Made by a program: the position numbers and the translations under genes. Of a stretch of 64,000 nucleotides of DNA, positions 1 through 64,000 are shown piece by piece. The notes beneath the pieces are model-generated. The model did not search any database. It was not told the DNA's origin and worked only from the letters and a program-made list of their open reading frames with translations. How positions within the stretch are numbered: position 1 is the first letter of the stretch; every line of letters begins with the position of its first letter. The DNA lies in assembly GCF_988242995.1 (NCBI RefSeq), contig NZ_OZ547043.1. The stretch is one strand, 5' to 3'.

Positions 1-2361
<2,361 letters not shown>

Positions 2362-2388
2362 GTAACTACCGTCGCACGAACCAGGAAA

Positions 2389-2413
2389 GCCCGATAAGCG
2401 TTGCGCATCGGGC
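2389..2413. other. GC-rich stem-loop (GCCCGAT..ATCGGGC) between convergent ascB and higA-like gene; possible terminator or REP-like hairpin
   Basis: 7-bp perfect inverted repeat with 11-nt loop read directly; no clear U-tract. Confidence 0.3.
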
Positions 2414-2439
2414 AATCTTGGGTTTGGCATCAGTCAAAA

Positions 2440-2859
2440 TCAAAGAAACCATTCCGGCTTAACGCCAAATCGGGCTGAAAGTGCCTTAATGTGGGATATC
2501 GTCAGGGATCGTTGCCCAGACAAAATCTGACTGACCAGAGATTTAGAGCCGATTTCGTTCTTCAAATCCGCATAGGTCAAATTATGTTGATCAATCAGCG
2601 TACGAAGTAACGCCACGCCAACCGGCATTGCTGCAACGGCTTTGTCGAACTCTGCAAACTTTTCGTTATTGTTTTCATATTCTGCAATGCGGCTCGCCAG
2701 AAAGTCGATAAGTGGATTAGTATCATCTTCTTCAATCAAATATTCGACCAGTTCCAGTGCTTCACGATAATCATCTTCTGAGTCACTGCCTCCCAGAAAG
2801 GGGACTGCATTGACCAGTTCTCTTGTTGCTTTAACAGCGCGTGCAGCATTAGCAGTCAT
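2440..2859 (-). CDS. HigA-like antitoxin (Xre-type HTH DNA-binding protein)
   Basis: 139-aa ORF; C-terminal HTH (SLVSQILSGQRSLTISHIKALSARFG); resembles E. coli HigA/YgjM from memory; start overlaps upstream toxin stop by 4 bp. Confidence 0.75.
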   Translation of the reverse strand: MTANAARAVKATRELVNAVPFLGGSDSEDDYREALELVEYLIEEDDTNPLIDFLASRIAEYENNNEKFAEFDKAVAAMPVGVALLRTLIDQHNLTYADLKNEIGSKSLVSQILSGQRSLTISHIKALSARFGVKPEWFL

Positions 2860-3167
2860 TCTTTGTTCTCTCTGTAGTAACGTGTCAGTTTGTCATACTC
2901 GGCGTGATTAGTTATGTGCTTCACAAAGAACCGCTTATTAACAAAGTTTATGTAGGCAATAACCCTAAGATTGTTCCCGCCGACATCCAGAACGTACCAT
3001 TTATTGCGATATTTAAAATTGTCGAGGTTGGGAAACGCCGTTCGCATTTCTTCTGGCGTAGAAAAATCCGTTTCCTTAATAACCCGATACAATGAGTGTA
3101 GAGCCAGAGCGTCGTTAGGATATTTGCGCGCACACTCTTCAAATGGCGCTTTCGAAATGATGTGCAT
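2856..3167 (-). CDS. HigB-like toxin (RelE/ParE superfamily mRNA interferase)
   Basis: 103-aa ORF; translation MHIISKAPFEECARKYP...FPNLDNFKY...VGGNNLRV resembles E. coli HigB/YgjN; toxin-first order with 4-bp overlap to antitoxin is typical of higBA. Confidence 0.75.
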   Translation of the reverse strand: MHIISKAPFEECARKYPNDALALHSLYRVIKETDFSTPEEMRTAFPNLDNFKYRNKWYVLDVGGNNLRVIAYINFVNKRFFVKHITNHAEYDKLTRYYRENKE

Positions 3168-3248
3168 TTTAACTTCCTTATTAGCGCCTGAATGACTAAA
3201 CCTGGACTACCATTCCTTCGGATTTATTTTTCTATAGTAGTTGATCAC

Positions 3249-3277
3249 ACGGGTGTTCACAATATGTAAACACCCGT
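3249..3277. promoter_or_regulatory. Inverted repeat ACGGGTGT-N13-ACACCCGT upstream of higB-like gene; candidate operator or hairpin
   Basis: Perfect 8-bp arms read from sequence, in the 166-bp spacer between hycI stop and higB-like start. Confidence 0.3.
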
Positions 3278-3333
3278 CTACACGTCACAATTGCACGTCC
3301 AAATTCCAAAACGTGAACATGTTTGTCTACGAA

Positions 3334-3804
3334 CTACTCTTCTTCCACCGCTAACTGCGCGAATCCGCCGTTCCCTTCCCAGCCTTCCAGCCGTTGATAA
3401 ACGGTTTCTACCGCATCTTTAATCGGCTGGGTCATCGGGTAGTAAAAGCCGACGATATCCGGCTGGATGCCGAGAAAAATCACTTCGCCAATATCTTCTT
3501 TTAACTGGTCGATAAGGTAGTTCAGCGGCATGTTATGGGTAGTCATCATAAACATCTCGGCGATATCATCCGGGTCGATTATGCGGATCTCGCCGGGGTT
3601 TAGCCCCATATCCGTGGCGTCGACAATCAGCAGTCGCGTAGGGCGCAGTTCACGGATGGCGACGATGTCGTTTTCCGGTGCACTACCGCCGTCAATCACC
3701 ACCCAGTGACCTTTCGGCGCGGCGGCGCACTTTTCCGCCAGTAGCGGGCCTGCGCCATCATCGCCCATCATGCTATTGCCAACACAGAGTAAAACGTCAG
3801 TCAC
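3334..3804 (-). CDS. hycI: Hydrogenase 3 maturation endopeptidase
   Basis: 156-aa ORF; translation [20 protein letters not shown]... matches HycI. Confidence 0.95.
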   Translation of the reverse strand: MTDVLLCVGNSMMGDDGAGPLLAEKCAAAPKGHWVVIDGGSAPENDIVAIRELRPTRLLIVDATDMGLNPGEIRIIDPDDIAEMFMMTTHNMPLNYLIDQLKEDIGEVIFLGIQPDIVGFYYPMTQPIKDAVETVYQRLEGWEGNGGFAQLAVEEE

Positions 3805-4207
3805 GCAATCTCCTCACCATCAAATAGATGGCGTTTTCCTGATGAATATCATGCAGCATACTTAACAGCATTGTACTCCATTCCTTCTGCTGCGAAGTTT
3901 GCGCTGCCCGGGCTTTATCGAATGCGTTGGCCAGCATCGGCACATGGTTAATGTCGATGACGATCTCACCATATTTCGGCACGCCTTCCATTTTGCGGCG
4001 GGCTTCGCTGCCCGCCTCCAGAGTGGCAATCCATGCCAGATATTCATCCCACGGACAGGTGAGCGCCGCTTCCAGGCAATCGATAACCCCAAGGTGGTGA
4101 CCAATCGCCAGGCTGTAATAGACCACCTGCTGCGCCTCGGCGGGCGTGGCATCGTTCTCATCAATAAATTTACGGCTCAGTTGACTGAACACCACCTTTT
4201 CACTCAT
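3797..4207 (-). CDS. hycH: Formate hydrogenlyase maturation protein
   Basis: 136-aa ORF matching HycH; 8-bp overlap with hycI. Confidence 0.93.
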
Positions 4208-4971
4208 CGGATACGCGCCTCTTCAACAACATGATTCAGATGGCTGACAATCTCGTTCAGACGCGGATCGTTTTCCGCTTCCAGCCAGCGTGCAACCTGT
4301 TCTTCGCCCTGCCCTAACTGTGTCAGGAAGTCATCGGCAATCTGACGACCGTAACGATAACCTGCCAGGCGGCGTGCTTCGCGATCCACTTTCACGCGCA
4401 GCGGCTGCACCATATCGCCATGCAGGATCTCCGCCGGTTGTTCATCCTGCTCACCCGGCCCACGGGCGTGAATTTTCTGCTCCAGCAGGCCGAGCGCCAT
4501 TGCAAAGCCGTATAGCGTAGCGGCAGGCGTTGGCGGGCAGCCAGGGATGTAGACATCTACCGGGACGATTTTATCCGTACCGCCCCACACGCAGTAGAGA
4601 TCGTGGAAGATCCCGCCACTGTTACCGCAGGCACCGTAGGAGATACAGATTTTCGGGTCCGGCGCGGACTGCCACGCACGCAGCGCAGGGGATCGCATTG
4701 CACGGGTGACCGCGCCGGTAAACAGTAAAATATCCGCATGACGCGGTGAAGGAACGACTTTAATGCCGAAGCGTTCTGCATCAAACAGCGGCGAAAGCGT
4801 GGCGAAAATTTCGATTTCGCAGCCGTTGCAGCCGCCGCAGTCCACGCGGTAAACGTAGGCAGAACGTTTGATTTTTTTCAGTAACGACGCCTTCATGCTG
4901 GCGATGGATTCATCCACCGTCATCGGGACCGGAATGCCGTTGGCGTCACGGGGGCCTAATAAATTGCTCAT
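4204..4971 (-). CDS. hycG: Hydrogenase 3 small subunit (NuoB-like)
   Basis: 255-aa ORF; Fe-S cysteine motifs; synteny. Confidence 0.93.
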
Positions 4972-5513
4972 CAGATGGCCTCTTTCATATGGCGAGTCAG
5001 TTCAATACGGTCGGACGGCACCAGACATTTCTGGCGCTTACATTCCGGGCAAGTCTCAAAGCTTTCGCGGTGGTTTTCCGCGCGGCTGTCGCCGTTGTGC
5101 TTAAGCAGCGCAATGGCGTAGTCGATCTCTTTCTGAACGGCGAAAGGACGATTGCAGACGCGGCAGTTGCACAGCGCGAAGCGGGACTGTTGCAGGAAGT
5201 CTTCTTTCTTCCACACCGCCAGTTCGTACTCTTGCGACAGTTTGATCGCCGCCGTCGGGCAGACTTCTTCGCAGCGTCCACAGAAGATGCAGCGTCCAAG
5301 ATTGAACTCCCACGCAAGCTCTCCTGTGGCGAGGTCGGTTTCAACCGTTAAGGCGTTTGACGGGCAGGCATTGACGCAGGCCGCGCAGCCGATGCACTGC
5401 TGCGGGTTCTGCTCTGGCTTACCACGGAAGTTTTTATCAACCGCAATCGGCTCCAGCGGATAAGACGAGGTCGCCGTGCCGGTTTTGATGACTTTTTTGA
5501 TAAAGGTAAACAT
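4971..5513 (-). CDS. hycF: Formate hydrogenlyase iron-sulfur subunit (2x[4Fe-4S] ferredoxin-like)
   Basis: 180-aa ORF with CxxCxxCxxxCP motifs. Confidence 0.93.
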
Positions 5514-5522
5514 GGCGATTCC

Positions 5523-7232
5523 TTATTTCAGCGGCGAGTTTTTACGCTCAATGCTGTAACGCTCGAGTTCTTTGTACGGCACCACTTTGCTCTTCTTCTT
5601 ACGCACATCGACCACGGTCATGCGGTCGGTACAGGAGTAGCAAGGGTCCAGGCTACCGATAATCAGCGGCGCATCGGAAACGGTGTTGCCGCGCAGCATG
5701 TAGCGCAGGGTCGGCCAGTTCGCGTAGGTCGCCGCACGGCAGCGCCAGCGGTACAGCTTCTGGTTGTCGCCGGTCATGCTCCAGTGGATATCGTCGCCGC
5801 GCGGCGCTTCGGCAAAGCCCAGCGCGAAACGGTGCGGAATGTAGGTAAAGCCTTCCACCATCAGCGGGCCGCCCGGCAAGTTATCCAGACCGTAATCGAT
5901 CATATTCAGCGCGGTATAGACTTCGTTGATACGCACTTTCAGACGGGAAATAACGTCGCAGCCCTGCTCGCTGTGGACTTCCATTGGCAGCAGGCCATAA
6001 CCAACAAACGGGTGATCGGCACGGGTATCACGGGCGTGACCGCTGGCACGGACCATCGGGCCAACGTTACTGAAGTCGCGAGCGATTTCCGGATCCAGAC
6101 GACCAATGCCGACGGTGCGCTGTTCCATGTTCGGTGTGCTCAGCAGCACATCCACCAGCTCCTGCACTTCACGACGCATCTGCTGTGCCAGTTGACGGGT
6201 CTGGATCATGTCATCTTTCAGCAGATCGCGACGAATCCCGCCGATCAGGTTCAGGCCGTAGGTTTTACGTGCACCGGTAAGGATCTCTGCCATTTTCATG
6301 GAGGTTTCACGCACGCGGAAGAACTGCATAAAGCCGGAGTCGAAGCCGGTAAAGTGACAGGCGAGGCCGAGGTTGAGCAGATGCGAGTGCAGGCGTTCTA
6401 CCTCCAGCAGAATGGCGCGGATCATCTGCGCACGTTCTGGCACCTGAATACCCATCGCGTTTTCCACCGACGTGGTGTAGGCGGTGCTGTGAGCAAAGCC
6501 GCAGATCCCGCACACACGGTCAGAGAGGAAGGTCACTTCGTTGTAACCCATGCGGGTTTCCGCCAGTTTTTCCATGCCGCGATGGACATAGAACAGGCGG
6601 TAGTCGGCGTCGATAATGTTTTCGCCATCGACGAACAGACGGAAGTGACCCGGTTCGTCGGAAGTGACGTGCAGCGGACCAATCGGCACGACGTTGTTTT
6701 TCTTGTCGCCCAGTTCGTTGATGAACTCGTAGGTTTCAGCATCGGTAGTCGGTGCCGGACGTTGACGATAATCCATGCTGTCTTTACGCAGCGGATAAAG
6801 TTCATCCGGCCAGTCATCCGGCAGCACCAGACGACGTTCATCCGGCAGACCAACCGGAATCAAACCGTACATATCGCGCACTTCGCGCTCGCCCCACACC
6901 GCCGCCGGAACGCGCGGCGTCACGGACGGATACTCCGGTTTGTTGGCGTCAACTTCGACGCGAACCGTAATCCAACACTTAGTGCCCTTCTCCATCGACA
7001 GCACGTAGTAAACGGCGTAATGACCATTCAGTTTGCGTTCGTCGTTGCCAAACAGCACCGACAGCCAGCCACCCTGTTTGTAGTAAAGAAACTCCACTAC
7101 TTCCGGCAGATAGTTCACCTTTACGGTGACAGTCAGCTGATCTTTGGTCTGCCAGGCGTGGTCCAGCACGACGCCCGGAAATGCCTCATTCAGCGCGGCG
7201 AGATAATGTTGACCTAATTTTTCTTCAGACAT
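5523..7232 (-). CDS. hycE: Hydrogenase 3 large subunit (NiFe)
   Basis: ORF 5523..7253; start taken at MSEEKLGQHY (569 aa) matching HycE; NiFe large-subunit C-terminal DPCxxC motif. Confidence 0.93.
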   Translation of the reverse strand: MSEEKLGQHYLAALNEAFPGVVLDHAWQTKDQLTVTVKVNYLPEVVEFLYYKQGGWLSVLFGNDERKLNGHYAVYYVLSMEKGTKCWITVRVEVDANKPEYPSVTPRVPAAVWGEREVRDMYGLIPVGLPDERRLVLPDDWPDELYPLRKDSMDYRQRPAPTTDAETYEFINELGDKKNNVVPIGPLHVTSDEPGHFRLFVDGENIIDADYRLFYVHRGMEKLAETRMGYNEVTFLSDRVCGICGFAHSTAYTTSVENAMGIQVPERAQMIRAILLEVERLHSHLLNLGLACHFTGFDSGFMQFFRVRETSMKMAEILTGARKTYGLNLIGGIRRDLLKDDMIQTRQLAQQMRREVQELVDVLLSTPNMEQRTVGIGRLDPEIARDFSNVGPMVRASGHARDTRADHPFVGYGLLPMEVHSEQGCDVISRLKVRINEVYTALNMIDYGLDNLPGGPLMVEGFTYIPHRFALGFAEAPRGDDIHWSMTGDNQKLYRWRCRAATYANWPTLRYMLRGNTVSDAPLIIGSLDPCYSCTDRMTVVDVRKKKSKVVPYKELERYSIERKNSPLK

Positions 7233-7249
7233 GCTCAAACTCTCTTTAA

Positions 7250-8173
7250 TCACGCCGCCAGCAAGGAGACGAACGCTAAAAATGCAAAGCCAAACCCAGC
7301 CCAGGTAATGCGCGGAGTAATATCAAGACGTAGACGGGCCATGCTGTTTTCGAACAGCGCGATAACCAGGACGCCGACCACCAGTTTGACGATGGCAATC
7401 ACCAGCGCCAGCAGCAGTCCACCAGCGGTGAAGGTTTCCATTTGTCCCCACGGAATAAACACCCCGACGAACATCTGCAACACCACCAGCTGTTTCAGGC
7501 TGATACCCCATTTCATGACGCCAAAGCCGCTACCGCTGTATTCGGAGAGCGGACCTTCCTGCAACTCCTGCTCGGCTTCCGCCAGGTCGAACGGCAGTTT
7601 GCCCATTTCGATAAAAGTGGCGAACGCACAGGCACAAAGCGCCAGCACCAGCGGGATGCTCTGGCTCAGTGGCCAGTGATAAACGGTGTCGGTGATGTTG
7701 CTGATGTTGGTGGAACCGGCAACCTGTGCGGCGACCCACAGACCAAGCAGCAGCATCGGTTCGACCAGCACGCCAAGCATCGCTTCACGGCTCGCGCCGA
7801 TAGCGGTAAACGGGCTACCGGTATCCAGACCGGAAATGGCAAAGAAGAAACGCGCGATGGCAAAGAGATACAGCAAGGTGATCAAATCGCCCAGCTGCGG
7901 CAGCGGAGAACCAACGGTCACCACCGGCAGCGCAGTAGCGATAGTCAGCATGACGCCCACCATCACATACGGCGTCAGGCGGAACACCCAGCCGGAGGCA
8001 TCCGGGCCAACACTCTGGCGGCCCAGCAGTTTGATAATGTCGCGATACTCCTGCAACACGCCCGGCCCGCGACGGTTATGCAAGCGGGCGCGCGCCACGC
8101 GGGTTATACCGGAGAGCAGCGGCGCAACGGCAAATAACACCAGCGCCTGAATTAACGGATATAAAACACTCAT
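7250..8173 (-). CDS. hycD: Formate hydrogenlyase membrane subunit (NuoH-like)
   Basis: 307-aa polytopic membrane ORF; synteny. Confidence 0.92.
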   Translation of the reverse strand: MSVLYPLIQALVLFAVAPLLSGITRVARARLHNRRGPGVLQEYRDIIKLLGRQSVGPDASGWVFRLTPYVMVGVMLTIATALPVVTVGSPLPQLGDLITLLYLFAIARFFFAISGLDTGSPFTAIGASREAMLGVLVEPMLLLGLWVAAQVAGSTNISNITDTVYHWPLSQSIPLVLALCACAFATFIEMGKLPFDLAEAEQELQEGPLSEYSGSGFGVMKWGISLKQLVVLQMFVGVFIPWGQMETFTAGGLLLALVIAIVKLVVGVLVIALFENSMARLRLDITPRITWAGFGFAFLAFVSLLAA

Positions 8174-8175
8174 TC

Positions 8176-10002
8176 TCAGGCTCCTCGTGAAACAATAATC
8201 ACCACCAGTACCGCCAGTTCAACCAGCGCCATCCGGCGGAACAGCAACGCACTCCCCTCGCACTGCCAGCCCGGTACCAGCGACACCGGATTCAGCCATT
8301 TGCGCAGTTTCAGCACCGGCGCAAACGCCTGTTTCACCGGCATGGCAAAACCGTGAGCAGTAATCACCATTGATTTTTCATGGTCGTAGCCGCACACCCA
8401 GGCCGCGCCGCGGGAACGCGACGGCAAACGATCGCCTTTGCAAATCGCCATAATGATGAATGGCAGCAGCGGGCAGGCAATCAGCAGCAACGTGATCATG
8501 GGTTGAGAAACGGTGGTGTTAGCAGGCTCCAGCGGCAGAGGTACAGCAGCAGAGAGCATCGGCAGCAGCCACGGCGCAGCAACACCGCCAATTACGCAGC
8601 AAATCGCCAGTGCCACCACGCTTACGCTCATCAGGAGCGGCGCACTGGTGGCGTTTTCGGCTTCTTTGGTACGCGGCGCGCCGAGGAACGTGACGCCATA
8701 GACTTTCGCCATACACATCACCGCCAGCGCACCGGTAATTGCCAGACCCACTGCGAGCAGCGGCCCCAGCAGACGGGCAACAAACGCGCCACTATTGCTC
8801 AGTTTGAAGAAGGATTGATAGATAACCCATTCCCCGGCAAACCCGTTCAGCGGCGGCAACGCAGCCATTGCCATCAGCCCAACTAACATGGCGATGGAGA
8901 TAACCGGCATTTTCTTGCCAATACCACCGAGTTTTTCGATATCGCGATGACCGGTACGGAACCAGACGCTCCCCGCCCCGAGGAACAGTACGCTTTTGAA
9001 CAGGCTATGGTTAAGCAGATGGTACAGACCACCGACCAGGCCAAGAGCAATCAGCGCCGGTTGTTCGAGCGCGATACCCGTTACGCCAGCGCCCAGCCCC
9101 AGCAGGATAATGCCGATATTCTCCAGGGTGTGGTAAGCCAGCAGGCGCTGGATGTTGTGTTCCATCAACGCATACAGACCACCGACGAACGCGGTGATCA
9201 TGCCGAGCACCAGCAGCGCGATCCCCCACCACAGCGGTGCATTACCGCCCAGCAGCGACAGGGTTAAAATGCCCAGCAGGCCAATTTTCATGACTACCGT
9301 AGAAAACAACGCGGCAGCTGGCGCAGAGGCGTTAGCATGTGCCTGCGGCACCCAGCCGTGCAGCGGAATAATCCCGGCCAGCAGGCCAAAGCCAATCACA
9401 CCGAGCAGCCAGATATCGGAACCGAGCGGCAGCTGTTGCATACGCATATCCAGCAGGCGCAGATCCAGCGTGCCGTAACGCTGCCACAGCAGCCAGCAGG
9501 CAATCGCCAGCAGCAGAGTGCCAAGACGCCCCAGCGCAAACCACAGTTTGCCCTCTTTGCTGTTGCTGGTGAGGAACACCGCACACAGGGCCATGATTTC
9601 GGCCATTACCACGAACATGCCGAGGTTGCTGGCGATGACGGCACAGACGGCGGCAGCCATCAACATATTGATCTGCAAGCCGTTGCATTTCACCTGCGCG
9701 TGGCGATGCCAGTCAATGTTGTAGAGGCTGACAAACAGACCGCACAGGCCGAGCGTAATCAGCCAAATCGCGTTAAGCGGAGAGATTTGCACATCGTAGC
9801 TTACCAGCGACAGCGCACCGCTCACGCCAACCGCACCAGTCAGCACAGTGAAGCCCGCGGCTGCCGTATACAGGCTACCCACCGCGCCGCCAATTCCGGC
9901 TATCCAGCCACTCAGCGCCTTTTGAAAAGAAAAGAGAAATGCCAGAACAGCGGCGGCGGCAAACCACGCCACGCCACTATTGATCAGGGAAATTGCGCTC
10001 AT
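8176..10002 (-). CDS. hycC: Formate hydrogenlyase membrane subunit (NuoL/antiporter-like)
   Basis: 608-aa polytopic membrane ORF; synteny. Confidence 0.92.
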   Translation of the reverse strand: MSAISLINSGVAWFAAAAVLAFLFSFQKALSGWIAGIGGAVGSLYTAAAGFTVLTGAVGVSGALSLVSYDVQISPLNAIWLITLGLCGLFVSLYNIDWHRHAQVKCNGLQINMLMAAAVCAVIASNLGMFVVMAEIMALCAVFLTSNSKEGKLWFALGRLGTLLLAIACWLLWQRYGTLDLRLLDMRMQQLPLGSDIWLLGVIGFGLLAGIIPLHGWVPQAHANASAPAAALFSTVVMKIGLLGILTLSLLGGNAPLWWGIALLVLGMITAFVGGLYALMEHNIQRLLAYHTLENIGIILLGLGAGVTGIALEQPALIALGLVGGLYHLLNHSLFKSVLFLGAGSVWFRTGHRDIEKLGGIGKKMPVISIAMLVGLMAMAALPPLNGFAGEWVIYQSFFKLSNSGAFVARLLGPLLAVGLAITGALAVMCMAKVYGVTFLGAPRTKEAENATSAPLLMSVSVVALAICCVIGGVAAPWLLPMLSAAVPLPLEPANTTVSQPMITLLLIACPLLPFIIMAICKGDRLPSRSRGAAWVCGYDHEKSMVITAHGFAMPVKQAFAPVLKLRKWLNPVSLVPGWQCEGSALLFRRMALVELAVLVVIIVSRGA

Positions 10003-10610
10003 TTAGCCTCTCCACTTTGAGCCTGCTGAAACAAGGTGAGATCGCCAAAGTCCGTGTTAAAAGTCAGCTCACGCTTACGTTTGCTGACGCGGGCGATATC
10101 GGTGTTATCCACCAGATGCAGGGCTTTAGTCGGGCACATCCGCACGCAGGCCGGACCTTGTTCATCAAAGCTACAAAGGTCACATTTGACGGCGATCGCG
10201 CGAATACCTGGCACCCAGTCAAGCAATGTGCTGACACGCGCCGGAGCAGGCGGTGCCGGTGGCGCTTTCGGGGTATTGGCGTTTGCCGGAATATCCAGCG
10301 GACGGCTGCCGGAAAATTCAATTGCGCCAAACGGGCAGGCGATGCCGCACAGTTTGCAGCTTACGCACAGACTTTCATTCAACTGCACGGCCCCATCAAC
10401 GCGGGTGATGGCGTTAACCGGGCAAACCACCGCACAGGGCGCATCTTCACAGTGGTGACAGAGCTGCGGCGCAGATTCTTTTTCATTGAGCATCACTCGC
10501 AGGCGCGGCATTGATTGCAGGCCGTGCTGGCGATGCGTCTCTGAACAGGCGGCCTCACAGGTGTGGCAGCCGATACAGAGCGTGGAGTCAGCAATTACAA
10601 AACGATTCAC
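9999..10610 (-). CDS. hycB: Formate hydrogenlyase iron-sulfur subunit
   Basis: 203-aa ORF with four Cys clusters (CxxCxxCxxxC). Confidence 0.93.
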   Translation of the reverse strand: MNRFVIADSTLCIGCHTCEAACSETHRQHGLQSMPRLRVMLNEKESAPQLCHHCEDAPCAVVCPVNAITRVDGAVQLNESLCVSCKLCGIACPFGAIEFSGSRPLDIPANANTPKAPPAPPAPARVSTLLDWVPGIRAIAVKCDLCSFDEQGPACVRMCPTKALHLVDNTDIARVSKRKRELTFNTDFGDLTLFQQAQSGEAK

Positions 10611-10734
10611 CAGGCATTCCTCAGGTGATTGTCATTTTTGACGAAAACATGCCGATGAAATGTCATTTTCGACACTCATCGACACGCCCATCCCCAAACA
10701 GGCGTAACGCCTGCAAAACGGGCAAAGCCTCAGC

Positions 10735-11196
10735 TCATGCTGCCGGGCTTTGTCCCTTTACCAGTTGGCTTAAATTCACCGGCACATTGTTTTCAATGGC
10801 GGTGTATAAGCTGTCGTAAACGCCAGCGATTTTTTCGAGATAGTGTTCCAGAACCTGTTCGCGATCGCGGATGTTGACCTTGCCATCAATCATGCCGTCA
10901 ATGCTCAGTTGCGCCTGCGCAATCCGCTGTTTGTCTTCACCATCTTTTGTTTCGACGTAATACTCGATGGTGTGGCTGTTAAAGCCATCCGCCAGGGTGA
11001 CGTAAATGCGAAAATGTTCAAAAAGGACGAAACAGAGTTCTTTGTCCGGCGCGCAGCTCATGGCGTGATGCAGGCGCGCTTTCGATAACGTGATCCCCTG
11101 AACCAGCGAATTGCAGTAGATGTGCCACTGGTCCTGTAGGCGACGATGCCGCTGTGCGATGTAATCGGCTTTCTCGCTTATTTCCCAAATAGTCAT
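10735..11196 (-). CDS. hycA: Formate hydrogenlyase regulatory protein (FhlA antagonist)
   Basis: 153-aa ORF MTIWEISEKADYIAQRH... matches HycA. Confidence 0.93.
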   Translation of the reverse strand: MTIWEISEKADYIAQRHRRLQDQWHIYCNSLVQGITLSKARLHHAMSCAPDKELCFVLFEHFRIYVTLADGFNSHTIEYYVETKDGEDKQRIAQAQLSIDGMIDGKVNIRDREQVLEHYLEKIAGVYDSLYTAIENNVPVNLSQLVKGQSPAA

Positions 11197-11233
11197 TGTC
11201 AGGTTACCCGTTTAACAGAGATGCCAGCTTTAA

Positions 11234-11249
11234 GCATTTTCTGTGCCAA
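11234..11249 (-). promoter_or_regulatory. Candidate sigma-54 (-24/-12) promoter of the hyc operon
   Basis: Minus-strand TGGCAC-N5-ATGCT about 40 nt upstream of hycA ATG; hyc is known to be FhlA/sigma-54 dependent. Confidence 0.5.
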
Positions 11250-11361
11250 CTTTTAATTAATTGTTATTAAACAGATTTTTAAGATAAAGATGAATTTCGT
11301 CGCCGTGTCGACGTGTCATTTCGACATCATCGACATTATTCATCGCAGGGATAATCAACAC

Positions 11362-11377
11362 TGGCACAATTATTGCT
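11362..11377 (+). promoter_or_regulatory. Candidate sigma-54 (-24/-12) promoter of the hyp operon
   Basis: TGGCAC-N5-TTGCT about 30 nt upstream of hypA ATG. Confidence 0.55.
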
Positions 11378-11407
11378 TGTAGCTGGCAATAGTTAATGGG
11401 AGGCGAT

Positions 11408-11758
11408 ATGCACGAAATAACCCTCTGCCAACGGGCACTGGAATTGATCGAACAGCAGGCCGCAAAACACGGCGCAAAACGCGTAACTGGGGTCTGGCTC
11501 AAAATTGGCGCATTTTCTTGTGTCGAAACCAGCTCTCTTGCCTTTTGTTTTGATCTGGTTTGCCGCGGCAGCGTGGCGGAAGGTTGTAAACTGCACCTCG
11601 AAGAACAAGAGGCCGAATGCTGGTGTGAAACATGCCAACAGTATGTGACGCTACTGACCCAGCGCGTCCGCCGCTGTCCACAGTGTCATGGTGACATGCT
11701 ACAGATTGTGGCAGACGACGGTTTACAGATTCGGCGGATAGAAATAGACCAGGAGTGA
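11408..11758 (+). CDS. hypA: Hydrogenase nickel incorporation protein
   Basis: ORF 11396..11758; start taken at MHEITLCQRALE (116 aa); CxxC...CxxC zinc motif. Confidence 0.93.
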   Translation: MHEITLCQRALELIEQQAAKHGAKRVTGVWLKIGAFSCVETSSLAFCFDLVCRGSVAEGCKLHLEEQEAECWCETCQQYVTLLTQRVRRCPQCHGDMLQIVADDGLQIRRIEIDQE

Positions 11759-11761
11759 GCG

Positions 11762-12634
11762 ATGTGTACAACATGCGGTTGCGGTGAAGGCAACCTGTAT
11801 ATCGAGGGTGATGAACATAACCCTCATTCCGCGTTTCGTAGCGCGCCATTTGCCCCGGCGGCACGCCCGAAGATGAAAATCACCGGCATTAAAGCGCCTG
11901 AATTTACCCCCAGCCAGACTGATGAAGGCGACCTGCATTACGGTCATGGCGTAGCGGGCACACACGCGCCGGGCATGAGCCAGCGTCGAATGCTGGAAGT
12001 TGAAATTGACGTGCTGGACAAAAACAACCGTCTGGCTGAACGCAACCGCGCGCGCTTTGCTGCCCGCAAGCAACTGGTGCTCAACCTGGTTTCCAGCCCT
12101 GGTTCCGGTAAAACCACCCTGCTGACGGAAACCTTAATGCGCCTGAAAGACAGCGTTCCGTGCGCAGTTATTGAAGGCGACCAGCAAACCGTGAACGATG
12201 CCGCGCGCATTCGTGCTACCGGCACACCAGCGATTCAGGTGAACACCGGTAAAGGCTGCCATCTTGACGCACAGATGATTGCCGACGCCGCGCCGCGCCT
12301 GCCACTGGACGATAACGGTATTCTGTTTATCGAAAACGTCGGCAACCTCGTATGCCCGGCCAGCTTCGATCTCGGTGAAAAACACAAAGTGGCGGTGCTT
12401 TCCGTTACCGAAGGTGAAGACAAACCGCTGAAATATCCGCATATGTTTGCCGCAGCTTCGCTGATGCTGCTCAACAAAGTTGACTTGCTGCCGTATCTCA
12501 ACTTTGACGTTGAGAAGTGCATCGCCTGCGCCCGCGAAGTCAATCCAGAAATTGAAATCATCCTTATTTCCGCCACCAGCGGCGAAGGGATGGACCAGTG
12601 GCTGAACTGGCTGGAGACACAGCGATGTGCATAG
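11762..12634 (+). CDS. hypB: Hydrogenase maturation GTPase / nickel-binding protein
   Basis: 290-aa ORF; N-terminal CTTCGCGEG motif, P-loop GSGKTT. Confidence 0.93.
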
Positions 12635-12897
12635 GCGTTCCCGGCCAGATCCGCACCATTGACGGCAACCAGGCGAAAGTCGACGTCTGCGGCATTCAGC
12701 GCGACGTCGATTTAACGTTAGTCGGCAGCTGCGATGAAAACGGTCAGCCACGCGTGGGCCAGTGGGTACTGGTTCACGTTGGCTTTGCCATGAGCGTAAT
12801 TAATGAAGCCGAAGCGCGCGACACTCTCGACGCCTTACAAAACATGTTTGACGTTGAGCCGGATGTCGGTGCGCTGTTGTATGGCGAGGAAAAATAA
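12625..12897 (+). CDS. hypC: Hydrogenase maturation chaperone
   Basis: Start at [11 protein letters not shown] (90 aa), the conserved HypC N-terminus; 10-nt overlap with hypB. Confidence 0.92.
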
Positions 12898-14018
12898 TGC
12901 GTTTTGTTGATGAATATCGCTCGCCGGAACAGGTGATGCAGTTAATTGAGCATCTGCGCGAACGTGCTTCACATCTCTCTTACACCGCCGAACGCCCTCT
13001 GCGGATTATGGAAGTGTGCGGTGGTCATACCCACGCCATTTTTAAATTCGGCCTCGACCAGTTGCTGCCGGAAAACGTTGAGTTTATCCACGGTCCCGGT
13101 TGCCCGGTGTGTGTACTGCCGATGGGTAGAATCGACACCTGCGTGGAGATTGCCAGCCATCCGGAAGTCATCTTCTGTACCTTTGGCGACGCCATGCGCG
13201 TGCCGGGGAAACAGGGATCGCTGTTGCAGGCAAAAGCACGCGGTGCCGATGTGCGCATCGTTTACTCGCCGATGGATGCGTTGAAACTGGCGCAGGAGAA
13301 TCCAACCCGCAAAGTGGTGTTCTTCGGCTTAGGTTTTGAAACCACCATGCCGACGACGGCCATCACTCTGCAACAGGCGAAAGCGCGTGATGTGCAGAAT
13401 TTTTACTTCTTCTGCCAGCATATTACGCTTATCCCGACGCTGCGCAGTTTGCTGGAACAGCCGGATAACGGTATCGACGCGTTTCTTGCGCCCGGTCACG
13501 TTAGTATGGTTATCGGCACTGATGCCTATAATTTTATCGCCAGCGATTTTCATCGTCCGCTGGTGGTCGCTGGTTTCGAACCCCTTGATCTACTGCAAGG
13601 CGTGGTGATGCTGGTGGAGCAGAAAATAGCGGCCCACAGCAAGGTAGAGAATCAGTATCGTCGGGTGGTGCCGGATGCCGGTAACCTGCTGGCGCAACAG
13701 GCGATTGCCGATGTGTTCTGTGTCAACGGCGACAGCGAATGGCGCGGCTTAGGCGTGATTGAATCTTCTGGTGTACACCTGACGCCGGATTATCAACGAT
13801 TCGATGCCGAAGCGCATTTCCGCCCGGCACCGCAGCAGGTCTGCGATGACCCGCGTGCGCGTTGTGGCGAAGTATTAACGGGCAAATGTAAGCCGCATCA
13901 ATGCCCGCTATTTGGTAACACCTGTAATCCTCAAACCGCGTTTGGTGCGCTGATGGTTTCCTCCGAAGGAGCGTGCGCCGCGTGGTATCAGTATCGTCAG
14001 CAGGAGAGTGAAGCGTGA
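12897..14018 (+). CDS. hypD: Hydrogenase maturation factor
   Basis: 373-aa ORF; CGGHTH and CPVC motifs. Confidence 0.93.
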   Translation: MRFVDEYRSPEQVMQLIEHLRERASHLSYTAERPLRIMEVCGGHTHAIFKFGLDQLLPENVEFIHGPGCPVCVLPMGRIDTCVEIASHPEVIFCTFGDAMRVPGKQGSLLQAKARGADVRIVYSPMDALKLAQENPTRKVVFFGLGFETTMPTTAITLQQAKARDVQNFYFFCQHITLIPTLRSLLEQPDNGIDAFLAPGHVSMVIGTDAYNFIASDFHRPLVVAGFEPLDLLQGVVMLVEQKIAAHSKVENQYRRVVPDAGNLLAQQAIADVFCVNGDSEWRGLGVIESSGVHLTPDYQRFDAEAHFRPAPQQVCDDPRARCGEVLTGKCKPHQCPLFGNTCNPQTAFGALMVSSEGACAAWYQYRQQESEA

Positions 14019-15025
14019 ATAATATCCAACTCGCCCACGGCAGCGGCGGCCAGGCGATGCAGCAATTAATCAACAGCCTGTTTATGGAAGCCTTTGCCAA
14101 CCCGTGGCTGGCAGAGCAGGAAGATCAGGCCCGTCTTGATCTGGCGCAGCTGGTAGCGGAAGGCGACCGTCTGGCGTTCTCCACCGACAGTTACGTCATT
14201 GACCCGCTGTTCTTTCCTGGCGGTAATATCGGCAAGCTGGCGATTTGCGGCACAGCCAATGACGTTGCGGTCAGTGGCGCTATTCCGCGCTATCTCTCCT
14301 GTGGCTTTATCCTCGAAGAAGGATTGCCGATGGAGACACTGAAAGCCGTCGTGACCAGCATGGCAGAAACCGCCCGCGCGGCAGGCATTGCCATCGTCAC
14401 TGGCGATACTAAAGTGGTGCAGCGCGGCGCGGCAGATAAACTGTTTATCAACACCGCTGGCATGGGCGCAATTCCGGCGAATATTCACTGGGGCGCACAG
14501 ACGCTAACCGCAGGCGATGTATTGCTGGTTAGCGGTACACTCGGCGACCACGGGGCGACTATCCTTAACCTGCGTGAGCAGCTGGGGCTGGATGGCGAAC
14601 TGGTCAGCGACTGTGCGGTACTAACGCCGCTTATTCAGACGCTGCGTGACATTCCCGGCGTGAAAGCGCTGCGTGATGCCACCCGTGGTGGTGTGAACGC
14701 GGTAGTTCATGAGTTCGCGGCAGCCTGCGGTTGCGGTATTGAAATTTCAGAAGCGGCACTGCCGGTTAAACCTGCTGTGCGCGGCGTTTGCGAACTGCTG
14801 GGACTGGACGCCCTTAACTTTGCCAACGAAGGCAAACTGGTGATCGCCGTTGAACGCAACGCGGCAGAGCAAGTGCTGGCAGCGTTACATTCCCATCCAC
14901 TGGGAAAAGACGCGGCGCTGATTGGTGAAGTGGTGGAACGTAAAGGTGTTCGTCTTGCCGGTCTGTATGGCGTGAAACGAACCCTCGATCTACCGCACGC
15001 CGAACCGCTTCCGCGTATATGCTAA
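14015..15025 (+). CDS. hypE: Hydrogenase maturation carbamoyl dehydratase
   Basis: 336-aa ORF ending in the conserved PRIC C-terminus. Confidence 0.93.
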   Translation: MNNIQLAHGSGGQAMQQLINSLFMEAFANPWLAEQEDQARLDLAQLVAEGDRLAFSTDSYVIDPLFFPGGNIGKLAICGTANDVAVSGAIPRYLSCGFILEEGLPMETLKAVVTSMAETARAAGIAIVTGDTKVVQRGAADKLFINTAGMGAIPANIHWGAQTLTAGDVLLVSGTLGDHGATILNLREQLGLDGELVSDCAVLTPLIQTLRDIPGVKALRDATRGGVNAVVHEFAAACGCGIEISEAALPVKPAVRGVCELLGLDALNFANEGKLVIAVERNAAEQVLAALHSHPLGKDAALIGEVVERKGVRLAGLYGVKRTLDLPHAEPLPRIC

Positions 15026-15098
15026 TAAAATTCTAAATCTCCTATAGTTAGTCAATGACCTTTTGCACCGCTTTGCGGTGCTTTCCTGGAAGAACAAA

Positions 15099-17177
15099 AT
15101 GTCATATACACCGATGAGTGATCTCGGACAACAAGGGTTGTTCGACATCACTCGGACACTATTGCAGCAGCCCGATCTGGCCTCGCTGTGTGAGGCTCTT
15201 TCGCAACTGGTAAAGCGTTCTGCGCTCGCCGACAACGCGGCTATTGTGTTGTGGCAAGCGCAGACTCAACGTGCGTCTTATTACGCATCGCGTGAAAAAG
15301 ACACCCCCATTAAATATGAAGACGAAACTGTTCTGGCACACGGTCCGGTACGCAGCATTTTGTCGCGCCCTGATACGCTGCATTGCAGTTACGAAGAATT
15401 TTGTGAAACCTGGCCGCAGCTGGCCGCAGGTGGGCTATACCCCAAATTTGGTCACTATTGCCTGATGCCACTGGCGGCGGAAGGGCATATTTTTGGTGGC
15501 TGTGAATTTATTCGTTATGACGATCGCCCCTGGAGCGAAAAAGAGTTCAATCGTCTGCAAACATTTACGCAGATCGTTTCTGTCGTCACCGAACAAATCC
15601 AGAGCCGCGTCGTCAATAATGTCGACTATGAGTTGTTATGCCGGGAGCGCGATAACTTCCGCATCCTGGTTGCCATTACCAACGCGGTGCTTTCCCGCCT
15701 GGATATGGACGAACTGGTCAGCGAAGTCGCCAAAGAAATCCATTACTACTTCGACATTGACGATATCAGCATCGTCTTACGCAGCCACCGTAAAAACAAA
15801 CTCAACATCTACTCCACTCACTATCTTGATAAACAGCATCCCGCCCACGAACAGAGCGAAGTCGATGAAGCCGGAACCCTCACCGAACGCGTGTTCAAAA
15901 GCAAAGAGATGCTGCTGATTAATCTCCACGAGCGGGACGATTTAGCCCCCTATGAACGCATGTTGTTCGACACCTGGGGCAACCAGATTCAAACCTTGTG
16001 CCTGTTACCGCTGATGTCTGGCGACACCATGCTGGGCGTGCTGAAACTGGCGCAATGCGAAGAGAAAGTGTTTACCACTACCAATCTGAATTTACTGCGC
16101 CAGATTGCCGAACGTGTGGCAATCGCTGTCGATAACGCCCTCGCCTATCAGGAAATCCATCGTCTGAAAGAACGGCTGGTTGATGAAAACCTCGCCCTGA
16201 CCGAGCAGCTCAACAATGTTGATAGTGAATTTGGCGAGATTATTGGCCGCAGCGAAGCCATGTACAGCGTGCTTAAACAAGTTGAAATGGTGGCGCAAAG
16301 TGACAGTACCGTGCTGATCCTCGGTGAAACTGGCACGGGTAAAGAGCTGATTGCCCGTGCTATCCATAATCTCAGTGGGCGTAATAATCGCCGCATGGTC
16401 AAAATGAACTGCGCGGCGATGCCTGCCGGATTGCTGGAGAGCGATCTGTTTGGTCATGAGCGTGGGGCTTTTACCGGTGCCAGCGCCCAGCGTATCGGTC
16501 GTTTTGAACTGGCGGATAAAAGCTCCCTGTTCCTCGACGAAGTGGGCGATATGCCACTGGAGTTACAGCCGAAGTTGCTGCGTGTATTACAGGAACAGGA
16601 GTTTGAACGTCTCGGCAGCAACAAAATCATTCAGACGGACGTGCGTCTAATCGCCGCAACTAACCGCGATCTGAAAAAAATGGTCGCCGACCGTGAGTTC
16701 CGTAGCGATCTCTATTACCGCCTGAACGTATTCCCGATTCACCTGCCGCCACTACGCGAGCGTCCGGAAGATATTCCGCTGCTGGCGAAAGCCTTTACCT
16801 TCAAAATTGCCCGTCGTCTGGGGCGCAATATCGACAGCATTCCTGCCGAGACGCTGCGCACCTTGAGCAACATGGAGTGGCCGGGTAACGTACGCGAACT
16901 GGAAAACGTCATTGAGCGCGCGGTATTGCTAACACGCGGCAACGTGCTGCAGCTGTCATTGCCTGATATTGCTTTACCGGAGCCTGAAACGCCGCCTGCC
17001 GCAACGGTTGTCGCCCAGGAGGGCGAAGATGAATATCAGTTGATTGTTCGCGTGCTGAAAGAAACCAACGGCGTGGTTGCCGGGCCTAAAGGCGCTGCGC
17101 AACGTCTGGGGCTGAAACGCACGACTCTGCTGTCACGGATGAAGCGACTGGGAATTGATAAATCGGCATTGATTTAA
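15099..17177 (+). CDS. fhlA: Formate hydrogenlyase transcriptional activator (sigma-54-dependent enhancer-binding protein)
   Basis: ORF 15063..17177; start taken at MSYTPMSDLG (692 aa); AAA+ motifs GETGTGKE and GAFTGA. Confidence 0.93.
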   Translation: MSYTPMSDLGQQGLFDITRTLLQQPDLASLCEALSQLVKRSALADNAAIVLWQAQTQRASYYASREKDTPIKYEDETVLAHGPVRSILSRPDTLHCSYEEFCETWPQLAAGGLYPKFGHYCLMPLAAEGHIFGGCEFIRYDDRPWSEKEFNRLQTFTQIVSVVTEQIQSRVVNNVDYELLCRERDNFRILVAITNAVLSRLDMDELVSEVAKEIHYYFDIDDISIVLRSHRKNKLNIYSTHYLDKQHPAHEQSEVDEAGTLTERVFKSKEMLLINLHERDDLAPYERMLFDTWGNQIQTLCLLPLMSGDTMLGVLKLAQCEEKVFTTTNLNLLRQIAERVAIAVDNALAYQEIHRLKERLVDENLALTEQLNNVDSEFGEIIGRSEAMYSVLKQVEMVAQSDSTVLILGETGTGKELIARAIHNLSGRNNRRMVKMNCAAMPAGLLESDLFGHERGAFTGASAQRIGRFELADKSSLFLDEVGDMPLELQPKLLRVLQEQEFERLGSNKIIQTDVRLIAATNRDLKKMVADREFRSDLYYRLNVFPIHLPPLRERPEDIPLLAKAFTFKIARRLGRNIDSIPAETLRTLSNMEWPGNVRELENVIERAVLLTRGNVLQLSLPDIALPEPETPPAATVVAQEGEDEYQLIVRVLKETNGVVAGPKGAAQRLGLKRTTLLSRMKRLGIDKSALI

Positions 17178-17221
17178 CAGATGTGGTTATACTCGATCAA
17201 CATTCAATGAAAGGAGGCAGT

Positions 17222-17650
17222 ATGGCAGTTTCAGCAAGAAATCAATTAACCGGAACAGTTAGCGCAGTAGCAATGGGCGCTGTGAATGATGAAGTAGAAC
17301 TGACGCTGGCAGGTGGTGCAAAGCTGGTGGCAATTGTGACTCACAGCAGCCAGCAAGCGCTGGGTCTGGCGAAAGGGAAAGAAGCGATTGCCCTGATTAA
17401 AGCCCCGTGGGTAACGCTGGCAACGGAAGACTGTGGACTGAAATTCTCTGCTCGCAACCAGTTTGCTGGCAGCGTGTCGACAATCACCGAAGGAGCAGTG
17501 AACGCCACTGTCCATATCAAAACGGATGCGGGTTTTGAAATTGTGGCAGTGGTAACAAATGAAAGTCAGGATGAAATGAAACTCACCACTGGCTCGCGCG
17601 TTATTGCATTGATCAAAGCATCAGCCATCCTGATTGCCACCAAAGCGTAA
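17222..17650 (+). CDS. Molybdate/molybdenum-pterin-binding protein, tandem TOBE (Mop) domains
   Basis: ORF 17183..17650; start at ATG 17222 behind AAGGAGG; two repeated ~70-aa TOBE-like halves (ARNQLTGTV... / ARNQFAGSV...). Confidence 0.7.
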   Translation: MAVSARNQLTGTVSAVAMGAVNDEVELTLAGGAKLVAIVTHSSQQALGLAKGKEAIALIKAPWVTLATEDCGLKFSARNQFAGSVSTITEGAVNATVHIKTDAGFEIVAVVTNESQDEMKLTTGSRVIALIKASAILIATKA

Positions 17651-17661
17651 GCGCCTTATTT

Positions 17662-17698
17662 GCCGGAGAGTATGGCTCTCCGGCAGATTTATTTCTTT
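17662..17698. terminator. Bidirectional rho-independent terminator between mop-like gene and ygbA
   Basis: Hairpin GCCGGAGAG-TATGG-CTCTCCGGC followed by T-rich run; overlaps ygbA stop codon. Confidence 0.6.
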
Positions 17699-18033
17699 GG
17701 ACGATATTTTTCTGGCAACTCCGGCACCGGACGCTTGTCATCGATGAGATGACGCACGGTTAAGATCGGATGACGCCACAGCATTCGCGGCCCAGCCCAA
17801 CGCATAATCTGTTTCATCTCTTCACGCTTTGCAGGCTGGTAACAGTGCACCGGACACTGCTTACAGGCTGGTTTCTCTTCGCCGAACACACATTTATCCA
17901 GCCGCTTTTGCGCGTAAGTAAACAACGCCTCATAATGCTCCGGCTCCGCTGACGCCTGCGGGCATTTCGCTTGATAAAGATCGATCATTTTTTTAATCGT
18001 CAGTTTTTCACGAGAGATACGCTTGCCGGACAT
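17689..18033 (-). CDS. ygbA: Nitrosative-stress inducible protein YgbA
   Basis: 114-aa ORF MSGKRISREKLTIKKMIDLYQAKCP... with CxxC pairs, matching YgbA. Confidence 0.88.
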   Translation of the reverse strand: MSGKRISREKLTIKKMIDLYQAKCPQASAEPEHYEALFTYAQKRLDKCVFGEEKPACKQCPVHCYQPAKREEMKQIMRWAGPRMLWRHPILTVRHLIDDKRPVPELPEKYRPKK

Positions 18034-18050
18034 GCTGCCTCCATCTCATT

Positions 18051-18079
18051 AAGATGCATTTATATTACAACTTAATCTT
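18051..18079. promoter_or_regulatory. Candidate NsrR operator upstream of ygbA
   Basis: AAGATGCATTT half-site (perfect) plus a degenerate partner half, 18-46 nt upstream of ygbA ATG. Confidence 0.4.
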
Positions 18080-18319
18080 AAAGGGCACTATGACTCTAAA
18101 GAAGAAGGGTTAGCCAACCGATACAATTTTGCGTACTTGCTTCATAAGCATCACGCAAAAGCTGCAAAACAGCATCTTTCCCGGAATCACCATCAAGAAC
18201 TCGCCGTTCGCTTCTTCCCCTGAAATGATTAACTCCGGTATCATGTGCGCCTTATGTGATTACAACGAAAATAAAAACCATCACACCCCATTTAATATCA
18301 GGGAACCGGACATAACCCC

Positions 18320-20881
18320 ATGAGTGCAATAGAAAATTTCGATGCCCATACGCCCATGATGCAGCAATATCTCAAGCTGAAAGCCCAGCATCCCGAGATC
18401 CTGCTGTTTTACCGGATGGGTGATTTTTATGAACTGTTTTATGACGACGCAAAACGCGCGTCGCAACTGCTGGATATTTCACTGACCAAACGCGGTGCTT
18501 CGGCGGGAGAGCCGATCCCGATGGCGGGGATCCCCTACCATGCGGTGGAAAACTACCTCGCCAAACTGGTGAATCAGGGCGAGTCCGTTGCCATCTGCGA
18601 ACAAATTGGCGATCCGGCGACCAGCAAAGGTCCAGTTGAGCGCAAAGTTGTGCGTATCGTTACGCCAGGCACCATCAGCGATGAAGCCCTGTTACAAGAG
18701 CGCCAGGACAATCTGCTGGCGGCTATCTGGCAGGACAGTAAAGGTTTCGGCTACGCGACGCTGGATATCAGTTCCGGTCGTTTTCGCCTGAGCGAACCGG
18801 CTGACCGGGAAACGATGGCGGCAGAACTGCAACGCACTAATCCGGCGGAACTGCTATATGCAGAAGATTTTGCTGAGATGTCGCTGATTGAAGGTCGTCG
18901 CGGTCTGCGCCGTCGTCCGCTGTGGGAGTTTGAAATCGACACCGCGCGCCAGCAGTTGAATCTGCAATTTGGCACCCGCGATCTGGTCGGTTTTGGCGTC
19001 GAGAACGCGCCGCGCGGACTTTGTGCTGCCGGTTGTCTGTTGCAGTATGCGAAAGATACCCAACGTACGACTCTGCCGCATATTCGTTCTATCACTATGG
19101 AACGTGAGCAGGACAGCATCATTATGGATGCCGCGACGCGTCGTAACCTGGAAATTACCCAGAACCTGGCGGGCGGTGCGGAAAACACGCTGGCTTCAGT
19201 GCTCGACTGCACTGTAACGCCGATGGGTAGTCGTATGCTGAAACGCTGGCTGCATATGCCAGTGCGCGATACCCGCGTGTTGCTTGAGCGCCAGCAAACT
19301 ATTGGCGCATTGCAGGATTTCACCGCCGAGCTACAGCCGGTGCTGCGTCAGGTCGGCGACCTGGAACGTATTCTGGCGCGTCTGGCTTTACGAACTGCTC
19401 GCCCACGCGATCTGGCCCGTATGCGTCACGCTTTCCAGCAACTGCCGGAGCTGCGTGCGCAGTTAGAAAATGTCGATAGCGCTCCGGTACAGGCGCTACG
19501 TGAAAAAATGGGCGAGTTTGCCGAGCTGCGCGATCTGCTGGAGCGGGCAATCATCGACACACCGCCAGTGCTGGTACGCGACGGTGGTGTTATCGCATCG
19601 GGCTATAACGAAGAGCTGGATGAGTGGCGCGCGCTGGCTGACGGCGCGACCGATTATCTGGAGCGTCTGGAAGTCCGCGAGCGTGAACGTACTGGCCTGG
19701 ACACGCTGAAAGTCGGCTTTAACGCGGTTCATGGTTATTACATTCAGATCAGCCGTGGACAAAGCCATCTGGCACCCATCAACTACATGCGTCGCCAGAC
19801 GCTGAAAAACGCCGAGCGCTACATCATTCCAGAGCTAAAAGAGTACGAAGATAAAGTTCTCACCTCAAAAGGCAAAGCACTGGCACTGGAAAAACAACTT
19901 TATGAAGAGCTGTTCGACCTGCTGTTGCCGCATCTGGAAGCGTTGCAACAGAGCGCGAGCGCGCTGGCGGAACTTGATGTGCTGGTTAACCTGGCGGAAC
20001 GGGCCTATACCCTGAACTACACCTGCCCGACCTTCATTGATAAACCGGGTATTCGCATCACCGAAGGTCGCCATCCGGTGGTTGAACAGGTACTGAACGA
20101 GCCATTTATCGCCAACCCGCTGAACCTGTCGCCGCAGCGTCGCATGTTGATCATTACCGGTCCGAATATGGGCGGTAAAAGTACCTATATGCGCCAGACC
20201 GCACTGATTGCGCTGATGGCCTACATCGGCAGCTATGTACCGGCACAAAAAGTCGAGATTGGACCTATCGACCGTATCTTCACCCGCGTAGGGGCAGCGG
20301 ATGATCTGGCATCCGGGCGTTCAACCTTTATGGTGGAGATGACCGAAACCGCCAATATTCTGCATAACGCCACCGAGTACAGTCTGGTGCTGATGGATGA
20401 GATTGGGCGCGGGACGTCCACTTACGATGGTCTGTCGCTGGCGTGGGCGTGCGCGGAAAATCTGGCGAATAAGATTAAAGCGTTGACGTTGTTTGCCACC
20501 CACTATTTCGAGCTGACCCAGTTACCGGAGAAAATGGAAGGCGTCGCCAACGTGCATCTCGATGCACTGGAGCACGGCGACACCATTGCCTTTATGCACA
20601 GCGTGCAGGATGGCGCGGCGAGCAAAAGCTACGGCCTGGCGGTTGCAGCTCTGGCGGGCGTGCCAAAAGAGGTTATTAAGCGCGCACGGCAAAAACTGCG
20701 TGAGCTGGAAAGCATTTCGCCGAACGCCGCCGCGACACAGGTCGATGGCACGCAGATGTCGCTGCTTTCAGTGCCGGAAGAAACCTCGCCAGCGGTCGAA
20801 GCACTGGAAAATCTCGACCCGGATTCACTGACTCCGCGTCAGGCGCTGGAATGGATTTATCGCTTGAAGAGTCTGGTGTAA
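18320..20881 (+). CDS. mutS: DNA mismatch repair protein MutS
   Basis: 853-aa ORF; [25 protein letters not shown]...; Walker [10 protein letters not shown]. Confidence 0.97.
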
Positions 20882-20886
20882 TAACA

Positions 20887-20915
20887 ATTCCCGATAGTCT
20901 TTTGCTATCGGGAAT
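20887..20915 (+). terminator. Possible mutS terminator hairpin
   Basis: ATTCCCGATAG-N7-CTATCGGGAAT inverted repeat directly after the mutS stop; weak U-tract. Confidence 0.35.
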
Positions 20916-20986
20916 ATTAACGACAACTGACGAATCAAATAAAAACACCCTGTATAATAGGAAATCTTATTTTACAGGGTAAAACC

Positions 20987-21643
20987 ATGCCATCTACACG
21001 CTATCAAAAAATTAATGCCCATCACTATCGTTATATATGGGCCGTTGGTGATATTCATGGTGACTATCAATTATTACAATCCCGCTTACATCAACTCTCT
21101 TTTTGCCCTGAAACCGACTTACTTATTTCTGTCGGCGATAATATTGATCGTGGGCCGGAGAGTCTTAACGTGCTGCGCCTGCTAAACCAGCCCTGGTTTA
21201 CATCGGTTAAAGGCAACCATGAAGCGATGGCGCTTGATGCATTCGAAACTGGCGATGGAAATATGTGGCTTGCCAGCGGCGGCGACTGGTTCTTTGAATT
21301 AAATGAGACGGAACAACAAGAAGCAATAAATCTGTTGCTGAAATTTCATCGCCTTCCACATATTATTGAAATCACTAACGACATAATAAAATATGTCATC
21401 GCACATGCAGATTATCCAGGGAATGAATATCTCTTTGGCAAAGAAATAGCGGAGAGAGAACTACTCTGGCCTGTTGATCGTGTGCAGAAATCGCTTAATG
21501 GCGAGTTACAACAAATAAACGGCGCTGATTATTTTATATTTGGACATATGATGTTTGATAACATTCAGACGTTCGCAAACCAGATTTATATTGATACCGG
21601 ATCGCCGAAAAGCGGGCGGCTGTCATTTTATAAAATAAAGTAG
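20987..21643 (+). CDS. pphB: Serine/threonine protein phosphatase 2
   Basis: 218-aa ORF with GDIHG and GDNIDRG metallophosphatase motifs. Confidence 0.92.
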   Translation: MPSTRYQKINAHHYRYIWAVGDIHGDYQLLQSRLHQLSFCPETDLLISVGDNIDRGPESLNVLRLLNQPWFTSVKGNHEAMALDAFETGDGNMWLASGGDWFFELNETEQQEAINLLLKFHRLPHIIEITNDIIKYVIAHADYPGNEYLFGKEIAERELLWPVDRVQKSLNGELQQINGADYFIFGHMMFDNIQTFANQIYIDTGSPKSGRLSFYKIK

Positions 21644-21693
21644 TCTCATGCTTCTTCTGTGAAGCATGAGTAACCCGGTGTTATTGCAGGCCA

Positions 21694-22461
21694 TTATTCA
21701 TTTTTCGCTACCAGCAAAAAGAGATCCTGCTTCGCCAGCGCGCGACTGGCACTCTCCGGCAAACCGTCGTCTGTAATAATCTGATCAAACTCGCTTAATG
21801 GTAACGCCAGCCATGTCGCCACCTGACCATATTTCGTCGCATCACAGACCAAAACTCGCTGGCGGCTGGCACTGGCAATCGCCCGTTTCACCGTGACTTT
21901 ATCTTCCGCTGGCGTAGAAATCCCCCGCACACTCCATGACGATGCAGAAATAAAAGCCTGATCAATCATCAGGCTGCGCAGCATGGTCGCAGCGGCTTCC
22001 CCGACACAGGAACGGTTTTCCCGACACACTGCACCGCCAGTGTGAATAATTGTGCAATTACTGTTGTCGAGCAAGTAGTCCGCAATAACGAAATCGTTTG
22101 TGACCACAGTCAGTGACTCCATGTGAATCAGATGCTGTGCTATCGCTAGCGTGGTCGTTCCCGCATCCAGATAGATACAACTTCCCGGCTGAACAAGACT
22201 TGCCGCCAGCTTGCCAATAGCCGCTTTTTGCGTCATTGCCAGCGCAGTTTTTACCTGATGAGAAGGTTCATGCGCCACGCGTCCCGGAGACTGGACGCCT
22301 CCGGACACCAGCACAACAGCTCCCTGCTGCTCCAGTTTTTGTAAATCCCGACGAATGGTCATATGTGACACATTCATTCTGTCCGTTAGTTCAGCAATAC
22401 TGACAATGCCTTTTTCAGCTACCATCTCAAGGATGATTTGGCGACGCTCTACGGGTATCAA
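21694..22461 (-). CDS. ygbI: DeoR-family transcriptional regulator
   Basis: ORF 21694..22491; N-terminal HTH; likely TTG start at 22461 giving 255 aa. Confidence 0.85.
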   Translation of the reverse strand: MIPVERRQIILEMVAEKGIVSIAELTDRMNVSHMTIRRDLQKLEQQGAVVLVSGGVQSPGRVAHEPSHQVKTALAMTQKAAIGKLAASLVQPGSCIYLDAGTTTLAIAQHLIHMESLTVVTNDFVIADYLLDNSNCTIIHTGGAVCRENRSCVGEAAATMLRSLMIDQAFISASSWSVRGISTPAEDKVTVKRAIASASRQRVLVCDATKYGQVATWLALPLSEFDQIITDDGLPESASRALAKQDLFLLVAKNE

Positions 22462-22656
22462 CTTTTGCTCCTTCCTTTGTCCTGCTGACATTCTACGCTA
22501 TTTGCCTGCGAAACGTGCGCGGCGCAACTAACACTTAGTTCACATAAAATAACACACAATGTTAATTTATGTGAATCAGCTCACCATATCGTTATCTTCC
22601 AGCGCTTATATTCACAATATCAAACAAAATATCACTTAAATTAACAAGGAGAGCAG

Positions 22657-23565
22657 ATGAAAACGGGATCTGAGTTTCATGTCGGTATCGTTGGCTTAGG
22701 GTCAATGGGAATGGGAGCAGCACTGTCATGTGTCCGCGCAGGTCTTTCTACCTGGGGCGCAGACCTGAACAGCAATGCCTGCGCTACGTTGAAAGAGGCA
22801 GGTGCTTGCGGGGTTTCTGATAACGCCGCGACGTTTGCCGAAAAACTGGACGCTCTGCTGGTGCTGGTGGTCAATGCGGCCCAGGTTAAACAGGTGCTGT
22901 TTGGTGAAACAGGCGTTGCACAACATCTGAAACCCGGTACGGCAGTAATGGTTTCTTCCACTATCGCTAGTGCTGATGCGCAAGAAATTGCTACCGCTCT
23001 GGCTGGATTCGATCTGGAAATGCTGGATGCGCCAGTTTCTGGTGGTGCAGTAAAAGCCGCTAACGGTGAAATGACTGTCATGGCCTCCGGTAGCAATATT
23101 GCCTTTGAACGACTGGCACCCGTGCTGGAAGCCGTTGCCGGAAAAGTTTATCGCATAGGTGCAGAACCGGGACTAGGTTCGACCGTAAAAATTATTCACC
23201 AGTTGTTAGCGGGCGTACATATTGCTGCCGGAGCCGAAGCGATGGCACTTGCAGCCCGTGCGGGGATCCCGCTGGATGTGATGTATGACGTCGTGACCAA
23301 TGCCGCCGGAAATTCCTGGATGTTCGAAAACCGGATGCGTCATGTGGTGGATGGCGATTACACCCCGCATTCAGCCGTCGATATTTTTGTTAAGGATCTT
23401 GGTCTGGTTGCCGATACAGCCAAAGCCCTGCACTTCCCGCTGCCATTGGCCTCAACAGCATTGAATATGTTCACCAGCGCCAGTAACGCGGGTTACGGGA
23501 AAGAAGACGATAGCGCAGTTATCAAGATTTTCTCTGGCATCACTCTACCGGGAGCGAAATCATGA
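22657..23565 (+). CDS. ygbJ: NAD-dependent L-threonate dehydrogenase (3-hydroxyisobutyrate dehydrogenase family)
   Basis: 302-aa ORF; N-terminal Rossmann GxGxxG (IVGLGSMG). Confidence 0.88.
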   Translation: MKTGSEFHVGIVGLGSMGMGAALSCVRAGLSTWGADLNSNACATLKEAGACGVSDNAATFAEKLDALLVLVVNAAQVKQVLFGETGVAQHLKPGTAVMVSSTIASADAQEIATALAGFDLEMLDAPVSGGAVKAANGEMTVMASGSNIAFERLAPVLEAVAGKVYRIGAEPGLGSTVKIIHQLLAGVHIAAGAEAMALAARAGIPLDVMYDVVTNAAGNSWMFENRMRHVVDGDYTPHSAVDIFVKDLGLVADTAKALHFPLPLASTALNMFTSASNAGYGKEDDSAVIKIFSGITLPGAKS

Positions 23566-24824
23566 TCAAGATTGGCGTTATCGCCGATGATTTTACCGGC
23601 GCGACGGATATCGCCAGTTTTCTGGTGGAAAACGGTCTACCAACGGTACAAATTAACGGTGTTCCAACAGGTAAAATGCCGGAAGCAATCGACGCACTGG
23701 TGATCAGCCTGAAAACGCGTTCCTGTCCGGTTGTTGAAGCCACACAGCAATCGCTGGCGGCTCTGAGCTGGTTGCAACAGCAAGGTTGCAAACAGATCTA
23801 TTTCAAATACTGCTCTACTTTCGACAGTACGGCGAAAGGTAATATCGGCCCGGTTACCGATGCATTAATGGATGCTCTCGACACGCCGTTTACGGTCTTC
23901 TCTCCGGCCCTGCCGGTCAACGGACGTACGGTTTATCAGGGGTATTTGTTCGTAATGAATCAACTGCTGGCCGAATCTGGGATGCGCCATCACCCGGTAA
24001 ATCCCATGACCGACAGCTATCTTCCCCGTCTGGTTGAAGCGCAATCCACAGGGCGCTGCGGCGTCGTTTCGGCACATGTTTTCGAACAAGGTGTGGATGC
24101 CGTTCGTCAAGAGCTGGCTCGCTTACAGCAAGAGGGCTACCGCTACGCGGTGCTTGATGCGCTGACCGAACACCATCTGGAAATTCAGGGAGAAGCCTTG
24201 CGCGATGCCCCACTGGTAACGGGCGGTTCTGGTCTGGCGATTGGCCTTGCCCGGCAGTGGGCGCAAGAAAACGGTAACCAGGCTCGCAAAGCAGGGCATC
24301 CGCTCGCTGGGCGCGGCGTAGTGCTCTCCGGTTCATGCTCTCAAATGACCAACCGCCAGGTAGCACATTACCGTCAAATTGCACCAGCCCGTGAAGTTGA
24401 TGTGGCACGCTGCCTCTCAATTGAAACTCTGGCCGCTTATGCACACGAACTGGCAGAGTGGGTTCTGGGCCAGGAAAGTGTACTTGCTCCACTGGTTTTT
24501 GCCACCGCCAGCACTGACGCATTGGCAGCAATTCAACAGCAATACGGTGCACAAAAAGCCAGTCAGGCAGTAGAAACACTGTTTTCTCAACTAGCGGCGC
24601 GGTTAGCAGCGGAAGGCGTGACACGCTTTATTGTCGCAGGCGGTGAGACCTCCGGCGTAGTCACACAGAGCCTGGGAATAAAAGGGTTTCATATTGGCCC
24701 AACCATTTCTCCCGGCGTGCCGTGGGTAAACGCACTGGATAAACCTGTCTCACTCGCCCTTAAATCTGGCAACTTCGGTGATGAAGCCTTTTTTTCACGA
24801 GCCCAAAGAGAGTTTTTATCATGA
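23562..24824 (+). CDS. ygbK: 3-oxo-tetronate kinase (four-carbon acid sugar kinase family)
   Basis: 420-aa ORF overlapping ygbJ stop by 4 bp; synteny. Confidence 0.85.
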   Translation: MIKIGVIADDFTGATDIASFLVENGLPTVQINGVPTGKMPEAIDALVISLKTRSCPVVEATQQSLAALSWLQQQGCKQIYFKYCSTFDSTAKGNIGPVTDALMDALDTPFTVFSPALPVNGRTVYQGYLFVMNQLLAESGMRHHPVNPMTDSYLPRLVEAQSTGRCGVVSAHVFEQGVDAVRQELARLQQEGYRYAVLDALTEHHLEIQGEALRDAPLVTGGSGLAIGLARQWAQENGNQARKAGHPLAGRGVVLSGSCSQMTNRQVAHYRQIAPAREVDVARCLSIETLAAYAHELAEWVLGQESVLAPLVFATASTDALAAIQQQYGAQKASQAVETLFSQLAARLAAEGVTRFIVAGGETSGVVTQSLGIKGFHIGPTISPGVPWVNALDKPVSLALKSGNFGDEAFFSRAQREFLS

Positions 24825-25459
24825 GCGATTTCGCAAAAGTAGAGCCGTCTTTGCGAGAGGAGATGACGCGGATTGCCAGTTCATTCTTTCAGCGCGGCTA
24901 TGCAACCGGTTCGGCTGGCAATCTGTCGCTGCTTTTACCTGACGGGAATTTACTGGCGACACCGACAGGTTCATGCCTGGGCAATCTCGATCCGCAGCGG
25001 CTTTCCAAAGTCGCCGCGGATGGCGAATGGTTAAGTGGTGACAAACCCTCGAAAGAGGTGCTCTTTCATCTGGCGCTGTATCGCAACAATCCGCGCTGTA
25101 AAGCGGTGGTGCATTTGCACAGCACATGGTCGACGGCGCTTTCCTGCCTGCAAGGGCTGGACAGCAGCAACGTTATTCGTCCGTTCACACCATACGTGGT
25201 GATGCGGATGGGAAATATCCCGCTGGTGCCTTATTACCGACCGGGCGATAAACGCATCGCACAGGATCTGGCGGAACTGGCAGCAGACAATCAGGCTTTT
25301 TTACTGGCAAATCATGGCCCAGTGGTTTGCGGTGAAAGCCTGCAAGAAGCCGCCAACAATATGGAAGAGCTGGAGGAAACGGCAAAGCTGATTTTTATTC
25401 TCGGTGATCGCCCGATCCGTTATCTGACCGCAGGTGAAATTGCGGAATTAAGGAGTTAA
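24821..25459 (+). CDS. ygbL: 3-oxo-tetronate 4-phosphate decarboxylase (class II aldolase/adducin family)
   Basis: 212-aa ORF; synteny. Confidence 0.85.
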
Positions 25460-25463
25460 TGCA

Positions 25464-26240
25464 ATGCCTCGTTTTGCAGCTAATTTATCCATGATGTTCA
25501 CCGAAGTGCCTTTTATTGAACGCTTCGCCGCAGCGCGAAAAGCCGGGTTCGATGCTGTGGAATTTCTGTTTCCCTATGACTACTCCACCCTGCAAATCCA
25601 AAAGCAACTGGAGCAAAACCATCTGACACTGGCGCTGTTCAATACCGCTCCCGGAGATATTAATGCGGGGGAATGGGGATTATCCGCCCTTCCCGGACGT
25701 GAGCACGAAGCACACGCAGACATCGACCTGGCACTGGAATATGCATTGGCGCTCAATTGTGAACAAGTCCATGTGATGGCAGGCGTCGTGCCCGCTGGCG
25801 AAGATGCTGAACGGTACAGGGCAGTATTTATCGATAATCTCCGCTACGCTGCCGACCGCTTTGCGCCACACGGCAAGCGAATATTAGTTGAAGCACTCAG
25901 CCCCGGCGTTAAGCCTCATTATCTCTTCTCCAGCCAGTATCAGGCACTGGCTATTGTTGAAGAAGTTGCGCGAGATAACGTGTTTATTCAACTAGATACT
26001 TTTCATGCGCAAAAAGTAGATGGCAACCTGACGCATTTAATCCGCGACTACGCCGGGAAATATGCGCACGTACAAATTGCCGGACTACCTGATCGACATG
26101 AACCGGACGATGGAGAAATCAACTATCCGTGGCTGTTCCGTCTGTTCGATGAGGTGGGATATCAGGGCTGGATCGGTTGTGAATATAAACCTCGTGGCCT
26201 CACCGAAGAAGGGCTTGGCTGGTTTGACGCCTGGCGCTAA
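25464..26240 (+). CDS. ygbM: 2-oxo-tetronate isomerase (hydroxypyruvate isomerase-like TIM barrel)
   Basis: 258-aa ORF; synteny. Confidence 0.85.
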
Positions 26241-26328
26241 TTCGTTAAATCCCTAATTACAACGTACCCATACATCCCCCCATCTACGGATGGGGTAGGT
26301 TAACTATAACTTTCAGACAGGGTTTCCC

Positions 26329-27693
26329 ATGTCCACAATTACATTGTTATGCATTGCGTTAACTGGCGTAATCATGCTGTTGCTGCTGGTCATCAAGGCA
26401 AAGGTACAACCATTCGTTGCTCTGCTCCTCGTCAGCCTGTTAGTCGCACTTGCGGCGGGTATACCGGCGGGCGAAGTGGGTAAAGTGATGATCGCCGGGA
26501 TGGGCGGTGTGCTTGGTTCCGTCACTATTATTATTGGTCTGGGCGCTATGCTGGGGCGTATGATCGAACACTCTGGTGGTGCAGAGTCACTGGCTAATTA
26601 TTTCAGTCGCAAGTTAGGTGACAAACGAACTATCGCTGCGCTGACTCTGGCAGCGTTCTTCCTCGGTATTCCCGTCTTCTTTGATGTCGGCTTTATTATT
26701 CTTGCGCCAATCATTTACGGTTTTGCCAAGGTTGCCAAAATATCGCCACTCAAATTTGGCCTGCCTGTCGCTGGAATCATGCTAACTGTTCATGTGGCGG
26801 TACCGCCGCATCCAGGCCCTGTCGCCGCAGCGGGGTTACTCCACGCAGACATCGGCTGGCTAACCATCATCGGTATTGCGATTTCTATTCCCGTAGGGAT
26901 TGTTGGCTACTTTGCAGCGAAAATAATCAATAAGCGCCAATATGCGATGTCGGTGGAAGTACTGGAACAGATGCAACTGGCTCCGGCCAGTGAGGAAGGC
27001 GCGACAAAATTAAGCGATAAAATAAATCCACCGGGCGTCGCGCTGGTCACCTCGCTAATTGTTATTCCTATCGCGATTATCATGGCGGGTACGGTTTCCG
27101 CAACACTGATGCCGCCTTCGCATCCCCTGCTTGGTACGCTACAGCTGATCGGCTCACCAATGGTAGCTCTAATGATTGCGCTGGTACTGGCATTCTGGTT
27201 ATTGGCTTTACGTCGCGGCTGGAGCTTACAACACACCAGCGACATTATGGGCTCAGCCCTTCCCACTGCGGCGGTAGTGATTTTGGTTACTGGTGCTGGA
27301 GGGGTATTTGGCAAAGTGCTGGTGGAATCGGGCGTCGGCAAAGCCCTTGCCAACATGCTACAAATGATTGACCTGCCTCTGTTACCAGCCGCATTTATTA
27401 TTTCACTGGCGCTGCGTGCATCGCAGGGGTCAGCAACCGTAGCAATCCTGACAACCGGCGGGTTACTCTCAGAAGCGGTGATGGGATTGAATCCGATTCA
27501 GTGCGTATTGGTGACGCTGGCAGCCTGCTTTGGTGGGCTTGGCGCGTCACATATTAATGACTCAGGGTTCTGGATTGTGACCAAATATCTGGGGTTGTCG
27601 GTAGCAGACGGTCTGAAAACCTGGACAGTGTTAACGACCATTCTCGGTTTTACCGGATTCTTAATTACCTGGTGCGTATGGGCGGTAATTTGA
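26329..27693 (+). CDS. ygbN: GntP-family permease
   Basis: 454-aa polytopic membrane ORF; synteny. Confidence 0.87.
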   Translation: MSTITLLCIALTGVIMLLLLVIKAKVQPFVALLLVSLLVALAAGIPAGEVGKVMIAGMGGVLGSVTIIIGLGAMLGRMIEHSGGAESLANYFSRKLGDKRTIAALTLAAFFLGIPVFFDVGFIILAPIIYGFAKVAKISPLKFGLPVAGIMLTVHVAVPPHPGPVAAAGLLHADIGWLTIIGIAISIPVGIVGYFAAKIINKRQYAMSVEVLEQMQLAPASEEGATKLSDKINPPGVALVTSLIVIPIAIIMAGTVSATLMPPSHPLLGTLQLIGSPMVALMIALVLAFWLLALRRGWSLQHTSDIMGSALPTAAVVILVTGAGGVFGKVLVESGVGKALANMLQMIDLPLLPAAFIISLALRASQGSATVAILTTGGLLSEAVMGLNPIQCVLVTLAACFGGLGASHINDSGFWIVTKYLGLSVADGLKTWTVLTTILGFTGFLITWCVWAVI

Positions 27694-27700
27694 CCTTAAT

Positions 27701-27733
27701 AAAAAGGTCCGATGGGCATCGGACCTTTTATTT
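27701..27733. terminator. Bidirectional rho-independent terminator between ygbN and the convergent decarboxylase operon
   Basis: AAAAAGGTCCGATG-GG-CATCGGACCTTTTATTT: 10-bp perfect stem flanked by A-run and T-run. Confidence 0.7.
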
Positions 27734-27968
27734 AGCGCTTACCTTCCGCCAGCAGCGGCGGGATGCTCGGCACCATCGGCGCGTCATCAATATCTTTCTG
27801 CGTCATGCGGAACGCTTCGGGATAATGTTCGCGGCTAGTGCGGCGTAGCGGTTCGGTATCGCGCCAGGTATAAAGGCAATGCTGGCACTGGTAGACCGTC
27901 CAGACATCTTTCACCGGCGATTTCGCCATCACTTCAATCTGTTCATCGGCACAACGTGGACAAATCAT
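27732..27968 (-). CDS. ecdD: Small subunit of UbiD-type aromatic acid decarboxylase (BsdD/EcdD-like)
   Basis: 78-aa ORF with CPRC...CQHC zinc-ribbon-like motif; downstream of UbiD homolog. Confidence 0.7.
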   Translation of the reverse strand: MICPRCADEQIEVMAKSPVKDVWTVYQCQHCLYTWRDTEPLRRTSREHYPEAFRMTQKDIDDAPMVPSIPPLLAEGKR

Positions 27969-27978
27969 CTTGTTCTCC

Positions 27979-29406
27979 TTATTTACGTGCGGCCAGCATA
28001 GCAGTCAGTTTTTCAGCCCAGGCTTTGGTTTCCGGTAAATCCACCACCGGCTGGCTGTAGTGACCACGGTTGTCCGGGGCGACAGGCGTGGTGGCGTCGA
28101 TAATCAGCTTGTCGGTGATCCCCGCCGGGCTTGAGCCAGGGTCGAGTTCCAGCACGGACATATTTGGCAACTGCACCAGGTCGCCTGCCGGGTTCACTTT
28201 CGAGGAGAGCGCCCACATCACCTGCGGCAGGTTGAACGGATCAACGTCTTCATCGACCATAATCACCATCTTCACGTAGCCCAGACCGTGCGGCGTGGTC
28301 ATTGCACGCAGGCCCACCGCGCGGGCAAAGCCGCCGTAGCGTTTTTTGGTGGAGATAATCGCCAACAGGCCGTGGGTGTACATGGCGTTTACCGCCTGCA
28401 CTTCCGGGAACTCGGCTTTCAGTTGCTGATACAGCGGCACGCAGGTGGCAGGCCCCATCAGGTAGTCGATTTCGGTCCACGGCATACCAAGATAGAGCGA
28501 TTCGAAAATCGGTTTGGTACGGTAAGAGACTTTATCGATACGCACCACGGTCATGTTACGCCCGCCGGAGTAGTGACCGGTAAACTCACCGAACGGCCCT
28601 TCAATCTCACGTTTACGACTTTCGATAACCCCTTCGAGGATCACTTCCGAGCCCCACGGCACATCAAAACCGGTCAGCGGGGCGGTGGCGATCGGGTACG
28701 GGCTTTCGCGCAGCGCGCCCGCCATTTCGTACTCAGACTGATCGTATTTCAGCGGCGTGGCGCCCATCAGGATGATGATCGGATCGTTACCTAGGGTGAT
28801 GGCAATCGGCAGATCTTCACCGCGTTCTTCCGCTTTATGCAGATGCAGAGCGATATCGTGCATCGGCACCGGTTGCAGGCCGAGCTTACGTTTGCCCTTC
28901 ACTTCCATACGATAGATACCGACGTTCTGCTTGCCGAAGTTATCCGGGTCGAGCGGATCGCGGGAAACCACGCACGCTTTGTCGAGATAGAAACCGCCAT
29001 CGCCATCGTTTAAACGAAACAGCGGCAGGATATCGAACAGGTTGATCTCGTCGCCATCGACGGTGTTCTGCGCCCAGGCTGGATTGGCGCGGCGCTCCGG
29101 GGCAATCGGGAAGTTATCCCAGCGGCGGATAAACTCATCAATCTGCTTTTTGACCGGGGTGTTTGGCGGCAGGCCGAGGGAAATCGCGTGGTTCTGCCAG
29201 GAACCGATGGCATTCATCGCCACACGGGCATCGGTAAAGCCGCGAATATTGTCAAACCACAGCGCGGGCGCGCCGTCGCCGATACGCCCGGTGGCGTTAG
29301 CTGCTGCTGCCAGATCCGGTTCCGCGTTCACCTCTTCGCTGATTTTCAGTAACTGGCCGTGGTCATCAAGCGCCTGTAAAAAGCTGCGTAAATCATCAAA
29401 TGCCAT
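27979..29406 (-). CDS. ecdC: UbiD-family (prFMN-dependent) aromatic acid decarboxylase
   Basis: 475-aa ORF with UbiD-like length and translation; operon context with UbiX homolog. Confidence 0.8.
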   Translation of the reverse strand: MAFDDLRSFLQALDDHGQLLKISEEVNAEPDLAAAANATGRIGDGAPALWFDNIRGFTDARVAMNAIGSWQNHAISLGLPPNTPVKKQIDEFIRRWDNFPIAPERRANPAWAQNTVDGDEINLFDILPLFRLNDGDGGFYLDKACVVSRDPLDPDNFGKQNVGIYRMEVKGKRKLGLQPVPMHDIALHLHKAEERGEDLPIAITLGNDPIIILMGATPLKYDQSEYEMAGALRESPYPIATAPLTGFDVPWGSEVILEGVIESRKREIEGPFGEFTGHYSGGRNMTVVRIDKVSYRTKPIFESLYLGMPWTEIDYLMGPATCVPLYQQLKAEFPEVQAVNAMYTHGLLAIISTKKRYGGFARAVGLRAMTTPHGLGYVKMVIMVDEDVDPFNLPQVMWALSSKVNPAGDLVQLPNMSVLELDPGSSPAGITDKLIIDATTPVAPDNRGHYSQPVVDLPETKAWAEKLTAMLAARK

Positions 29407-29999
29407 TATTCATTCTCCTGAGAAAAATTCCGGACCTGCGGCAATCCTTGCCAGCGCCTGGCGTGGGGATGTTCGAGGCCAAATTGATCCAGCACGCGGG
29501 CTACCACGTGGTGGACAATGTCATCTACCGTTTCGGGATGGTTATAAAAGGCAGGCATCGGCGGCACCATCGCCACGCCCATGCGTGAAAGTGCGAGCAT
29601 ATTTTCGAGATGGATGGTGCTAAGCGGCATTTCACGCGGCACCAGCACTAGTTTGCGGCCTTCTTTGAGCACGACGTCCGCCGCGCGCCCTACCAGGCCA
29701 TCGGCGTAACCGACACGGATACCGGCGAGCGTTTTCATACTGCACGGAATAACGATCATGCCGTCGGTACGAAAGGAACCTGAGGAGATGGTCGCCGCCT
29801 GATCCGCCGGGTTATGACTGAAGTCTGCGAGGGCAGCAACATCGCGAGCGCTGTAAGGCGTTTCCAGTTCAATGGTGGTTTTCGCCCACTTCGACATCAC
29901 CAGATGAGTCTCGACATTCGGCATCTCCCGCAGCGCTTGCAGTAATGCCACCCCAAGAGGCGCACCGGTAGCCCCTGTCATCCCGACGATCAGTCTCAT
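29406..29999 (-). CDS. ecdB: UbiX/Pad1-family flavin prenyltransferase
   Basis: 197-aa ORF MRLIVGMTGATGAPLGVALLQAL... typical of UbiX/Pad1. Confidence 0.82.
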   Translation of the reverse strand: MRLIVGMTGATGAPLGVALLQALREMPNVETHLVMSKWAKTTIELETPYSARDVAALADFSHNPADQAATISSGSFRTDGMIVIPCSMKTLAGIRVGYADGLVGRAADVVLKEGRKLVLVPREMPLSTIHLENMLALSRMGVAMVPPMPAFYNHPETVDDIVHHVVARVLDQFGLEHPHARRWQGLPQVRNFSQENE

Positions 30000-30016
30000 T
30001 GTTTATTCTCTTAATT

Positions 30017-30030
30017 GTTCGTATACGAAC
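30017..30030. promoter_or_regulatory. Perfect 14-bp palindrome GTTCGTATACGAAC in divergent promoter region; candidate MarR-family operator
   Basis: Read directly; lies between ecdB start (29999) and the MarR-like gene start. Confidence 0.4.
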
Positions 30031-30107
30031 GTTATTATTAAAATACGCCTCTGTTTTCATCGCGGCAAGCACTGAAAAGTAACAACATCTTCTTCGTCAC
30101 TGAAAAA

Positions 30108-30122
30108 CCGCTATGATAGCGG
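30108..30122. promoter_or_regulatory. Inverted repeat CCGCTAT-G-ATAGCGG; second candidate operator
   Basis: 7-bp perfect arms around one central base, about 25 bp upstream of the MarR-like start. Confidence 0.3.
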
Positions 30123-30145
30123 CAGATAGTTTGCCCGGAGTTTAC

Positions 30146-30553
30146 ATGGCGTTACGAAATAAAGCGTTCCATCAGTTACGACAGCTTTTTCAGCAGCACA
30201 CGGCTCGCTGGCAGCACGAGTTACCTGACCTCACCAAACCACAGTACGCGGTGATGCGCGCCATTGCTGATAAGCCTGGTATCGAACAGGTGGCACTGAT
30301 AGAAGCAGCAGTCAGCACCAAAGCAACGCTGGCAGAAATGTTGGCAAGAATGGAAAATCGTGGCTTAGTCAGACGTGAACATGACGCCGCTGACAAGCGG
30401 CGTCGCTTTGTCTGGCTGACTGCCGAAGGAGAAAAGGTACTTGCTGCGGCGATCCCCATTGGTGACAGTGTGGATGAGGAATTTTTGGGGCGTTTGAGTG
30501 CAGAAGAGAAGGAGCTGTTTATGCAGTTGGTGCGCAAGATGATGAGCAAATAG
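30146..30553 (+). CDS. MarR/SlyA-family transcriptional regulator
   Basis: ORF 30113..30553; start taken at ATG 30146 behind GGAG; winged-helix region; divergent from decarboxylase operon. Confidence 0.75.
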   Translation: MALRNKAFHQLRQLFQQHTARWQHELPDLTKPQYAVMRAIADKPGIEQVALIEAAVSTKATLAEMLARMENRGLVRREHDAADKRRRFVWLTAEGEKVLAAAIPIGDSVDEEFLGRLSAEEKELFMQLVRKMMSK

Positions 30554-30620
30554 GATGCTGATTGCCGGGTAGGACGCTGACGAGTCTTATCCAGGCGACA
30601 AAACACACCGACTTCCCAAA

Positions 30621-30657
30621 CAAAAGAAAAAGGCCAGCCTCGCTTGAGACTGGCCTT
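30621..30657 (-). terminator. rpoS rho-independent terminator
   Basis: Minus strand AAGGCCAG-loop-CTGGCCTT followed by TTTTTCTTTTGTTT, directly downstream of rpoS stop. Confidence 0.6.
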
Positions 30658-30673
30658 TCTGACAGATGCTTAC

Positions 30674-31665
30674 TTACTCGCGGAACAGCGCTTCGATATT
30701 CAGCCCCTGCGTTTGCAGGATTTCGCGCAAACGGCGCAGGCCTTCAACCTGAATCTGGCGAACACGTTCACGGGTGAGGCCAATTTCACGACCTACATCT
30801 TCCAGTGTTGCCGCTTCGTACCCCAGCAAACCGAATCGACGTGCCAGTACTTCACGCTGTTTGGCGTTCAGCTCGAACAGCCATTTGACGATGCTCTGCT
30901 TCATATCGTCATCTTGCGTGGTATCTTCCGGACCGTTCTCTTTTTCATCGGCCAGGATGTCCAGCAACGCTTTTTCGGAATCACCACCCAGCGGGGTGTC
31001 TACCGAGGTAATGCGCTCGTTAAGACGAAGCATACGGCTGACGTCATCAACTGGCTTATCCAGTTGCTCTGCGATCTCTTCCGCACTTGGTTCGTGGTCC
31101 AGTTTATGGGACAACTCGCGTGCGGTTCGCAGGTAAACGTTCAGCTCCTTTACGATGTGAATCGGCAAACGAATAGTACGGGTTTGGTTCATAATCGCCC
31201 GTTCGATCGTCTGGCGAATCCACCAGGTTGCGTATGTTGAGAAGCGGAAACCACGTTCCGGGTCAAACTTCTCTACCGCGCGGATCAGCCCCAGGTTGCC
31301 CTCTTCGATCAGGTCCAGCAACGCCAGACCACGATTGCCATAACGGCGGGCAATTTTTACCACCAGACGCAAGTTACTCTCGATCATCCGGCGGCGGGAG
31401 GCAACATCTCCACGCAGTGCGCGACGCGCAAAATAAACTTCTTCTTCGGCCGTTAACAGTGGTGAATAACAATCTCACCAAGGTAAAGCTGAGTCGCGTC
31501 CAACACACGCTGTGTGGCTCCCTGCGATAACAGTTCCTCTTCGGCCAAATCGTTATCACTGGGTTCCTCTTCTACTAAGGCCTTTTCGTCAAAAACCTCA
31601 ACTCCGTTCTCATCAAATTCCGCATCTTCATTTAAATCATGAACTTTCAGCGTATTCTGACTCAT
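30674..31665 (-). pseudogene. rpoS: RNA polymerase sigma factor RpoS (sigma-S), disrupted by a -1 frameshift
   Basis: N-terminal [17 protein letters not shown]...LYLGEI reads in ORF 31453..31701 and stops after IVIHHC; the rest ([10 protein letters not shown]...ALFRE) is ORF 30674..31387 in another frame; span is 992 nt, not a multiple of 3. Confidence 0.8.
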
Positions 31666-31727
31666 AAGGTGGCTCCTACCCGTGATCCCTTGACGGAACA
31701 TTCAAGCAAAAGCCTGGTTCCGCCGAT

Positions 31728-32867
31728 TTATCGCTGCGGCAAATAACGCAGCGGGTTTACGGATTTCCCCTTGTAACGAATTTCAAAATGCAAGCGTGTT
31801 GAACTGGTTCCGGTGCTACCCATGGTTGCTATTTTTTGCCCCGCCTTCACTTCTTGTTGTTCCCGGACCAGCATTGTGTCGTTATGGGCGTAGGCACTCA
31901 GGTAATCATCATTATGTTTGATGATAATCAGATTACCGTAGCCGCGCAGCGCGTTACCGGCATAAACAACGCGGCCATCTGCGGTCGCGATAATTGCCTG
32001 TCCTTTGCTGCCTGCGATATCAATCCCCTTGTTGCCCCCCTCAGAAGCGCCAAAGGTTTCGATCACTTTGCCCTCAGTCGGCCAGCGCCAGGTGGAGATA
32101 GGCGTACTGGTTGATGTACTGCTGACAGTCGGCTCGGTTGTGCTTGCTGTTGGTACCGTTACAGGCGCTGTGACCGTGGTCGCAGTTGGCTTGTTGTTCG
32201 GCAACATTTTGTTAGCACTCTGTTCACCCGAAGACTCAGAATACGTAATTGTCGGTTGCGAAGCAACAGCAACGGTGGAATTTTGTGCAGGCTTGATCAC
32301 AACTCCTTGCTCTGCTGCATCGGCCTGGGTAATGGCATTTCCGCCAGTGATTGGCGTACCGGAAGCATTACCCACCTGTAAGGTCTGACCGACGTTCAGC
32401 GCGTATGGTGCCTGAATATTGTTGCGCTGAGCAAGGTCACGGAAATCGTTGCCAGTAATCCAGGCGATATAGAAAAGTGTGTCGCCTTTTTTCACGGTAT
32501 AGGTACTGCCGCTATAACTGCCTTTCGGAATGTTCCCATACTGACGGTTGTAGACGATGCGTCCGTTTTCCATCTGTACCGGCTGCTGAGCTACTGGCTG
32601 CACCGGCTGGATTTGCGGTTGTTGAGTTGCCTGAATTTGTGGCTGCTGTACCGGCTGAATTTGCGGTTGCTGAGCTGTAGACGTCGTCCCCATTTTCGGC
32701 GGCGGCGTAATCAACATACCAGAATTGGTATTTGCAGGCGCATTGCCATTAACGGAGCTGACCGGGGCCGGTGGATTTGAAGTGTCAGAACAGCCTGCCA
32801 GCCATAGCGAAACCAGTGACAAAGCCGCAATGCGGCGAACGGTGAATTTTGGGCTTCCCGCGCTCAT
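31728..32867 (-). CDS. nlpD: Murein hydrolase activator lipoprotein NlpD (LysM + LytM domains)
   Basis: 379-aa ORF with lipobox LAGC and Q/P-rich repeat region. Confidence 0.95.
32606..32677. repeat. Three imperfect ~24-bp tandem repeats inside nlpD encoding QQPQIQ(P/A)V repeats
   Basis: Repeated CTGAATTTGCGGTTGCTGAG-like units read from sequence. Confidence 0.6.
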
Positions 32868-33005
32868 TTATCCCCCAGGAAAAATTGGTTAATAACCAGT
32901 GACATAATTACCGTGCAAGGCACCATACTGAACACTGGAAAAGATGTTCCGATACGCTGACCTGCGGCAAAATAACCAGGAAAAATCCAGGTATTTCCTC
33001 ACGTT

Positions 33006-34367
<1,362 letters not shown>

Positions 34368-34387
<20 letters not shown>

Positions 34388-35417
34388 AATCACCTGTTGT
34401 GTTGATAAGTTCCCTGACAACGCTGGTTGCAAAACTTCCCGCCGGAAGCCAGAAACGGATTTCTACGGTGACGTCATCCCACCAGTTCCAGCTTAATTGT
34501 TGCGGATACAGCAGCATCGCTCTGCGCGCGGCTTCAACTTTTTCGCGCACCAGTAAGGCTTGTAATTCAGTTTCTGCGGCGACAGCTGCTTGTTCGAATG
34601 CCAACGCTTCACGCTGAGTTCCCCATTCGCCACTGCCCGGCAATGCGGCGGTTATCATCAGCTCTTTATCGTTGACGCGACGCTGTAATTCCGCCAGTTC
34701 TTCGGTGGTTGCGACAAACCAGCTACCACGTCCGGCTAATTGTAGCGCATCGCCGTCAACAACTTGATTAACGTCTGCTTTTTTGAGGCGCTCAGCAACA
34801 ATCTGATTAAACAACGCACTGCGGGCTGCCGACAACCAAAAACTCCGTTTATTGCGATCGCGCACCGGAGTATTGGTTTGCGCCCAGCGCAGCGCGCCCT
34901 GCAAGTTGCTACCGCCAATCCCAAAACGTTGGGCACCGAAGTAGTTCGGTACACCTTTTACGCAAATATCGATCAGACGTTGTTCAACGTCATCGCGATT
35001 GCTCACTTCGCGCAGAACCAGGGTAAAGGCGTTACCTTTCAGCGCGCCTAAACGCAGCTTGCGCTTGTGCCGCGCATACTCCAGCACCTGGCAGCCTTCC
35101 AGTTGAAAGGCGCTCAGATCGGGCATTTCCTTGCCCGGCACGCGAGCGCATAACCACTGTTCCGTAACAGCATGTTTGTCTTTTTGCCCAGCGAAGCTGA
35201 CTTCACGGGAATGAATTTTCAGGAATTTCGCCAGTGCATCCGCCACAAAACGGGTATTGCAGCCGTTTTTGAGGATTCTAACCAGAATATGCTCACCTTC
35301 ACCATCAGGCTCAAAGCCCAAATCTTCCACCACCACAAAGTCTTCCGGATTGGCTTTCAGCAGCCCGGTGCCTTGCGGTTTACCGTGGAGGTAAGTGAGA
35401 TTATCAAACTCAATCAT
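34368..35417 (-). CDS. truD: tRNA pseudouridine(13) synthase
   Basis: 349-aa ORF; synteny between surE and ispF. Confidence 0.92.
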
Positions 35418-35893
35418 TTTGTTGCCTTAATGAGTAGCGCCACCGCTTCACAGGCAATCCCTTCCCCACGTCCGGTAAATCCAAGTTTTTCCGTAGTAGT
35501 GGCTTTCACGTTAACATCATCCATATGGCAGCCGAGATCTTCGGCAATAAACACGCGCATTTGTGGAATGTGCGGCAACATCTTCGGTGCCTGAGCGATG
35601 ATAGTGACATCGACGTTGCCCAGGGTATAACCCTTCGCCTGAATACGACGCCAGGCTTCGCGTAGCAGCTCGCGGCTGTCAGCACCTTTAAATGCCGGAT
35701 CGGTATCCGGGAACAGTTTGCCGATATCCCCCAGCGCCGCCGCGCCAAGCAATGCATCGGTCAACGCATGGAGCGCCACGTCGCCATCAGAATGCGCCAG
35801 CAATCCTTTTTCGTAAGGAATGCGTACGCCACCAATGATAATTGGGCCTTCACCGCCAAAGGCGTGTACGTCAAAACCGTGTCCAATTCGCAT
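35414..35893 (-). CDS. ispF: 2-C-methyl-D-erythritol 2,4-cyclodiphosphate synthase
   Basis: 159-aa [17 protein letters not shown]... matches IspF. Confidence 0.95.
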
Positions 35894-36603
35894 TATGTAT
35901 TCTCCTGATGGATGGTTCGGGTGAGGTAAAACTCGGCCAGTGCCAAATCTTCCGGGCGCGTGACTTTAATGTTATCCGCGCGGCCTTCGACCAACTGCGG
36001 ATGAAATCCGCAATATTCCAGCGCCGAGGCTTCGTCGGTAATGGTAGCGCCTTCATTTAGAGCGCGCATCAGGCAGTCATGTAACAGCTCACGAGGGAAA
36101 AATTGCGGCGTCAGCGCGTGCCATAAGCCGTTGCGATCAACGGTATGAGCAATGGCATTTTTGCCCGGTTCGGCACGTTTCATCGTATCGCGCACTGGTG
36201 CGGCGAGGATCCCCCCCGTGCGGCTGGTTTCGCTCAACGCCAACAATCGCGCGAGGTCATCCTGATGCAGACAAGGACGAGCGGCGTCATGCACCAATAC
36301 CCACTGCGCGTCGCCAGCGGCTTTCAGACCTGCCAGCACCGAATCGGCACGCTCATCACCGCCATCTACAACGGTGATTTGCGGATGATTCGCCAGAGGA
36401 AGTTGTGCAAAACGGCTATCGCCAGGACTTATGGCAATGACGACATGTTTCACCCGGGGGTGCGCCAGCAGCGCATGCACCGAGTGTTCAAGAATGGTTT
36501 GATTACCGATTGAGAGATATTGCTTAGGACATTCCGTTTGCATTCGACGGCCAAATCCGGCCGCCGGAACCACGGCGCAAACATCCAAATGAGTGGTTGC
36601 CAT
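35893..36603 (-). CDS. ispD: 2-C-methyl-D-erythritol 4-phosphate cytidylyltransferase
   Basis: 236-aa ORF with PAAGFGRRM motif. Confidence 0.95.
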
Positions 36604-36621
36604 GTTAATTCCTGGGCTGAT

Positions 36622-36933
36622 TTATCGATTGTTTTGCCCCGCAGACTGTGCGCGCTTCGACGCGTCAGGCACCAGACGATAAAAAGTTTCGCCCGGCCTG
36701 GTCATGCTGAGTTCATTACGCGCACGCTCTTCGAGCGCCTCCTGGCCGCCATTGAGATCGTCAATTTCGGCAAAAAGTTGATCGTTTCGCGCTTTAAGTT
36801 TCGCGTTTGTAGCTTGCTGTGCCGCCACATCATCATTGACGCGGGTATAGTCATGTATACCGTTCTTACCGAACCACAGCGAATACTGTAGCCAGACCAG
36901 AATAGCCAGCAACAGCAGCGTTAGTTTACCCAT
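36622..36933 (-). CDS. ftsB: Cell division protein FtsB
   Basis: 103-aa ORF, N-terminal TM segment plus coiled coil. Confidence 0.93.
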
Positions 36934-37126
36934 CCTGCCCCCTGAAAAACGGCATCTTCATCCCATGCATCCGAAGACGACTCTACATCCTCTGTTGGGG
37001 ATACCGCGACAACGCGGGCAAATGTACCACATTTGTCCATTGTTACGTATACCCAGGGCGTGCAGAACATAATCTCATTATTAGTTACGGTTTGAATTAT
37101 GAACAGAGGAGACAAGAAAGTACAAA

Positions 37127-37450
37127 TTAGCCCAGTAGCCACATAAACAGTGCGCCAAACATAATGCCTACTGTCATCAGGGTGAAAACAATACTGTAGC
37201 GTAGCTTTCCGTCCATCAATGAATGCAGCGCAATCCCCACCACTACCGCGACAGGCATCAGTGCCAGAAAGAAAGGCCAGGTGTAGATAAAGAAGAACAG
37301 CGTGTTAGAGCCATAAATCAACATCGGCATCGCCAGCGCAAATAACCAGGAGATAAAACCGACCACGGCACCAGGCAGTGACCATGTGGTTTCTTCATCC
37401 TCAGTAAGGCTGTCGTTATTTGTTAGTGTAATGTTATGGCTATTACGCAT
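37127..37450 (-). CDS. ygbE: Inner membrane protein YgbE
   Basis: 107-aa hydrophobic ORF; synteny. Confidence 0.85.
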   Translation of the reverse strand: MRNSHNITLTNNDSLTEDEETTWSLPGAVVGFISWLFALAMPMLIYGSNTLFFFIYTWPFFLALMPVAVVVGIALHSLMDGKLRYSIVFTLMTVGIMFGALFMWLLG

Positions 37451-37499
37451 ATTTGATCCTGTTACTTTGACGAACCGGGCATGGAAACCCGGTGGTGTC

Positions 37500-38105
37500 T
37501 CAGGATCTGATAATATCGTTCTGTCTCAACAGATCTAATAATTGCTGTACCAAATTTGTTACTAATTGTTCACCATTGAGATGAATTTCTGCCGATTCAG
37601 GCGCTTCGTAAACGGAATCTATTCCCGTAAAGTTGCGCAGTTCACCGGCACGCGCTTTCTTATATAAGCCTTTTGGATCGCGGGCTTCGCAAATCGCCAG
37701 CGGCGTATCGACAAACACTTCGATAAAGCGCCCTTCTCCTACGCGTTCACGAACCATCTGGCGTTCGGCGCGGTGTGGCGAGATAAATGCGGTCAGCACC
37801 ACCAGTCCGGCTTCAACCATCAAATTCGCCACTTCACCGACGCGACGGATATTCTCTTTACGATCGGCATCGCTAAAACCGAGATCGCTGCATAATCCGT
37901 GGCGAACATTGTCGCCATCCAGCAGATACGTACTGACGCCGAGTTTATGTAACGCCTCCTCCAGCGCCCCGGCGACCGTTGATTTACCGGACCCGGAGAG
38001 GCCGGTAAACCACAGCACTACACCACGATGACCGTGGTGTAGCTCGCGTTGTTGTACAGTGACTGGATGGCTATGCCAGACGACGTTTTCGTCATGCAGC
38101 GCCAT
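37500..38105 (-). CDS. cysC: Adenylylsulfate (APS) kinase
   Basis: 201-aa ORF with P-loop GLSGSGKST. Confidence 0.95.
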
Positions 38106-39532
38106 TATTTATCCCCCAGTAAATCGCGCGCGCCCCAGTGTGGAAAGTGGCGGCGAACCAGGGCATTCAATTCCAGTTCGAATGCACTGAATTCAGATGG
38201 CGCAGTAGTTGCCTGGCTAACTGGCTCGTGCACCATACCGGCACCTACGGTCACATTACTCAGGCGATCGATAAAAATCAGCCCACCGGTAACCGGGTTT
38301 TGCTGATAACGATCTAACACCAGTGGCTCGTCAAAAGTGAGATCCACCAGGCCGATGCCGTTCAGCGGCAGGTTTTCAACTTCGCGTTGGGTAAGGTTAT
38401 TAATATCAACCTGATAACGAATGCCATCAACACGAGCACGCGTCTTCTTACCGGCAATTTTGATGTCGTAACTCTGGCCTGGGGAAAGCGGCTGTTCCGC
38501 CATCCATACCACATCCACCGACGCGCTCTGCACAGCCGGTAACGCTTCGTCTGCCGCCAGCAGCAGATCGCCACGGCTGATGTCGATCTCATCCGTCAGC
38601 ACCAGGGTGATCGCTTCTCCGGCAAAGGCTTCTTCGCGATCGCCATCAAAAGTCACGATCCGCGCGACGTTTGATTCCACACCAGAGGGCAGCACTTTTA
38701 CACGTTGCCCGACTTCCACGCGACCGGATGCCAGCGTTCCGGCGTAACCACGAAAATCGAGATTCGGGCGGTTAACATACTGCACCGGGAAGCGCATTGG
38801 CTGGGCATCCACCACTCGCTGCATCTCCACGGTTTCCAGCACTTCGAGCAATGTTGGACCGCTGTACCACGGCATACTTTCACTTTGCGAAGCCACGTTG
38901 TCACCTTCCAGTGCGGAGAGCGGCACAAAGCGGATATCCAGATTACCCGGCAGCTGCCCGGCAAAGGTCAAATAATCTTCACGAATACGGGTGAACGTCT
39001 CTTCACTGTAATCCACCAGATCCATTTTGTTGATCGCCACGACCAGATGTTTGATCCCCAACAGTGTGGAGATAAAACTGTGACGACGGGTTTGATCGAG
39101 CACGCCTTTACGGGCATCGATCAGTAAGATCGCCAGTTCACATGTCGATGCGCCAGTCGCCATATTGCGGGTGTACTGCTCGTGCCCTGGGGTGTCGGCG
39201 ATAATAAATTTACGCTTCTCGGTAGAGAAATAACGGTAAGCCACGTCAATGGTGATGCCCTGTTCGCGCTCAGCTTGCAGGCCGTCCACCAGCAGTGCCA
39301 GATCCAGTTTTTCGCCCTGGGTGCCGTGACGTTTACTGTCGTTATGCAGCGATGAGAGCTGATCTTCGTAGATTTGGCGGGTATCGTGCAGCAGGCGACC
39401 AATCAGGGTACTTTTGCCGTCATCGACGCTACCACAGGTCAGAAAACGCAGCAGGCTTTTATGTTGTTGCGCAATCATCCAGGCTTCGACGCCGCCTTCA
39501 TTGGCGATTTGTTGTGCAAGTGCGGTGTTCAT
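38105..39532 (-). CDS. cysN: Sulfate adenylyltransferase subunit 1 (GTPase)
   Basis: 475-aa ORF with GTP-binding motifs GSVDDGKST and DTPGH. Confidence 0.95.
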
Positions 39533-39533
39533 C

Positions 39534-40442
39534 TTAAAAATACCCCTGACGTTTTTTCAGCTCCATAGACCCCGCCTGGTCGCGGTCAATCACGCGGCCC
39601 TGACGTTCACTGGTGGTGGAAACCAGCATCTCTTCGATGATTTCCGGCAGTGTTTGTGCATTTGACTCCACCGCACCGGTCAGCGGCCAGCAGCCCAGCG
39701 TACGGAAACGCACCATCCGTTTTTTAATCACTTCGCCCGGTTGCAGGTCGATACGGTTGTCATCAATCATCATCAACATACCGTCGCGTTCCAGAACCGG
39801 TCGTTCCGCAGCGAGATACAGCGGAACAATGTCGATATTTTCCAGCCAGATGTATTGCCAGATATCCTGCTCGGTCCAGTTAGAGAGCGGGAAGACGCGA
39901 ATGCTTTCGCCTTTGTTAATTTGCCCGTTGTAGTTGTGCCACAGCTCCGGGCGCTGATTTTTCGGATCCCAGCGATGGAAGCGGTCACGGAAAGAGTAGA
40001 TTCGCTCTTTAGCGCGGGATTTCTCTTCGTCGCGGCGTGCACCACCGAAGGCGGCATCAAAACCGTATTTATTCAGCGCCTGTTTCAGGCCTTCAGTTTT
40101 CATAATATCGGTATGTTTCGCGCTGCCATGAACGAATGGATTAATCCCCATCGCCACGCCTTCCGGGTTTTTATGCACCAGCAGCTCGCAGCCGTAGGCT
40201 TTAGCCGTACGATCGCGGAACTCATACATCTCGCGGAATTTCCAGCCGGTATCGACATGCAGCAACGGGAAAGGCAGCGTACCTGGATAAAACGCCTTGC
40301 GCGCCAGATGCAGCATGACGCTGGAATCTTTACCGATAGAGTAGAGCATCACCGGATTTGAGAATTCTGCCGCCACCTCGCGAATAATGTGGATGCTTTC
40401 CGCCTCCAGTTGCCGCAGGTGAGTAAGTCGTATTTGATCCAT
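39534..40442 (-). CDS. cysD: Sulfate adenylyltransferase subunit 2
   Basis: 302-aa [30 protein letters not shown]... matches CysD. Confidence 0.95.
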
Positions 40443-40693
40443 AACCGTTCCTTTGCAATACCGCTATTTTCTTGCCATCAGATGTTTCGACTATAGGGAG
40501 CGTAAGAGAACGAATGAAATTACCAATTAGAATGAGTAGTTCCTTAACGGAATAACGATTTGGCAAAGCTAATATCAAAAAGTGCTTAAGGCACCGGATT
40601 TCGGGCGTTTAGGAAGATTTGAAATTGTTTTAGCGCAGCGGCAGTTTCATACTATGGCGGTAAAAAAATTTGCATGGTATTTAAGGACTCACT

Positions 40694-41731
40694 ATGTTTT
40701 CCGCATTGCGCCACCGTACCGCTGCCCTGGCGCTCGGCGTATGCTTTATTCTCCCCGTACACGCCTCGTCACCTAAACCTGGCGATTTTGCTAATACTCA
40801 GGCACGACATATTGCTACTTTCTTTCCGGGACGCATGACCGGAACTCCTGCAGAAATGTTATCTGCCGATTATATTCGCCAACAGTTTCAGCAAATGGGT
40901 TATCGCAGTGATATTCGGACATTTAATAGTCGGTATATTTATACCGCCCGCGATAATCGCAAGAGCTGGCATAACGTGACGGGAAGTACGGTGATTGCCG
41001 CTCATGAAGGCAAAGCGCCGCAGCAGATCATCATTATGGCGCATCTGGATACATACGCCCCGCTGAGCGATGCTGACGCCGATGCCAATCTCGGCGGGCT
41101 GACGTTACAAGGAATGGATGATAACGCCGCAGGTTTAGGTGTCATGCTGGAACTGGCAGAACGCCTGAAAAATACGCCTACCGAGTATGGTATTCGATTT
41201 GTGGCGACCAGTGGTGAAGAGGAAGGGAAATTAGGTGCTGAGAATTTACTCAAGCGGATGAGTGACACCGAAAAGAAAAATACGCTGCTGGTGATTAATC
41301 TCGATAACTTAATTGTTGGCGATAAATTGTATTTCAACAGCGGTGTAAAAACCCCTGAAGCAGTAAGGAAATTAACGCGCGACAGGGCGCTGGCAATTGC
41401 GCGTAGTCATGGAATTGCCGCAACGACCAATCCGGGTTTGAATAAAAATTATCCGAAGGGTACTGGCTGTTGTAATGACGCCGAAGTTTTCGACAAAGCC
41501 GGTATTGCCGTACTTTCGGTAGAAGCAACAAATTGGAATCTTGGGAATAAGGATGGTTATCAGCAACGCGCAAAAACAGCTGCATTCCCTGCGGGAAATA
41601 GCTGGCATGACGTAAGACTGGATAATCAACAACATATTGATAAGGCACTTCCTGGAAGAATAGAACGTCGCTGCCGTGACGTTATGCGGATAATGCTACC
41701 TCTGGTGAAGGAGTTGGCGAAGGCGTCTTGA
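40694..41731 (+). CDS. iap: Alkaline phosphatase isozyme conversion aminopeptidase (M28 family)
   Basis: 345-aa ORF with signal peptide; position adjacent to CRISPR array as in E. coli. Confidence 0.92.
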   Translation: MFSALRHRTAALALGVCFILPVHASSPKPGDFANTQARHIATFFPGRMTGTPAEMLSADYIRQQFQQMGYRSDIRTFNSRYIYTARDNRKSWHNVTGSTVIAAHEGKAPQQIIIMAHLDTYAPLSDADADANLGGLTLQGMDDNAAGLGVMLELAERLKNTPTEYGIRFVATSGEEEGKLGAENLLKRMSDTEKKNTLLVINLDNLIVGDKLYFNSGVKTPEAVRKLTRDRALAIARSHGIAATTNPGLNKNYPKGTGCCNDAEVFDKAGIAVLSVEATNWNLGNKDGYQQRAKTAAFPAGNSWHDVRLDNQQHIDKALPGRIERRCRDVMRIMLPLVKELAKAS

Positions 41732-41812
41732 TGGGTTTGAAAATGAGAGCTGGGAGTTCTACCGCAGGGGCGGGGAATTCTAAGTGATATCCATCATCGC
41801 ATCCAGTGCGTC

Positions 41813-43000
41813 CGGTTTATCCCCGCTGACGCGGGGAACACGCTTTTCCCCACGCGTCCAGATCTTCGACTGGCGGTTTATCCCCGCTGGCGCGGGGAAC
41901 ACTCATTAAATTGTTTTTCCCGATCCCAGCTCTGCGGTTTATCCCCGCTGGCGCGGGGAACACCTGGAGCGCAGAAAGTTTGATATCGAAAATGCCGGTT
42001 TATCCCCGCTGGCGCGGGGAACACAGTTAACAACCCGCGCCGAACAAGCCCGACAACGGTTTATCCCCGCTGGCGCGGGGAACACCAGGTTCGTAAAGGT
42101 GAACACGGCACGACGGCCGGTTTATCCCCGCTGGCGCGGGGAACACGCGTCGCCATTCTATTAGCTTTTCCTCATCACCGGTTTATCCCCGCTGGCGCGG
42201 GGAACACCCGACAATCTCCGCCTCCAGTCGGTCGACCTGCGGTTTATCCCCGCTGGCGCGGGGAACACTGTGCCCGACTGCGTGCCGCGTCGAGCGCCTG
42301 CGGTTTATCCCCGCTGGCGCGGGGAACACTTCGCCGCCATCATCCTGTGGTGCCAGTTGACCGGTTTATCCCCGCTGGCGCGGGGAACACATACCGCAGC
42401 AAATTACGGTTCCAGAAACGCGCGGTTTATCCCCGCTGGCGCGGGGAACACTGACACGTTAAACGGTGCGTTGTCGTCGCTGTCGGTTTATCCCCGCTGG
42501 CGCGGGGAACACCCTGCCGCCCCCTTTAGCCCATATGGGGGCGGCGGTTTATCCCCGCTGGCGCGGGGAACACTTCAACATTACGAAACGGGATCACGCC
42601 GCTGACGGTTTATCCCCGCTGGCGCGGGGAACACCGGCTCCGCGTCGACATAAAAGTCCTCGGGATCGGTTTATCCCCGCTGGCGCGGGGAACACATATT
42701 TCGCCCCGTCACGCTGAATCAGCCAGCCGGTTTATCCCCGCTGGCGCGGGGAACACTCGCTTTTAAAGCGCCGGAGGAAAGTAAGCTCCGGTTTATCCCC
42801 GCTGGCGCGGGGAACACTAGCATAAATTACCCGATCAGATCGCGGACATCGGTTTATCCCCGCTGGCGCGGGGAACACTCGATCAAAAATTTACAACCAA
42901 AGGCTTCAACCGGTTTATCCCCGCTGGCGCGGGGAACACTCCCCGGTATCAGAAATAATTCCCTGCTCGATCGGTTTATCCCCGCTGGCGCGGGGAACAC
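41813..43000 (-). CRISPR. Type I-E CRISPR array: 20 repeats of 29 bp, 19 spacers of 32 bp, period 61 bp; transcribed from the cas2-proximal leader
   Basis: Repeat CGGTTTATCCCCGCTGGCGCGGGGAACAC at 41813, 41874, ... 42972; leader-distal repeat is degenerate (CTGACG instead of CTGGCG). Confidence 0.98.
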
Positions 43001-43096
43001 ACTAAGCATACATAACTGTTTTTAAACAAATTTATTCCGCATCAACAATCTACCAACTAAATTAAAACATTTCCTTATTTTTAAAGAACAGATAAC
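43001..43096 (-). promoter_or_regulatory. CRISPR leader (AT-rich, between cas2 and first repeat)
   Basis: AT-rich 96-bp spacer between cas2 stop and leader-proximal repeat. Confidence 0.8.
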
Positions 43097-44306
<1,210 letters not shown>

Positions 44307-44310
<4 letters not shown>

Positions 44311-44957
44311 GCCTCTGCTCCGGGTTTGATCAGCATCAGACCACAGCCGAACGCGCGGCTTTTGCCATACCCCTGACTGAGACGTTGCAGAAATAACCCG
44401 GGATCGGTGACCGTAAGCATCCCCGTATAATCCACGCTACTGAACTGGATCAGTTGCCGGGAGTTTTCCCGCCACAGTTGCTGTTGTCGGTAGGCATCAA
44501 CCGAGGTATCCAGCAGTGTAAAACCGCTTCTCTCCCCCTGCGCTGCCAGCCAGTCCAGCGCCGCCTGTTGTTGATGCAACCAGACATCACTTCCTTCCGC
44601 CTGCCCCCTCACCTGCCGTTTCGCCTCCATCAGCAGATCGTGGCGCTTGCCCGCTTTACAGATTGTTGGATTCGCCCGCAGGTTGAAACAAAGTTGTTGT
44701 CCGGTACGCAGCTCGGGCACAAATGACCGGCATTCGATGGTGAACGTTTCACTTTCCGCCGGGCGTTCCTGCGACAGGACAAAAAAGCGAAACGCCCCCT
44801 GGAGTTCTTCCCGACGATAAAGAAATTGCCTTTCTTTGCCGCCAGGAAAAAGATCCCACAGCCACTGATGCATTACATATTCACCGCGATCCACCAAATG
44901 CAGCAACTGCGCAGGCGAAAGCTGGCCGGTATGTAAGGTTATTCTTGAGAGGTACAT
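44307..44957 (-). CDS. cas6e: Cas6e (CasE/Cse3) crRNA endoribonuclease
   Basis: ORF 44307..45095; start taken at ATG 44957 (MYLSRITLHTGQ...) behind AAGGAGG; position between cas5 and cas1. Confidence 0.85.
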
Positions 44958-45685
44958 GGTTCCTCCTTGCTGAGCCACGGCCCCTGATTGATGGTGCGTT
45001 CCCCAAACAGCCACTGCTGACGATTTAAAGGAACATCCCGGCGACGTAATATTTTGCTCGCGACCAGGCCGTCGTGTTCCCCTTCCCACCAGCATTCATC
45101 CTGAAGTTTCGGGAGTGAGACTTTCAGTTCGCGGAAACTATCCTGATACTGTTGGTATGCGTTACGTAAGACATCAGACGCGTTGCCTTCGAGCAGTAAC
45201 GGCGCAAGTGGTAACGCCAGCGGATGACTTTTTCGCCCCAGATAAAGCGGAAAAACCGGATGACGTAAACCGTCCTGCAACTGTTCAAGCCTGTAAGGCG
45301 CATCGGGGGTTGTTGCCACCGCCACCATCCACCAGGCATCGGTGTAGTAGTCGCGCCGGGAGATAATCGCGCTCAGAAGTTCAGGGGCGCTCAACTCTTC
45401 GCGACGGCTGAAATAACGCGCTTTACGCACCTCTTTTGGCATCTGGACCGTGTGATAATCCCGTGCCCAGCGCGGGTTACGGCTGGCGCAAACCACCAGT
45501 GAATAGTGGCGGTTAAACGCGTTTAATCGTTCGGTATCATCACGCCGAATCCCTACCCCGGCAGCCAGCAGCCCCAGCAATGCTGAGCGCGAAGGCAGTT
45601 CATGGGTATGACGCACTTCGCCGGGGGCATCGACGCCCCAGGATGCCATTGGCCCATGAAGCTGAAAAATCAAATATTGGCTCAT
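44939..45685 (-). CDS. cas5: Cas5e (CasD) Cascade subunit
   Basis: 248-aa ORF MSQYLIFQLHGPMASWG..., typical Cas5e N-terminus; operon position. Confidence 0.85.
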   Translation of the reverse strand: MSQYLIFQLHGPMASWGVDAPGEVRHTHELPSRSALLGLLAAGVGIRRDDTERLNAFNRHYSLVVCASRNPRWARDYHTVQMPKEVRKARYFSRREELSAPELLSAIISRRDYYTDAWWMVAVATTPDAPYRLEQLQDGLRHPVFPLYLGRKSHPLALPLAPLLLEGNASDVLRNAYQQYQDSFRELKVSLPKLQDECWWEGEHDGLVASKILRRRDVPLNRQQWLFGERTINQGPWLSKEEPCTSQE

Positions 45686-45695
45686 TAGCCGCCCC

Positions 45696-46751
45696 TTACG
45701 CGCAGATAAAGTCCAGCACGTCCTTCATGCTTCCCTGTTTGTTCATCACGTCAAAGCTTGCGCATTCGGTCTTCTGTTCATAGACCGTATTCATATTTTC
45801 GCGAAGCGTTGTAATACGCTGCACCGCCACATCTAACTGCCGGGTGCCATTAATGGGTTCATAGAAAGCCGCCGCCAGAGAGCGTGGTTGTTCAGTGCCT
45901 TTTTCTGCCAGCGCCCAGGAGGCGTAGGCACGGCTGGCAAAGCTGTTCTGTTTGCCGGTTGGGGAGACTTTAAGTGCGGCTTCTGTAAAGGCGCGCAAGG
46001 TCTGATTAGCTAACGCTTCGTCACCGCCGAGGTTTTCGACCAGCAGATCTTTATCGATGCAGATATAGGTGTAGAACAGCGCAGAACCGAATCCGGTTTC
46101 ACCAAGATGCCCGGCACCGGCATCTTCAGAAGCCTGGCGCAAATCATCAACGGCGGTGAAAAAATCATCTTCGACAATCGTTTCACTGACACCAAATGCA
46201 TGCGCGACCTGGCAGGCGGCTTCAACATTAAATTCGGGTTTATTCGCCAGCATACGACCAAACATAGCGATATCTACCGCCATGCGATCTTTACGTAACA
46301 ACGCGAGATCTTCCTCTTTTGGCGCGCGCTTTTCTTCGGCCAGTTGATGGGCCAGCGCTTTTACGGCGTCAAATTCTGCCGGGCTGATATGGACTAGCTG
46401 TTCAGTTTCGGCGTTAGTGAGCGGATCTTTTGGTTTTTTGTCGTTTTTAGCTTTCCCAAGATAATCCGCAATTTTTGCCGCCCATTCGATGGCTTTTTTC
46501 TCTTCGATGCCTTTCTCAATCAGGATAGTTGCCGCCTCACGCGCAATACGCCCACTGCGAATACCAATATGGCCCGCCAGTGCCTGTTCAAAAAGTGCAG
46601 AAGTGCGCCACGCACGTTTCAGACTTTGTGAGGAAACGCGCAGACGCGTTGCTCCACCCAGTACCACAGTTTTTGGCGCACCGGTGTCATCACGGTTAAG
46701 GTTGGCAGCAGGGTAAGCGGTTAACAAATGAAGCTGAATAAATGTCGTCAT
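45696..46751 (-). CDS. cas7: Cas7e (CasC) Cascade backbone subunit
   Basis: 351-aa ORF; operon position between cse2 and cas5. Confidence 0.85.
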   Translation of the reverse strand: MTTFIQLHLLTAYPAANLNRDDTGAPKTVVLGGATRLRVSSQSLKRAWRTSALFEQALAGHIGIRSGRIAREAATILIEKGIEEKKAIEWAAKIADYLGKAKNDKKPKDPLTNAETEQLVHISPAEFDAVKALAHQLAEEKRAPKEEDLALLRKDRMAVDIAMFGRMLANKPEFNVEAACQVAHAFGVSETIVEDDFFTAVDDLRQASEDAGAGHLGETGFGSALFYTYICIDKDLLVENLGGDEALANQTLRAFTEAALKVSPTGKQNSFASRAYASWALAEKGTEQPRSLAAAFYEPINGTRQLDVAVQRITTLRENMNTVYEQKTECASFDVMNKQGSMKDVLDFICA

Positions 46752-46765
46752 GAGATAGTCCTTTA

Positions 46766-47302
46766 TTAATTTTGTTCGTTATCGGCGTCGCCAGCCTGGT
46801 AATATTCCAGCGCCCAGCGGATACGGATAAATTCTGTTGGCCGCTGCTGGCGGCGGTGATGATTGAGCAGGTCGTCGCTCTCCTGGCACCAGCGGAAAAT
46901 ATCGTCTGCCAAAGAGATAAGATTGACGGAACCATTTAATAATTTGACCGCGCGACGTAACTGACGCAGTAAATCATCAGGCGTTTTTACTGCCGACAGG
47001 CGAGTAAAACGCCCCTCCGACATTACCGCCGCCAGCTGCGCGGCAAAAGGCTGCCGTTCATCAATAGCTTTAACATTGGCGCTAACTGCGGCGACCAGCG
47101 CCAGTGCGGTAAAACGCCACTCTTGTGCTTCAATTTTCCACAAAGTGTGGGTCTGCATCAGCAGAGAACGAAACCCTTCTGACAGACAAACATCATTAAC
47201 CGTTGTGCTACGCCGCAGACTGGCACGATTGCCGCGTTTTTCCTGCAACTCTTCGTGCCATTTACGCAGCGTGGCTTTGTGCTCCTCTTTTACAATACTC
47301 AT
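46766..47302 (-). CDS. cse2: Cse2 (CasB) Cascade small subunit
   Basis: 178-aa ORF; operon position; 4-bp overlap with cse1 stop. Confidence 0.8.
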   Translation of the reverse strand: MSIVKEEHKATLRKWHEELQEKRGNRASLRRSTTVNDVCLSEGFRSLLMQTHTLWKIEAQEWRFTALALVAAVSANVKAIDERQPFAAQLAAVMSEGRFTRLSAVKTPDDLLRQLRRAVKLLNGSVNLISLADDIFRWCQESDDLLNHHRRQQRPTEFIRIRWALEYYQAGDADNEQN

Positions 47303-48867
47303 TCAGCAGCCTCCTGCTTTTTCTCCCTGGCGGCTTTAGCATTTTGCTTCTCCGCCGATGTTGTAAAATATTTCTTGCGCGCGGTCATGACGCGTTTCAA
47401 ATCAACGGGCTCATATGGATTGGTGAAGACACGCTCGTCAAAATCCTGACGCGCGAATAACCAAATTTCCTTTTGCCATTTGCTGAGTAATTCATCCGCA
47501 TCCTGACCTTCTTCAATGTGGCGCACTAACCTCAGGAAGCGATGCTGAGTTTTGTTCCAGAAGTCGATATCCACAAAACTGAAATCACCCCGTGCACCTT
47601 TTGGATCGGAGAACCACGCTTCTTTCAATGCACTCCGTAACAGACTCAGAATCCGTGAAGCCGTTTGCGCAGCCAGCCGCAGCTTCGGTATCTGGCCTTC
47701 TTTTTTATCGAGCAGCAGCGGAAAATGGTGTTCGTACCAACAGCGCGCTTTCATGTTGTCAAAATCATAACCAAATCCCCACAGGCCCACTTTTGCCTGC
47801 TTGAGACTGCTGGCATTAAAGAGTTTCACCACCAGCGCGGGAAGTTCCGTATTGTTTTCTGATTTACCCGTTTCGATAAGGCCTAACCAGTCGCGCCAGA
47901 TTAAACCGCCTGGTTGTGGTTTGACCGAGTAAAACTCGCCGCCCTCTTTAAGGGGTACACGGTAAGGCGTTAAGGGATGCTGCCACATGGCATAATTCGC
48001 GCCGTAATTTTTGGTCGTCATCAGGCTCAGGAGCGCGTCGTTCTGCTCGCCGCAAATATCGCAGTTGCCGACTGTCGTGGTATTAAAATCAATACGAATA
48101 CGCCGCGGCATTCCCCAGTACGCCTGGAGTTTATTAACCTGATCATCGGTTACCACCGCACCGGCCAGTTCGCTGGTACGCGTCGGGCCAAGCCAGGGGA
48201 AAACCAGATCGTCAAATTTTTTGGGTAGCGGTAAGTCGGCTTCGTCCTGCGGCATCACATTGAGCCACAGTTTGCGCCACAAGGGCGTTTGTTGATTGCC
48301 CTGATATTCCTGTAATTCAATCAGAGTGGTCATCGGCCCACCGCCGCGTAAACCGGTGCGGTAGCCTTTACCACCTGACGGCGCATTTAACTGTAGGGAG
48401 AACAGAGCTAACGCAGAACAATGTGGGCAAAGGTATTCCGTTACACCACGCTTGATAAAGTGGTCTTTATTAAACTTCGTTGTTTGAGCGCCGGGAATCT
48501 CAGGCAGTAGCGAAGCGACCTGAACTTTATCTCCTGTGAGCGCCTCGAAATCCTGCATAAATGAAGGGGAATCTGGCCCAAACTGGAAAGCGTGTTCTAA
48601 GGACAGCAATGCTTCCCGTAGCTTTTCAGATTCCAGTCCGTCTTCCCAGATATCATCCCAACGACGATGATCTTTTGGCGCAAAGCTGGTTTGTAGTAGC
48701 CCCAGCAAAAACTGCCATGCCGCTCCCTGGAGATCTGCCCGTGGCGCAGCAATATCGACAACATTTTCATCCGCCAGATCGACAGGCGCCAGTTTGCCTG
48801 TCGTTCCGTCTTTATAACGAACGGGCAACCACGGGGTTGTCAGAAGTGAAAACGAGTTCATACGCAT
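47299..48867 (-). CDS. cse1: Cse1 (CasA) Cascade large subunit
   Basis: 522-aa ORF first downstream of cas3; strongly divergent from the K-12 CasA I recall. Confidence 0.8.
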   Translation of the reverse strand: MRMNSFSLLTTPWLPVRYKDGTTGKLAPVDLADENVVDIAAPRADLQGAAWQFLLGLLQTSFAPKDHRRWDDIWEDGLESEKLREALLSLEHAFQFGPDSPSFMQDFEALTGDKVQVASLLPEIPGAQTTKFNKDHFIKRGVTEYLCPHCSALALFSLQLNAPSGGKGYRTGLRGGGPMTTLIELQEYQGNQQTPLWRKLWLNVMPQDEADLPLPKKFDDLVFPWLGPTRTSELAGAVVTDDQVNKLQAYWGMPRRIRIDFNTTTVGNCDICGEQNDALLSLMTTKNYGANYAMWQHPLTPYRVPLKEGGEFYSVKPQPGGLIWRDWLGLIETGKSENNTELPALVVKLFNASSLKQAKVGLWGFGYDFDNMKARCWYEHHFPLLLDKKEGQIPKLRLAAQTASRILSLLRSALKEAWFSDPKGARGDFSFVDIDFWNKTQHRFLRLVRHIEEGQDADELLSKWQKEIWLFARQDFDERVFTNPYEPVDLKRVMTARKKYFTTSAEKQNAKAAREKKQEAAE

Positions 48868-48958
48868 CCTCTCGTAAAAAAGACCATCCTAGGTCGGTTG
48901 TCCATCATTCCATCCTTTTCGGTGTATCAACTATTCAGAGAGCCCTGTCGCAGGCATC

Positions 48959-51658
48959 TCAACCAACCTTGCCAGTCAATCCTTCCATAGCCGAATACCC
49001 GCAACTTTCGTCATCGGTAACTAAAATCACGTTTGCCATCTCCGGATCTTTCCGCTGTTCAATGCACCACTGCCTGAACGCTTCCCCTTCCAGTAAAGAA
49101 AACTCATCCCGATGTTTTTTCCACCAGCTTCGACGCACTCTGACAACGCTCATTTCCCATGCGTGAGCACCGTTGGCATAAGGCTTCACCACACTGGCAA
49201 TACAGGTAGCCAGCCACAGGGAAACAGACTCCTCCGCCAGACGTGTCGACAGCTTTTCCGGAAGGTAATCGTTGATATTGGCGGCATAGCCAGGCCTGAA
49301 GTTCAGCACAAACTTTTTAGCCATTGCGCGATCGCAGTAATATTTGCCCACTTGCTCCTGCTCGCTGCGGGCAAATCCTTCCGGCATTACCACGTCCTCA
49401 CCGTAGACTGATTCAATAAGAAGGCGGGCTGCGTGTGGCATTTGAATAGCGCCTTGCTCACGCAGTACACGCTGCGTCAGCCAGATTCGTCCATGATCGG
49501 GATAGACATATGCACTGTTACGCATGGCACTGCCGAACCATTCGTCACCTGGAGCGTCGTCCCAGACGGGGGCCAGAATCAGCAATTCAGGAGGGGAACG
49601 CTCGTCTTTTCCGTCACGCTTTAACTGACCATTAATATCGCGGATATGCCGCTGTAATCGCCCCGCTCGCTGGATCAGCAAATCAACAGGGGCCAGGTCG
49701 GAAATCATTTCGTCCATATCGCAATCAACGCTCGACTCTAAGACCTGAGTACAAATGAGGACTTTTCCGGCACGCTGTGAGCTATCTTCTTTACCGAAGC
49801 GTGCCAGCGTTTCCGTTTCAATTCGCTGGCGATCGCTAAAAGCAAAGCGGCTATGAAACAGAGAAAGGCTGGAAGCAGGAATGACGCCGCGGGCAAGCAA
49901 CTGACGATAAACCTTAATAGCGTCATCGACAGAATTCCGGATCCAGGCGATGCATTTCCCCTGACTTACTGCCGATTCGATACGCGCAATACATTCTTGT
50001 TCGCTATGAAGCCAACCCACGCTCACGCTACGCTCAACGTCTTTGCGCGTCGCTACCCGGTGTGAATGCACATCGGATTTCGTAACGTGCGTCAGCCAGG
50101 GGTAATCATCCTTTTCCAGGAACGGAGCTTCTTGCTGGCCCTCTGTACCACGCGCAAAGGCAGCAACGAGTTTGTCGCACTGCTGTTGAGATAACGTGGC
50201 AGAAAGCAAAATGACGCTGTTTCCGCCACGCGCCTGCCGCTCGATCAGCCCTTCAAGAATGCATGACATGTAAGCGTCACAGGCATGGATCTCATCAGCC
50301 AGCAGGATTTTGTTACTCAGTCCCAGAAGCCGCAGATTATTATGTTTGAACGGCATCACAGCCATCATCGCCTGATCCAGCGTGCCGACGCCAATTTCAG
50401 CCAGTAGCGCCTTCTTGTTACTGTCGGCAAACCAGGCCGCACATCCCTGACTGAACGTTTGTTCATCCGGTTCTTCTGACCCGACTAAATCACCGGACCA
50501 GAGTGATTCATTAAAGCGGTCCATTAATGTTCGGGCACTGTGTGCCAGCACCAGGCTGGGGCGGGACTCTGGCGAATAGAAAGCAAGCCAGGTTTTGACC
50601 AGTCGATCGTACATGGCATTGGCCGTTGCCATTGTTGGCAGGCCAAAAAACAAACCCTGCGCTTTACCCGCAGCCATCAACCTGTGCGCCAGGATAAGCG
50701 CCGCTTCCGTTTTACCTGCGCCAGTCACATCTTCCAGAATAAATAACTGTGGCCCTGGCTGGCTGATATCCAGATCCAGCACCTTTTGCTGTAACGGTGT
50801 CGGATTCTCAATAAAAGGAAACAGCGTATTAATTCCGGTGAAAGGCGCGACTTTTGCTTTTAGAGGAAAGACGGTTAAGGCGTTTTGAGCCTGAACTAAA
50901 GTTTTCTGCCAGTAACCTTTATTATCCATTGGGTGTGCGACGCGTGGAAAAAATCGCGTTGACGAACCCGTCCAGTCTGCGAGCACGACGGTTGCAGAGA
51001 TATACCAGGAAAGGTGTTTTATAAGTTCAATGCCCTCATCATCATCCCAGAATGCGGGGATCTCTATGAGCGGAAACAGTGGTTTGATTTCAAGAAGAAA
51101 ATCTCGCGCGGCAGCTTTGTCTTCAGGCAGAAAATTATCCAGTTCATCAATACGGTCAGGCGGGCGACCATGATGCCCGGTAGTTATGGGCATCCACATC
51201 GCTATTACACGTGTAAGTTTGCGGGGAGAGAGTGAAGAGGAAGGAAGTAACTCCTGACATTCACTTAAATAATGATGCCACAACCAGTAGCCCAGCGTTG
51301 AATGAGAGATTTTTTCGTAATTTTTTCTAGCACCTTCCGGAACCCTGAGTTTCGGGTGCAGGTAAAGTTGCTGAAATGAGCGGGCAAATTTACCAGTATC
51401 GTGCCAGCACAACAACCAGGCGAAAAATTGAGCCGCCTGTTCCTTGTCAGAAATCTCTAATTGACGAAAATAGTCAGCCAGTCCGAAGCAATTGCTTTTA
51501 ACCATTAAATAGCCCATCGCGGCTACATCCAGCGAATGCCAGCAAAGAAGGTGATAGTCGTCGCCCCCGTCTTTCTCGCCGCGTCGGGTTTTTCCCCAGA
51601 AATCAAAAAAAGTCACAATATTTTTATCCTTCAGTAAACTTAAAGGATATTTACGCAT
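48959..51658 (-). CDS. cas3: Cas3 nuclease/helicase (HD domain + SF2 helicase)
   Basis: 899-aa ORF; N-terminal HD region (HSLDVA, WHDTGK), helicase motifs GAGKTEAA and DEIH. Confidence 0.93.
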   Translation of the reverse strand: MRKYPLSLLKDKNIVTFFDFWGKTRRGEKDGGDDYHLLCWHSLDVAAMGYLMVKSNCFGLADYFRQLEISDKEQAAQFFAWLLCWHDTGKFARSFQQLYLHPKLRVPEGARKNYEKISHSTLGYWLWHHYLSECQELLPSSSLSPRKLTRVIAMWMPITTGHHGRPPDRIDELDNFLPEDKAAARDFLLEIKPLFPLIEIPAFWDDDEGIELIKHLSWYISATVVLADWTGSSTRFFPRVAHPMDNKGYWQKTLVQAQNALTVFPLKAKVAPFTGINTLFPFIENPTPLQQKVLDLDISQPGPQLFILEDVTGAGKTEAALILAHRLMAAGKAQGLFFGLPTMATANAMYDRLVKTWLAFYSPESRPSLVLAHSARTLMDRFNESLWSGDLVGSEEPDEQTFSQGCAAWFADSNKKALLAEIGVGTLDQAMMAVMPFKHNNLRLLGLSNKILLADEIHACDAYMSCILEGLIERQARGGNSVILLSATLSQQQCDKLVAAFARGTEGQQEAPFLEKDDYPWLTHVTKSDVHSHRVATRKDVERSVSVGWLHSEQECIARIESAVSQGKCIAWIRNSVDDAIKVYRQLLARGVIPASSLSLFHSRFAFSDRQRIETETLARFGKEDSSQRAGKVLICTQVLESSVDCDMDEMISDLAPVDLLIQRAGRLQRHIRDINGQLKRDGKDERSPPELLILAPVWDDAPGDEWFGSAMRNSAYVYPDHGRIWLTQRVLREQGAIQMPHAARLLIESVYGEDVVMPEGFARSEQEQVGKYYCDRAMAKKFVLNFRPGYAANINDYLPEKLSTRLAEESVSLWLATCIASVVKPYANGAHAWEMSVVRVRRSWWKKHRDEFSLLEGEAFRQWCIEQRKDPEMANVILVTDDESCGYSAMEGLTGKVG

Positions 51659-51825
51659 ATATTAAAAATTATCTGTGATATATATCGTTCAATAAAATAT
51701 TTACATTATGAATAATCAAATAATTTTCATCAGTAATATATATGAATAATAAACATAGGCATAATATTCACATAAACAATATAAATTAAAAAAGGGTGCA
51801 GGAGACCAAACCATCACAATTCAAT

Positions 51826-51847
51826 ACGCGGGGTTTTACCCCCGCGT
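51826..51847 (-). other. GC-rich hairpin immediately downstream of hok-like ORF; possible terminator or mRNA 3' fold-back element
   Basis: ACGCGGGG-TTTTAC-CCCCGCGT, 8-bp perfect stem. Confidence 0.35.
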
Positions 51848-51852
51848 GGTGG

Positions 51853-52005
51853 CTACTTCTTCGATTCGTAAGCGAGAACTGCCTTAAACTCCATACCACG
51901 TTCTCTGATACTCAACTCACACAACGAGTCGCCTACCATCAGCGTGAATCCCAGTACTGTACAACACAGTACGATGATTGCCACAAGGGCATATTTTGTC
52001 AGCAT
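51853..52005 (-). CDS. Hok/Gef-family type I toxin (small membrane peptide, HokE-like)
   Basis: 50-codon ORF absent from ORF track: [50 protein letters not shown]; GGGAGG RBS; TM helix plus conserved Cys; resembles Hok peptides from memory. Confidence 0.65.
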
Positions 52006-52270
52006 GTCTTGCCTCCCTGCAAAGAAGAGACTAACATTCGAATTGCTTAGGTTCGAACGCTGGCCTCAGGTTGATAGAAATATCGCCTGGGGCTTTTGTC
52101 CATCTGGAACCTCGCGAATGCTTAACGCCAGACAGCCTCAAGCACCCAACGCCATTCTATACTTGATAATTCTTCCAGCGGCGTTCACGTTTAAAATCAG
52201 GAATGCTGCTCGCAAAATAAAAACGCCCCCATCTTTTCAGACAGAGACGTTTATTAAGCGGTACGATATT

Positions 52271-53005
52271 TTACCCTTCGTGCAGCCCACATTCCCTTTT
52301 TAAGCCAAAGAAACGCGTTTCTTCTTCCGCCATGCCGGGTTCCCATTTACGGGTTGTATGGGTATCACCGACGGATAAATATCCTTCGTCCCATAATGGA
52401 TGATATTTCAGGCCATGTTTTTGCAGATACTGATATATCGTTCGGTTATCCCAGTCGATAATCGGCAGCACTTTAAATACGCCACGCTGAATTGCCAGCA
52501 CCGGTAAATTGGCGCGACTGCCGGATTGTTCGCGGCGCAGGCCAGCAAACCACGTTTGCGCATTCAGTTCTTTCAGCGCCCGGTTCATCGGTTCGACTTT
52601 GTTGATGTCATTGTACTTTTCAATGCCTTCAACACCCTGCTCCCACAGTTTGCCGTAGCGCGCTTCCTGCCAGGCGGCGCTTTCGGTAGCGCGGTACACT
52701 TTCAGGTTGAGCTTGAGTTTGTCCGTTAACTCGTCAATAAAGCGGTAGGTTTCCGGGAACAGATAACCCGTATCGGTCAGGATCACCGGGATATCCGGGT
52801 GAATCTGATTCACCAGATGCAGGCTCACCGCCGCCTGAATGCCGAAACTGGAAGAAAGTACATATTCACCGGGCAGATTATCCAGCGCCCAGGCAACGCG
52901 GCCTTCAGCATCCAGTTTTTCCAGTTCGGCGTTAGTTTCTGCCAGCGCCAGAATGCGATCTACCTTCGGCAGTTCGTTCAGGGCGTTTAGATCGAGTTTG
53001 GACAT
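52271..53005 (-). CDS. cysH: Phosphoadenosine phosphosulfate (PAPS) reductase
   Basis: ORF 52271..53158; start taken at [14 protein letters not shown] (244 aa); C-terminal ECGLH motif. Confidence 0.95.
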
Positions 53006-53026
53006 AGATTCCTCACTGTTTGCCTT

Positions 53027-53062
53027 GCCTGATGCGACGCTCACGCGTCTTATCAGGCCTAC
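53027..53062. repeat. REP (repetitive extragenic palindromic) element between cysI and cysH
   Basis: GCCTGATGCGACGCTCACGCGTCTTATCAGGCCTAC matches the E. coli REP consensus family. Confidence 0.75.
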
Positions 53063-53078
53063 AAGACCGGGCTGATGG

Positions 53079-54791
53079 TTAATCCCACAAATCGCGCGCC
53101 GGATCGAGCACCGGGCGAATGATGCCCGCACGCACCGTAAAGTCGCCGAAGCCTTCACCCGCTTCGCGCTCTTTCGCCCAGCGCCCTATCAGTTCATCAA
53201 GCGACGCCAGGATTTCCGGCTCGGTGATGTTTTCTTTATACATCCGTGGGATACGTGTCCCAATGCGGTTGCCGCCAAGATGCAGGTTGTAGCGACCCGG
53301 CGCTTTACCCACCAGGCCCACTTCCGCCAGCATCGCGCGACCACAACCGTTCGGGCAGCCTGTTACACGCATCACGATATGCTCATCGCTGACACCATGT
53401 TTCGCCATTAAATTATCGATGTTGTCGATAAAAGACGGCAGGAAACGCTCGGCTTCGGCCATCGCCAGCGGGCAAGTCGGGAATGACACGCAGGCCATTG
53501 AGTTTTCACGCTGCGGCGTGACGGCATTCATTAACCCGCTCTCTTTGGCGATCTTCTCGATCTTCGCTTTCTCGCTTTCCGGCACACCGGCGATGATCAG
53601 ATTCTGGTTCGCCGTAATGCGGAAATCACCTTTGTGGATCTTCGCGATCTCCAGCAGGCCAGTTTTCAGCGGACGCCCCGGATAATCAAGGATGCGACCA
53701 TTTTCGATAAACAGCGTCAGGTGCCAGTTATCATCAATGCCCTTAACCCAACCAATACGATCGCCGCGTCCGGTAAACTCATACGGACGGATCGGTTCAA
53801 ATTTGATCCCCGCGCGACGCTCCACTTCCGCTTTAAACGTCTCAACCCCCACGCGCTCCAGCGTGTATTTGGTTTTGGCATTTTTACGATCGGTACGGTT
53901 ACCCCAGTCGCGCTGAGTCGTCACGACGGCTTCTGCCACCGCCAGCGTATGCTCCAGCGGCAGATAACCAAACTCACTCGCCGTGCGGGCGTAGGTTTTC
54001 TTGTTGCCGTGCTCGATGGAAAGCCCACCGCCCACCAGCAGGTTAAAGCCCACCAGCTTGCCGTTTTCGGCGATCGCCACGAAGTTCATGTCGTTGGCGT
54101 GCAGATCGATATCGTTCTGCGGCGGGATCACTACCGTGGTTTTGAATTTACGCGGCAAATAAGTCTGACCGAGGATCGGTTCTTCATCGGTGGTGGCGAC
54201 TTTTTCCTGATCGAGCCAGATCTCCGCATACGCGCGGGTACGCGGCAGCAGATGTTCAGATATTTTCTTCGCCCATTCATAGGATTCCGCGTGCAGCTGC
54301 GACTCGTAAGGGTTCGAGGTACAGAGTACGTTACGGTTCATGTCGTTGGCGGTAGCCAGCGCATCAAGACCGACTGAGTGCAGCATCTGGTGCACCGGTT
54401 TGACGTTCTTTTTCAGAATGCCATGGAACTGGAACGTCTGGCGGTTGGTCAGGCGAATGCTGCCATAAATGGTGTTTTCACCGGCAAATTTATCGATCGC
54501 CTGCCACTGTTTGGTGGTAATCACCCCACCCGGCAGACGACAGCGCAACAGCATTGCATGACGTGGCTCCAGCTTCTGTTCAGCACGTTCAGCGCGGATG
54601 TCGCGGTCATCCTGCTGATACATGCCGTGGAAGCGGATCAGCAGGAAGTTGTCGCCCTTAAAACCACCGGTCAGACCGTCGTTTAAATCTTCCGCAATGG
54701 TGCCGCGCAGGTAGTTGCTTTCAAGCTTCATGCGCTCGGCGTCTGTCAGTTTTCCTTCGACCACTAAAGGCCCTGGATGTTTTTCGCTCAT
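53079..54791 (-). CDS. cysI: Sulfite reductase (NADPH) hemoprotein beta subunit
   Basis: 570-aa ORF; siroheme/Fe-S cysteine cluster region; synteny. Confidence 0.95.
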
Positions 54792-56590
54792 TAGTAGACA
54801 TCTCGCTGATAACGGCGCTCTACGCGCAGCTCACTTAAAAATTCATCCGCCGCTTCGGTGTCCATGCCACCAAATTCGGCAATCACTTCCAGAAGTGCCT
54901 GCTCAACGTCTTTCGCCATGCGATTAGCGTCGCCGCAGACATAAATGTGGGCACCGTCATTGATCCAGCGCCACAGCTCCGCGCCCTGTTCGCGCAGTTT
55001 GTCTTGTACATAAACTTTTTCTTTTTGGTCGCGCGACCAGGCAAGATCGATGCGGCTCAATACGCCTTCTTTCACGTAGCGCTGCCACTCCACCTGGTAG
55101 AGGAAATCTTCCGTAAAGTGTGGGTTGCCAAAGAATAGCCAGTTTTTACCCGGCGCTTCGTCGGCAGCACGCTGCTGCATAAAGGCACGGAACGGCGCGA
55201 TGCCGGTGCCAGGGCCAATCATGATCACCGGGGTTTCCGGGTTAGCGGGCAGGCGGAAGTTGTCGTTATGTTCGATAAAGACGCGGACTTCACCCTCTTC
55301 TTCCACACGATCCGCGAGGAAGCTGGAGGCACCACCGGCACGGGCGCGGCCTTCCACGTCGTAACGCACCACACCAACGGTAACGTGCACTTCGTTCTCG
55401 ACTTCCGCCTGCGAGGAGGCGATGGAATACAGGCGCGGGGTCAGCGGGCGCAACAGATTAATCAGCGCTTCGGCATCCAGTTGCGCCGGAGAGAAACGCA
55501 CCATGTCGACAATCGGCGTGGTCGCGGCGTAATGCTGTAACTTCGCTTTATCGCCCACCAGCGGCAGCAGCGTTTCGCTGCGGGTAAGCGTGGCATAGTT
55601 CTCAACAATGTTGGCGGTGTTGACGGTCAGTTCGAAGTGCCACTGTAGCGCTTCGTTCAGCGGCAGGGTTTTGCCGTCAACGGTGACAGTTTCATCGCCT
55701 TTCAGCCACAGCAGTTCGACAAGTTCTTTCACCAGTGCCGGATCGTTCTGATACCAGACGCCCAGCGCGTCACCCGGCTGGTAACGCAGGCCCGAGTCAC
55801 CTAAGTCAATTTCGATATGGCGAACGTCTTTTTCAGAGTTACGCCCGGTAATTTTCTGGTTAACAGAGAGGCTCGCCACCAGCGGCGCGTCTTTGCTGTA
55901 CGGGCTGGTGTGGATTTCATTTACCGCGCCAGTAGCGACGGATTGCGAAGGTGCCGCGACAGGCGCACGCGATTTAAGCGCATCAACCACGCGGGCGCGC
56001 CACTCGCTGGCAGCGGCCTGATATTCAACATCGGCATCGACACGGTCGAGCAGGCGTTCACCGCCCAGTTCCGCCAGCTTACTGTCAAAATCTTTCCCGG
56101 ACTGGCAGAAAAATTCATAAGAGCTATCGCCGAGGCTAAACACGGCAAACGCGGTGTTTTCCAGCTTTGGCGCTTTTTTGGAGAACAGGAACTTATGCAG
56201 CGCGACGGCTTCTTCCGGCGGTTCCCCTTCCCCTTGCGTTGACGTCACCACGATGAGCAGTTTTTCGCTGGCGATTTGTTTGAATTTATAGTCGCCCGCG
56301 TTCACCAGCTTAACGTTCAGTTTTGCCGCTAATAAATCATCGCGTAATGCTTCAGCAACCCGGCGCGCATTGCCGGTTTGCGAAGCGGAGATAATAGTTA
56401 TACCCGGCATTTCTGCGGCGGGCGCTGGCGTCGCTGCAAGCGCAGCAGGCTGCTGGTTGAGCACGCCCCAGAAATAGCCAGAAACCCAGGCAAGCTGGGT
56501 GGGAGTTAAATCGGTCGTGGCCGCCTGAAGGCGTGCCAGTTGCTCCGGGTTCAACGGAAGCAACGCGGAAGGTGGGACCTGTGTCGTCAT
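54791..56590 (-). CDS. cysJ: Sulfite reductase (NADPH) flavoprotein alpha subunit
   Basis: 599-aa ORF with flavodoxin-like and FAD/NADPH-binding regions. Confidence 0.95.
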
Positions 56591-56905
56591 GCGTCGTTAT
56601 GTTCCAGTAAGCAAAGCTGTTTCTGCGCCCTGTCAGCGCCCATAAAACAGAAGAGAAGGTAAGGTTAACGGGGTGAACGGTGTGGATTAAAGACGGGATA
56701 GCGATAACTAATAACCAAATCGACTAACCTGTTTTAGCAATAGTCTTTAACAACAAAATAGATTAACCAACCCAATGAAAAACAAATGAATTTAGCCAAT
56801 CATTAAGATAAATCAGCGATTTTGCGCAACAAAGTCGTTTTAGATAATGCGAAAAAACAGCCTTTCCGGTACTCTACGGCGGTTTTATCGTCCTGTAGAG
56901 AAATT

Positions 56906-57271
56906 ATGATGTCCACCACGTTATTTAAAGATTTCACCTTCGAAGCCGCTCACCGCTTACCACACGTCCCGGAAGGGCATAAATGTGGTCGCCTGCACGG
57001 ACATTCCTTTATGGTGCGACTGGAAATTACCGGGGAAGTCGATCCGCATACGGGCTGGATTATCGATTTCGCTGAACTGAAAGCGGCATTTAAACCAACC
57101 TATGATCGCCTCGATCACTATTATCTCAATGATATTCCTGGCCTGGAAAACCCGACCAGCGAGGTTTTAGCAAAATGGATTTGGGATCAGGTTAAACCGG
57201 TTGTTCCGCTGTTAAGTGCGGTTATGGTGAAAGAAACCTGCACCGCAGGTTGCATCTATCGCGGCGAATGA
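56906..57271 (+). CDS. queD: 6-carboxy-5,6,7,8-tetrahydropterin synthase
   Basis: ORF 56822..57271; start taken at [19 protein letters not shown] (121 aa); zinc ligands CGRLHGHSF. Confidence 0.9.
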
Positions 57272-57348
57272 TAAGAGTGTGTCGGCGGTCAATTTCCCTT
57301 AAGTAACGCCATGTTAGGGTGTTGTGTTCTGGATATCTGGGGCATGAC

Positions 57349-58620
57349 ATGGAAGACGACTGCGACATTATTATTATTGGTGCGGGTATAGCAGGCACCG
57401 CTTGTGCTTTACGCTGCGCGCGGGCAGGTTTGTCCGTTCTGTTACTGGAACGCGCTGAAATCCCCGGCAGCAAAAATCTTTCCGGCGGGCGTTTATACAC
57501 CCATGCGCTCGCGGAACTCCTCCCGCAATTTCATCTGACCGCGCCTCTTGAACGACGCATCACTCACGAAAGCCTTTCTCTGCTAACGCCGGATGGCGCA
57601 ACGACGTTTTCCAGCTTACAGCCCGGCGGTGAATCCTGGAGTGTATTACGTGCACGGTTCGATCCGTGGCTGGTTGCCGAAGCCGAAAAAGAAGGTGTCG
57701 AATGCATCCCTGGTGCGACGGTGGATGCGCTGTATGAAGAAAACGGCAGGGTGTGTGGTGTCATTTGTGGTGACGATATTCTCCGCGCCCGTTATGTGGT
57801 GCTGGCAGAAGGTGCCAACAGCGTCCTGGCTGAACGTCACGGGTTAGTGACTCGTCCTGCTGGCGAAGCGATGGCGTTGGGGATCAAAGAAGTGCTGTCG
57901 CTGGAAACATCCGCTATTGAAGAACGTTTTCATCTGGAGAATAACGAAGGCGCAGCGTTGCTGTTCAGCGGCGGGATCTGTGATGACTTACCCGGCGGCG
58001 CATTTCTTTATACTAATCAACAAACGCTCTCGTTAGGGATTGTTTGCCCGCTCTCTTCCCTTACGCAAAGTCGTGTTCCGGCAAGCGAGCTGCTGGCTCG
58101 CTTTAAAACGCATCCGGCAGTGCGCCCGCTTATCAAAAACACGGAATCACTGGAGTATGGTGCGCATCTGGTGCCAGAAGGTGGCTTGCACAGTATGCCG
58201 GTGCAATACGCCGGTAACGGCTGGCTGCTGCTGGGCGATGCGTTGCGCAGTTGCGTCAATACCGGAATTTCCGTGCGCGGCATGGATATGGCGCTAACTG
58301 GCGCGCAGGCGGCGGCACAAACGCTGATAAGCGCCTGCCAGCACCGCGAGCCGCAAAATCTGTTTCCGCTTTATCATCACAACGTCGAGCGCAGCCTGCT
58401 ATGGGATGTTCTACAACGTTATCAGCATGTTCCGGCGCTTTTGCAACGCCCTGGATGGTACCGTGCGTGGCCTGCGTTAATGCAGGATATTTCCCGCGAT
58501 TTATGGGATCAGGGTGATAAACCTGTTCCACCGCTGCGCCAGTTATTCTGGCGTCATTTACGTCGTCACGGCCTGTGGCATCTGGCGGGCGATGTTATCA
58601 GGAGTCTGCGATGTCTGTAG
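57349..58620 (+). CDS. ygcN: FixC-like electron-transfer flavoprotein-quinone oxidoreductase
   Basis: Start at MEDDCDIIIIGAGIAG (FAD-binding GxGxxG), 423 aa. Confidence 0.88.
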   Translation: MEDDCDIIIIGAGIAGTACALRCARAGLSVLLLERAEIPGSKNLSGGRLYTHALAELLPQFHLTAPLERRITHESLSLLTPDGATTFSSLQPGGESWSVLRARFDPWLVAEAEKEGVECIPGATVDALYEENGRVCGVICGDDILRARYVVLAEGANSVLAERHGLVTRPAGEAMALGIKEVLSLETSAIEERFHLENNEGAALLFSGGICDDLPGGAFLYTNQQTLSLGIVCPLSSLTQSRVPASELLARFKTHPAVRPLIKNTESLEYGAHLVPEGGLHSMPVQYAGNGWLLLGDALRSCVNTGISVRGMDMALTGAQAAAQTLISACQHREPQNLFPLYHHNVERSLLWDVLQRYQHVPALLQRPGWYRAWPALMQDISRDLWDQGDKPVPPLRQLFWRHLRRHGLWHLAGDVIRSLRCL

Positions 58621-58871
58621 CCCGTAATCTCTGGCGCGTTGCCGATGCGCCGCACATTGTTCCGGCTGACTCCGTTGAGCGCCAGACGGTACAACGGTTG
58701 ATTAACGCTTGTCCGGCTGGTCTTTTTTCGCTCACACCGGAAGGTGACTTACGCGTTGATTATCGCGGCTGCCTGGAGTGTGGCACCTGCCGTTTGCTGT
58801 GCGACGAATCAACACTACAACAGTGGCGCTATCCGCCTTCCGGATTCGGCATCACCTACCGTTTTGGATAA
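58611..58871 (+). CDS. ygcO: FixX-like ferredoxin
   Basis: Start at MSVARNLWRV (86 aa); Cys cluster CLECGTC; 10-nt overlap with ygcN. Confidence 0.85.
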   Translation: MSVARNLWRVADAPHIVPADSVERQTVQRLINACPAGLFSLTPEGDLRVDYRGCLECGTCRLLCDESTLQQWRYPPSGFGITYRFG

Positions 58872-58887
58872 ATAATAAGGATAATTT

Positions 58888-59463
58888 ATGCCCCTCTTAC
58901 ACCTGCTCCGCCAGAATCCGGTGATTGCTGCCGTTAAAGATAATGCCAGCCTGCAACTGGCAATCGACTCTGAATGCCAGTTTATTTCCGTGTTGTACGG
59001 CAATATCTGCACCATTAGTCAAATCGTTAAAAAGATTAAAAATGCCGGAAAATATGCTTTTATTCATGTTGATTTGCTGGAAGGCGCGTCAAATAAAGAA
59101 GTGGTGATTCAGTTTTTGAAACTGGTGACTGAGGCGGACGGCATTATCAGTACCAAAGCCTCAATGTTGAAAGCGGCAAGAGCGGAAGGTTTTTTCTGTA
59201 TTCATCGCCTGTTTATTGTTGATTCAATTTCGTTTCACAACATTGATAAGCAAGTTGCGCAATCGAATCCGGATTGTATTGAGATCCTGCCAGGCTGTAT
59301 GCCTAAAGTGCTGGGCTGGGTGACGGAGAAAATCCGCCAACCGCTGATTGCCGGCGGGCTGGTGTGCGATGAAGAAGATGCGCGTAATGCGATTAACGCA
59401 GGTGTCGTGGCGCTTTCCACCACAAATACCGGGGTCTGGACGCTAGCGAAAAAATTGCTTTGA
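58888..59463 (+). CDS. ygcP: GlpP-like glycerol-3-phosphate-responsive antiterminator family protein
   Basis: 191-aa ORF; synteny. Confidence 0.82.
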   Translation: MPLLHLLRQNPVIAAVKDNASLQLAIDSECQFISVLYGNICTISQIVKKIKNAGKYAFIHVDLLEGASNKEVVIQFLKLVTEADGIISTKASMLKAARAEGFFCIHRLFIVDSISFHNIDKQVAQSNPDCIEILPGCMPKVLGWVTEKIRQPLIAGGLVCDEEDARNAINAGVVALSTTNTGVWTLAKKLL

Positions 59464-59487
59464 CGGGATAATCGTAACGAATTGAAT

Positions 59488-59565
59488 TTGTGTGATTTGT
59501 AGGCTGCACGCCACATCCGACATTCAGCGCCTGATGCGACGCTTGACGCGTCTTATCAGGCTTAC
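59488..59565. repeat. REP/BIME element between ygcP and ygcQ
   Basis: GCCTGATGCGACGCTTGACGCGTCTTATCAGGCTTAC at 59529-59565, preceded by a partial inverted REP-like unit. Confidence 0.65.
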
Positions 59566-59609
59566 AAGTCCCCAAGCCAGAACCGTAGGCAGGATCATCC
59601 GGCAGCACG

Positions 59610-60470
59610 TTATTGGCAATCTGCGTGAATGGTTGTCACCAGTGCCTCCAGCACCGCTTTCCAGTCATCAACCACGCCAACATCTGCCTGTGAAAATACC
59701 GCTGCACTGGCGTCATGATTAATCGCCACCACAAACTTGCTATTGCGTACGCCCGCCATTAACGCTGCTGCGCCGGAAGCGCCAACGACAATACACACCT
59801 CAGGTGCCAGCAGATGTCCAGAAATACCAATCACTTTTTCGGCATCAACGCCACCATTCATCACTCGTGCCCGACTGTAGCCCACTTCGGCTCCCAGCTT
59901 TTCTGCCAGCATAGCGATTTCCTGGTTATCTGCCTCTCCGCCCTGCCCCACCACCAGCACCCGTCTGGCCTCAGCTAATGGGTCACGGGTAACATTTTTC
60001 AGATCCTCTGTGCTAACCAGCCAGTCGGGAAGCGCGCCGGGGACAATGTTCAGTTGCTGCATACCAGAGGGCAATGTGGCGTTTTTCACTGCTCCCGCCT
60101 GGCGGGCAAGGGAAAGGCATAGCGGGCGTTTTTCTGTTTGCAGCGTCGCCGTTAGCGCATTTCCCCAGTGGGATTTGCGCACGCTTACGGTTGAAATATC
60201 TAACGAAGTCACCTGGCAGATGCTTGCACCATGTAAACGCCAGGCCAGCCGGGTCGACAGTTCATCACCAAACGTTCCCGGCGGAAAGAGAACAACGTCC
60301 GCTGGCGTTCGCTGCCACTGTTCCACCAGCGCATCCAGCACCTGTTCCGCCACTACGGGCTGAGGTTCAATCTGCCAGTGTGCCAGGGTACAACCGCTGA
60401 AATCCTGTTCTGCCAGCCAGCTCGCTATTGCGGCATTCTCCTGATTTATTGTCACAATTGCGATATTCAT
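59610..60470 (-). CDS. ygcQ: Electron transfer flavoprotein alpha subunit (FixB-like)
   Basis: ORF 59610..60503; start taken at MNIAIVTINQ (286 aa). Confidence 0.87.
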   Translation of the reverse strand: MNIAIVTINQENAAIASWLAEQDFSGCTLAHWQIEPQPVVAEQVLDALVEQWQRTPADVVLFPPGTFGDELSTRLAWRLHGASICQVTSLDISTVSVRKSHWGNALTATLQTEKRPLCLSLARQAGAVKNATLPSGMQQLNIVPGALPDWLVSTEDLKNVTRDPLAEARRVLVVGQGGEADNQEIAMLAEKLGAEVGYSRARVMNGGVDAEKVIGISGHLLAPEVCIVVGASGAAALMAGVRNSKFVVAINHDASAAVFSQADVGVVDDWKAVLEALVTTIHADCQ

Positions 60471-61246
60471 GGCTGCATCCTTTGGCGTAAATAGTCCTGC
60501 CATAGCTTTTGCGCTTTTTCTGCTACCGTTTGCCCATCAATCAGCGTCGCTCCGCGTTGTTGCTCTGCTCTTGCCAGTTGCAGACACTGCATCGCTGGCG
60601 ATTCGGCAGCAACAGTTTTACGGATAATTGCTGCTTTCCCCGCCGCCATTCGCTGACGCATTCCCGGTACTGGCAAGGCCACTTCACCGCACTGACGCAC
60701 GGCAATCACCGCAGGCAAGCGAACCCGGCAACAGCGCAGCCCGTTTTCAGTACGCTGTTCGAGGGTGATAAACAGCGCGTCGAGAGTGAAACGCTCCACC
60801 TGGGTGAAGCAGGGCCAGCCCAGCATTTCCGCCAGCAAAAATGGCGTTTGCCCATTCTGCCCTTCGCTGCTTTGGCAGCCGGTAATTATCAGATCCAGCG
60901 GATTCTGACGCTGCCATTCGGCAATATGGCGAGCGACAAATTCCGGCGCAAAGCGCAGATCTGCCGCCGTCTCCAGTAATACAGCTTCCTCAAACCCAAG
61001 AGCCATGAGATAGCGCAGCCAGTGCAACGCCCGTTCATCCCCCATGCTCAACGCGGTTAAAGACATCGACGTACCGTTTTTTCTCTGCGTCAACAGCAGC
61101 GCGGCGGCAGCCTGTTCATCAGCACCGAGTAAACTTCGCAGAAGCGAAACATCCGGTCCGCTATTACCCTGAGCCGCCGCCTGCCACTCTTTTTCCGCCA
61201 GCATTCCGGCATCCGGTTCGGCTTTAAACGCTAACAGAATGTTCAT
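60467..61246 (-). CDS. ygcR: Electron transfer flavoprotein beta subunit (FixA-like)
   Basis: ORF 60467..61252; start at MNILLAFKAEPD (259 aa); 4-bp overlap with ygcQ. Confidence 0.87.
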   Translation of the reverse strand: MNILLAFKAEPDAGMLAEKEWQAAAQGNSGPDVSLLRSLLGADEQAAAALLLTQRKNGTSMSLTALSMGDERALHWLRYLMALGFEEAVLLETAADLRFAPEFVARHIAEWQRQNPLDLIITGCQSSEGQNGQTPFLLAEMLGWPCFTQVERFTLDALFITLEQRTENGLRCCRVRLPAVIAVRQCGEVALPVPGMRQRMAAGKAAIIRKTVAAESPAMQCLQLARAEQQRGATLIDGQTVAEKAQKLWQDYLRQRMQP

Positions 61247-62561
61247 TCGCACCTCCTACATTTCCCGCCGCCACCAGCGGGAGTGCTTTGGTTTCTGGTG
61301 CCCATAGCCAGGTCACGACAAAACCAACCAACAACACTGCCGCCAGGAGCAATAAGGTGACTTGCATTCCCCACTGCGCCAGCACCCACGGCAGCAGGCC
61401 AGTACTTACCGCCGCCCCCAACCGACTCATGGCGGTGGCAAAACCGACGCCCAGCGAGCGAATGTCAGTAGGAAAACTTTCCGCAGGCAAAATGCCCACC
61501 AGATTACTGACTGCCGAAATGGTGGTGCTGAAGAGAACAAAAAGCAGCAGCGTTAATGAACTGCCGGAAGGCAAACAGGCCATCACTACCAGCGTTGCCG
61601 CCAGCAGCAAAAAACTTCCCAGCAAAAATTTGCGATGTGCCAGCAGGTGCGTCAGAACTAATCCCAGCAGCGCGCCAACAATTAACAACGCATTAAGCAT
61701 CAGGCTGGCGGTCAGCGCATCTTCCAGACCAATAGTTTGGGCAATGGTAGGCAGCCAGGTATAAATCACAAACCATGGGATTACGAGGCAGACAAAGAAG
61801 ACGCTGTTAAACGCCGTGCGCCGCCAGTAGCGCGAAGAGAACAAGGTTTTGATGTGTTTATGGGTCGCCGTTGCCACTTCATCGCCCAGTAAAACATGGG
61901 GACCAAAATAGCGATGCACGATAGCGTGAGCTTCTGCAAAACGCCCCTGGCGCAGTAGCCAGCGTGGCGATTCTGGCGTTCCCCAGCGTAATAACGTAAT
62001 CAACAACGCGGGCAGAGCTGCCGATGCCAGCAGCCAGCGCCAGGCCTCCGGGCTTTCGCTAATAAAGTGATGTCCGGCAATACTTGCCAGCACATAGCCT
62101 ACGGTCCACACCACACTGAATGCGCCCAGCAAAATACCGCGATGGCGGCGCGGGGAAAATTCAGCCAGCAAGGTGTGACCGACTGAGTAATCGCCTCCCA
62201 GACCAATGCCGATCAAAATGCGTAGTCCAATAAGATGCTCTGGCGTGGTGGCAAAAAATTGCAAGAACGAAGCGAGCGTAATCAGCAAAAAGCTGAAGGT
62301 GAAGATTTTTTGCCGACCAATATAGTCGGAGATCCACCCCAAAACCAGGCTACCGATAAACAGGCCAAGTAGCGCCGAGCCGCCAATCATTCCCGCCATA
62401 AACGGCGTCAGTTGCATGGCGGGCGTAAGCTGAATAATGGCGTAACCAATGACGCCGAGAACATAACCGTCGGTCAGGTGCGCGCCGAAAGTGAGCGCAG
62501 CAATTCGACAGTGAAAACGGTTAAGCGGTAAATCATCCATTCGCACCGGTGAAGTGTTCAT
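61224..62561 (-). CDS. ygcS: MFS transporter
   Basis: ORF 61224..62633; start taken at MNTSPVRMDD (445 aa); polytopic membrane protein. Confidence 0.85.
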   Translation of the reverse strand: MNTSPVRMDDLPLNRFHCRIAALTFGAHLTDGYVLGVIGYAIIQLTPAMQLTPFMAGMIGGSALLGLFIGSLVLGWISDYIGRQKIFTFSFLLITLASFLQFFATTPEHLIGLRILIGIGLGGDYSVGHTLLAEFSPRRHRGILLGAFSVVWTVGYVLASIAGHHFISESPEAWRWLLASAALPALLITLLRWGTPESPRWLLRQGRFAEAHAIVHRYFGPHVLLGDEVATATHKHIKTLFSSRYWRRTAFNSVFFVCLVIPWFVIYTWLPTIAQTIGLEDALTASLMLNALLIVGALLGLVLTHLLAHRKFLLGSFLLLAATLVVMACLPSGSSLTLLLFVLFSTTISAVSNLVGILPAESFPTDIRSLGVGFATAMSRLGAAVSTGLLPWVLAQWGMQVTLLLLAAVLLVGFVVTWLWAPETKALPLVAAGNVGGANEHSVSV

Positions 62562-62654
62562 CTTTACCCCTTCATTGTCCGGTAATAAGAACGGCTTCTC
62601 GCCTGAGAAGCCGAAAAGGCAACGCTCCGTCATCGCGGAACGCTGCCTGACACA

Positions 62655-64000
62655 TTATTTTTCAATCGGATAGATAGTACCCGTATTCATAATGCCGTTA
62701 GGATCGAACTGCTTTTTCAGCCCTTCCAGCAACGCCCACGCGCTGCCGTGTTCCAGCTTGCTCCAGTGAACGCGATGTTTACCAATGCCGTGGTGGTGCA
62801 CCATCGAACCACCGAGGCGAATGGTTTCTTCGCAGATGATTTTGTTGAGCGGATTGTGGTACTTGTCGATTTCCTCTTCCGGCTTACAGTCAACGACGTT
62901 GTAGTCGTAGACGAAGTACATGTTGGTGCCGTTCTGGTAGCTATGAGAGGAGTGACCGCCCAGCATGGTGATGTCGTCGGCGTGCGGGAACTCGGTACGA
63001 ATACGGTTAATAACGCTTTCGTAGATTTCGTGGATGCAGCTCCAGCAGCCGGACACTTCGGTGGTAAAGCCCATGTTGCCGGTTTTGAGGATCTGCACAC
63101 GTTCAGCGGCCACTTTATCCGGCCCCCAGTTCAGGTGATTAAACCAGGTTTCGATCAGCTTGCTGTCCACTCGCTGGCATTGCGGGTAACGTGCCACGAT
63201 TTCCGCAATCCCTTCGCCTGTCGCCTTCGCAATGCGAGGGTTGCCTTCAGCCATAAAGATCAGCACACATTTACCATCGGCAAAATGGGTGAAGTGTTGG
63301 GTGCCATCTTCAGCGTCATACAAACGAGCGATCGACGGACGATACCCTTCCACCATGATTTCACGCAGGATGTTGAAGCCGGTTTTCATGTCTTCCAGGA
63401 TATAGCCGTAGAAGAGGTTGTTTTCCGGGGTGAACTTAAAGATTTTCACAGTTACTTCAGTGATATAGCACAATGCACCTTCGTTGCCGATGATGATGTG
63501 ACGAATGTCCGGGCCTGCCGCGCGGCGTGGTACGTTTTTAATGCGTGTTACGGTGCCATCAGCCAATACTGCTTCCAGACCAACGACCATATCTTCGATT
63601 GCGCCGTAGAGTGTGGAGAACTGCCCGATACTGCGGGTTGCTACCAGGCCGCCCATCTGCGCCAGCGGCTTTGACTGCGGAGAATGCCCCGTGGTGTAAC
63701 CTTTTTCACGCAACGCGTTTTCCAGCACTTCCAGCAGAACTCCGCATTGCGCCGTGGCCTGCATATTCTCAATATCAATATTAATGATTTGATTCATGGC
63801 AGAGCCGTCGAGCACCACCGAGTTTTCCACAACGGTTTCCAGCCCACCTTCGGTAGCGGAAGCACCGGTACGCGGCACACCGTTAATTTTGTGCGCATTC
63901 ATAAAATTCAGCACACGGGATACTTGTTCTGTGGAACCGAGTTTTACGACCGCTGCCGGAATCGGCAAAGTATAAATGCCATGAATATCCGGAAATTTGC
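62655..64000 (-). CDS. ygcU: FAD-linked oxidoreductase, C-terminal part; 5' end lies beyond the window
   Basis: Open frame from 62655 to the window edge; FAD-binding oxidase-like translation; synteny. Confidence 0.85.
   Translation of the reverse strand, partial: KFPDIHGIYTLPIPAAVVKLGSTEQVSRVLNFMNAHKINGVPRTGASATEGGLETVVENSVVLDGSAMNQIINIDIENMQATAQCGVLLEVLENALREKGYTTGHSPQSKPLAQMGGLVATRSIGQFSTLYGAIEDMVVGLEAVLADGTVTRIKNVPRRAAGPDIRHIIIGNEGALCYITEVTVKIFKFTPENNLFYGYILEDMKTGFNILREIMVEGYRPSIARLYDAEDGTQHFTHFADGKCVLIFMAEGNPRIAKATGEGIAEIVARYPQCQRVDSKLIETWFNHLNWGPDKVAAERVQILKTGNMGFTTEVSGCWSCIHEIYESVINRIRTEFPHADDITMLGGHSSHSYQNGTNMYFVYDYNVVDCKPEEEIDKYHNPLNKIICEETIRLGGSMVHHHGIGKHRVHWSKLEHGSAWALLEGLKKQFDPNGIMNTGTIYPIEK

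Follow-up and report, generated by a model that had tools for sequence, protein, structure and literature searches.

The closest described relative of the locus analyzed here is the EcdBCD (Pad1/YclC/YclD) decarboxylase of Escherichia coli O157:H7, encoded together with the regulator HosA beside rpoS. This locus has been mapped since 1999-2000 and has served as a strain-typing marker, and HosA has been built into 4-hydroxybenzoate biosensors. The O157:H7 form is reportedly the "2.9-kb" mutS-rpoS segment of LeClerc (1999) and Herbelin (2000), and early papers are said to have named it the "2.9-kb insertion." The same layout, o454/ygbN-kpdD-kpdC-kpdB-slyA/hosA-rpoS, is found in EPEC E2348/69 and UPEC UMN026 (PMC4209514). 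O157:H7 EcdCD appears in a review table as a 4-hydroxybenzoate decarboxylase with two reversibly converted substrates (PMC6644310), which we read as 4-hydroxybenzoate and vanillate. On the regulatory side, 4-hydroxybenzoate dissociates UMN026 HosA from DNA (KD, 4.74 µM; PMC6261655), and HosA is described, in the summary of Roy & Ranjan 2016 given by a 2024 preprint, as a repressor of both the hydroxyarylic-acid-decarboxylase (HAD) operon and itself (bioRxiv 10.1101/2024.04.24.590444).

Related enzymes are known from other settings. The VdcCD enzymes of Sedimentibacter hydroxybenzoicus and Bacillus subtilis (ShdCD, BsdBCD, YclBCD) come from a different phylum but belong to the same B-C-D family, with a Cys4 zinc-ribbon D subunit, a prenylated flavin mononucleotide (prFMN) cofactor, and a requirement for D for activity (PMC8379154). 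For the Sedimentibacter (Sh) proteins, an "ERE motif" has been named, the zinc ligands of VdcD are C3, C6, C28, and C31, and VdcC activity requires VdcD (PMC8379154). Divergent regulation by HosA, in contrast, characterizes the loci of enterobacteria. UbiX and UbiD of ubiquinone biosynthesis belong to the same superfamilies and use the same prFMN chemistry. AroY of Klebsiella and Enterobacter is likewise a UbiD-family aromatic acid decarboxylase that needs a B-type prenyltransferase, but it works without an integral D subunit (PMC5779730).

The window, a 64,000-nucleotide (nt) stretch of contig NZ_OZ547043.1 (assembly GCF_988242995.1), carries a corresponding set of genes. Its open reading frame (ORF) list contains three minus-strand genes and a divergent plus-strand MarR-family gene, flanked by ygbN (plus strand, 26329 to 27693) and rpoS (minus strand, stop at 30674). 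An earlier note made from the sequence alone had described a UbiX/UbiD-type decarboxylase cluster with a divergent regulator between ygbN and rpoS, and the ORF list agrees with its gene coordinates, strands, and lengths to the base. The minus-strand genes encode subunit D (VdcD/EcdD/KpdD; 27732 to 27968, 78 amino acids [aa]), subunit C (VdcC/EcdC/YclC/KpdC; 27979 to 29406, 475 aa), and subunit B (VdcB/EcdB/Pad1/KpdB; 29406 to 29999, 197 aa). The stop codon of B overlaps the start codon of C (TAATG), the 10-nt spacer between C and D contains an AGGAG ribosome-binding site, and the three proteins would be translated from a single, tightly packed transcript. The longest ORF of the MarR-family gene spans 30113 to 30553 (146 aa); because crystallized HosA begins MALRNK and PGAP annotates 135 aa in homologous genomes, translation almost certainly begins at the second Met (position 30146), giving a hosA gene of 30146 to 30553 (plus strand, 135 aa). 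We conclude, with a probability of roughly nine in ten, that this region is the hosA/hydroxyarylic-acid-decarboxylase locus (EcdBCD, Pad1-YclC-YclD, KpdBCD, or "HAD operon"), regulated by HosA and occupying its ancestral mutS-rpoS position. Both the locus and this interpretation are already known, having been typed, assayed, crystallized, and used in biosensors; the present analysis identifies the genes and shows them to be intact, and it supplies the operator sequence, both junctions, and the distribution of the segment.

The assignment of the individual proteins, with family scores well beyond chance level, bears out what the earlier note had called UbiX-like, UbiD-like, and zinc-ribbon products. 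Subunit B scored 312.5 bits against the NCBIfam VdcB model (cutoff, 290) and 257 against the UbiX subfamily (cutoff, 188); its raw score was higher against the BagM_FevK model (341), yet this lies under that model's cutoff of 420. B also matches PDB 1SBZ over its full length (E = 4.8e-128), a structure that we take to be E. coli O157:H7 Pad1. Subunit C scored 787.8 bits against NCBIfam VdcC (cutoff, 650) and matches ShVdcC (PDB 7AE4 chain A) over residues 3 to 471 with an E value of 1.5e-159. In this alignment ShVdcC shares R166 (motif IYR) as well as E269 and E274 (motif EGPFGE); these three residues presumably form the UbiD Glu-Arg-Glu triad, by correspondence with Fdc1 R173/E277/E282. PDB 2IDB was considered as a possible structure of O157:H7 EcdC and rejected, its depositors naming it 3-octaprenyl-4-hydroxybenzoate carboxy-lyase (UbiD) and its match being weak (E = 1.8e-47). 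Subunit D scored 121.2 bits against the NCBIfam VdcD equivalog (cutoff, 30) and matches ShdD of PDB 7AE4 (E = 3e-11) with all four cysteines aligned. These cysteines, at positions 3, 6, 28, and 31, make up the two CXXC knuckles of a Cys4 zinc ribbon; the protein is longer than its Sedimentibacter/Bacillus counterpart (78 versus 68 aa), with an insertion at residues 40 to 45. The regulator, which the earlier note had recognized as MarR/SlyA-type, is identical at 132 of 134 residues to PDB 8AGA, "Transcriptional regulator HosA" (E = 2.5e-83). It falls under the equivalog cutoffs for both SlyA (29.2 versus 120) and MarR (28.3 versus 240), and the label "SlyA-like" is best taken as denoting family resemblance only.

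Direct comparison with O157:H7 reveals matching gene content, order, and orientation beside rpoS, with identities of 78/78 for D, 472/475 for C (differences A66T, I212T, and K298R), 193/197 for B (four differences), and 129/135 for HosA. The proteins of this strain thus differ from those of O157:H7 by 0 to 6 residues each, and relative to the EPEC/UPEC hosA-HAD locus the differences are allelic only. The enzyme activity, the response to 4-hydroxybenzoate, and the role of D are taken from the literature on these near-identical proteins, with the biochemical claims resting on reviews and citing papers, and we infer that they apply to the alleles of this strain as well. Reversible decarboxylation of hydroxybenzoate-type acids, as the earlier note had proposed, is supported by the entry for O157:H7 EcdCD (PMC6644310) and by the response of HosA to 4-hydroxybenzoate (PMC6261655).

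Upstream of B, separated from its start codon by 17 nt, lies a perfect 14-bp palindrome, GTTCGTATACGAAC (30017 to 30030), which is the published HosA operator: 28 nt of the published HosA-binding probe, derived from UMN026, appear identically at 30009 to 30036 (PMC6261655 supplement). In 76 of 80 related loci, the corresponding position carries half-sites of the form GTTCG-N4-CGAAC with no more than two mismatches. A scan of 27600 to 30750 for the sigma-70 consensus returned no promoter match; promoters of the locus are known from secondhand accounts of Roy & Ranjan 2016. Taken together with the described systems, these features suggest how the locus would operate. Divergently encoded HosA would bind the palindrome, which lies past the promoter but ahead of the B start codon, repressing both the BCD operon and hosA, and binding of 4-hydroxybenzoate would release it from DNA. 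B, as a UbiX-type flavin prenyltransferase, would then supply prFMN, and C, a UbiD-type enzyme, would use it to remove, or reversibly add, CO2 para to the hydroxyl of 4-hydroxybenzoate or vanillate, yielding phenol or guaiacol, respectively. The small zinc-ribbon protein D would bind C stoichiometrically and be needed for its activity.

To the right, the earlier note had ended the feature at position 30553, which is correct for the hosA gene but not for the polymorphic segment, which reaches 30627. Base-by-base comparison of the junctions with K-12 MG1655 places the segment at 27733 to 30627 (2,895 bp), where MG1655 has 8 nt, GTGCACAG. Both boundaries are marked by hairpins that are kept in K-12. 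The left one (27702 to 27729) is flanked on either side by T-runs and is predicted to fold on both strands, at -17.1 and -16.8 kcal/mol; it resembles a terminator serving both ygbN on the plus strand and the BCD operon on the minus strand, and exact identity with K-12 extends to 27732. The right one (30628 to 30660, minus strand; predicted fold of -24.5 kcal/mol) is the predicted rpoS terminator, with a terminator scan match at 30660 to 30627; it also lies downstream of hosA, and a 46-nt exact match to K-12 begins at 30628. A search of both ends of the segment found no flanking direct or inverted repeats of at least 8 nt, and a transposon-like insertion, which was considered, was rejected in the absence of such terminal repeats.

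Of 5,426 complete E. coli genomes, about 2,380 (~44%) carry the segment. Genome comparison agrees with the earlier note that K-12 lacks it and O157:H7 carries it, and it is not universal. O157:H7 has the segment without ygbI-N, D abutting pphB (pattern I), whereas the window keeps ygbI-N (pattern IV). The earlier note had likewise remarked on the co-occurrence of ygbI-N and the decarboxylase cluster, which is evident from gene order and from the ygbN-D junction, common to 1,601 of the 5,426 genomes (one at 100% identity). Pattern IV joins o454 (ygbN) to kpdD-kpdC-kpdB-slyA upstream of rpoS (PMC4209514), and comparison with the mutS-rpoS/o454-nlpD typing scheme assigns the window to this pattern, the EPEC type (Ewers 2014, PMC4209514). 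The best full-length match to the segment among E. coli genomes is 98.5%. A divergent or foreign allele was considered on this account and rejected, since ordinary alleles of E. coli make up the segment in mosaic fashion: ETEC1738 matches the D/3'-C part at 100% identity, and a different allele class matches the B/5'-C stretch at 99.2%. The latter stretch is a patch of recombination within the operon and differs by ~3% from the genome that is otherwise closest.

To place the segment in a wider context, we compared 80 species-representative loci across Enterobacterales. In 51 of these the module is rpoS-linked, and in 46 it lies beside rpoS in the window's orientation; at about 40 of the 80 it fills the whole mutS-rpoS gap, with D directly abutting mutS. 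Genera with an rpoS-adjacent module include Citrobacter, Enterobacter, Klebsiella, Kluyvera, Kosakonia, and Atlantibacter. Because relatives carry the same module beside rpoS, the K-12 state is best explained as a loss, and the four genes are most naturally seen as ancestral residents of the mutS-rpoS spacer of Enterobacteriaceae that were cleanly lost in K-12-type strains. On the simplest reading of its history, the module was inherited vertically, disappeared from some lineages of E. coli, and exchanged alleles by recombination. This sets aside the wording of "island" and "insertion" in the earlier note, given that the module sits at the same rpoS-adjacent place across species of the order. 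A horizontally acquired island that entered the EHEC, EPEC, and Shigella lineages downstream of rpoS would account for the lack of the module in K-12 and in 56% of E. coli genomes, for the GC content of the segment (55.5%, versus 51.7 to 52.6% in the flanks), and for the mosaic alleles inside it, and the literature does speak of "insertion" and "horizontally acquired" DNA (PMC4209514; bioRxiv 10.1101/2024.04.24.590444), the 2024 preprint deriving hosA from Shigella. We nevertheless consider such an origin unlikely. The segment holds only the four genes, with no integrase, tRNA, or flanking repeat; all E. coli copies are chromosomal (0 of 5,411 places on plasmids); and the same four genes adjoin rpoS in 51 of the 80 loci, some 40 of them directly between rpoS and mutS.

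The function of the locus also admits other readings, of which the least probable is that B and C are a spare UbiX/UbiD pair acting in ubiquinone synthesis on 3-octaprenyl-4-hydroxybenzoate and not on free phenolic acids. Both fall within the UbiX and UbiD superfamilies, C matches the E. coli UbiD structures 2IDB and 5M1C (E of about 2e-47), and B, which makes the same cofactor as UbiX, could plausibly replace ubiX. C, however, reaches only 176.7 bits against the ubiquinone UbiD equivalog (PRK10922; cutoff, 788) but 788 against VdcC, and it is accompanied by the VdcD subunit, which true UbiD does without. Ubiquinone is made normally by module-less strains such as K-12, and the operon is described as induced by free 4-hydroxybenzoate through HosA (PMC6261655; bioRxiv 10.1101/2024.04.24.590444). 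C also differs from UbiD in having a D subunit, in acting on soluble acids, and in being dispensable and polymorphic. Somewhat less remote, though still quite doubtful, is a different main substrate, such as protocatechuate (as for AroY) or gallate, or a physiological direction toward phenol carboxylation in the anoxic, CO2-rich gut. The family is reversible and multi-substrate, the Klebsiella enzyme takes several further acids (PMC6644310), the Sedimentibacter enzyme is oxygen sensitive (PMC8379154), and B-type subunits of Klebsiella and Enterobacter raise AroY protocatechuate decarboxylase activity (PMC5779730). Yet C matches AroY-type protocatechuate decarboxylases only distantly (5O3M, E = 7e-28; 5NY5, E = 3e-25), against 1.5e-159 for the vanillate/4-hydroxybenzoate enzyme; the starred (highest-activity) substrate of the O157:H7 enzyme is the one common to all 4-hydroxybenzoate decarboxylases (PMC6644310 table); and the effector of the regulator is 4-hydroxybenzoate (PMC6261655).

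Another view would make HosA, as a regulator of virulence and motility, the main product of the locus and the decarboxylase genes secondary. In EPEC, HosA reportedly switches on flagellar motility in a temperature-dependent manner (Ferrandiz 2005, as related by citing papers), an activity that the operon model leaves unexplained, and the locus was formerly treated as pathotype associated (PMC4209514). Against this, conservation across genera is lowest for HosA among the four proteins (49 to 93% identity), while C reaches 88 to 99%. The operon-adjacent operator is itself conserved in 76 of 80 loci, many nonpathogenic environmental Enterobacterales carry the module, and within E. coli it is found in non-B2 phylogroups with no tie to a single pathotype (PMC4209514). 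We therefore regard a primarily virulence-regulatory locus as highly unlikely and retain the inducible 4-hydroxybenzoate decarboxylase as the preferred reading.

For annotation, this strain can be described as mutS-rpoS pattern IV, with a predicted inducible conversion of 4-hydroxybenzoate to phenol; possible sources of the acid include hydrolyzed parabens and plant phenolics. The cross-genus comparison supports the view that K-12 is derived in this region, a point that matters wherever K-12 serves as the reference. The physiological purpose could be detoxification of phenolic acids, anaerobic carboxylation of phenol, or control of the cell's own 4-hydroxybenzoate pool. At 88 to 99% amino acid identity across Enterobacterales, C exceeds MutS and NlpD of the same loci in conservation and comes close to RpoS. 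Because C is so conserved and kept in one chromosomal mutS-rpoS slot, yet dispensable in more than half of E. coli, it is conceivable, if rather improbable, that the enzyme has a central, unrecognized physiological role and is not a simple xenobiotic detoxifier, its repeated loss in E. coli perhaps being tied to selection on the neighboring rpoS alleles. Such selection is well known. Candidates for this role could be stationary-phase control of the cell's own pool of 4-hydroxybenzoate, a ubiquinone precursor, or phenol carboxylation in the anaerobic gut.

The rpoS gene in the window carries a 1-nt frameshift, and the operon here accompanies an altered stress response. Further into the right flank, a query of 30674 to 45000 aligned to E. 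coli genomes as four separate blocks; the window had ~790 bp more, and multicopy matches occurred. An insertion sequence element, and with it a Shigella origin, was considered for this region and rejected; the pattern is explained by a longer type I-E CRISPR array.

Between ygbN, which encodes a GntP-family transporter (26329-27693, plus strand), and rpoS, whose stop codon lies at 30674 on the minus strand, the window carries a set of four genes. A six-frame open reading frame (ORF) list placed three of them on the minus strand: D, the small zinc-ribbon subunit (27732-27968, 78 amino acids), the UbiD-like C (27979-29406, 475 amino acids), and the UbiX-like B (29406-29999, 197 amino acids). The fourth is a divergent MarR-type ORF on the plus strand (30113-30553, 146 amino acids), and the list agrees exactly with the genes described in the earlier note. 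B, C, and D are closely packed; the B stop codon overlaps the C start (TAATG), and the 10-nt spacer between C and D contains an AGGAG ribosome-binding site. The start codon of the regulator gene, hosA, is probably the second methionine, at 30146, giving 135 amino acids, since the crystallized HosA protein begins with MALRNK and PGAP gives 135 amino acids in homologous genomes.

Base-by-base comparison with K-12 MG1655 defined the extent of this polymorphic segment. The two sequences are identical over the 39 nt that follow the ygbN stop codon (to 27732) and again over the 46 nt that begin at 30628 and reach the rpoS stop codon. Between them, the window has 2,895 bp (27733-30627) where MG1655 has 8 nt (GTGCACAG), so K-12 indeed lacks the decarboxylase genes. 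The D stop codon overlaps the left junction by 1 base, and at the edge of each boundary sits a hairpin that can form on either strand and has the shape of a bidirectional terminator. No flanking repeats of at least 8 nt were found at the segment ends, and neither an integrase nor a tRNA is present. The GC content of the segment is 55.5%, versus 51.7% and 52.6% in its flanks.

The earlier note had termed these genes an island or insertion. We searched species-representative genomes with protein C, which yielded 353 confirmed relatives, and mapped RpoS, NlpD, MutS, HosA, B, and D on the best 80 of these 353 loci. The order nlpD-rpoS-hosA-B-C-D, with hosA and B divergent and in the orientation of the window, occurs in 46 of the 80, and in about 40 of these 46 the next gene after D is mutS, in convergent orientation. 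Genera represented among these loci include Citrobacter, Enterobacter, Klebsiella, Kluyvera, Leclercia, Kosakonia, Atlantibacter, Franconibacter, Mangrovibacter, Cedecea, and Pluralibacter. The whole mutS-rpoS gap of Citrobacter amalonaticus is taken up by these four genes, with products of the same lengths as in the window (197, 475, and 78 amino acids). Five loci carry the module inverted, with D beside rpoS: Salmonella enterica subsp. diarizonae and arizonae (L022 and L024) and Phytobacter (L019, L046, and L049). In the more distant Enterobacterales Rahnella, Pantoea, and Erwinia, the module lies elsewhere in the genome.

Because its place and orientation are conserved across the related loci, the hosA-BCD module is ancestral content of the mutS-rpoS spacer in Enterobacteriaceae, and K-12 has undergone a deletion here; pphB and ygbI-ygbN are later additions. 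With the four genes beside rpoS in the same orientation in 46 of 80 loci, "island" and "insertion" are not borne out, and the locus is better worded as an ancestral module kept here and lost in K-12, the only correction to the earlier description. The paper of Herbelin et al. (2000) carries a title beginning "Gene conservation and loss…", in keeping with an ancestral module followed by loss. Conservation across the related loci also argues against the statement of a 2024 preprint that hosA was "horizontally acquired from Shigella" (bioRxiv 10.1101/2024.04.24.590444).

The neighboring ygbI-ygbN cluster (21700-27693) is annotated as an L-threonate/3-oxo-tetronate pathway in homologous genomes (ltnD, otnK, otnC, ygbM, and ygbN, with the repressor ygbI). 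It looks like a later addition to the spacer because none of the 80 related loci yielded a YgbN homologue and other genes of the cluster were found in two Salmonella loci only. On the hosA side, L022 and L024 carry ygbI-like genes, and L022 also ltnD- and otnK-like genes.

Within E. coli, at least 80% of the segment length is present in 2,380 of 5,426 complete genomes, always on the chromosome, and the remaining genomes match its short flanks only; the segment is thus far from universal and is absent from K-12. A query limited to the B and C genes found 2,381 genomes. As previously claimed, the window has both ygbI-N and the decarboxylase cluster, and its ygbN-D junction is shared by 1,601 genomes. 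O157:H7 also carries the operon, as expected from the earlier note, whereas ygbI-N is absent there and D abuts pphB. A published typing scheme for the o454-nlpD region distinguishes four patterns: I (e.g., O157:H7), lacking o454 (ygbN) and carrying the decarboxylase genes and slyA/hosA; II (e.g., K-12), with ygbN followed directly by rpoS; III (e.g., phylogroup B2), with c3302-c3304 in the gap; and IV (e.g., EPEC E2348/69), with ygbN plus kpdD, kpdC, kpdB, and slyA (PMC4209514). The window is pattern IV. The "2.9 kb" segment with its genes hosA, pad1, and yclC has also been described (PMC5491219), and everything essential about the locus is already published.

The identities of the proteins were examined with curated family models and their bit-score cut-offs. 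D scored 121 bits against the VdcD equivalog (cut-off, 30), C scored 788 against VdcC (cut-off, 650), and B scored 312.5 against VdcB (cut-off, 290). A second UbiD was ruled out as an identity for C, which reached 177 bits against the ubiquinone-pathway UbiD equivalog (cut-off, 788). Full-length B matches 1SBZ (E = 4.8e-128), an entry that we take to be E. coli O157:H7 Pad1. Residues 3-471 of C match the catalytic chain of 7AE4, the VdcCD complex of Sedimentibacter hydroxybenzoicus (E = 1.5e-159), and D matches ShdD, its small chain. In the alignment, R166 and the EGPFGE motif (E269 and E274) of C are identical to the Sedimentibacter VdcC; from knowledge of Fdc1, we take these three residues to be the Glu-Arg-Glu catalytic triad of UbiD enzymes. 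The "ERE motif" named in PMC8379154 supports this reading, and the cysteines of D (positions 3, 6, 28, and 31) are the same four that serve as zinc ligands in the Sedimentibacter VdcD (PMC8379154). The regulator is HosA (132 of 134 residues identical to PDB 8AGA, "Transcriptional regulator HosA"). It falls far under the SlyA and MarR equivalog cut-offs, and "SlyA-like" therefore denotes family resemblance only. Compared with O157:H7 FRIK2533, all four genes are intact, with 78/78 (D), 472/475 (C), 193/197 (B), and 129/135 (HosA) identical residues. The assignments made from sequence alone thus hold up, and the functional reading of the earlier note is supported, as is the likeness to EcdBCD and VdcBCD: the proteins are near-identical to those of O157:H7, and C and D match the S. 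hydroxybenzoicus pair.

The likely mechanism is pieced together from the window sequence and from the literature on homologous, in part near-identical, proteins, whose activities are those of alleles other than the window's own. B, a UbiX-type flavin prenyltransferase, would supply prenylated FMN (prFMN), with which C would catalyze reversible decarboxylation para to a hydroxyl group; D would act as an integral activating subunit of C. VdcC alone has little or no activity, and the small subunit touches the loops bearing the catalytic triad (PMC8379154). The substrate table of a review groups EcdCD of O157:H7 with 4-hydroxybenzoate decarboxylases, and gives it two substrates that are converted reversibly, with 4-hydroxybenzoate the best; Bacillus subtilis BsdBCD has the same two (PMC6644310). 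Read from context, the compound codes 49a and 57a are 4-hydroxybenzoate and vanillate.

A perfect 14-bp palindrome, GTTCGTATACGAAC, occupies positions 30017-30030 of the hosA-B spacer, 17 nt upstream of the start codon of B, and 28 nt of a published HosA-binding oligonucleotide, CTTAATTGTTCGTATACGAACGTTATTA, are found identical at 30009-30036 (supplement of PMC6261655). The HosA site is known to be a 14-bp palindrome, from which 4-hydroxybenzoate frees the protein, with a ligand KD of 4.74 uM (PMC6261655). Roy and Ranjan (2016), as summarized in the preprint, found that HosA represses its own gene and the hydroxyarylic acid decarboxylase operon, that the start of transcription precedes its site, and that 4-hydroxybenzoate relieves repression of the operon (bioRxiv 10.1101/2024.04.24.590444). 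GTTCG-N4-CGAAC, with at most 2 mismatches, is present in the hosA-operon spacer of 76 of the 80 related loci; changes affect the central four bases in most of the 76 and the first or second base in the rest. The remaining four loci show no operator because their upstream DNA is missing.

Across Enterobacterales (L005-L084, where C mostly lies at 6001-7425), C shares 88-99% amino acid identity. MutS is 88-96% identical in the same loci, and among non-Escherichia species NlpD is 71-89% and HosA 49-93% identical. C is unusually conserved, and its conservation approaches that of RpoS, although 56% of E. coli dispense with the gene. In about 14 loci, B is missing and hosA sits immediately upstream of C and D (L042, L052, L054, L062, L064, L068, L073, L074, L076, L079, L083, L084, and others); housekeeping UbiX presumably provides prFMN in these species. 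In Klebsiella oxytoca (L020, 2200-4830), an extra ~2.6 kb between rpoS and hosA codes for a LysR-type regulator (301 amino acids), an MFS transporter (404 amino acids), and a 125-amino-acid protein, and L016, L021, L027, L029, L036, L043, L044, and L061 have the same spacing. Outside Enterobacterales, C of the alphaproteobacterium Martelella alba (L070) and of Vibrio salinus (L077) is 91% and 88% identical to E. coli C, respectively, with hosA, B, and D alongside, which suggests horizontal transfer or assembly contamination.

The adjacent rpoS (30674-31701) has a 1-nt deletion at coding position 196 relative to K-12 (window ~31469-31470). The frame shifts after ...LYLGEI, which splits the gene into a shortened N-terminal ORF (31453-31701) and a separate one of 237 amino acids (30674-31387). 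In this form rpoS is a pseudogene, and, barring a sequencing error, the strain is predicted to be RpoS-null.

The closest genomes are 99.0-99.15% identical over 21-25 kb around the locus. ETEC1738 is nearly identical at 27000-28500 and 30000-33500 and has 44 mismatches within 28500-30000, covering B entirely and C in its 5' part; this stretch matches a separate E. coli allele class at 99.2% identity. It is a recombination patch, a mosaic of the kind known for the region. Similar mismatch clusters occur at 18000-18500, 19500-21500 (mutS/pphB), and 38000-39000. With the flanks (14000-45000) as query, none of the 5,426 complete E. coli genomes exceeded 97.0-98.9% identity over 13.7-14.3 kb, and the mutS-rpoS region of this strain is an allele combination absent from that collection. 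Downstream of iap lies a type I-E CRISPR array (~41800-43000; 61-nt period, repeat CGGTTTATCCCCGCTGGCGCGGGGAACAC), followed from 43097 onward by cas2e, cas1e, cas6e, and further cas genes. The CRISPR region is ~790 bp longer than that of ETEC1748, whose annotated array is 395 bp, and this extra length explains why matches of E. coli genomes to the flank were broken into several pieces.

Follow-up and report, generated by a model that had tools for sequence, protein, structure and literature searches.

The window, by which we mean the whole 64-kb stretch of DNA analysed here, contains the mutS-rpoS variable region of E. coli. The genes present are, in this order, ygbL/M/N, vdcD-vdcC-vdcB, a MarR-family regulator gene (hosA), rpoS, nlpD, pcm, surE and truD. 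The three vdc genes are located on the minus strand: vdcD (27732..27968) for the small subunit D of a non-oxidative hydroxyarylic acid decarboxylase (NCBIfam NF041205 VdcD, 121 bits against a cutoff of 30; identical locus in RefSeq), vdcC (27979..29406) for the UbiD-family catalytic subunit C (NF041204 VdcC, 788 bits against 650; Pfam UbiD N, core and C domains) and vdcB (29406..29999), also named pad1 or ecdB, for the UbiX-family flavin prenyltransferase subunit B (NF041206 VdcB, 312 bits against 290; RefSeq). vdcB is the first gene of the HosA-repressed operon vdcBCD.

On the opposite strand hosA (30146..30553, plus strand; start taken from RefSeq and from the homolog alignment) encodes a MarR-family repressor sensing 4-hydroxybenzoate. 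Two MarR domains of Pfam score above their gathering thresholds (PF01047, 45.8 bits against 24.6; PF12802, 42.1 against 27), and in the PDB residues 1-134 match 8aga and another six structures titled "Transcriptional regulator HosA" (E = 2.5e-83), with PcaV ranking next (E = 7.6e-16). The protein is 96-98% identical to the E. coli HosA clusters and 96% identical to the main one, from which it differs in 6 of 134 residues. Its identification as the HosA orthologue is completed by the gene context, with vdcBCD immediately divergent and rpoS directly downstream of hosA. The preliminary description of this DNA had placed a MarR-like gene beside a divergent decarboxylase operon, and both the Pfam MarR domain and the VdcB, VdcC and VdcD scores above the NCBIfam cutoffs bear this out. 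Of the 5,426 complete genomes of E. coli, 2,404 carry the hosA-vdcB locus. In E. coli CD45 vdcC is marked by RefSeq as a frameshifted pseudogene, while hosA and the operator described below are intact.

The gap between the ATG of vdcB (on the complement, ending at 29999) and the ATG of hosA (30146) measures 146 bp. Identical starts for both genes are annotated by RefSeq in six E. coli genomes, that is five other strains and one strain which is 100% identical over the 901-bp query used (window 29700-30600). A Shine-Dalgarno sequence GGAG, conserved in the alignment, is found 5 nt before the ATG of hosA (30137..30140, plus strand), and AAGAGA, 7 nt before the ATG of vdcB (30007..30012, minus strand), is from its sequence the probable counterpart for the operon, with other genera showing GAGGTG or similar. 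A longer hosA reading frame of 146 amino acids, starting from an ATG at 30113, was rejected, since 30146 is the start in RefSeq and in all homologs and since most genera read TATCAT at this site, without that ATG. An Rfam scan of 29850-30300 gave nothing credible, the single hit being a 17-bit chance match to a lncRNA.

Downstream of hosA the rpoS gene is split into two open reading frames (window 30674-31701). By comparison with the intact allele of strain 50579417, the strain which shares the full 901-bp hosA-vdcB query with the window, one G is missing at about nucleotide 196 of rpoS, a deletion near 31470 which shifts the frame after about 65 codons. The break reflects either an rpoS-null allele of natural origin, a kind of allele frequent in E. 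coli, or a sequencing error in a homopolymer. The space between hosA and rpoS, which are convergent, holds on the minus strand (30627-30660) a strong hairpin of 15 pairs followed by a T-run, which is likely to be the rpoS terminator and possibly serves hosA too.

Two palindromes are present in the divergent gap, and both were confirmed from the sequence and the RefSeq starts to be at the positions given in the preliminary description. Palindrome 1, GTTCGTATACGAAC (30017-30030), is a perfect 14-bp dyad, and palindrome 2, CCGCTATGATAGCGG (CCGCTAT-G-ATAGCGG, 30108-30122), has 7-bp arms and a 1-bp spacer. In the window perfect palindromes with 7-bp arms are not enriched over Markov-1 simulations (4 observed against 5.3+/-2.6 for spacer 0, and 5 against 5.2+/-2.3 for spacer 1). 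Simulated 146-bp sequences of like composition contain one or more such palindromes (spacer 0-3) in 5% of cases and two or more in 0.9%. The sequence statistics are therefore only mildly unusual, and function is supported by position, cross-genus conservation and published experiments rather than by the statistics of palindromes.

Palindrome 1 is almost certainly the HosA operator. It equals the published 14-bp HosA binding site, to which HosA from E. coli UMN026 binds in EMSA and biolayer interferometry and from which it is released by 4-hydroxybenzoate (Cao et al. 2018, PMC6261655), with a KD of 4.7 uM by isothermal titration calorimetry (PMC6261655). The published probes (43 bp for EMSA and 59 bp for biolayer interferometry; PMC6261655) contain the dyad together with its flanks and match the window at 29995-30053. 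The flanks of DNAHosA-F0/R0, CTCATTGTTTATTCTCTTAATT and GTTATTATTAAAATACGCCTCTG, are those of the window at 29995-30016 and 30031-30053, and oligo TH of the same work carries TTAATTGTTCGTATACGAACGTTATTA. In the machine-read Table S1 of PMC6261655 the HosA site is printed as GTTTCGTATACGAAC, with 15 nt and the same letters for either strand. A transcription error is probable here, since a string identical on both strands and of 15 letters against the stated 14 bp is at odds with oligo TH. The control by phenolic acids expected in the preliminary description thus corresponds to HosA binding released by 4-hydroxybenzoate, and the EMSA with and without phenolic acid which it had proposed is already in the literature, with a positive result for palindrome 1. 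As cited in two preprints, Roy & Ranjan 2016 (Biochemistry 55:1120) reported that HosA represses the HAD operon and its own gene, with 4-hydroxybenzoate as the ligand, and the same preprints attribute to this work a palindromic HosA site downstream of the transcription start site (TSS).

An exact match to GTTCGNNNNCGAAC occurs once in the 64-kb window, at palindrome 1. The search for further HosA boxes in the window gave only one-mismatch matches at chance frequency (5 observed against 3.0+/-1.8 expected), and elsewhere in the E. coli intergenic region there is no second match to GTTCG-N4-CGAAC with up to two mismatches. In E. coli O157:H7 (Z1835) the operator reads GTTCGCATACGAAC, with one central mismatch to the dyad. 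This variant is also frequent in Enterobacter and Leclercia, which suggests that change is tolerated in the central four bases.

For comparison across genera, 80 genomic loci from about 25 enterobacterial genera were retrieved from the HosA homolog alignment. The divergent hosA-vdcB arrangement is found in 75 of these, with gaps of 145-174 bp in nearly all. The five hosA-homolog loci without vdcB within 2.5 kb belong to Pluralibacter, Superficieibacter, Cedecea and one Rahnella, and in one further locus (L076) the hosA-vdcB gap is 599 bp, so the regulator is sometimes uncoupled from the operon. None of the intergenic regions examined lacks palindrome 1 (box 1), which is placed 15-21 bp from the ATG of vdcB in most loci and 24 or 35-36 bp from it in a few outlying genera, e.g. 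Rahnella. Its half-sites GTTCG/CGAAC are essentially invariant, with variation confined to the central four bases. Among 66 distinct non-Escherichia intergenic sequences, for which the mean majority-base frequency over the gap is 0.63, the outer five pairs of the dyad are complementary in 63-66.

Promoters were called by a position-weighted sigma-70 scan together with cross-genus conservation, a built-in consensus promoter scan of the region having returned no promoter at its threshold. The best-scoring sigma-70 candidate on the minus strand has its predicted -10, TATTTT, at 30040..30045 and, at a spacing of 17 bp, its predicted -35, TTGCCG, at 30063..30068, with an invariant CAA in the alignment; the predicted TSS is near 30033. 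Of 79 intergenic sequences, 76 show the pattern TTGnCn-17-TAnnnT and three have a spacing of 16 or 17 bp without a TTG -35, and in 66 of the 79 the -10 (TAnnnT) ends 9-10 bp from box 1. With the TSS predicted near 30033 the operator would span about +4 to +17, just ahead of the ribosome-binding site of vdcB, a position which fits both the published statement of a site downstream of the TSS and steric repression. We propose that a HosA dimer sits on GTTCGTATACGAAC immediately downstream of the predicted vdcBCD promoter, where it would block RNA polymerase. 4-Hydroxybenzoate, the substrate of the decarboxylase, binds HosA and makes it leave the operator, by which vdcBCD is induced.

In 35 of 69 non-Escherichia loci there is a true second HosA box, which reads GTTCGYRYRCGATC or differs from it slightly (up to two mismatches), at 56-57 bp from box 1 (for example L045:2402-2415 for box 2 and L045:2346-2359 for box 1). 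Its carriers include Klebsiella, Enterobacter, Kluyvera, Leclercia, Lelliottia and Pseudocitrobacter, and it is absent from Escherichia, Citrobacter, Salmonella, Kosakonia and Rahnella. It is located shortly before the -35 of vdcBCD, on the upstream side, at an aligned window position of about 30073-30086, where E. coli reads TGAAAAGTAACAAC and hence has no second box. The family thus does have control regions with two operators, though neither with palindrome 2 as the second nor in this genome.

The preliminary description had proposed both palindromes as operators for autoregulation by the MarR-like protein and for control of the adjacent operon. Its first site is the published operator, and its second is not supported as one. 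Palindrome 2 is unlike the HosA box in its half-sites (CCGCTAT against GTTCG) and in its symmetry (an odd 15 bp against an even 14 bp), and its dyad is not conserved across genera. In the 66 non-Escherichia sequences its outer three pairs are complementary in 29, 11 and 1, against 40, 55, 62 and 65 for the inner four, and the outermost pair is polymorphic already within E. coli (GCGG versus GCGA). What is conserved across genera is GCTAT[G/C]ATAG, that is GCTATGATAG at 30110-30119 in the window. The arms in Escherichia are one or two base differences away from the Citrobacter form CCGCTATGATAGAGA, and the full 7-bp arms are probably an Escherichia-specific product of chance. As conservation is limited to a -10-like core, palindrome 2 should not be annotated as an operator.

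This core is probably the -10 region of a hosA promoter rather than an operator. It contains TATGAT (30112..30117, plus strand) with a conserved G at -14, and the predicted TSS is near 30124. TATGAT or TATCAT is present in 72 of 79 intergenic sequences, in 71 of these at 27-31 nt before the ATG of hosA. Most other genera have TTAAAA-17-TATSAT (score about 10.8) fixed at 28-29 nt before this ATG, and in most non-Escherichia genera the -35 at 17 bp is TTAAAA or TTATAA, with scores of about 9-11. The Escherichia gap is without the conserved TTAAAA and has at this place only TTCTTC (in the window; 5.4) or TCCCCT, with scores of 4.7-5.4. It is also about 25 bp shorter than that of most genera (145-146 bp versus about 170 bp), a difference which maps to about 30088-30107 of the window. 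An exact 9-nt direct repeat, CACTGAAAA, is found in the gap at 30070-30078 and 30098-30106, 28 bp apart from start to start, and may be the trace of an indel.

A reading of palindrome 2 as a second HosA operator, which would overlap the hosA promoter and serve autoregulation, appears quite unlikely. In its favour, palindrome 2 overlaps the likely hosA -10, a place at which a repressor would be effective, the work known through the preprints reports autorepression by HosA, and two sites in a divergent region are frequent with MarR-family proteins, as with HosA in half of the non-Escherichia loci. Against this, half-sites and symmetry differ from those of the HosA box and the outer arms are not conserved. 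The genuine second box of other genera is a different element, a copy of GTTCGnnnnCGATC at 56-57 bp from box 1, and published work names a single 14-bp site.

The conserved core goes beyond a bare hexamer, with GC upstream and AG downstream, and is itself a small dyad, so a protein site may overlap the -10. An operator for a different regulator could consist of the core CTATSATAG in all genera or of the extended dyad in Escherichia only. The conserved block of 10-11 nt is slightly larger than a -10 hexamer needs and has dyad symmetry, and Escherichia has lost both the -35 and box 2, by which its control of hosA may have been rewired. On the other hand -10 regions ordinarily show such features as the conserved G at -14 and the discriminator bases, the seventh pair of the extended dyad varies within E. 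coli, palindrome 2 matched no known motif and no candidate regulator is encoded close by. Altogether we consider this operator unlikely. A specific form of rewiring, which we regard as rather improbable, would have box 2 and the ancestral -35 lost through the deletion of about 25 bp and CCGCTATGATAGCGG acting as a new operator for a second regulator or as a compensating structural element. If true, it would tie the expression of hosA in Escherichia to a signal other than 4-hydroxybenzoate.

The symmetry of palindrome 2 could also act in RNA, either as a weak intrinsic terminator on the minus strand (GCCGCUAUCAUAGCGGU followed by UUUU) directed against antisense read-through into the vdcBCD promoter, or as a hairpin in the 5'-UTR on the plus strand. 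A terminator scan flags it on the minus strand, and its minimum free energy is -9.8 kcal/mol (z = -2.6 versus shuffles). However, its stem is short, outside Escherichia both the hairpin potential and the T-run are missing, and rpoS, the upstream gene on the minus strand, is served by a strong terminator of 15 pairs at 30660-30627. A TSS near 30124 would moreover leave palindrome 2 outside the hosA mRNA. The terminator role on the minus strand was rejected for lack of conservation and because of this rpoS terminator, and an RNA hairpin of either kind is very improbable.

A further candidate promoter for hosA overlaps the operator itself. TTGTTC-18-TAAAAT (30015..30044, plus strand; -35 at 30015-30020 and -10 at 30039-30044) is, as judged by the scan, the best plus-strand candidate in the window with a score of 9.5. 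Its -35 and spacer overlap the HosA operator and its predicted TSS is at 30051. Its counterparts in other genera have variable scores, with a median of 6.4. The heptamer TAAAATA (30039-30045) is a symmetric -10 common to this candidate and to the vdcBCD promoter. It is one of two symmetric -10-like heptamers in the gap, the other being TATGATA (30112-30118), and each could in principle fire both ways. A single operator overlapping the plus-strand candidate would allow HosA to control both genes, and the autorepression reported for E. coli hosA would be most simply explained by this single operator, both the route and the promoter used by hosA being predictions from sequence. The arrangement resembles bidirectional promoters with a symmetric -10 (Warman et al. 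2021; PMC12825309), for which 18 bp is the most common TSS spacing (PMC12825309). The predicted TSSs at 30033 and 30051 are likewise 18 bp apart, a likeness in sequence geometry only.

Taken together, control of vdcBCD by one operator and the use of the palindrome 2 core as the -10 of hosA give a joint explanation which we hold to be likely, graded at this level because its main claim rests on published experiments. The operator of HosA, its ligand and its target operon have been known since 2016, crystal structures of HosA exist, and the operator is already in use in biosensors for 4-hydroxybenzoate derived from parabens. The useful outcome is a cleanly annotated control region, with one operator at about +4 to +17 of the conserved predicted vdcBCD promoter. 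The genera with two boxes and the loss of the -35 in Escherichia could matter when HosA parts are moved between hosts in biosensor design.

The system is that of the HosA/HAD (vdcBCD/ecdBCD) regulon of pathogenic E. coli (Roy & Ranjan 2016; Cao et al. 2018, PMC6261655), with the same protein, the same position beside rpoS, the same divergent operon and the same operator with its flanks. There is no difference of substance, the six HosA residues differing from the main E. coli cluster being the only one. PcaV of Streptomyces coelicolor, HpaR, HucR and MarR likewise act as winged-helix dimers on a short dyad at the promoter or TSS and are released by aromatic acids, but their operator sequences and ligands differ and several of them work through two or more operators. 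In the hosA-vdcB gap of E. coli a single box can be recognised, whereas many other enterobacterial genera have two. In Bacillus subtilis the homologous phenolic acid decarboxylase operon bsdBCD, encoding UbiX, UbiD and small-subunit proteins, is also induced by its substrates via a divergently encoded regulator. This regulator, BsdA, is of the LysR type and differs from HosA in belonging to another family and in being an activator, not a MarR repressor.

Follow-up and report, generated by a model that had tools for sequence, protein, structure and literature searches.

A single-base deletion in rpoS of an Escherichia coli contig: a probable null allele found repeatedly in public assemblies

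The gene rpoS codes for sigma-S (sigma-38), the general stress and stationary-phase sigma factor. In the stretch of E. coli DNA analysed here, which is 64,000 nucleotides long and is referred to below as the window, rpoS is divided between two reading frames. This raises the question whether the split is a genuine mutation of the organism or an error of the assembly, whether any active sigma-S could still be produced from the divided gene, and under what circumstances such an allele arose. An earlier note, made from the sequence alone, had interpreted the split as the loss of a single base and the gene as a loss-of-function allele, with the caveat that the lesion might be a sequencing or assembly error.

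The rpoS locus and its lesion

The genes truD, surE, pcm, nlpD and rpoS follow one another in the window in the order found in annotated genomes, with rpoS in its conserved position, and all genes neighbouring rpoS are of full length. The upstream partner nlpD (31728-32867, minus strand) is intact at 379 amino acids, as judged from the list of open reading frames and the annotation of syntenic genomes, and it is within nlpD that the main rpoS promoter is carried. The native ribosome-binding site of rpoS, AGGAG (31673-31677, minus strand), is preserved, as is the intrinsic terminator (30627-30660, minus strand), in which a T run follows a stem of 15 pairs. On its 3' side rpoS is followed by the MarR and hydroxyarylic-acid-decarboxylase variant of the rpoS-ygbN variable region.

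The disrupted gene occupies positions 31665-30674 on the minus strand and measures 992 nt including its native ATG and TAA, the length given in the earlier note, compared with 993 nt for intact rpoS. Alignment to a reference rpoS, which the note had proposed as a check, was performed with the intact gene of E. coli 7/2 (WP_000081550.1, L001:3096-4088). All 992 bases of the window gene match over the 993 columns, and the lone difference is a one-base gap. The gap column falls in the GG pair at rpoS nt 196-197, in codon Gly66 (GGT), and the surviving G is situated at window position 31470 (minus strand). The window contains the sequence GAGATTGTTATTCACC, and the intact gene of E. coli 7/2 contains GAGATTGGTTATTCACC. 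These are, to the base, the two sequences that the note had given, and its statement that one G of a GG pair is missing near 31470 holds for both the position and the base. A comparison of the whole window with the complete genome of strain TUM2330 (about 98-99% identity) places the identical indel in rpoS (ΔG at window position 31470). A 71-nt query across the junction matched 5,411 genome records, of which 5,407 have the extra G (98.6% identity), and this indicates that the deletion is not a chance pattern. Codon 33 of the window gene is the wild-type GAG (Glu) and not the K-12 variant.

The N-terminal open reading frame (31453-31665, minus strand) comprises 70 codons from the ATG at 31665. 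It encodes RpoS residues 1-65, followed by the out-of-frame residues VIHHC (31470-31456) and the stop codon TAA (31455-31453), in agreement with the ending IVIHHC and the stop described in the note. The note had also placed the last 237 codons in a different frame. Such an open reading frame, ending in ALFRE, is present at 31387-30674, but it is merely the stretch 3' of the first start codon. The RpoS frame itself resumes directly after the deletion (residues 67-330; 30674-31469, minus strand) and is closed upstream by a TGA at 31477-31475, and its first start codon is the ATG of Met94 at 31387-31385.

Both fragments match the RpoS profile NF004207 of NCBIfam, for which the equivalog cut-off is 394 bits. 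The N-terminal fragment covers profile positions 1-67 of 329 with 61 bits, which is below the cut-off, and the C-terminal fragment covers positions 94-329 with 478.1 bits, which is above it. The C-terminal fragment also exceeds the cut-off of TIGR02394 (417.8 bits compared with 378.7 bits). The repaired, intact protein reaches 604.6 bits on NF004207. On this protein the Pfam domains are located at residues 56-88 (region 1.2), 94-163 (region 2), 174-248 (region 3) and 262-315 (region 4), and the 237-codon open reading frame contains regions 2, 3 and 4. No single open reading frame of about 330 codons carries all four regions, as the frame breaks at codon 66; because region 1.2 extends over residues 56-88, it is cut after the first 10 of its 33 residues. 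The stop after 70 residues precedes region 2, which starts at residue 94, so that the truncation falls before the core-binding and promoter-recognition regions. By these matches the locus is rpoS, but as a predicted pseudogene and not as a functional member of the RpoS family.

The density of substitutions relative to TUM2330 is patchy across the window, with 27-49 per kb at 19000-21000, 28000-31000 and 38000-39000 and 2-8 per kb elsewhere. The dense patches coincide with the 3' part of mutS, the decarboxylase/MarR variable region and part of cysN, and rpoS (31-32 kb) shows zero substitutions. The pattern in the mutS-rpoS region looks like recombination mosaicism. The mutS gene itself (18320-20881, plus strand), situated 10 kb from rpoS, is intact with 853 codons, a length equal to that of the annotated reference, and thus no mutS mutator background is indicated for the rpoS frameshift within the window.

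Elsewhere in the window, a type I-E CRISPR array of 20 repeats with a 61-nt period (41792-43001) adjoins a complete cas3-casABCDE-cas1-cas2 cluster. The whole array was not found in any complete RefSeq E. coli genome, and the best matches, from porcine ETEC strains and K_EC180, contain only part of it. A 25-kb query from the window found no near-identical genome among the same complete genomes. As the array is only partly shared, the lineage appears to be poorly represented among complete genomes. The sole Rfam match at the gathering threshold in the window is a sok antitoxin RNA (RF01794, 111.7 bits) at 51990-52147 on the minus strand, between cas3 and cysH, a position that agrees with an annotated Hok/Gef gene at the same place in TUM2330. 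In TUM2330 a copy of IS1397 lies between ygcQ and ygcP; it is absent from the window (about 59543-59580), and no insertion sequences were seen across the 64 kb.

The deletion in other assemblies and its neighbours

The deletion at nt 196-197, referred to as ΔG196, is absent from the 5,426 complete RefSeq E. coli genomes searched with a 1,161-bp query and with the 71-nt junction query. Every top match to the 1,161-bp query carries the extra G. Two matches to the 71-nt query with at least 99% identity are probably partial-coverage matches, since they are not ranked first and exactly two records have a coverage below 80%. An exact scan with a 26-nt junction sequence likewise gave no match in the GTDB species-representative genomes. 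The absence from complete RefSeq E. coli genomes indicates that the allele is rare within any one lineage.

Among draft and run-level assemblies, the exact 70-residue product was found in 32 public contigs (45 blocks in the contig index). Ten of these loci were fetched (L007-L016), and nine of them show 18-78 substitutions relative to the window in the 4 kb that they share with it. Three different contexts occur downstream of rpoS in the loci with ΔG196: MarR with the decarboxylase, a flavodoxin with a metallo-beta-lactamase-fold protein, and ygbN directly. The window and the ten loci together (11 sequences) contain at least eight distinct synonymous haplotypes of rpoS, and the sites that vary among them flank the deletion on either side (nt 163, 264, 270, 357, 462, 549, 564, 573, 732, 819 and others). 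The number of haplotypes and the three downstream contexts indicate that ΔG196 arose repeatedly and independently.

Any -1 deletion at about nt 100-212 leads to a 70-residue product that ends at the same TAA. Because product length and stop are shared, the numbers of contigs found for different deletion classes are directly comparable, although they are inflated by clonal sampling and by repeated assembly of the same reads. Twenty classes between nt 144 and 212 (window about 31522-31454) were tested, and 19 of them exist in public assemblies, an indication of how extensively the possible rpoS nulls have already been sampled. The largest is the class covering CC183, TT185 and GG187, with 62 contigs (85 index blocks). 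All ten loci fetched from this class (L017-L026) proved to be a ΔT at nt 185-186, which changes CCTTGG to CCTGG. The deletion creates a Dcm site (CCWGG), and in the window the corresponding positions, 31480-31481, are intact. The deletion of GGG144-146 and the class at nt 149-151 occur in 26 contigs each, two counts that may be clonal. Smaller numbers were found for TTT179-181 (8 contigs), A204 or CC205 (6), TT194 (5), GG165 (3), TT198 (1) and TT201 (1), and the seven single-base and three two-position one-product classes gave 4, 4, 2, 2, 2, 1, 1, 1, 1 and 0 contigs. A further 70-residue product ending in GYSPL (59 contigs) was dropped as a control, as a nonsense change of L71 from TTA to TAA or TGA gives the identical protein.

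Three classes associated with runs, GGG144-146, TT185-186 and GG196-197, thus reach 26-62 contigs, and all fifteen other unambiguous classes in nt 165-212 have between 0 and 8 each. The haplotypes of ΔG196 alone, at least eight in number, equal or exceed the total count of every unambiguous class in nt 165-212 except ΔT185. From these counts, ΔG196 and ΔT185 are clearly over-represented compared with nearby deletion sites.

The pairs at nt 185-186 and 196-197 fall one in each copy of the direct repeat TTGGT(GAGA)TTGGT, which adjoins an inverted copy, TCACCA. Local misalignment at the TTGGT repeats might raise the rate of deletion, but there is no supported mechanism for the bias. A hairpin of TGGTGA with TCACCA, which would hold GG196-197 in its loop, was considered as a cause of the recurrence but is not supported, as it is weak and not significant (-3.9 kcal/mol, z = -1.7), with 13 of 200 shuffled sequences folding as well. 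It is conceivable, but we regard it as rather doubtful, that the two pairs are true mutational warm spots for single-base deletion and not targets equal to their neighbours on which selection acts. If they are, they would bias which rpoS nulls emerge first in stored or starving cultures. The uneven spectrum of local deletions, with ΔG196 and ΔT185 in excess, is the only mildly new point of this analysis, and the uneven counts could serve the study of local deletion rates.

Artefact, rescue or loss of function

Single-base indels are the commonest assembly error, and ΔG196 occurs in 0 of the 5,426 complete genomes, observations that would suit a consensus or polishing error in the sequence of an organism whose rpoS is intact. 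In the comparison with TUM2330, window positions 1-19322 contain 265 substitutions and no indels, and positions 52670-59546 contain 140 substitutions and no indels. Six single-base indels are present between 19223 and 39220: the rpoS deletion itself, four in the intergenic stretch on the 3' side of rpoS (30603-30631), and one in the nlpD-pcm interval (32949). The other indels in the window are located in CRISPR spacers or intergenic DNA, or are paired and compensate each other within a few bases in the divergent cas3, the open reading frame of which is of full length (899 amino acids). The rpoS deletion is the only uncompensated intragenic indel in the 64 kb, which argues that the assembly is not indel-prone, and its site is a run of two bases, whereas read errors concentrate in long homopolymers. 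Furthermore, contig ERR15423959_24 (L015) of Logan, which uses a pipeline of its own to assemble reads directly, has the deletion and matches the window with 100% identity along the entire 6,213 bp that were fetched. This contig may come from an independent isolate of the clone, or it may be an independent confirmation based on the same reads; under either origin it argues against a polishing error. Dozens of unrelated assemblies in NCBI, ENA and Logan contain the identical allele as well, which is what a real, recurring mutation would be expected to produce. An artefact is considered very unlikely on these grounds, and the lesion is probably genuine and present in the organism. The caveat in the earlier note is weakened by the lack of any other gene-breaking indel and by the separately assembled contig, though not removed.

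Active sigma-S might nevertheless still be produced from a gene with a genuine split if translation re-initiated at Met94, if the known internal restart were used, or if ribosomes shifted back into frame. Regions 2-4 are intact in the C-terminal open reading frame, and rpoS alleles with an amber codon at position 33 do give a partly active Δ1-53 sigma-S by internal restart, according to the account in PMC2763269, which cites Subbarayan and Sarkar 2004. From that description and the codon present in the sequence, this restart is placed at the GTG of Val54 (31504-31506, minus strand). Restart at codon 54 helps when the stop is upstream of it. Here both the lesion (codon 66) and the stop (codon 71) come after codon 54, so the restart product would meet the same frameshift. 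In the C-terminal frame there is no ATG, GTG or TTG between the TGA at 31477-31475 and the ATG of Met94, which is located 65 nt beyond the premature TAA. No usable Shine-Dalgarno sequence is present in the 25 nt before this ATG (31388-31412, minus strand), where the lone GGAG stands at a distance of about 20 nt; in the interval -18 to -4, the best duplex with the 3' end of 16S rRNA has an energy of +1.5 kcal/mol, compared with -6.5 kcal/mol for the native start. Even if a product were made from Met94, it would lack region 1.2. No slippery heptamer is present at GAG ATT GTT ATT, and a split conserved in the manner of prfB or dnaX was not found, the gene being unsplit in 5,407 of the 5,411 matching records; together these rule out a conserved programmed frameshift. 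Mutant CL106A, which has an equal frame, stop and downstream open reading frame, was catalase-deficient (PMC2700278). Programmed frameshifting, re-initiation at Met94 and restart at codon 54 were all rejected as rescue routes. Translation might conceivably re-initiate at a low level, either at Met94 or from a non-canonical codon, but production of active sigma-S by any of these routes appears extremely improbable.

The reading that we prefer, and hold to be highly likely, is that the window carries a genuine -1 frameshift null allele of rpoS. With one G of the codon 66 pair lost, ribosomes starting at the native ATG would produce residues 1-65 followed by VIHHC and then stop. The predicted peptide of 70 residues would consist of the acidic N terminus and the first 10 of the 33 residues of region 1.2, and would contain neither region 2, responsible for core binding and -10 recognition, nor region 3, nor region 4, responsible for -35 recognition. 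As regions 2-4 are missing, such a peptide could not act as a sigma factor. The remainder of rpoS, although intact, would stay untranslated, with its frame closed upstream by the TGA and Met94 lying beyond the stop with no Shine-Dalgarno sequence to serve it. The loss of function claimed in the earlier note is therefore well supported, as the product would lack regions 2-4 entirely and region 1.2 for the most part, and no rescue route is visible.

The sigma-S protein would thus be expected to be absent from the strain and the RpoS regulon to be lost, with low HPII catalase activity and no glycogen staining. Survival of acid, oxidative stress and starvation should be poor and the rdar colony form lost. 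In exchange, growth on poor carbon sources should be improved, and selection is presumably the reason why the allele is found.

Origin of the allele and comparison with known rpoS nulls

Loss-of-function alleles of rpoS are common, as the note had stated, and frameshift nulls are well described (PMC3074542, PMC3484664, PMC2700278). They are selected during storage in stabs or on filter disks, in long stationary phase, in the chemostat and during growth on succinate (PMC3484664, PMC2700278), and also within infected patients (PMC7845604). The gene is a textbook target of loss-of-function selection, and ΔG196 is nothing new in kind; the exact allele is itself already present in public assemblies.

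As rpoS in the window is otherwise identical to the commonest intact allele, the lesion appears to be young. A real but recent allele may have arisen during laboratory storage or subculture, or in a subpopulation of a mixed culture, from a wild isolate that was rpoS-positive. In a carefully stored collection RpoS-null strains were rare, and the only ones found had frameshifts specific to the stock of one laboratory; stabs and shipping on filter disks select for such alleles (PMC3484664). Of the long-stored ECOR strains tested, 29% were RpoS-null (PMC3074542). Frameshifts in rpoS have other sources too, however, as they appear within patients (PMC7845604) and in nutrient-limited settings outside the laboratory, and the sequence neither dates nor places the event. 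We consider an origin in the laboratory to be quite possible, if somewhat short of probable, and it is compatible with the null-allele explanation. The stock may also not represent the original isolate, and phenotypes of the strain that concern stress survival, biofilm formation, acid resistance or virulence are to be read as those of an RpoS-null strain.

The published ECOR lesions in rpoS include ΔT76, an A inserted after nt 83, ΔA269, ΔT392 and ΔA518, among others (PMC3074542). ΔG196 is present neither in the ECOR mutation table (PMC3074542) nor in the alignments of Suc++ mutants (PMC2700278). The nulls of the ECOR strains, of M114 and M646 (PMC3484664) and of within-patient isolates (PMC7845604) resemble the window allele in having a small lesion in an otherwise wild-type rpoS and an early stop before or within the sigma regions, and in being strain-specific and recent. 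The ECOR nulls differ in the position of the lesion and in that the loss of RpoS was seen on the protein, which was undetectable in the strains with frameshifts (PMC3074542), whereas for the window allele this loss is predicted from the sequence.

The amber-33 alleles of K-12, as presented in PMC2763269 with citation of Subbarayan and Sarkar 2004 and of Rajkumari and Gowrishankar 2002, share with the window an early stop followed by an intact coding sequence for regions 2-4. In contrast to the window allele, their lesion precedes the restart at codon 54, which by that account yields a partly active protein that includes region 1.2. In the window the Glu33 codon is wild-type and the lesion is downstream of the restart, at codon 66, where the restart would be of no help.

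The closest counterpart is CL106A, a catalase-deficient mutant of verotoxigenic E. coli selected on succinate (Suc++), of which the product ends in LYLVRLVIHHC (Dong et al. 2009, PMC2700278, supplementary file 2). It differs from the window allele in having been selected deliberately in the laboratory and in that, from a match of its product to public DNA, it most probably lost a T from CCTTGG and not a G from TTGGTT. Its -1 frameshift, 11 nt upstream of ΔG196, leads into the same shifted frame, the same TAA and a product of 70 residues, and leaves the same untranslated open reading frame from Met94. By analogy, the catalase deficiency of CL106A supports a null phenotype for the allele in the window.

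Follow-up and report, generated by a model that had tools for sequence, protein, structure and literature searches.

Length alleles of a known in-frame coding repeat in the N-terminal linker of Escherichia coli NlpD

The NlpD protein of Escherichia coli contains an amino acid repeat for which Lange and Hengge-Aronis (1994) are reportedly a source alongside a second paper of the same year. The repeat is named in the title of that second paper (Ichikawa, Li, Fu and Clarke 1994, J Bacteriol 176:1630), as it appears in the reference list of PMC1084345. The NlpD linker repeat has been known since 1994, and it is a real but ordinary feature of this gene. NlpD has been described as a LysM domain plus a degenerate LytM domain, with two linkers that are predicted to be disordered, and its N-terminal linker alone has a weak affinity for midcell (Tsang et al. 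2017, PMC5533458). A length difference in the gene has also been reported from Salmonella Typhimurium UK-1, which carries a 12-bp in-frame deletion in nlpD (PMC3391293). In the literature library that we searched, no paper described copy-number alleles of nlpD.

Here we consider a stretch of 64,000 nucleotides (the window) from contig NZ_OZ547043.1 of RefSeq assembly GCF_988242995.1, in which an earlier reading of the letters alone (the original prediction) had marked a tandem repeat within nlpD. The nlpD coding sequence lies at 31728-32867 on the minus strand and encodes 379 amino acids, as judged from the list of open reading frames, Pfam and the RefSeq annotation of all matches; indeed, ‘murein hydrolase activator NlpD’ is the RefSeq name in 5,420 of 5,420 matching E. 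coli genomes. The gene order surE-pcm-nlpD-rpoS is found among the open reading frames of the window, and is the same in the RefSeq annotation of TW14359 and in two other assemblies. The N-terminus of the protein is a lipoprotein signal peptide, composed of an n-region made basic by K7, R11 and R12, a hydrophobic core and the lipobox LAGC, which we read directly from the sequence (residues 23-26; 32790-32801, minus strand). Under the lipobox rule, mature NlpD begins at Cys26, the residue that bears the lipid anchor. A peptidoglycan-binding LysM domain is encoded 3' of the repeat-bearing linker (residues 123-165; 32373-32501, minus strand; Pfam PF01476, E=2.7e-12), and a LytM domain (Peptidase_M23), probably degenerate, is found at residues 279-372 (31752-32033, minus strand; Pfam PF01551, E=4.6e-33). 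This succession of LysM and a C-terminal Peptidase_M23, with linkers between them, is the arrangement by which NlpD is recognised. Active M23 enzymes carry the canonical motifs HxxxD and HxH, in place of which NlpD, read by eye, appears to have NKGID and RLHFE respectively.

The N-terminal linker extends from Cys26 to the LysM domain (residues 27-122, 96 residues) and contains 17 glutamines and 15 prolines, being also rich in serine, threonine and asparagine. No PDB chain covers this linker, and the homologues EnvC and DipM match the LytM part only. A difference in annotation concerns the start of the gene: RefSeq (PGAP) places the first codon of nlpD 15 codons 3' of the ATG that we use (the intervening codons being 32823-32867 of the window), yielding 364 versus 379 amino acids, and this shorter form leaves 10 residues before the lipobox cysteine and is without a basic n-region. 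Judged from these residues, the 379-amino-acid start, which includes K7, R11 and R12, looks more plausible as the beginning of a signal peptide than the 364-amino-acid start. The linker between the two domains also varies, since one database NlpD of 340 amino acids has its three N-terminal units intact and lacks a 39-residue part of the T/S/P-rich second linker (QPTITYSE…VPTAS; about 32100-32220 in the window), which indicates that the second linker also tolerates large in-frame deletions.

The repeat itself consists of three in-frame 24-bp units encoding residues Q66-V89 (32601-32672, minus strand), followed by a degenerate fourth unit (32577-32600). On the minus strand, unit 1 (32649-32672; CAGCAACCGCAAATTCAGCCGGTA) encodes QQPQIQPV at residues 66-73, unit 2 (32625-32648; CAGCAGCCACAAATTCAGGCAACT), the most diverged, encodes QQPQIQAT at residues 74-81, unit 3 (32601-32624; CAACAACCGCAAATCCAGCCGGTG) encodes QQPQIQPV once more at residues 82-89, and degenerate unit 4 encodes QPVAQQPV at residues 90-97. 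Units 1 and 3 are identical at 21 of 24 nucleotides, units 1 and 2 at 17 of 24 and units 2 and 3 at 15 of 24 (62-88%), and QQPQIQ occurs exactly three times in the protein, with a period of eight residues. The open reading frame, the Pfam hits to LysM and Peptidase_M23 and the RefSeq naming all agree with the original prediction that this is the linker repeat of NlpD. The span that it gave, 32606-32677, covers the same array but lies 5 nt out of register, and its motif QQPQIQ(P/A)V holds for the three QQPQIQ cores but not for the end of the middle unit, which is AT, making the motif QQPQIQ(PV/AT).

The 24-bp periodicity exceeds chance in the 64-kb window, where self-matches at a lag of 24 of at least 32/48 occur only at the clustered positions of this array, with a peak at 32604. 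Tandem Repeats Finder, run over 31500-34000 with a minimum score of 30, did not report the array because its units are too diverged. The longest exact words within the array are of 11 and 12 nt, and no exact match between neighbouring units exceeds 9 nt. The 11-nt word, CAACCGCAAAT, is found in unit 1 (32659-32669, minus strand; gene nt 199) and, 48 nt away, in unit 3 (32611-32621, minus strand; gene nt 247), and is the point at which 48-bp deletions and duplications are joined. The 12-nt word, CAGCCGGTACAG, is found at the boundary of units 1 and 2 (32646-32657, minus strand; gene nt 211) and, 72 nt away, at the end of unit 4 (32574-32585, minus strand; gene nt 283), and forms the junction of 72-bp deletions and duplications. 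We consider it probable that this is a coding minisatellite, short, imperfect and in frame, which lies in the Q/P-rich disordered N-terminal linker by which the LysM and LytM domains of NlpD are tethered to its lipid anchor in the outer membrane, and which serves as a spacer and has no direct effect on rpoS.

The nlpD allele of the window is an uncommon one, given that at least 99% identity to it over 351 nt (32450-32800) is found in only 86 of the 5,420 genomes; over the same interval K-12 is 98.0% identical to the window, and strain Res13-Lact-PER13-34 (O169:H41) matches the window exactly. Amino acid variants within the units occur elsewhere, such as Q67P in UTI89 and Q74K in O91 RM7190, and strain Z0117EC0005 has A65T together with a change of AT to SA.

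We surveyed copy number across 5,426 complete E. coli genomes, 5,420 of which have the locus, with queries specific to each allele, taken from natural sequences or made synthetically, and an E-value ceiling low enough to admit nothing short of one nearly full-length alignment. Thresholds for the two-, four- and five-unit queries were checked on simulated alleles from five natural backgrounds, and those for the one-unit and plus or minus 72-bp queries were set by estimate; the sizes queried were one, two, four and five units and plus or minus 72 bp. Copy number is altered in 64 of the 5,420 genomes (about 1.2%), and the original prediction that it varies between strains, for which it had proposed a comparison of alleles, is supported. 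The commonest alteration by far is a 48-bp deletion that leaves one QQPQIQPV unit, which was found in 61 genomes, each as a single ungapped match. A 72-bp deletion, in which QQPQIQPV passes directly into QMENGR, occurs in two genomes, and a 48-bp duplication giving five units occurs in one, the baboon isolate PapRG-04-4. By contrast with these, the two-unit, four-unit and +72-bp alleles were each found in none of the 5,426 complete genomes. The reference length of three units is left for about 5,356 genomes (98.8%), a figure obtained by subtraction, and it agrees with the observation that 39 of 39 evenly spaced E. coli-type matches span exactly the length of the query.

Sequences beyond the complete genomes extend this picture. 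In protein clusters, a 363-amino-acid NlpD with one unit represents 191 sequences. Units 2-3-4 are duplicated exactly and in tandem (72 bp) in the draft E. coli genome GCA_044690665.1, and the array of the divergent Escherichia genome GCA_026283405.1 numbers seven units, among them the product of a recent 72-bp duplication. The +48- and +72-bp alleles are singletons, each known from one assembly, and the genomes sampled are non-independent, as 28 of the 61 deletion genomes share one haplotype. The one-unit nlpD of strain OkiPb01695 (NZ_AP042570.1) is annotated as 1,041 bp versus 1,047 bp in other one-unit alleles, and this 6-bp shortfall points to a further small in-frame indel downstream of the stretch compared.

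Several simpler ways of counting were tried and abandoned. A 100-nt three-unit megablast query missed 1,476 genomes without a 28-nt exact word, and bands of coverage and identity in blastn were dropped after pieces of deletion alleles proved to be joined to at least 80% coverage, with only 4 genomes looking aberrant. Likewise, the figure of 1,972 genomes with at least 80% coverage of a 90-nt one-unit query is an artefact of joined pieces, which local BLAST explains. Coverage summaries are misleading for this locus because BLAST splits alignments at gaps of 24-48 nt and the pieces are then re-joined.

The junctions of the altered alleles are highly regular, nearly every one of them lying in CAACCGCAAAT (copies 48 nt apart) or CAGCCGGTACAG (copies 72 nt apart). 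Alleles with the 48-bp deletion follow unit 1 through the 11-nt word and continue with the remainder of unit 3. The five-unit allele is their exact reciprocal, in that units 1 and 2 are followed by a hybrid, which begins as unit 3 and ends as unit 1, and then by units 2 and 3. The -72- and +72-bp alleles both join at the 12-nt word, with unit 4 being gained or lost together with units 2 and 3. A different breakpoint is seen in the deletion allele of PEC145, which retains unit 1 whole and joins at the 7-nt sequence GTGCAGC. These exact words were listed before the survey was made and predicted alleles of +48 and -72 bp, both of which were then found. All observed alleles are in frame. The locus accordingly shows in-frame head-to-tail units, copy-number polymorphism and junctions at exact homology between units, which are the marks of a coding VNTR. 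It does not behave as a highly mutable typing marker, with about 98.8% of genomes sharing one length and no change by a single unit.

A mechanism consistent with these junctions is that replication slippage, or unequal exchange, between short exact homologies would give rise to the length changes, while synonymous divergence between adjacent units would keep the rate low and suppress steps of 24 bp. Indeed, the lack of 24-bp changes is as expected, because adjacent units have no more than 9 nt of exact sequence in common, and the low rate may be explained in the same manner, because synonymous divergence has broken up the repeat. The slipped-strand mispairing invoked by the original prediction fits the position of the junctions in short exact repeats, but the steps are of 48 or 72 bp only and about 98.8% of genomes are stable in length. 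Phase variation was also considered as an interpretation and rejected, given that the units are imperfect and of 24 bp, that every allele is in frame and that there is no on/off tract. The repeat would contribute only the length of a spacer, with the alleles changing the 96-residue linker by 17-25%; they would be tolerated, with little or no effect on the function of NlpD, and from the sequences compared we infer that the repeat alleles are neutral.

The 48-bp deletion is found on at least four local haplotypes. The TW14359-type allele corresponds to the O157 three-unit allele minus 48 bp, and carries both the GCG codon for Ala65 and, 57 bp upstream, the lineage-specific N46H. Other alleles with the 48-bp deletion are found on an O91-like GCC background, on a K-12-like background and on one further background. 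From this distribution it is likely that the deletion arose independently at least four times. Recombination is frequent in the mutS-rpoS region, and some of the deletion haplotypes could represent one deletion that was moved between backgrounds by short tracts of gene conversion or recombination.

The TW14359-type haplotype accounts for 28 of the 61 deletion genomes, and every one of the 28 genomes listed under it carries the deletion. They include the O157:H7 strain TW14359 (NC_013008.1) and also EC4115, SS17, SS52, JEONG-1266 and RM6067W; the O157:H7 strain Z892 has three units. We take TW14359 and EC4115 to be strains of clade 8 from the 2006 spinach outbreak. For this group of 28 genomes, the 48-bp deletion looks like a lineage marker, and could be a simple one to use. 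In the same literature library, no paper was found on the 48-bp deletion shared by these O157:H7 strains, or on any connection of nlpD with O157 clade 8.

Outside E. coli, the three units are kept in Escherichia fergusonii (as QQPQIQSV/SA/PV), and the same is true of the E. fergusonii-like allele of ‘E. coli’ RM9387. In Citrobacter, Salmonella, Kosakonia, Enterobacter, Lelliottia and others, PQIQPV occurs once, within a Q/P/V-rich linker of variable length, and the NlpD proteins of related genera range from 362 to 385 amino acids overall. The presence of one PQIQPV in related genera implies that the triplication is specific to Escherichia and that the length of the linker is evolutionarily free; the array is, as judged from these protein comparisons, an Escherichia-specific amplification of a single PQIQPV motif. 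The nlpD of RM9387 (NZ_CP009104.1) is 81.8% identical to that of the window, has a 3-bp insertion, and encodes units ending in SV, SA and PV as in proteins of the E. fergusonii type, which suggests either a segment imported near the recombination-prone rpoS or a divergent lineage.

The position of the array within nlpD raises the matter of rpoS, since PrpoS is internal to nlpD and starts transcription 567 nt before the rpoS ATG, and since bicistronic nlpD-rpoS RNA is also made at a low level (PMC10948607). The original prediction was correct in placing the rpoS promoter within nlpD. In the window the rpoS ATG is at 31665 (minus strand), and the published distance of 567 nt puts the presumed start site at 32232. 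A plausible promoter, the position of which follows from that distance, is found in the region 32232-32266 (minus strand), with TTGCTT and TATTCT separated by 17 nt at 32238-32266 and a start site near 32232. A scan for the sigma-70 consensus did not flag PrpoS, because its -35 element is weak, and Rfam recognised no RNA family on either strand of 31300-33100. The repeat is located 369-440 nt upstream of the presumed start site. At this distance it is outside the main rpoS mRNA with its 567-nt leader and far from the core of the promoter, and it is contained only in the low-level read-through transcript of nlpD and rpoS.

The rpoS gene of the window is itself frameshifted. Its reading frame (31453-31665, minus strand) is interrupted by a deletion at about 31470, where one G is lost at codon 66 (wild-type GAG ATT GGT TAT, here GAG ATT GTT ATT), such that translation would stop after 70 residues and the remainder forms a separate open reading frame at 30674-31387. 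This 1-bp deletion was found in none of the 5,426 complete E. coli genomes, the best matches being 99.4% identical with 162 nt against the 161-nt query. The frameshift may be an rpoS-null mutation private to this genome, or else an error in a two-base homopolymer.

Three other explanations of the length alleles deserve weighing against that of a passive spacer. A change in the repeat might alter the expression of rpoS, which is transcribed through nlpD and from within it, as the original prediction had suggested, and the bicistronic nlpD-rpoS RNA, which includes the repeat, together with the location of PrpoS within nlpD, would allow for such an effect (PMC10948607). However, a direct effect is unlikely because the array is far from the promoter and the variants are all in frame: the main rpoS mRNA starts 369-440 nt downstream and does not include the repeat, and variants that remain in frame would cause no polarity. 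The authors of the UK-1 study reached the same conclusion for their own nlpD indel, judging the 12-bp deletion to be outside the rpoS promoter region (PMC3391293), and the rpoS of the window would itself be inactivated by its frameshift, independently of the repeat. The suggested influence on the context of rpoS is, on this evidence, unsupported, and we regard this explanation as highly improbable. Almost as doubtful is the proposal that the variants are errors of assembly or sequencing, or descend from one old deletion spread by recombination, with no recurrent slipping. The +48- and +72-bp alleles are indeed singletons, ‘E. coli’ RM9387 has an E. fergusonii-like nlpD allele, and the nlpD-rpoS neighbourhood is generally known as a recombination hot spot. 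Yet the array, at 72-96 bp, would fit within any sequencing read. The 48-bp deletion turns up repeatedly, in 61 finished genomes that many laboratories produced and in the 191-member cluster of 363-amino-acid proteins, and the deletion alleles keep the lineage-specific SNPs of their own backgrounds 10-60 bp from the junction and show two breakpoints. Moreover, there are four classes of allele, each at its predicted short homology, a pattern that artefacts would hardly produce.

A further possibility is that copy number tunes function, by setting the reach of NlpD from the outer membrane to septal peptidoglycan or by providing a weak motif for midcell targeting or interaction, in which case the length alleles would be adaptive, as for instance in the 28 TW14359-type genomes with the 48-bp deletion. 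The N-terminal linker fused alone gives some midcell enrichment, and the reach of the tether has been discussed as a possible regulatory principle, but the same authors argue that, with two such long linkers, anchoring in the membrane would not be enough by itself to restrict reach (PMC5533458). The retention of three units in 98.8% of E. coli and in E. fergusonii suggests some constraint, whereas related genera manage with one motif and with varied linker lengths, in proteins of 362-385 amino acids. Similarly, the deletion is carried by all 28 of the TW14359-type genomes listed, but sharing within a clonal group is equally expected from hitch-hiking, and elsewhere the deletion is sporadic, its hosts and backgrounds being unrelated and showing no clear ecological trend. 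We therefore view functional tuning as unlikely. The stronger proposal, that tether length is a selectable functional variable of NlpD, with contractions of 16 or 24 residues altering the coupling of outer-membrane invagination to the activation of AmiC, we hold to be quite improbable; were it true, the alleles with one, three, five and seven units would constitute a natural series for the ‘reach’ model of NlpD regulation. The passive spacer remains our preferred reading. These natural alleles could also serve in tests of models of NlpD tether length.

Compared with the systems described previously, the array of the window is the ‘unusual amino acid repeat’ of E. coli NlpD from 1994, in the same gene, protein and locus, and the protein sequence of the repeat is identical in K-12. 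The K-12 allele differs from that of the window by few and mostly synonymous SNPs (96% identity over 100 nt), with no difference in kind. Experimenters, moreover, handle the linker that contains it as a disordered spacer. What we add is modest, namely a quantified allele spectrum across 5,426 complete genomes, and amounts to a minor detail of population genetics, not to any new class of element. The 12-bp deletion of Salmonella UK-1 is also an in-frame indel of nlpD (PMC3391293), and its deleted sequence suggests that it affects the same Q/P-rich linker; it differs in belonging to another genus, which has a single PQIQPV and no 24-bp triplication, and in the size of the deletion. Simple-sequence contingency loci share with the array the proposed mechanism of repeat-mediated slippage, but the NlpD array is without on/off frameshifting or a perfect tract of short units, changes at a low rate and provides no switch. 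The closest resemblance in form is to the coding VNTRs of bacterial envelope proteins, with which the array has in common a unit that is a multiple of three, a low-complexity linker, polymorphism between strains and junctions at exact homology. Unlike typical VNTR markers, however, the units of NlpD are strongly diverged at synonymous sites (62-88% identity), and the array is far more stable and changes only in steps of two or three units. This greater stability may be attributed to the synonymous divergence of the units, and the length steps, which follow the map of exact homology (48 or 72 bp, never 24), make the NlpD repeat a small example of how synonymous divergence could stabilise a coding repeat.

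Follow-up and report, generated by a model that had tools for sequence, protein, structure and literature searches.

A nineteen-spacer type I-E CRISPR array with a non-K-12 repeat and spacers matching P2-like prophages

Introduction

A 64-kb stretch of DNA (hereafter the window) carries a CRISPR array whose repeat differs from that of Escherichia coli K-12, and the locus therefore raises the question of which CRISPR-Cas system the array belongs to, what its spacers are directed against and whether they record recent activity. The original prediction, made from the sequence alone, described a type I-E array with a variant repeat, left its targets and any self-targeting open, and pointed to one nearly palindromic spacer. 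The array is examined here together with its leader, cas genes, flanks and protospacers.

Results

Array geometry and orientation

A mismatch scan of the whole window finds the plus-strand repeat CGGTTTATCCCCGCTGGCGCGGGGAACAC in exactly 20 copies, with starts at 41813 + 61n (n = 0 to 19) and the last copy ending at 43000. This confirms the predicted geometry of 20 repeats of 29 bp and 19 spacers of 32 bp with a strict 61-bp period, and 20 copies of a 29-mer in perfect register make a chance origin of the array impossible. The rest of the 64-kb window holds no further repeat copy or second array at up to seven mismatches on either strand. The spacers are all 32 bp and mutually unrelated, and because they break the similarity between units, Tandem Repeats Finder detects the array as fragments only. 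In an Rfam scan all CRISPR repeat families stay below threshold. The array and its end are placed as follows.

41813-43000, minus strand: CRISPR array, CRISPR2.1 (CRISPR-I) locus, with the crRNA-sense repeat GTGTTCCCCGCGCCAGCGGGGATAAACCG
41813-41841, minus strand: terminal (anchor) repeat, C13 to T in crRNA sense, in the hairpin loop

All repeats but one (19 of 20) are identical. The exception is the iap-side copy, in which the degeneracy foreseen for the leader-distal repeat amounts to a single G to A change at 41829. The substitution leaves the fold of the terminal repeat unchanged, at -15.2 kcal/mol, and the same variant closes the arrays of other E. coli (loci L001, L003, L010 and L017-L019). 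A related observation is that the loop variant (GTGTTCCCCGCGTCAGCGGGG...) occupies most repeats in the arrays of some strains (GMF054, which is L017, and L005), while in the window it is confined to the terminal repeat; the L005 array also mixes GAG- and GTG-type repeats. The repeat itself folds into a 7-bp GC stem with a tetraloop, the Cas6e-type hairpin, at -15.1 to -15.2 kcal/mol (z = -3.2), which together with its 29-bp length and the spacer length matches the type I-E form of 29-bp repeats with such a hairpin and 32-33-nt spacers.

Minus-strand transcription of the array is indicated by where the leader and cas2 lie, by the degenerate repeat at the opposite end, and by a PAM that is found 5' of the protospacers in this sense. 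Spacers are accordingly numbered in crRNA sense from S01 (42940-42971), which adjoins the leader, to S19 (41842-41873).

Leader, cas operon and chromosomal locus

The genes on both sides of the array are given with their NCBIfam or Rfam scores.

40694-41731, plus strand: iap, conserved flank, annotated as iap in every E. coli match
43001-43096, minus strand: leader of the L1 (leader-A) type, 96 bp, 75% A+T
43097-43390, minus strand: cas2e, 97 aa (TIGR01873, 127.9 bits, cut-off 33)
43387-44310, minus strand: cas1e, 307 aa (TIGR03638, 380.9 bits, cut-off 215.6)
44307-44957, minus strand: cas6e, 216 aa (TIGR01907, 290.9 bits)
44939-45685, minus strand: cas5e, 248 aa (TIGR01868, 158.2 bits)
45696-46751, minus strand: cas7e, 351 aa (TIGR01869, 448.1 bits)
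46766-47302, minus strand: cse2 (casB), 178 aa (TIGR02548, 103.6 bits)
47299-48867, minus strand: cse1 (casA), 522-aa open reading frame (TIGR02547, 609.1 bits)
48959-51658, minus strand: cas3, 899 aa, HD nuclease and helicase (TIGR01587, 218.2 bits; TIGR01596, 84 bits)
51853-52147, minus strand: hok/sok toxin-antitoxin locus between cas3 and cysH (Rfam sok at 51990-52147, 111.7 bits)

The eight genes form the contiguous minus-strand run cas3-cse1-cse2-cas7-cas5-cas6e-cas1-cas2 (43097-51658) that characterizes type I-E, and all eight proteins are full-length and score above the NCBIfam cut-offs, which bears out the type I-E call. At loci fetched via the identical Cas1, gene callers give the cse1 product as 520 aa. 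An A+T-rich leader between cas2 and the first repeat, with a degenerate repeat at the distal end, is likewise the type I-E arrangement. Arrays that share spacers with the window (loci L010 and L017-L019) have exactly this leader, and in L001, L003 and L007 it is one base different; as expected of I-E1, nine other arrays with the 97/307/216-aa Cas set have a leader that is identical or one base off. A simple scan of the leader finds no strong sigma-70 consensus promoter.

The gene order places cysDNC and iap on one side of the array and, past cas3, hok/sok followed by cysHIJ on the other. The sok element is the sole Rfam match, and a Hok-like reading frame of 50 aa, from about 52005 to 51853, is read from the sequence beside it. 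Its location between cas3 and cysH is that of I-E1 loci, hok/sok being reported with every arrangement except the K-12-type (E2). Identity of the flanks to E. coli loci is 98-98.6%, and the host locus is taken from its sequence to be E. coli iap-cysH. A host other than E. coli was considered when a first search gave about 90% identity and was rejected, as that value is due to the non-matching spacers. The exact Iap and Cas1 proteins are listed in 32,927 and 22,948 blocks, respectively, of the public assembly collection.

The array as a whole is absent from all 5,426 complete RefSeq E. coli genomes, where the best alignments are about 76% identical, a value that reflects the repeats only. A search for the same array via exact Iap and Cas1 gives a matching cas2-iap spacing in none of the 18 loci examined.

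Spacer targets

The targets, which the original prediction had left for a database search, are now known for 11 of the 19 spacers: these match phages or plasmids, mostly P2-like prophages, with one spacer directed against a plasmid gene. A random 32-mer would be expected to give 4e-6 matches at up to six mismatches in a 47-kb locus, so that each spacer match is far beyond chance. The best matches are listed with their mismatches and the three bases 5' of the protospacer.

42391-42910, minus strand: leader-proximal block of S02, S03, S05, S07, S09 and S10, against one P2-like prophage family, with S04, S06 and S08 interspersed
S02: P2-like prophage of strain N1420, 0 mismatches, AAG
S03: IMG/VR relative of the N1420 phage, 0 mismatches (3 in N1420), ATG
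S05: N1420 prophage, 0 mismatches, ACG
S07: related prophage of strain LZSFT34, 0 mismatches, ATG
S09: LZSFT34 prophage, 0 mismatches, ATG
S10: replication-endonuclease gene of the same P2-like family, 5-6 mismatches, ACG
S04: a different, second myovirus prophage, STEC384, 0 mismatches, AAG
S19: STEC384 prophage, 547 bp from the S04 site on the same strand, 4 mismatches, ATG
S14: IMG/VR contig UViG_2529293142_000021, a third phage, 0 mismatches, ATG
S18: UViG_2529293142_000021, 3.2 kb from the S14 site on the same strand, 1 mismatch, ATG
42086-42117, minus strand: S15, exact match to an ArdC-like (zincin metallopeptidase/DUF1738) gene of about 330 enterobacterial plasmids, ATG

Of the six spacers against the P2-like family, S09 lies on one phage strand and the other five on the opposite strand, a bias that is not significant alone (estimated chance probability about 0.2). 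S10 has no exact match in IMG/VR. At five mismatches, S18 finds further matches in a phage group and in about 430 E. coli prophages. A search of E. coli genomes and phage records for a more complete copy of phage C (L037) yields only relatives of at most 80% identity. Four S15 plasmid records were inspected: pK245 and another Klebsiella pneumoniae plasmid had been typed as IncR, and an 84-kb plasmid of Salmonella Typhi and a plasmid of E. coli as IncY. Plasmid targets of the other spacers were considered and rejected, the matches being at chance level and to unrelated taxa only. As read from these matches, the memory is directed mainly against temperate P2-like myoviruses, with one spacer, S15, giving the chromosome a memory against an ArdC-like gene carried by some 330 plasmids of enterobacteria.

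Eight spacers (S01, S06, S08, S11, S12, S13, S16 and S17) have no protospacer in the collections searched. Phages, plasmids, complete E. coli genomes and IMG/VR are without a match for S01, S06, S08 and S17; JGI metagenomes and GTDB genomes are likewise negative for S01 and S08, and IMG/VR for S11. As to self-targeting, within the 64-kb window no spacer has a target at up to nine mismatches.

One unmatched spacer had been singled out for its symmetry.

42513-42544, minus strand: S08, GC-rich hairpin spacer

It was described as nearly palindromic around CATATG, which is roughly right only: the position holds and the spacer contains a perfect 10-bp palindrome, CCCATATGGG (42530-42539), but its most stable fold is not this palindrome: at -17.5 kcal/mol, CCGCCCCC and GGGGGCGG pair as an 8-bp GC stem that closes a 12-nt loop. 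A fold as stable as this is reached by nine of 200 composition-matched shuffles, which makes S08 only mildly unusual for its composition.

PAM

Across the 11 best matches, the trinucleotide immediately 5' of the protospacer in crRNA sense, where type I-E systems have their PAM, is ATG in seven, AAG in two and ACG in two. The AAG/ATG motif suggested for inspection is thus found as AWG in nine of 11 (binomial P = 1.5e-12 against a background of 2/64), and its position 5' of the protospacers confirms the direction of transcription. The exceptions are S05, without mismatches, and S10, with five, both at ACG. Read in the acquisition sense, the motif is the CWT of I-E1, with CAT (ATG) predominant. 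The ratio of seven ATG to two AAG is similar to that of published leader-A arrays, 34 CAT and 9 CTT among 55 (PMC3737337), and the tally is an independent reproduction of the ATG-biased AWG preference reported for I-E1. An ATG signal in natural E. coli spacers has been attributed to Cas1-Cas2 variants distinct from those of K-12 in a K-12 PAM survey whose main text makes no mention of ACG (PMC6568314).

The N1420 prophage (L015) has ACG next to the S03, S05 and S07 protospacer sites where a relative (among L016 and L025) has ATG; at the S10 site both prophages have ACG, and L025 also has ACG at S05 and S07. Escape from I-E1 spacers through changes in the PAM could account for the ACG sites, as could tolerance of non-canonical PAMs or coincidence.

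Spacers shared with other arrays

Spacers S11-S16 and S19 recur elsewhere with their relative order kept and with different losses, in GMF054, CFSAN018748, K_EC180 and a segment of plasmid pIOMTU792. The trailer spacers are present in 190 of the 5,426 complete E. coli genomes and lie in CRISPR arrays in all matches listed. S02-S09, which are eight of the ten leader-side spacers, and S17 and S18 are not found in other arrays of these complete genomes. By this comparison the trailer half (S11-S16 and S19) is inherited memory common to other E. coli and the leader half is lineage-specific; a conserved trailer with a lineage-specific leader end is the usual pattern. Spacer order can place the strain among the S11-S16/S19 array families, which include the record 'strain ST38' and several pig ETEC strains.

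The remaining leader-side spacers have counterparts in an array family that is otherwise unrelated: S10 occurs exactly in E24377A-type arrays (L020) and S01 with two mismatches in NS-NP030 (L021), each at a different position from that in the window. This suggests either that the same protospacers were captured repeatedly by different lineages or that arrays have recombined. Earlier work has inferred that CRISPR arrays of E. coli recombine (PMC3903273), but the neighbouring spacers in the E24377A and NS-NP030 arrays are entirely different, and the S01 counterpart is two bases off, which capture from a variant phage fits better than spacer transfer. Sharing of S10 and S01 through recombination, rather than independent acquisition, is accordingly considered improbable.

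Three observations concern the related arrays. The oldest spacer of L010 and L017 (CCAGCGAAGGACTTGCTCGTGTGGTTAAAGCC or CCGGCGAAGG...) is similar to S19 (CCAGTCGAAGATCTGGACGCGTGGGGAAAAGC), though shifted by one base and different at many positions, and may have been captured at the homologous site in a diverged phage. The 293-kb IncHI2 plasmid pIOMTU792 (NZ_LC542972.1, 240571-252847; L010) carries a chromosomal iap-CRISPR-cas2...cse2 segment beside ISEcp1-blaCTX-M-15; four spacers of the window (S11, S12, S13 and S16) recur in the array of this plasmid. A contig of GCA_024429475.1 (L029) has a 420-aa DDE transposase gene and a beta-lactamase gene directly after cas2; insertion or capture involving this resistance unit may recur at the CRISPR locus.

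Discussion

Activity and spacer acquisition

The structure, genes, family, targets and PAM of the locus are read here directly, and the steps by which it would work are taken from established type I-E biology. The A+T-rich leader would drive minus-strand transcription of the array, and Cas6e would cleave every repeat at the 3' base of its hairpin, releasing 61-nt crRNAs composed of an 8-nt AUAAACCG handle, the 32-nt spacer and a 21-nt hairpin handle. Cascade loaded with crRNA would bind spacer-matching DNA with a 5'-AWG PAM and then recruit Cas3 for degradation, and Cas1-Cas2 would insert new spacers at the leader end.

Present-day activity of the system may be proposed by this analogy. Recent use is argued by the intact genes, the 19 identical repeats and the lineage-specific leader spacers, and caution is advised by the published view that E. 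coli I-E systems are for the most part silent in the laboratory, with arrays that are stable over years (PMC10910852). The array could be a genuine I-E1 array whose cas operon is silenced by H-NS and whose leftover spacers give no current protection. Such a fossil would be consistent with the old and widely shared trailer spacers, with imperfect matches (5-6 mismatches for S10, 4 for S19 and 1-5 for S18), with a leader lacking a strong promoter consensus, and with the stability and laboratory inactivity just cited. It fits poorly, however, with eight intact, full-length cas genes, with the identity of all 19 non-terminal repeats, with at least seven spacers that still have perfect matches, and with the absence of S02-S09 from every other array of the 5,426 complete genomes, which points to acquisition within the lineage; on balance a silent remnant is rather unlikely.

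Three patterns among the protospacers fit primed adaptation, namely the concentration of six spacers on one phage family, the pairing of S19 with S04 and the pairing of S14 with S18. Domination of the leader half by one phage family is what primed adaptation would produce. The same cluster could also arise from repeated independent (naive) acquisitions from common P2-like prophages, and this is given a chance slightly short of even. The perfect matches are spread over relatives (S02 and S05 in N1420, S07 and S09 in LZSFT34, S03 in an IMG/VR contig), ATG dominates over AAG, S09 lies on the opposite strand, and S10 stands alone in the otherwise unrelated E24377A array family, all of which is compatible with naive capture. 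Set against this are the match of six of the ten newest spacers to one 33-kb element, five of them on one strand, the proximity of the S04 site to the imperfect site of S19 (547 bp, same strand), and the S14 and S18 sites 3.2 kb apart, again on the same strand.

A more specific reading, and one less likely than not, is that primed adaptation and counter-evolution of the phages have left a natural record in this array of a wild E. coli I-E1 system. It draws on the older, mismatched S10 (5-6 mismatches), which is on the same phage strand as the later and perfect S02, S03, S05 and S07; on the mismatched S19 (4), with the later, perfect S04 site 547 bp away on the same phage strand; and on the ACG of the targeted prophage lineage versus the ATG of its relatives at the S03, S05 and S07 sites. 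This record of priming, if true, would mean that the supposedly silent E. coli system has in this lineage been active in nature.

Comparison with known type I-E systems

The iap-proximal array of K-12, read directly from NC_000913.3, has 13 repeats and 12 spacers with the repeat GAGTTCCCCGCGCCAGCGGGGATAAACCG (GAGTTCC...), or ...GGGGAACTC on the other strand. The K-12 repeat end is therefore different from that of the window, as the original prediction has it, and the array is the longer of the two, as stated (19 versus 12 spacers). The description of the repeat as a variant holds only in the sense that it differs from K-12; it is not unusual, being the published majority form, CRISPR-A (PMC3737337). 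Two E. coli forms, each with its own leader, have been named CRISPR-A (...AACAC) and CRISPR-T (...AACTC) by Diez-Villasenor et al. 2013 (PMC3737337), and the repeat scan finds the former in the window. The I-E1 cas set with leader L1 is that of most E. coli, with K-12 in the minor I-E2 group (Almendros et al. 2014, PMC3903273), and a 2024 study terms the exact 29-mer of the window the "E. coli-conserved" repeat (PMC10910852). An attempt to take the prevalence of CRISPR-A from megablast hit counts was rejected, because K-12-type repeats have a 27-nt word in common with the query and may be seeded by chance, which makes the counts unclean.

The difference between the two repeats is a single base outside the Cas6e hairpin, at position 2, where K-12 has GAG and the window GTG. 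It goes together with the protein set: among the fetched loci, GTG-type repeats pair with Cas2/Cas1/Cas6e of 97/307/216 aa, and mainly GAG-type arrays with 94/305/199 aa. The system of the window shares subtype, gene order, locus, hairpin and 8-nt handle with the I-E2 system of K-12 (CRISPR-T, L2 leader), and its Cas1 and Cas2 are 83-85% identical to those of K-12, whereas Cascade and Cas3 are 21-35% identical and Cse2 gives no significant alignment. The leader is very different, and K-12 prefers AAG alone (PMC3737337). The window also falls outside the K-12-type models, Cse1 scoring 103.9 against NF007247 (cut-off 576) and Cas3 scoring 420 against NF007248 (cut-off 569), so that repeat, leader and protein models all separate it from I-E2/CRISPR-T. 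The terminal iap-proximal repeat of K-12 MG1655 is GTGTTCCCCGCATCAGCGGGGATAAACCG, of CRISPR-A type, and the other 12 are GAG-type, in agreement with the published idea that the K-12 cas/leader module displaced an older one of which the anchor repeat remains.

An identical 29-bp repeat is found by exact-string search in the type I-E CRISPR1 and CRISPR2 arrays of Salmonella enterica, where it is quoted in several typing papers. The host differs, since the flanks of the window are E. coli-like and its exact Iap and Cas1 occur in assemblies with the E. coli cysDNC-iap-cas arrangement.

The leader shared with CRISPR-A arrays, and the split in identity to K-12 between Cas1/Cas2 and Cascade/Cas3, as published (PMC3903273, PMC3737337), assign the system to I-E1. 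The array is almost certainly the chromosomal CRISPR2.1 (CRISPR-I) array of an E. coli with the common, non-K-12 I-E1 system, a CRISPR-A repeat and an L1 leader, and no finding speaks against this identification. It is of a kind already known, an ordinary E. coli I-E1 CRISPR2.1 array with a typical spacer content of mostly prophages and one plasmid. Its value lies mainly in annotation, as a clean example, with the operon intact and the spacer history legible, of the majority I-E1 system, which has been studied less than that of K-12. Agreement with the published I-E1 systems (PMC3737337, PMC3903273) extends over the repeat, the leader, the Cas sizes (97/307/216/248/351/178/520-522/899 aa), the iap-cysH site with hok/sok, the degenerate anchor repeat, the 32-nt spacers and an AWG (CWT) PAM with ATG above AAG; the structure shows no differences, and the spacer set alone sets this array apart.

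What the first reader, a model, noticed from the sequence alone, without database searches (positions are those of the whole stretch)
48868..48958. cas3-cse1 intergenic region: likely Cascade operon promoter
A 91-bp gap separates cas3 stop from cse1 start, with an independent RBS for cse1. In K-12 the equivalent gap holds the H-NS-silenced, LeuO-activated Pcas promoter. With the divergent cse1 allele here, regulation may differ.
Basis: inference. Interest (0 to 1): 0.3.

Follow-up and report, generated by a model that had tools for sequence, protein, structure and literature searches.

The report
Short cas3–cse1 spacer, probably not Pcas
The short gap between cas3 and cse1 in this common non-K-12 E. 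coli CRISPR locus is real, but it looks like a cut-down mRNA leader carrying a conserved GGA-loop hairpin and ribosome-binding site, not the H-NS/LeuO-controlled promoter region known from K-12.

Summary
The gap is real, on the minus strand. The better-supported cse1 start is the second ATG (48861), so the gap is 97 bp (48862-48958), not 91. The locus is the non-K-12 'cas-E1/EO' type I-E variant, found in about 45% of complete E. coli genomes.

The K-12 analogy does not transfer. K-12's gap is 414 bp, 29% GC and not homologous. This gap is 48% GC, has no H-NS-type motifs, and is shorter than the K-12 Pcas regulatory span.

Close relatives have gaps from 11 bp to over 800 bp. The long ones carry a hairpin, an inverted repeat mini-array and AT-rich DNA that are missing here.

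The AT-rich, promoter-rich DNA lies upstream of cas3. An O157:H7 Cappable-seq start site maps there.

One borderline sigma-70-like site exists in the gap (TTGATA-15-TGgAATGAT).

The conserved part is the cse1-proximal 50 nt. It holds a covarying hairpin with loop ANGGAU about 30 nt before the ATG, plus a GGA-containing Shine-Dalgarno. This resembles a CsrA/RsmA site.

Most likely the gap is a leader inside a cas3-led transcript. A weak internal promoter is not excluded. Ordinary locus; modest interest.

The parts
48959..51658 (-). cas3 as annotated (899 aa). The real start is probably the GTG at 51616.
   Evidence: NCBIfam Cas3 models match. Relatives align from residue 15. The EDL933 start site maps 19 nt inside the annotated CDS.
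48862..48958 (-). cas3-cse1 intergenic gap: 97 bp, GC 0.48
48938..48960 (-). Weak hairpin overlapping the cas3 stop. It is probably a decayed remnant of the strong GC hairpin that follows cas3 in long-gap relatives. No U-run follows it.
   Evidence: -10.7 kcal/mol, z = -1.3 here; -16 to -25 kcal/mol, z = -2.6 to -5.6 in relatives. No terminator-like hit in the gap.
48904..48930 (-). Only sigma-70-like candidate: -35 TTGATA (48930-48925), 15-nt spacer, TGg-AATGAT (-10 at 48909-48904). The predicted start is about 48897-48899.
   Evidence: Own matrix scan scores it 9.0, the top 0.07% of positions, but 6.3% of random 91-nt stretches reach this. It is kept in E. coli alleles with -10 position 3 varying T/A/G. 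It is removed by an 8-bp indel in E. albertii and Escherichia sp..
48862..48911 (-). Conserved cse1-proximal leader block
   Evidence: 35/53 identical to the cse1-proximal end of the 420-bp Salmonella (L051) and 176-bp Intestinirhabdus (L017) gaps; 0/300 shuffles score as well.
48882..48895 (-). Conserved hairpin GACC[UAGGAU]GGUC with GGA in a hexaloop closed by C-G; candidate CsrA/RsmA site
   Evidence: The same hairpin lies at -27 to -35 from the cse1 ATG in 11 of the 12 genera compared (at -59 in Chimaeribacter), with different stems. Five of 6 pairs show compensatory changes. Covariation is 0.548 against 0.169 in shuffles (0/500). It is the best covariance-model hit in the window.
48864..48873 (-). 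Shine-Dalgarno GAGAGG (48873-48868) within GAGAGGAUGC, the second GGAUG motif, 20 nt after the hairpin GGA
48909..48917 (-). Upstream AAAGGAUGG, the third GGAUG motif in the leader
   Evidence: Three GGATG in 97 nt occur in 0.04% of shuffles and 0.23% of window stretches.
48858..48908 (-). Small upstream ORF MMDNRPRMVFFTRGCV*, whose stop TGA overlaps the cse1 ATG (ATGA). Its status is doubtful.
   Evidence: It is present in Escherichia, Intestinirhabdus and Salmonella L051, but most substitutions are non-synonymous.
47299..48861 (-). cse1/casA (520 aa), E1 variant
   Evidence: TIGR02547 at 7e-183; PGAP annotation
51617..51852 (-). AT-rich region upstream of cas3, the probable regulated promoter region. 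The position equivalent to the EDL933 start site is 51639.
   Evidence: GC 0.21-0.27. Many high-scoring -35/-10 pairs. H-NS-motif-like sites at 2.9 per 100 bp. Start site 3694696 in four stationary-phase conditions in EDL933.

Best explanation
The 97-bp gap is a shortened leader or spacer, not a K-12-type Pcas region.

Shown:
- It belongs to the non-K-12 (E1/EO) type I-E variant.
- It is not AT-rich.
- It has no similarity to K-12's intergenic region.
- Only its cse1-proximal ~50 nt are conserved with relatives. That part holds a covarying hairpin with an A-N-G-G-A-U loop about 30 nt before the start codon, followed 20 nt later by a GGA-containing Shine-Dalgarno.

Inferred:
- The gap derives from a longer ancestral intergenic region (post-cas3 hairpin, inverted repeat mini-array, AT-rich promoter DNA) whose middle was lost.
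- cas3 has no effective terminator, so cse1 to cas2 are transcribed mainly by read-through from the AT-rich promoter region upstream of cas3. If H-NS silencing exists here, it would act there.
- The hairpin plus the Shine-Dalgarno form a CsrA/RsmA-type translational repression site. A CsrA dimer would bridge the loop GGA and the SD GGA and block ribosome binding to cse1.
- Any promoter inside the gap is weak and not of the H-NS/LeuO kind.
For: Identity and prevalence of the variant.

Non-equivalence with K-12:
- 414 bp at GC 0.29 against 97 bp at GC 0.48.
- No similarity.
- Cse1 proteins are 21% identical.
- H-NS-like motifs: 0 in the gap, 2.4 per 100 bp in K-12 and 2.9 per 100 bp upstream of cas3.
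- The K-12 LeuO sites span more than 170 bp.

Gap length among relatives with 47-96% Cse1 identity:
- 11 bp: common Salmonella type, C. youngae, C. freundii, Phytobacter.
- 28 bp: E. kobei.
- 89 bp: E. albertii and Escherichia sp.
- 97 bp: E. coli.
- Also 151, 176, 420, 429, 484, 495, 500, 500, 655 and 862 bp, and about 1,300 bp in Pectobacterium, where a higBA pair is inserted.

The 420-500-bp gaps checked against the repeat start with a strong hairpin plus an antisense repeat-like element (2-9 of 29 mismatches). The longer Atlantibacter and Chimaeribacter gaps show the same by eye. The window shows chance-level similarity, 16-17 of 29 mismatches.

This pattern is described in PMC10120712.

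No terminator in the gap.

In Salmonella of the 11-bp type, cas3 is reported to be part of the cas operon. A cassette replacing cas3 raises cse1 20-fold.

The cas3 start site in O157:H7 EDL933 maps to window 51639.

Leader homology.

Hairpin covariation and specificity.

GGAUG enrichment.

The Rsm/Csr pathway regulates type I-E, I-F and III cas expression in Serratia (title and abstract of PMC8450108).
Against: - No transcript data across the cas3-cse1 junction were available.
- The stored copy of the EDL933 start-site table is cut off before casA, so a start site in the gap is neither shown nor excluded.
- A moderately scoring promoter-like site exists in all E. coli alleles.
- K-12 and S. 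Typhi both transcribe cas3 separately from cse1.
- Similarity of the 5' half of the gap to the hairpin and repeat of relatives is weak (p about 0.02 to 0.9), so the deletion scenario is tentative.
- The CsrA consensus was recalled from memory.
- The window allele departs from the consensus at one position: CUAGGAUG against CANGGANG.
- I derived the hairpin structure by eye from the same sequences used for the counts.
Confidence: 0.5

Rival explanations
1. The gap holds the main Cascade-operon promoter, silenced by H-NS and activated by LeuO as in K-12.
For: K-12 and S. Typhi do have such promoters upstream of casA/cse1. One sigma-70-like candidate lies in the gap.
Against: - The gap is 48% GC and has no H-NS-motif-like sites.
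- It is not homologous to K-12's region.
- It is too short for the K-12 architecture.
- The Typhi-type locus has cas3 divergent from cse1 with a 357-bp gap, and its Cse1 is only 40% identical.
- Sister loci manage with 11 bp.
Confidence: 0.1
2. A weak, largely unregulated sigma-70 promoter (TTGATA-15-TGgAATGAT) starts transcription near 48897-48899, just before the conserved hairpin. This would give cas3-independent basal Cascade expression in addition to read-through.
For: - It scores in the top 0.07% of positions.
- It is present in all ten E. coli alleles.
- It has an extended -10 TG.
- The predicted start lies 2-4 nt before the hairpin, a typical 5' stabiliser arrangement.
Against: - The 15-nt spacer is short, and the tool's own scan rejects the site.
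- 6.3% of random stretches score as well.
- Its -10 arose from an 8-bp duplication absent in E. albertii and Escherichia sp..
- Position 3 of the -10 varies.
- The -10 overlaps the conserved upstream AUGGAC motif, which such a transcript would lack.
Confidence: 0.3
3. The conserved hairpin is not a CsrA site. It could instead be an mRNA stabiliser or processing signal, a ribosome standby element, or part of an upstream-ORF coupling device (MDNRPGMVFFTRGCV*, whose stop overlaps the cse1 ATG).
For: The hairpin is conserved. The upstream ORF is present in Escherichia, Intestinirhabdus and Salmonella L051 in the same frame relative to cse1.
Against: - The invariant GGA in a C-G-closed hexaloop, together with a second GGA at the SD, is the signature of CsrA/Rsm sites (consensus recalled from memory).
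- The upstream ORF shows mostly non-synonymous differences.
- That ORF is absent from the Klebsiella, Cronobacter, Pectobacterium and Dickeya leaders, which keep the hairpin.
Confidence: 0.2

Closest known systems
E. coli K-12 Pcas in the cas3-casA intergenic region (Pul 2010 and Westra 2010, cited in PMC3903273; PMC12968389)
   Same: Same position in the gene order (cas3 then casA/cse1), same chromosomal site (iap-cysH), and same CRISPR subtype I-E.
   Different: The K-12 gap is 414 bp at GC 0.29, with H-NS and LeuO sites, an antisense promoter and a degenerate mini-array. The window's gap is 97 bp at GC 0.48 with none of these and no sequence similarity. The Cse1 proteins are 21% identical.
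Common Salmonella-type (reported as Cas-STM; Typhimurium/Enteritidis), Citrobacter and Phytobacter type I-E loci, in which cas3 is the first gene of the cas operon
   Same: These carry the closest characterised Cse1 relatives (74-77% identical). The AT-rich region lies upstream of cas3, and cas3 is followed directly by cse1 on the same strand. Co-transcription is reported.
   Different: Those loci have only 11 bp between cas3 and cse1 and lack the leader hairpin. The window keeps 97 bp, including the conserved leader. That L049/L050 are the Cas-STM type is my inference from cluster size; I did not check serovars.
S. Typhi LeuO/H-NS/Lrp-regulated cse1 operon (Medina-Aparicio 2011 and 2017, as summarised in PMC8039139)
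   Same: A type I-E locus in an enterobacterium with an experimentally studied cse1 promoter.
   Different: In the Salmonella locus that matches the published description, cas3 is divergent from cse1 with a 357-bp gap, and its Cse1 is 40% identical to this one. I did not confirm that L052 is serovar Typhi.
Rsm/Csr (RsmA/CsrA) post-transcriptional control of cas operons in Serratia sp. ATCC 39006 (PMC8450108)
   Same: An RNA-binding repressor controls type I-E cas expression. The leader here has a GGA-loop hairpin plus an SD GGA, as CsrA targets do.
   Different: No binding or genetic data exist for E. coli E1 loci. I could not read that paper (paper cap reached), so I do not know whether it reports this hairpin.
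Regulatory mini-arrays between cas3 and cas8e (Shmakov et al. 2023, PMC10120712)
   Same: Long-gap relatives of this locus carry exactly this feature right after cas3.
   Different: The window has no recognisable repeat-like element. [quoted passage not shown]

Membership tests
K-12-type Pcas (H-NS-silenced, LeuO-activated promoter region) | Sequence homology to the K-12 cas3-casA intergenic region | tested here: not met
   Only 7-8-nt chance matches were found. Global alignments score no better than shuffles.
K-12-type Pcas (H-NS-silenced, LeuO-activated promoter region) | AT-rich DNA with H-NS nucleation-type sites | tested here: not met
   GC is 0.48 against 0.29 in K-12. No sites fall within 3 mismatches of TCGATAAATT (motif recalled from memory), against 10 in K-12's gap. 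The longest A/T-only run is 7 nt.
K-12-type Pcas (H-NS-silenced, LeuO-activated promoter region) | Room for LeuO sites flanking the start site (-116..-101 and +40..+55 in K-12) | tested here: not met
   The K-12 span of more than 170 bp (PMC12968389) exceeds the 97-bp gap.
K-12-type Pcas (H-NS-silenced, LeuO-activated promoter region) | Sigma-70 -35/-10 pair | tested here: inconclusive
   The consensus scan gives no hits. My own matrix gives one candidate with a 15-nt spacer, and 6.3% of random stretches reach its score.
K-12-type Pcas (H-NS-silenced, LeuO-activated promoter region) | Mapped start site that is derepressed without H-NS | not testable with these tools
   The held copy of the EDL933 start-site table stops before casA. 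No hns-mutant data for E1 strains were found.
CsrA/RsmA-binding mRNA leader | GGA in the loop of a short hairpin | tested here: met
   GACC[UAGGAU]GGUC at 48895-48882. The loop GGA is invariant, and the stem covaries across 15 sequences from 12 genera.
CsrA/RsmA-binding mRNA leader | Flanking consensus CANGGANG (recalled from memory of published SELEX and structural work) | tested here: inconclusive
   Most relatives and several E. coli alleles match 8 of 8 (CCAGGGAUGG). The window allele has CUAGGAUG, 7 of 8.
CsrA/RsmA-binding mRNA leader | Second GGA site overlapping the Shine-Dalgarno, 10-60 nt away | tested here: met
   GAGAGGAUG lies 20 nt downstream. The spacing is 17-20 nt in Klebsiella and Pectobacterium. 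Dickeya's SD lacks GGA.
CsrA/RsmA-binding mRNA leader | Binding by CsrA and CsrA-dependent translation | not testable with these tools
   This needs a gel shift or toeprint and csrA or csrB/csrC genetics.
Regulatory mini-array (repeat-like element between cas3 and cas8e) | CRISPR repeat-like sequence in the gap | tested here: not met
   The best match has 16-17 mismatches of 29 in the window, against 2-9 in long-gap relatives.
Intrinsic terminator after cas3 | Stable GC hairpin followed by a U-run | tested here: not met
   No terminator-like hit in the gap. The hairpin is -10.7 kcal/mol with z = -1.3 and has no U-run.

The most novel reading that the evidence does not exclude
In the E1-type type I-E loci (about 45% of E. 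coli, including O157:H7, and many Enterobacterales), Cascade production would be gated after transcription by CsrA. CsrA would bind a conserved C[ANGGAU]G hairpin plus the cse1 Shine-Dalgarno. E. coli would have lost the ancestral cse1 promoter and mini-array, so that Cascade depends on the stationary-phase cas3 promoter plus relief of CsrA repression. This is a different regulatory logic from the K-12 H-NS/LeuO paradigm.
Probability: 0.3. Interest if true: 0.5.

Novelty: new member of a known kind. Interest (0 to 1): 0.3.

Why it matters
Almost everything known about E. coli CRISPR regulation comes from K-12, whose cas variant is the minority type and is only distantly related at the Cse1 level. 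If the common E1 variant is driven from upstream of cas3 and gated by a CsrA-type leader, then conclusions about 'silent' E. coli CRISPR-Cas and about H-NS/LeuO control should not be carried over to natural isolates and pathogens. The leader hairpin also gives a simple, testable handle. As a sequence feature, though, the gap is an ordinary short intergenic leader in a well-annotated locus.

Tried and rejected
- Rfam search of 48600-49200 found only chance snoRNA-like matches with E above 0.3.
- Folding the whole gap showed it is not unusually structured (z = +0.87).
- The 201-aa antisense ORF 48561-49166(+) that spans the gap has no Pfam match. The 8-bp indel in E. albertii would break its frame, so I treat it as spurious.
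- Diversity within E. coli is similar in the gap (13 variable sites in 97) and in the cas3 3' end (93 in 792), so it is uninformative.
- The upstream ORF as a coding element shows mostly non-synonymous differences.
- I looked for a remnant CRISPR repeat in the gap and found none.
- Direct transcription evidence: the EDL933 Cappable-seq tables gave a cas3 start site, but the stored sheets stop before casA, and the internal and antisense start-site sheets stop before 3.69 Mb.
- The Sakai dRNA-seq and Salmonella supplements are not held or not informative.
- An apparent 'casA' hit in an EHEC macrophage preprint was an author's name.
- The two primary S. Typhi papers are not held.
- The second-best covariance-model hit (25008-25029, +) lies inside a coding region and is probably chance.

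Full report
**What is at the coordinates**

The window is E. coli chromosome: iap, CRISPR array, cas2 to cas3, hok, cysHIJ. All cas genes are on the minus strand.
- cas3 is the ORF 48959-51658.
- The second ATG (48861) is the better-supported cse1 start, for four reasons:
  - PGAP uses it in every E. coli genome I inspected.
  - The first ATG is ATA in O157:H7.
  - Orthologues begin at the aligned second ATG.
  - GAGAGG (48873-48868) abuts the first ATG but lies 6 nt before the second.
- The gap is therefore 97 bp (48862-48958), and it has its own RBS.
- A 651-bp query spanning the gap matches 2,450 of 5,426 complete E. coli genomes at 90-100% identity.
- This is the non-K-12 cas-E variant called cas-EO or cas-E1 in the literature.

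**The K-12 analogy**
- K-12's cas3-casA gap is 414 bp at 29% GC. This gap is 97 bp at 48% GC.
- No similarity is detectable between the two.
- The two Cse1 proteins are 21% identical.
- Sites resembling the H-NS high-affinity motif (recalled from memory) number 0 in the gap. They number 2.4 per 100 bp in K-12's gap, 2.9 per 100 bp upstream of cas3 here, and 0.83 per 100 bp as window background.
- K-12's LeuO and LrhA sites lie at -116..-101 and +40..+55 relative to the Pcas start (PMC12968389). That span is longer than this whole gap.
- The S. Typhi system is no closer. The Salmonella locus matching its published description has cas3 divergent from cse1 across 357 bp, and its Cse1 is 40% identical to this one.

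**Promoter content**
- The tool's sigma-70 scan finds nothing in 48500-49500.
- My looser position-weight scan uses hexamer frequencies from memory. It finds one candidate: TTGATA (48930-48925), a 15-nt spacer, then TGg-AATGAT (48909-48904).
- That candidate scores in the top 0.07% of positions, but 6.3% of random 91-nt stretches of the window do as well.
- It is kept in the E. coli alleles, with -10 position 3 varying T/A/G.
- The -10 sits in an 8-bp duplication that E. albertii and another Escherichia species lack.
- The 200 nt upstream of cas3 are 21% GC and full of high-scoring -35/-10 pairs.

**Relatives**

Cse1 relatives at 47-96% identity show cas3-cse1 gaps of very different lengths:

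| Gap | Organisms |
|---|---|
| 11 bp | the common Salmonella type, C. youngae, C. freundii, Phytobacter |
| 28 bp | E. kobei |
| 89 bp | E. albertii, Escherichia sp. |
| 97 bp | E. coli, including an allele with 83% Cse1 identity |
| 151-862 bp | K. indica 151, Intestinirhabdus 176, a rare Salmonella 420, Cronobacter 429, K. aerogenes 484, C. rodentium 495, K. spallanzanii 500, Atlantibacter 500, Dickeya 655, Chimaeribacter 862 |
| about 1,300 bp | Pectobacterium, with a higBA pair inserted |

- The long gaps checked against the repeat begin with a strong GC hairpin (-16 to -25 kcal/mol where folded). An antisense CRISPR repeat-like element follows (2-9 mismatches of 29), and then AT-rich DNA.
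- This is the regulatory mini-array arrangement already described for type I-E by Shmakov et al. They also note that typical I-E loci have no room for it.
- The window has only a weak hairpin (-10.7 kcal/mol, z = -1.3), no repeat-like sequence and no terminator.
- Its last 50 nt are clearly homologous to the cse1-proximal end of the Salmonella 420-bp and Intestinirhabdus 176-bp gaps (35/53 identical, 0/300 shuffles). Its first 40 nt are at best weakly similar to the start of those gaps.
- I therefore read the 97 bp as what remains of a longer regulatory region whose middle was lost. This reading is an inference.

**Where transcription probably starts**
- In Salmonella of the 11-bp type, cas3 is treated as part of the cas operon. 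Replacing cas3 with a cassette raises cse1 20-fold.
- In O157:H7 EDL933 the gap has the same length and differs from this one at six positions. Cappable-seq lists a minus-strand start site at 3,694,696 for cas3 in all four stationary-phase conditions.
- That position corresponds to window 51639. It lies 19 nt inside the annotated cas3 CDS and 23 nt before a GTG at 51616, where relatives' Cas3 proteins begin to align.
- The part of that table that would show a casA start site is not in the stored copy. A start in the gap is therefore neither shown nor excluded.
- With no terminator after cas3, read-through into cse1 is the simplest expectation.

**What is conserved in the gap**
- All relatives with a gap of at least 89 bp carry a small hairpin with a hexaloop A-N-G-G-A-U closed by C-G.
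- It lies 27-35 nt before the cse1 ATG (59 nt in Chimaeribacter).
- The stems differ between genera:
  - E. coli: GACC/GGTC
  - Klebsiella: GCGCC/GGCGC
  - Cronobacter: AGGCC/GGCCT
  - Pectobacterium: TGCCGC/GCGGCG
  - Dickeya: CCTC/GAGG
- On 15 sequences, 5 of 6 pairs show compensatory changes. The covariation score is 0.548, against 0.169 in shuffles (0/500) and at most 0.165 when partners are slid.
- Caveat: I derived this structure by eye from the same sequences.
- A covariance model finds its best hit in the 64-kb window at 48878-48899. It recovers the held-out K. indica site.
- The model finds nothing upstream of cse1 in the 11-bp loci, K-12, the Typhi-type locus, Gilliamella or the archaeal loci.
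- The gap contains GGATG three times. Only 0.04% of shuffles and 0.23% of window stretches reach that. The three copies lie upstream, in the hairpin loop, and in the Shine-Dalgarno 20 nt further on.
- C-ANGGAU-G in a loop plus a GGA at the SD matches the CsrA/RsmA binding pattern as I recall it (CANGGANG; RUACARGGAUGU).
- The Rsm/Csr pathway is known to control type I-E cas expression in Serratia (title and abstract only). I could not read that paper.
- CsrA binding here is a hypothesis, not a result.

**Verdict**
Regulation does differ from K-12, but the evidence points away from an H-NS/LeuO promoter in this gap.
- The evidence points toward a leader inside a cas3-led transcript. That leader has a conserved, probably CsrA-type, translational control hairpin. 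At most a weak internal promoter is present.
- The locus is common and well annotated, so interest is modest. The leader hairpin is the one item worth an experiment.

Noticed in passing
window 51616-51658 (minus strand): The annotated cas3 start (ATG 51658) is probably wrong. The EDL933 Cappable-seq start site maps to window 51639, inside the annotated CDS. Relatives' Cas3 proteins align only from residue 15, a GTG at 51616 preceded by AAGGA.
   Followed up: partly
window 51853-52005 (minus strand) and 51617-51852: A Hok/Gef toxin gene sits between cysH and cas3, followed by a hairpin and a 19-27% GC stretch. This is the hok-sok element that the literature associates with particular cas-E arrangements.
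   Followed up: no
window 48561-49166 (plus strand): A 201-aa ORF runs antisense through the cse1 start, the gap and the cas3 end. It has no Pfam match, and an 8-bp indel in E. albertii would break it, so it is probably spurious.
   Followed up: partly
L015 2513-2611; L056 3349-3447; L018 3845-3943; L055 ending at 3448; L032 3878-3946: Long-gap relatives (Klebsiella, Atlantibacter, C. rodentium, and more loosely Cronobacter) carry a conserved ~32-aa basic ORF just upstream of the cse1 leader. An example is MEEKPNRYKRLFCRLMIRLGNKLSVSFQLSVR. It has no Pfam or NCBIfam match and is absent from the window.
   Followed up: partly
window 48903-48918, compared with L012 and L013: E. coli has an 8-bp tandem duplication (GGATGGAA|TGATGGAC) relative to E. 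albertii and Escherichia sp. The duplication creates the only -10-like element in the gap.
   Followed up: yes
L060 1363-2202: In Pectobacterium a HigB toxin and an HTH antitoxin pair is inserted between cas3 and cse1.
   Followed up: no
L033-L045: Cse1 homologues of 37-41% identity, with cas3 upstream, occur in Methanosarcinales and Methanoperedenaceae archaea and a Lambdaproteobacteria MAG. This suggests old inter-domain transfer of this I-E lineage.
   Followed up: no
L011 (6,981-bp contig labelled Collinsella sp. MAG): The contig encodes a Cse1 98% identical to the E. coli protein and has the same 97-bp gap. It is almost certainly E. coli DNA mis-binned into an actinobacterial MAG.
   Followed up: no
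L058 831-3472; L004, L005; L001 1788-2711: Several copies of the locus are decaying. cas3 is split or frameshifted in E. kobei and two E. coli strains. casA has an internal stop in one strain. cas1e is annotated with an internal stop in strain 118UI.
   Followed up: no
L002 (K-12) about 26 nt upstream of the casA ATG: K-12's unrelated casA leader also has three GGA motifs within 40 nt of the ATG, including a small AUG[UCGGAG]CAU hairpin. CsrA-type control might therefore not be limited to the E1 variant.
   Followed up: no
window 25008-25029 (plus strand): The second-best hit of the hairpin model (CGCC[GCGGAT]GGCG, 17.3 bits) lies about 190 nt inside a 212-aa ORF. It is probably chance.
   Followed up: partly
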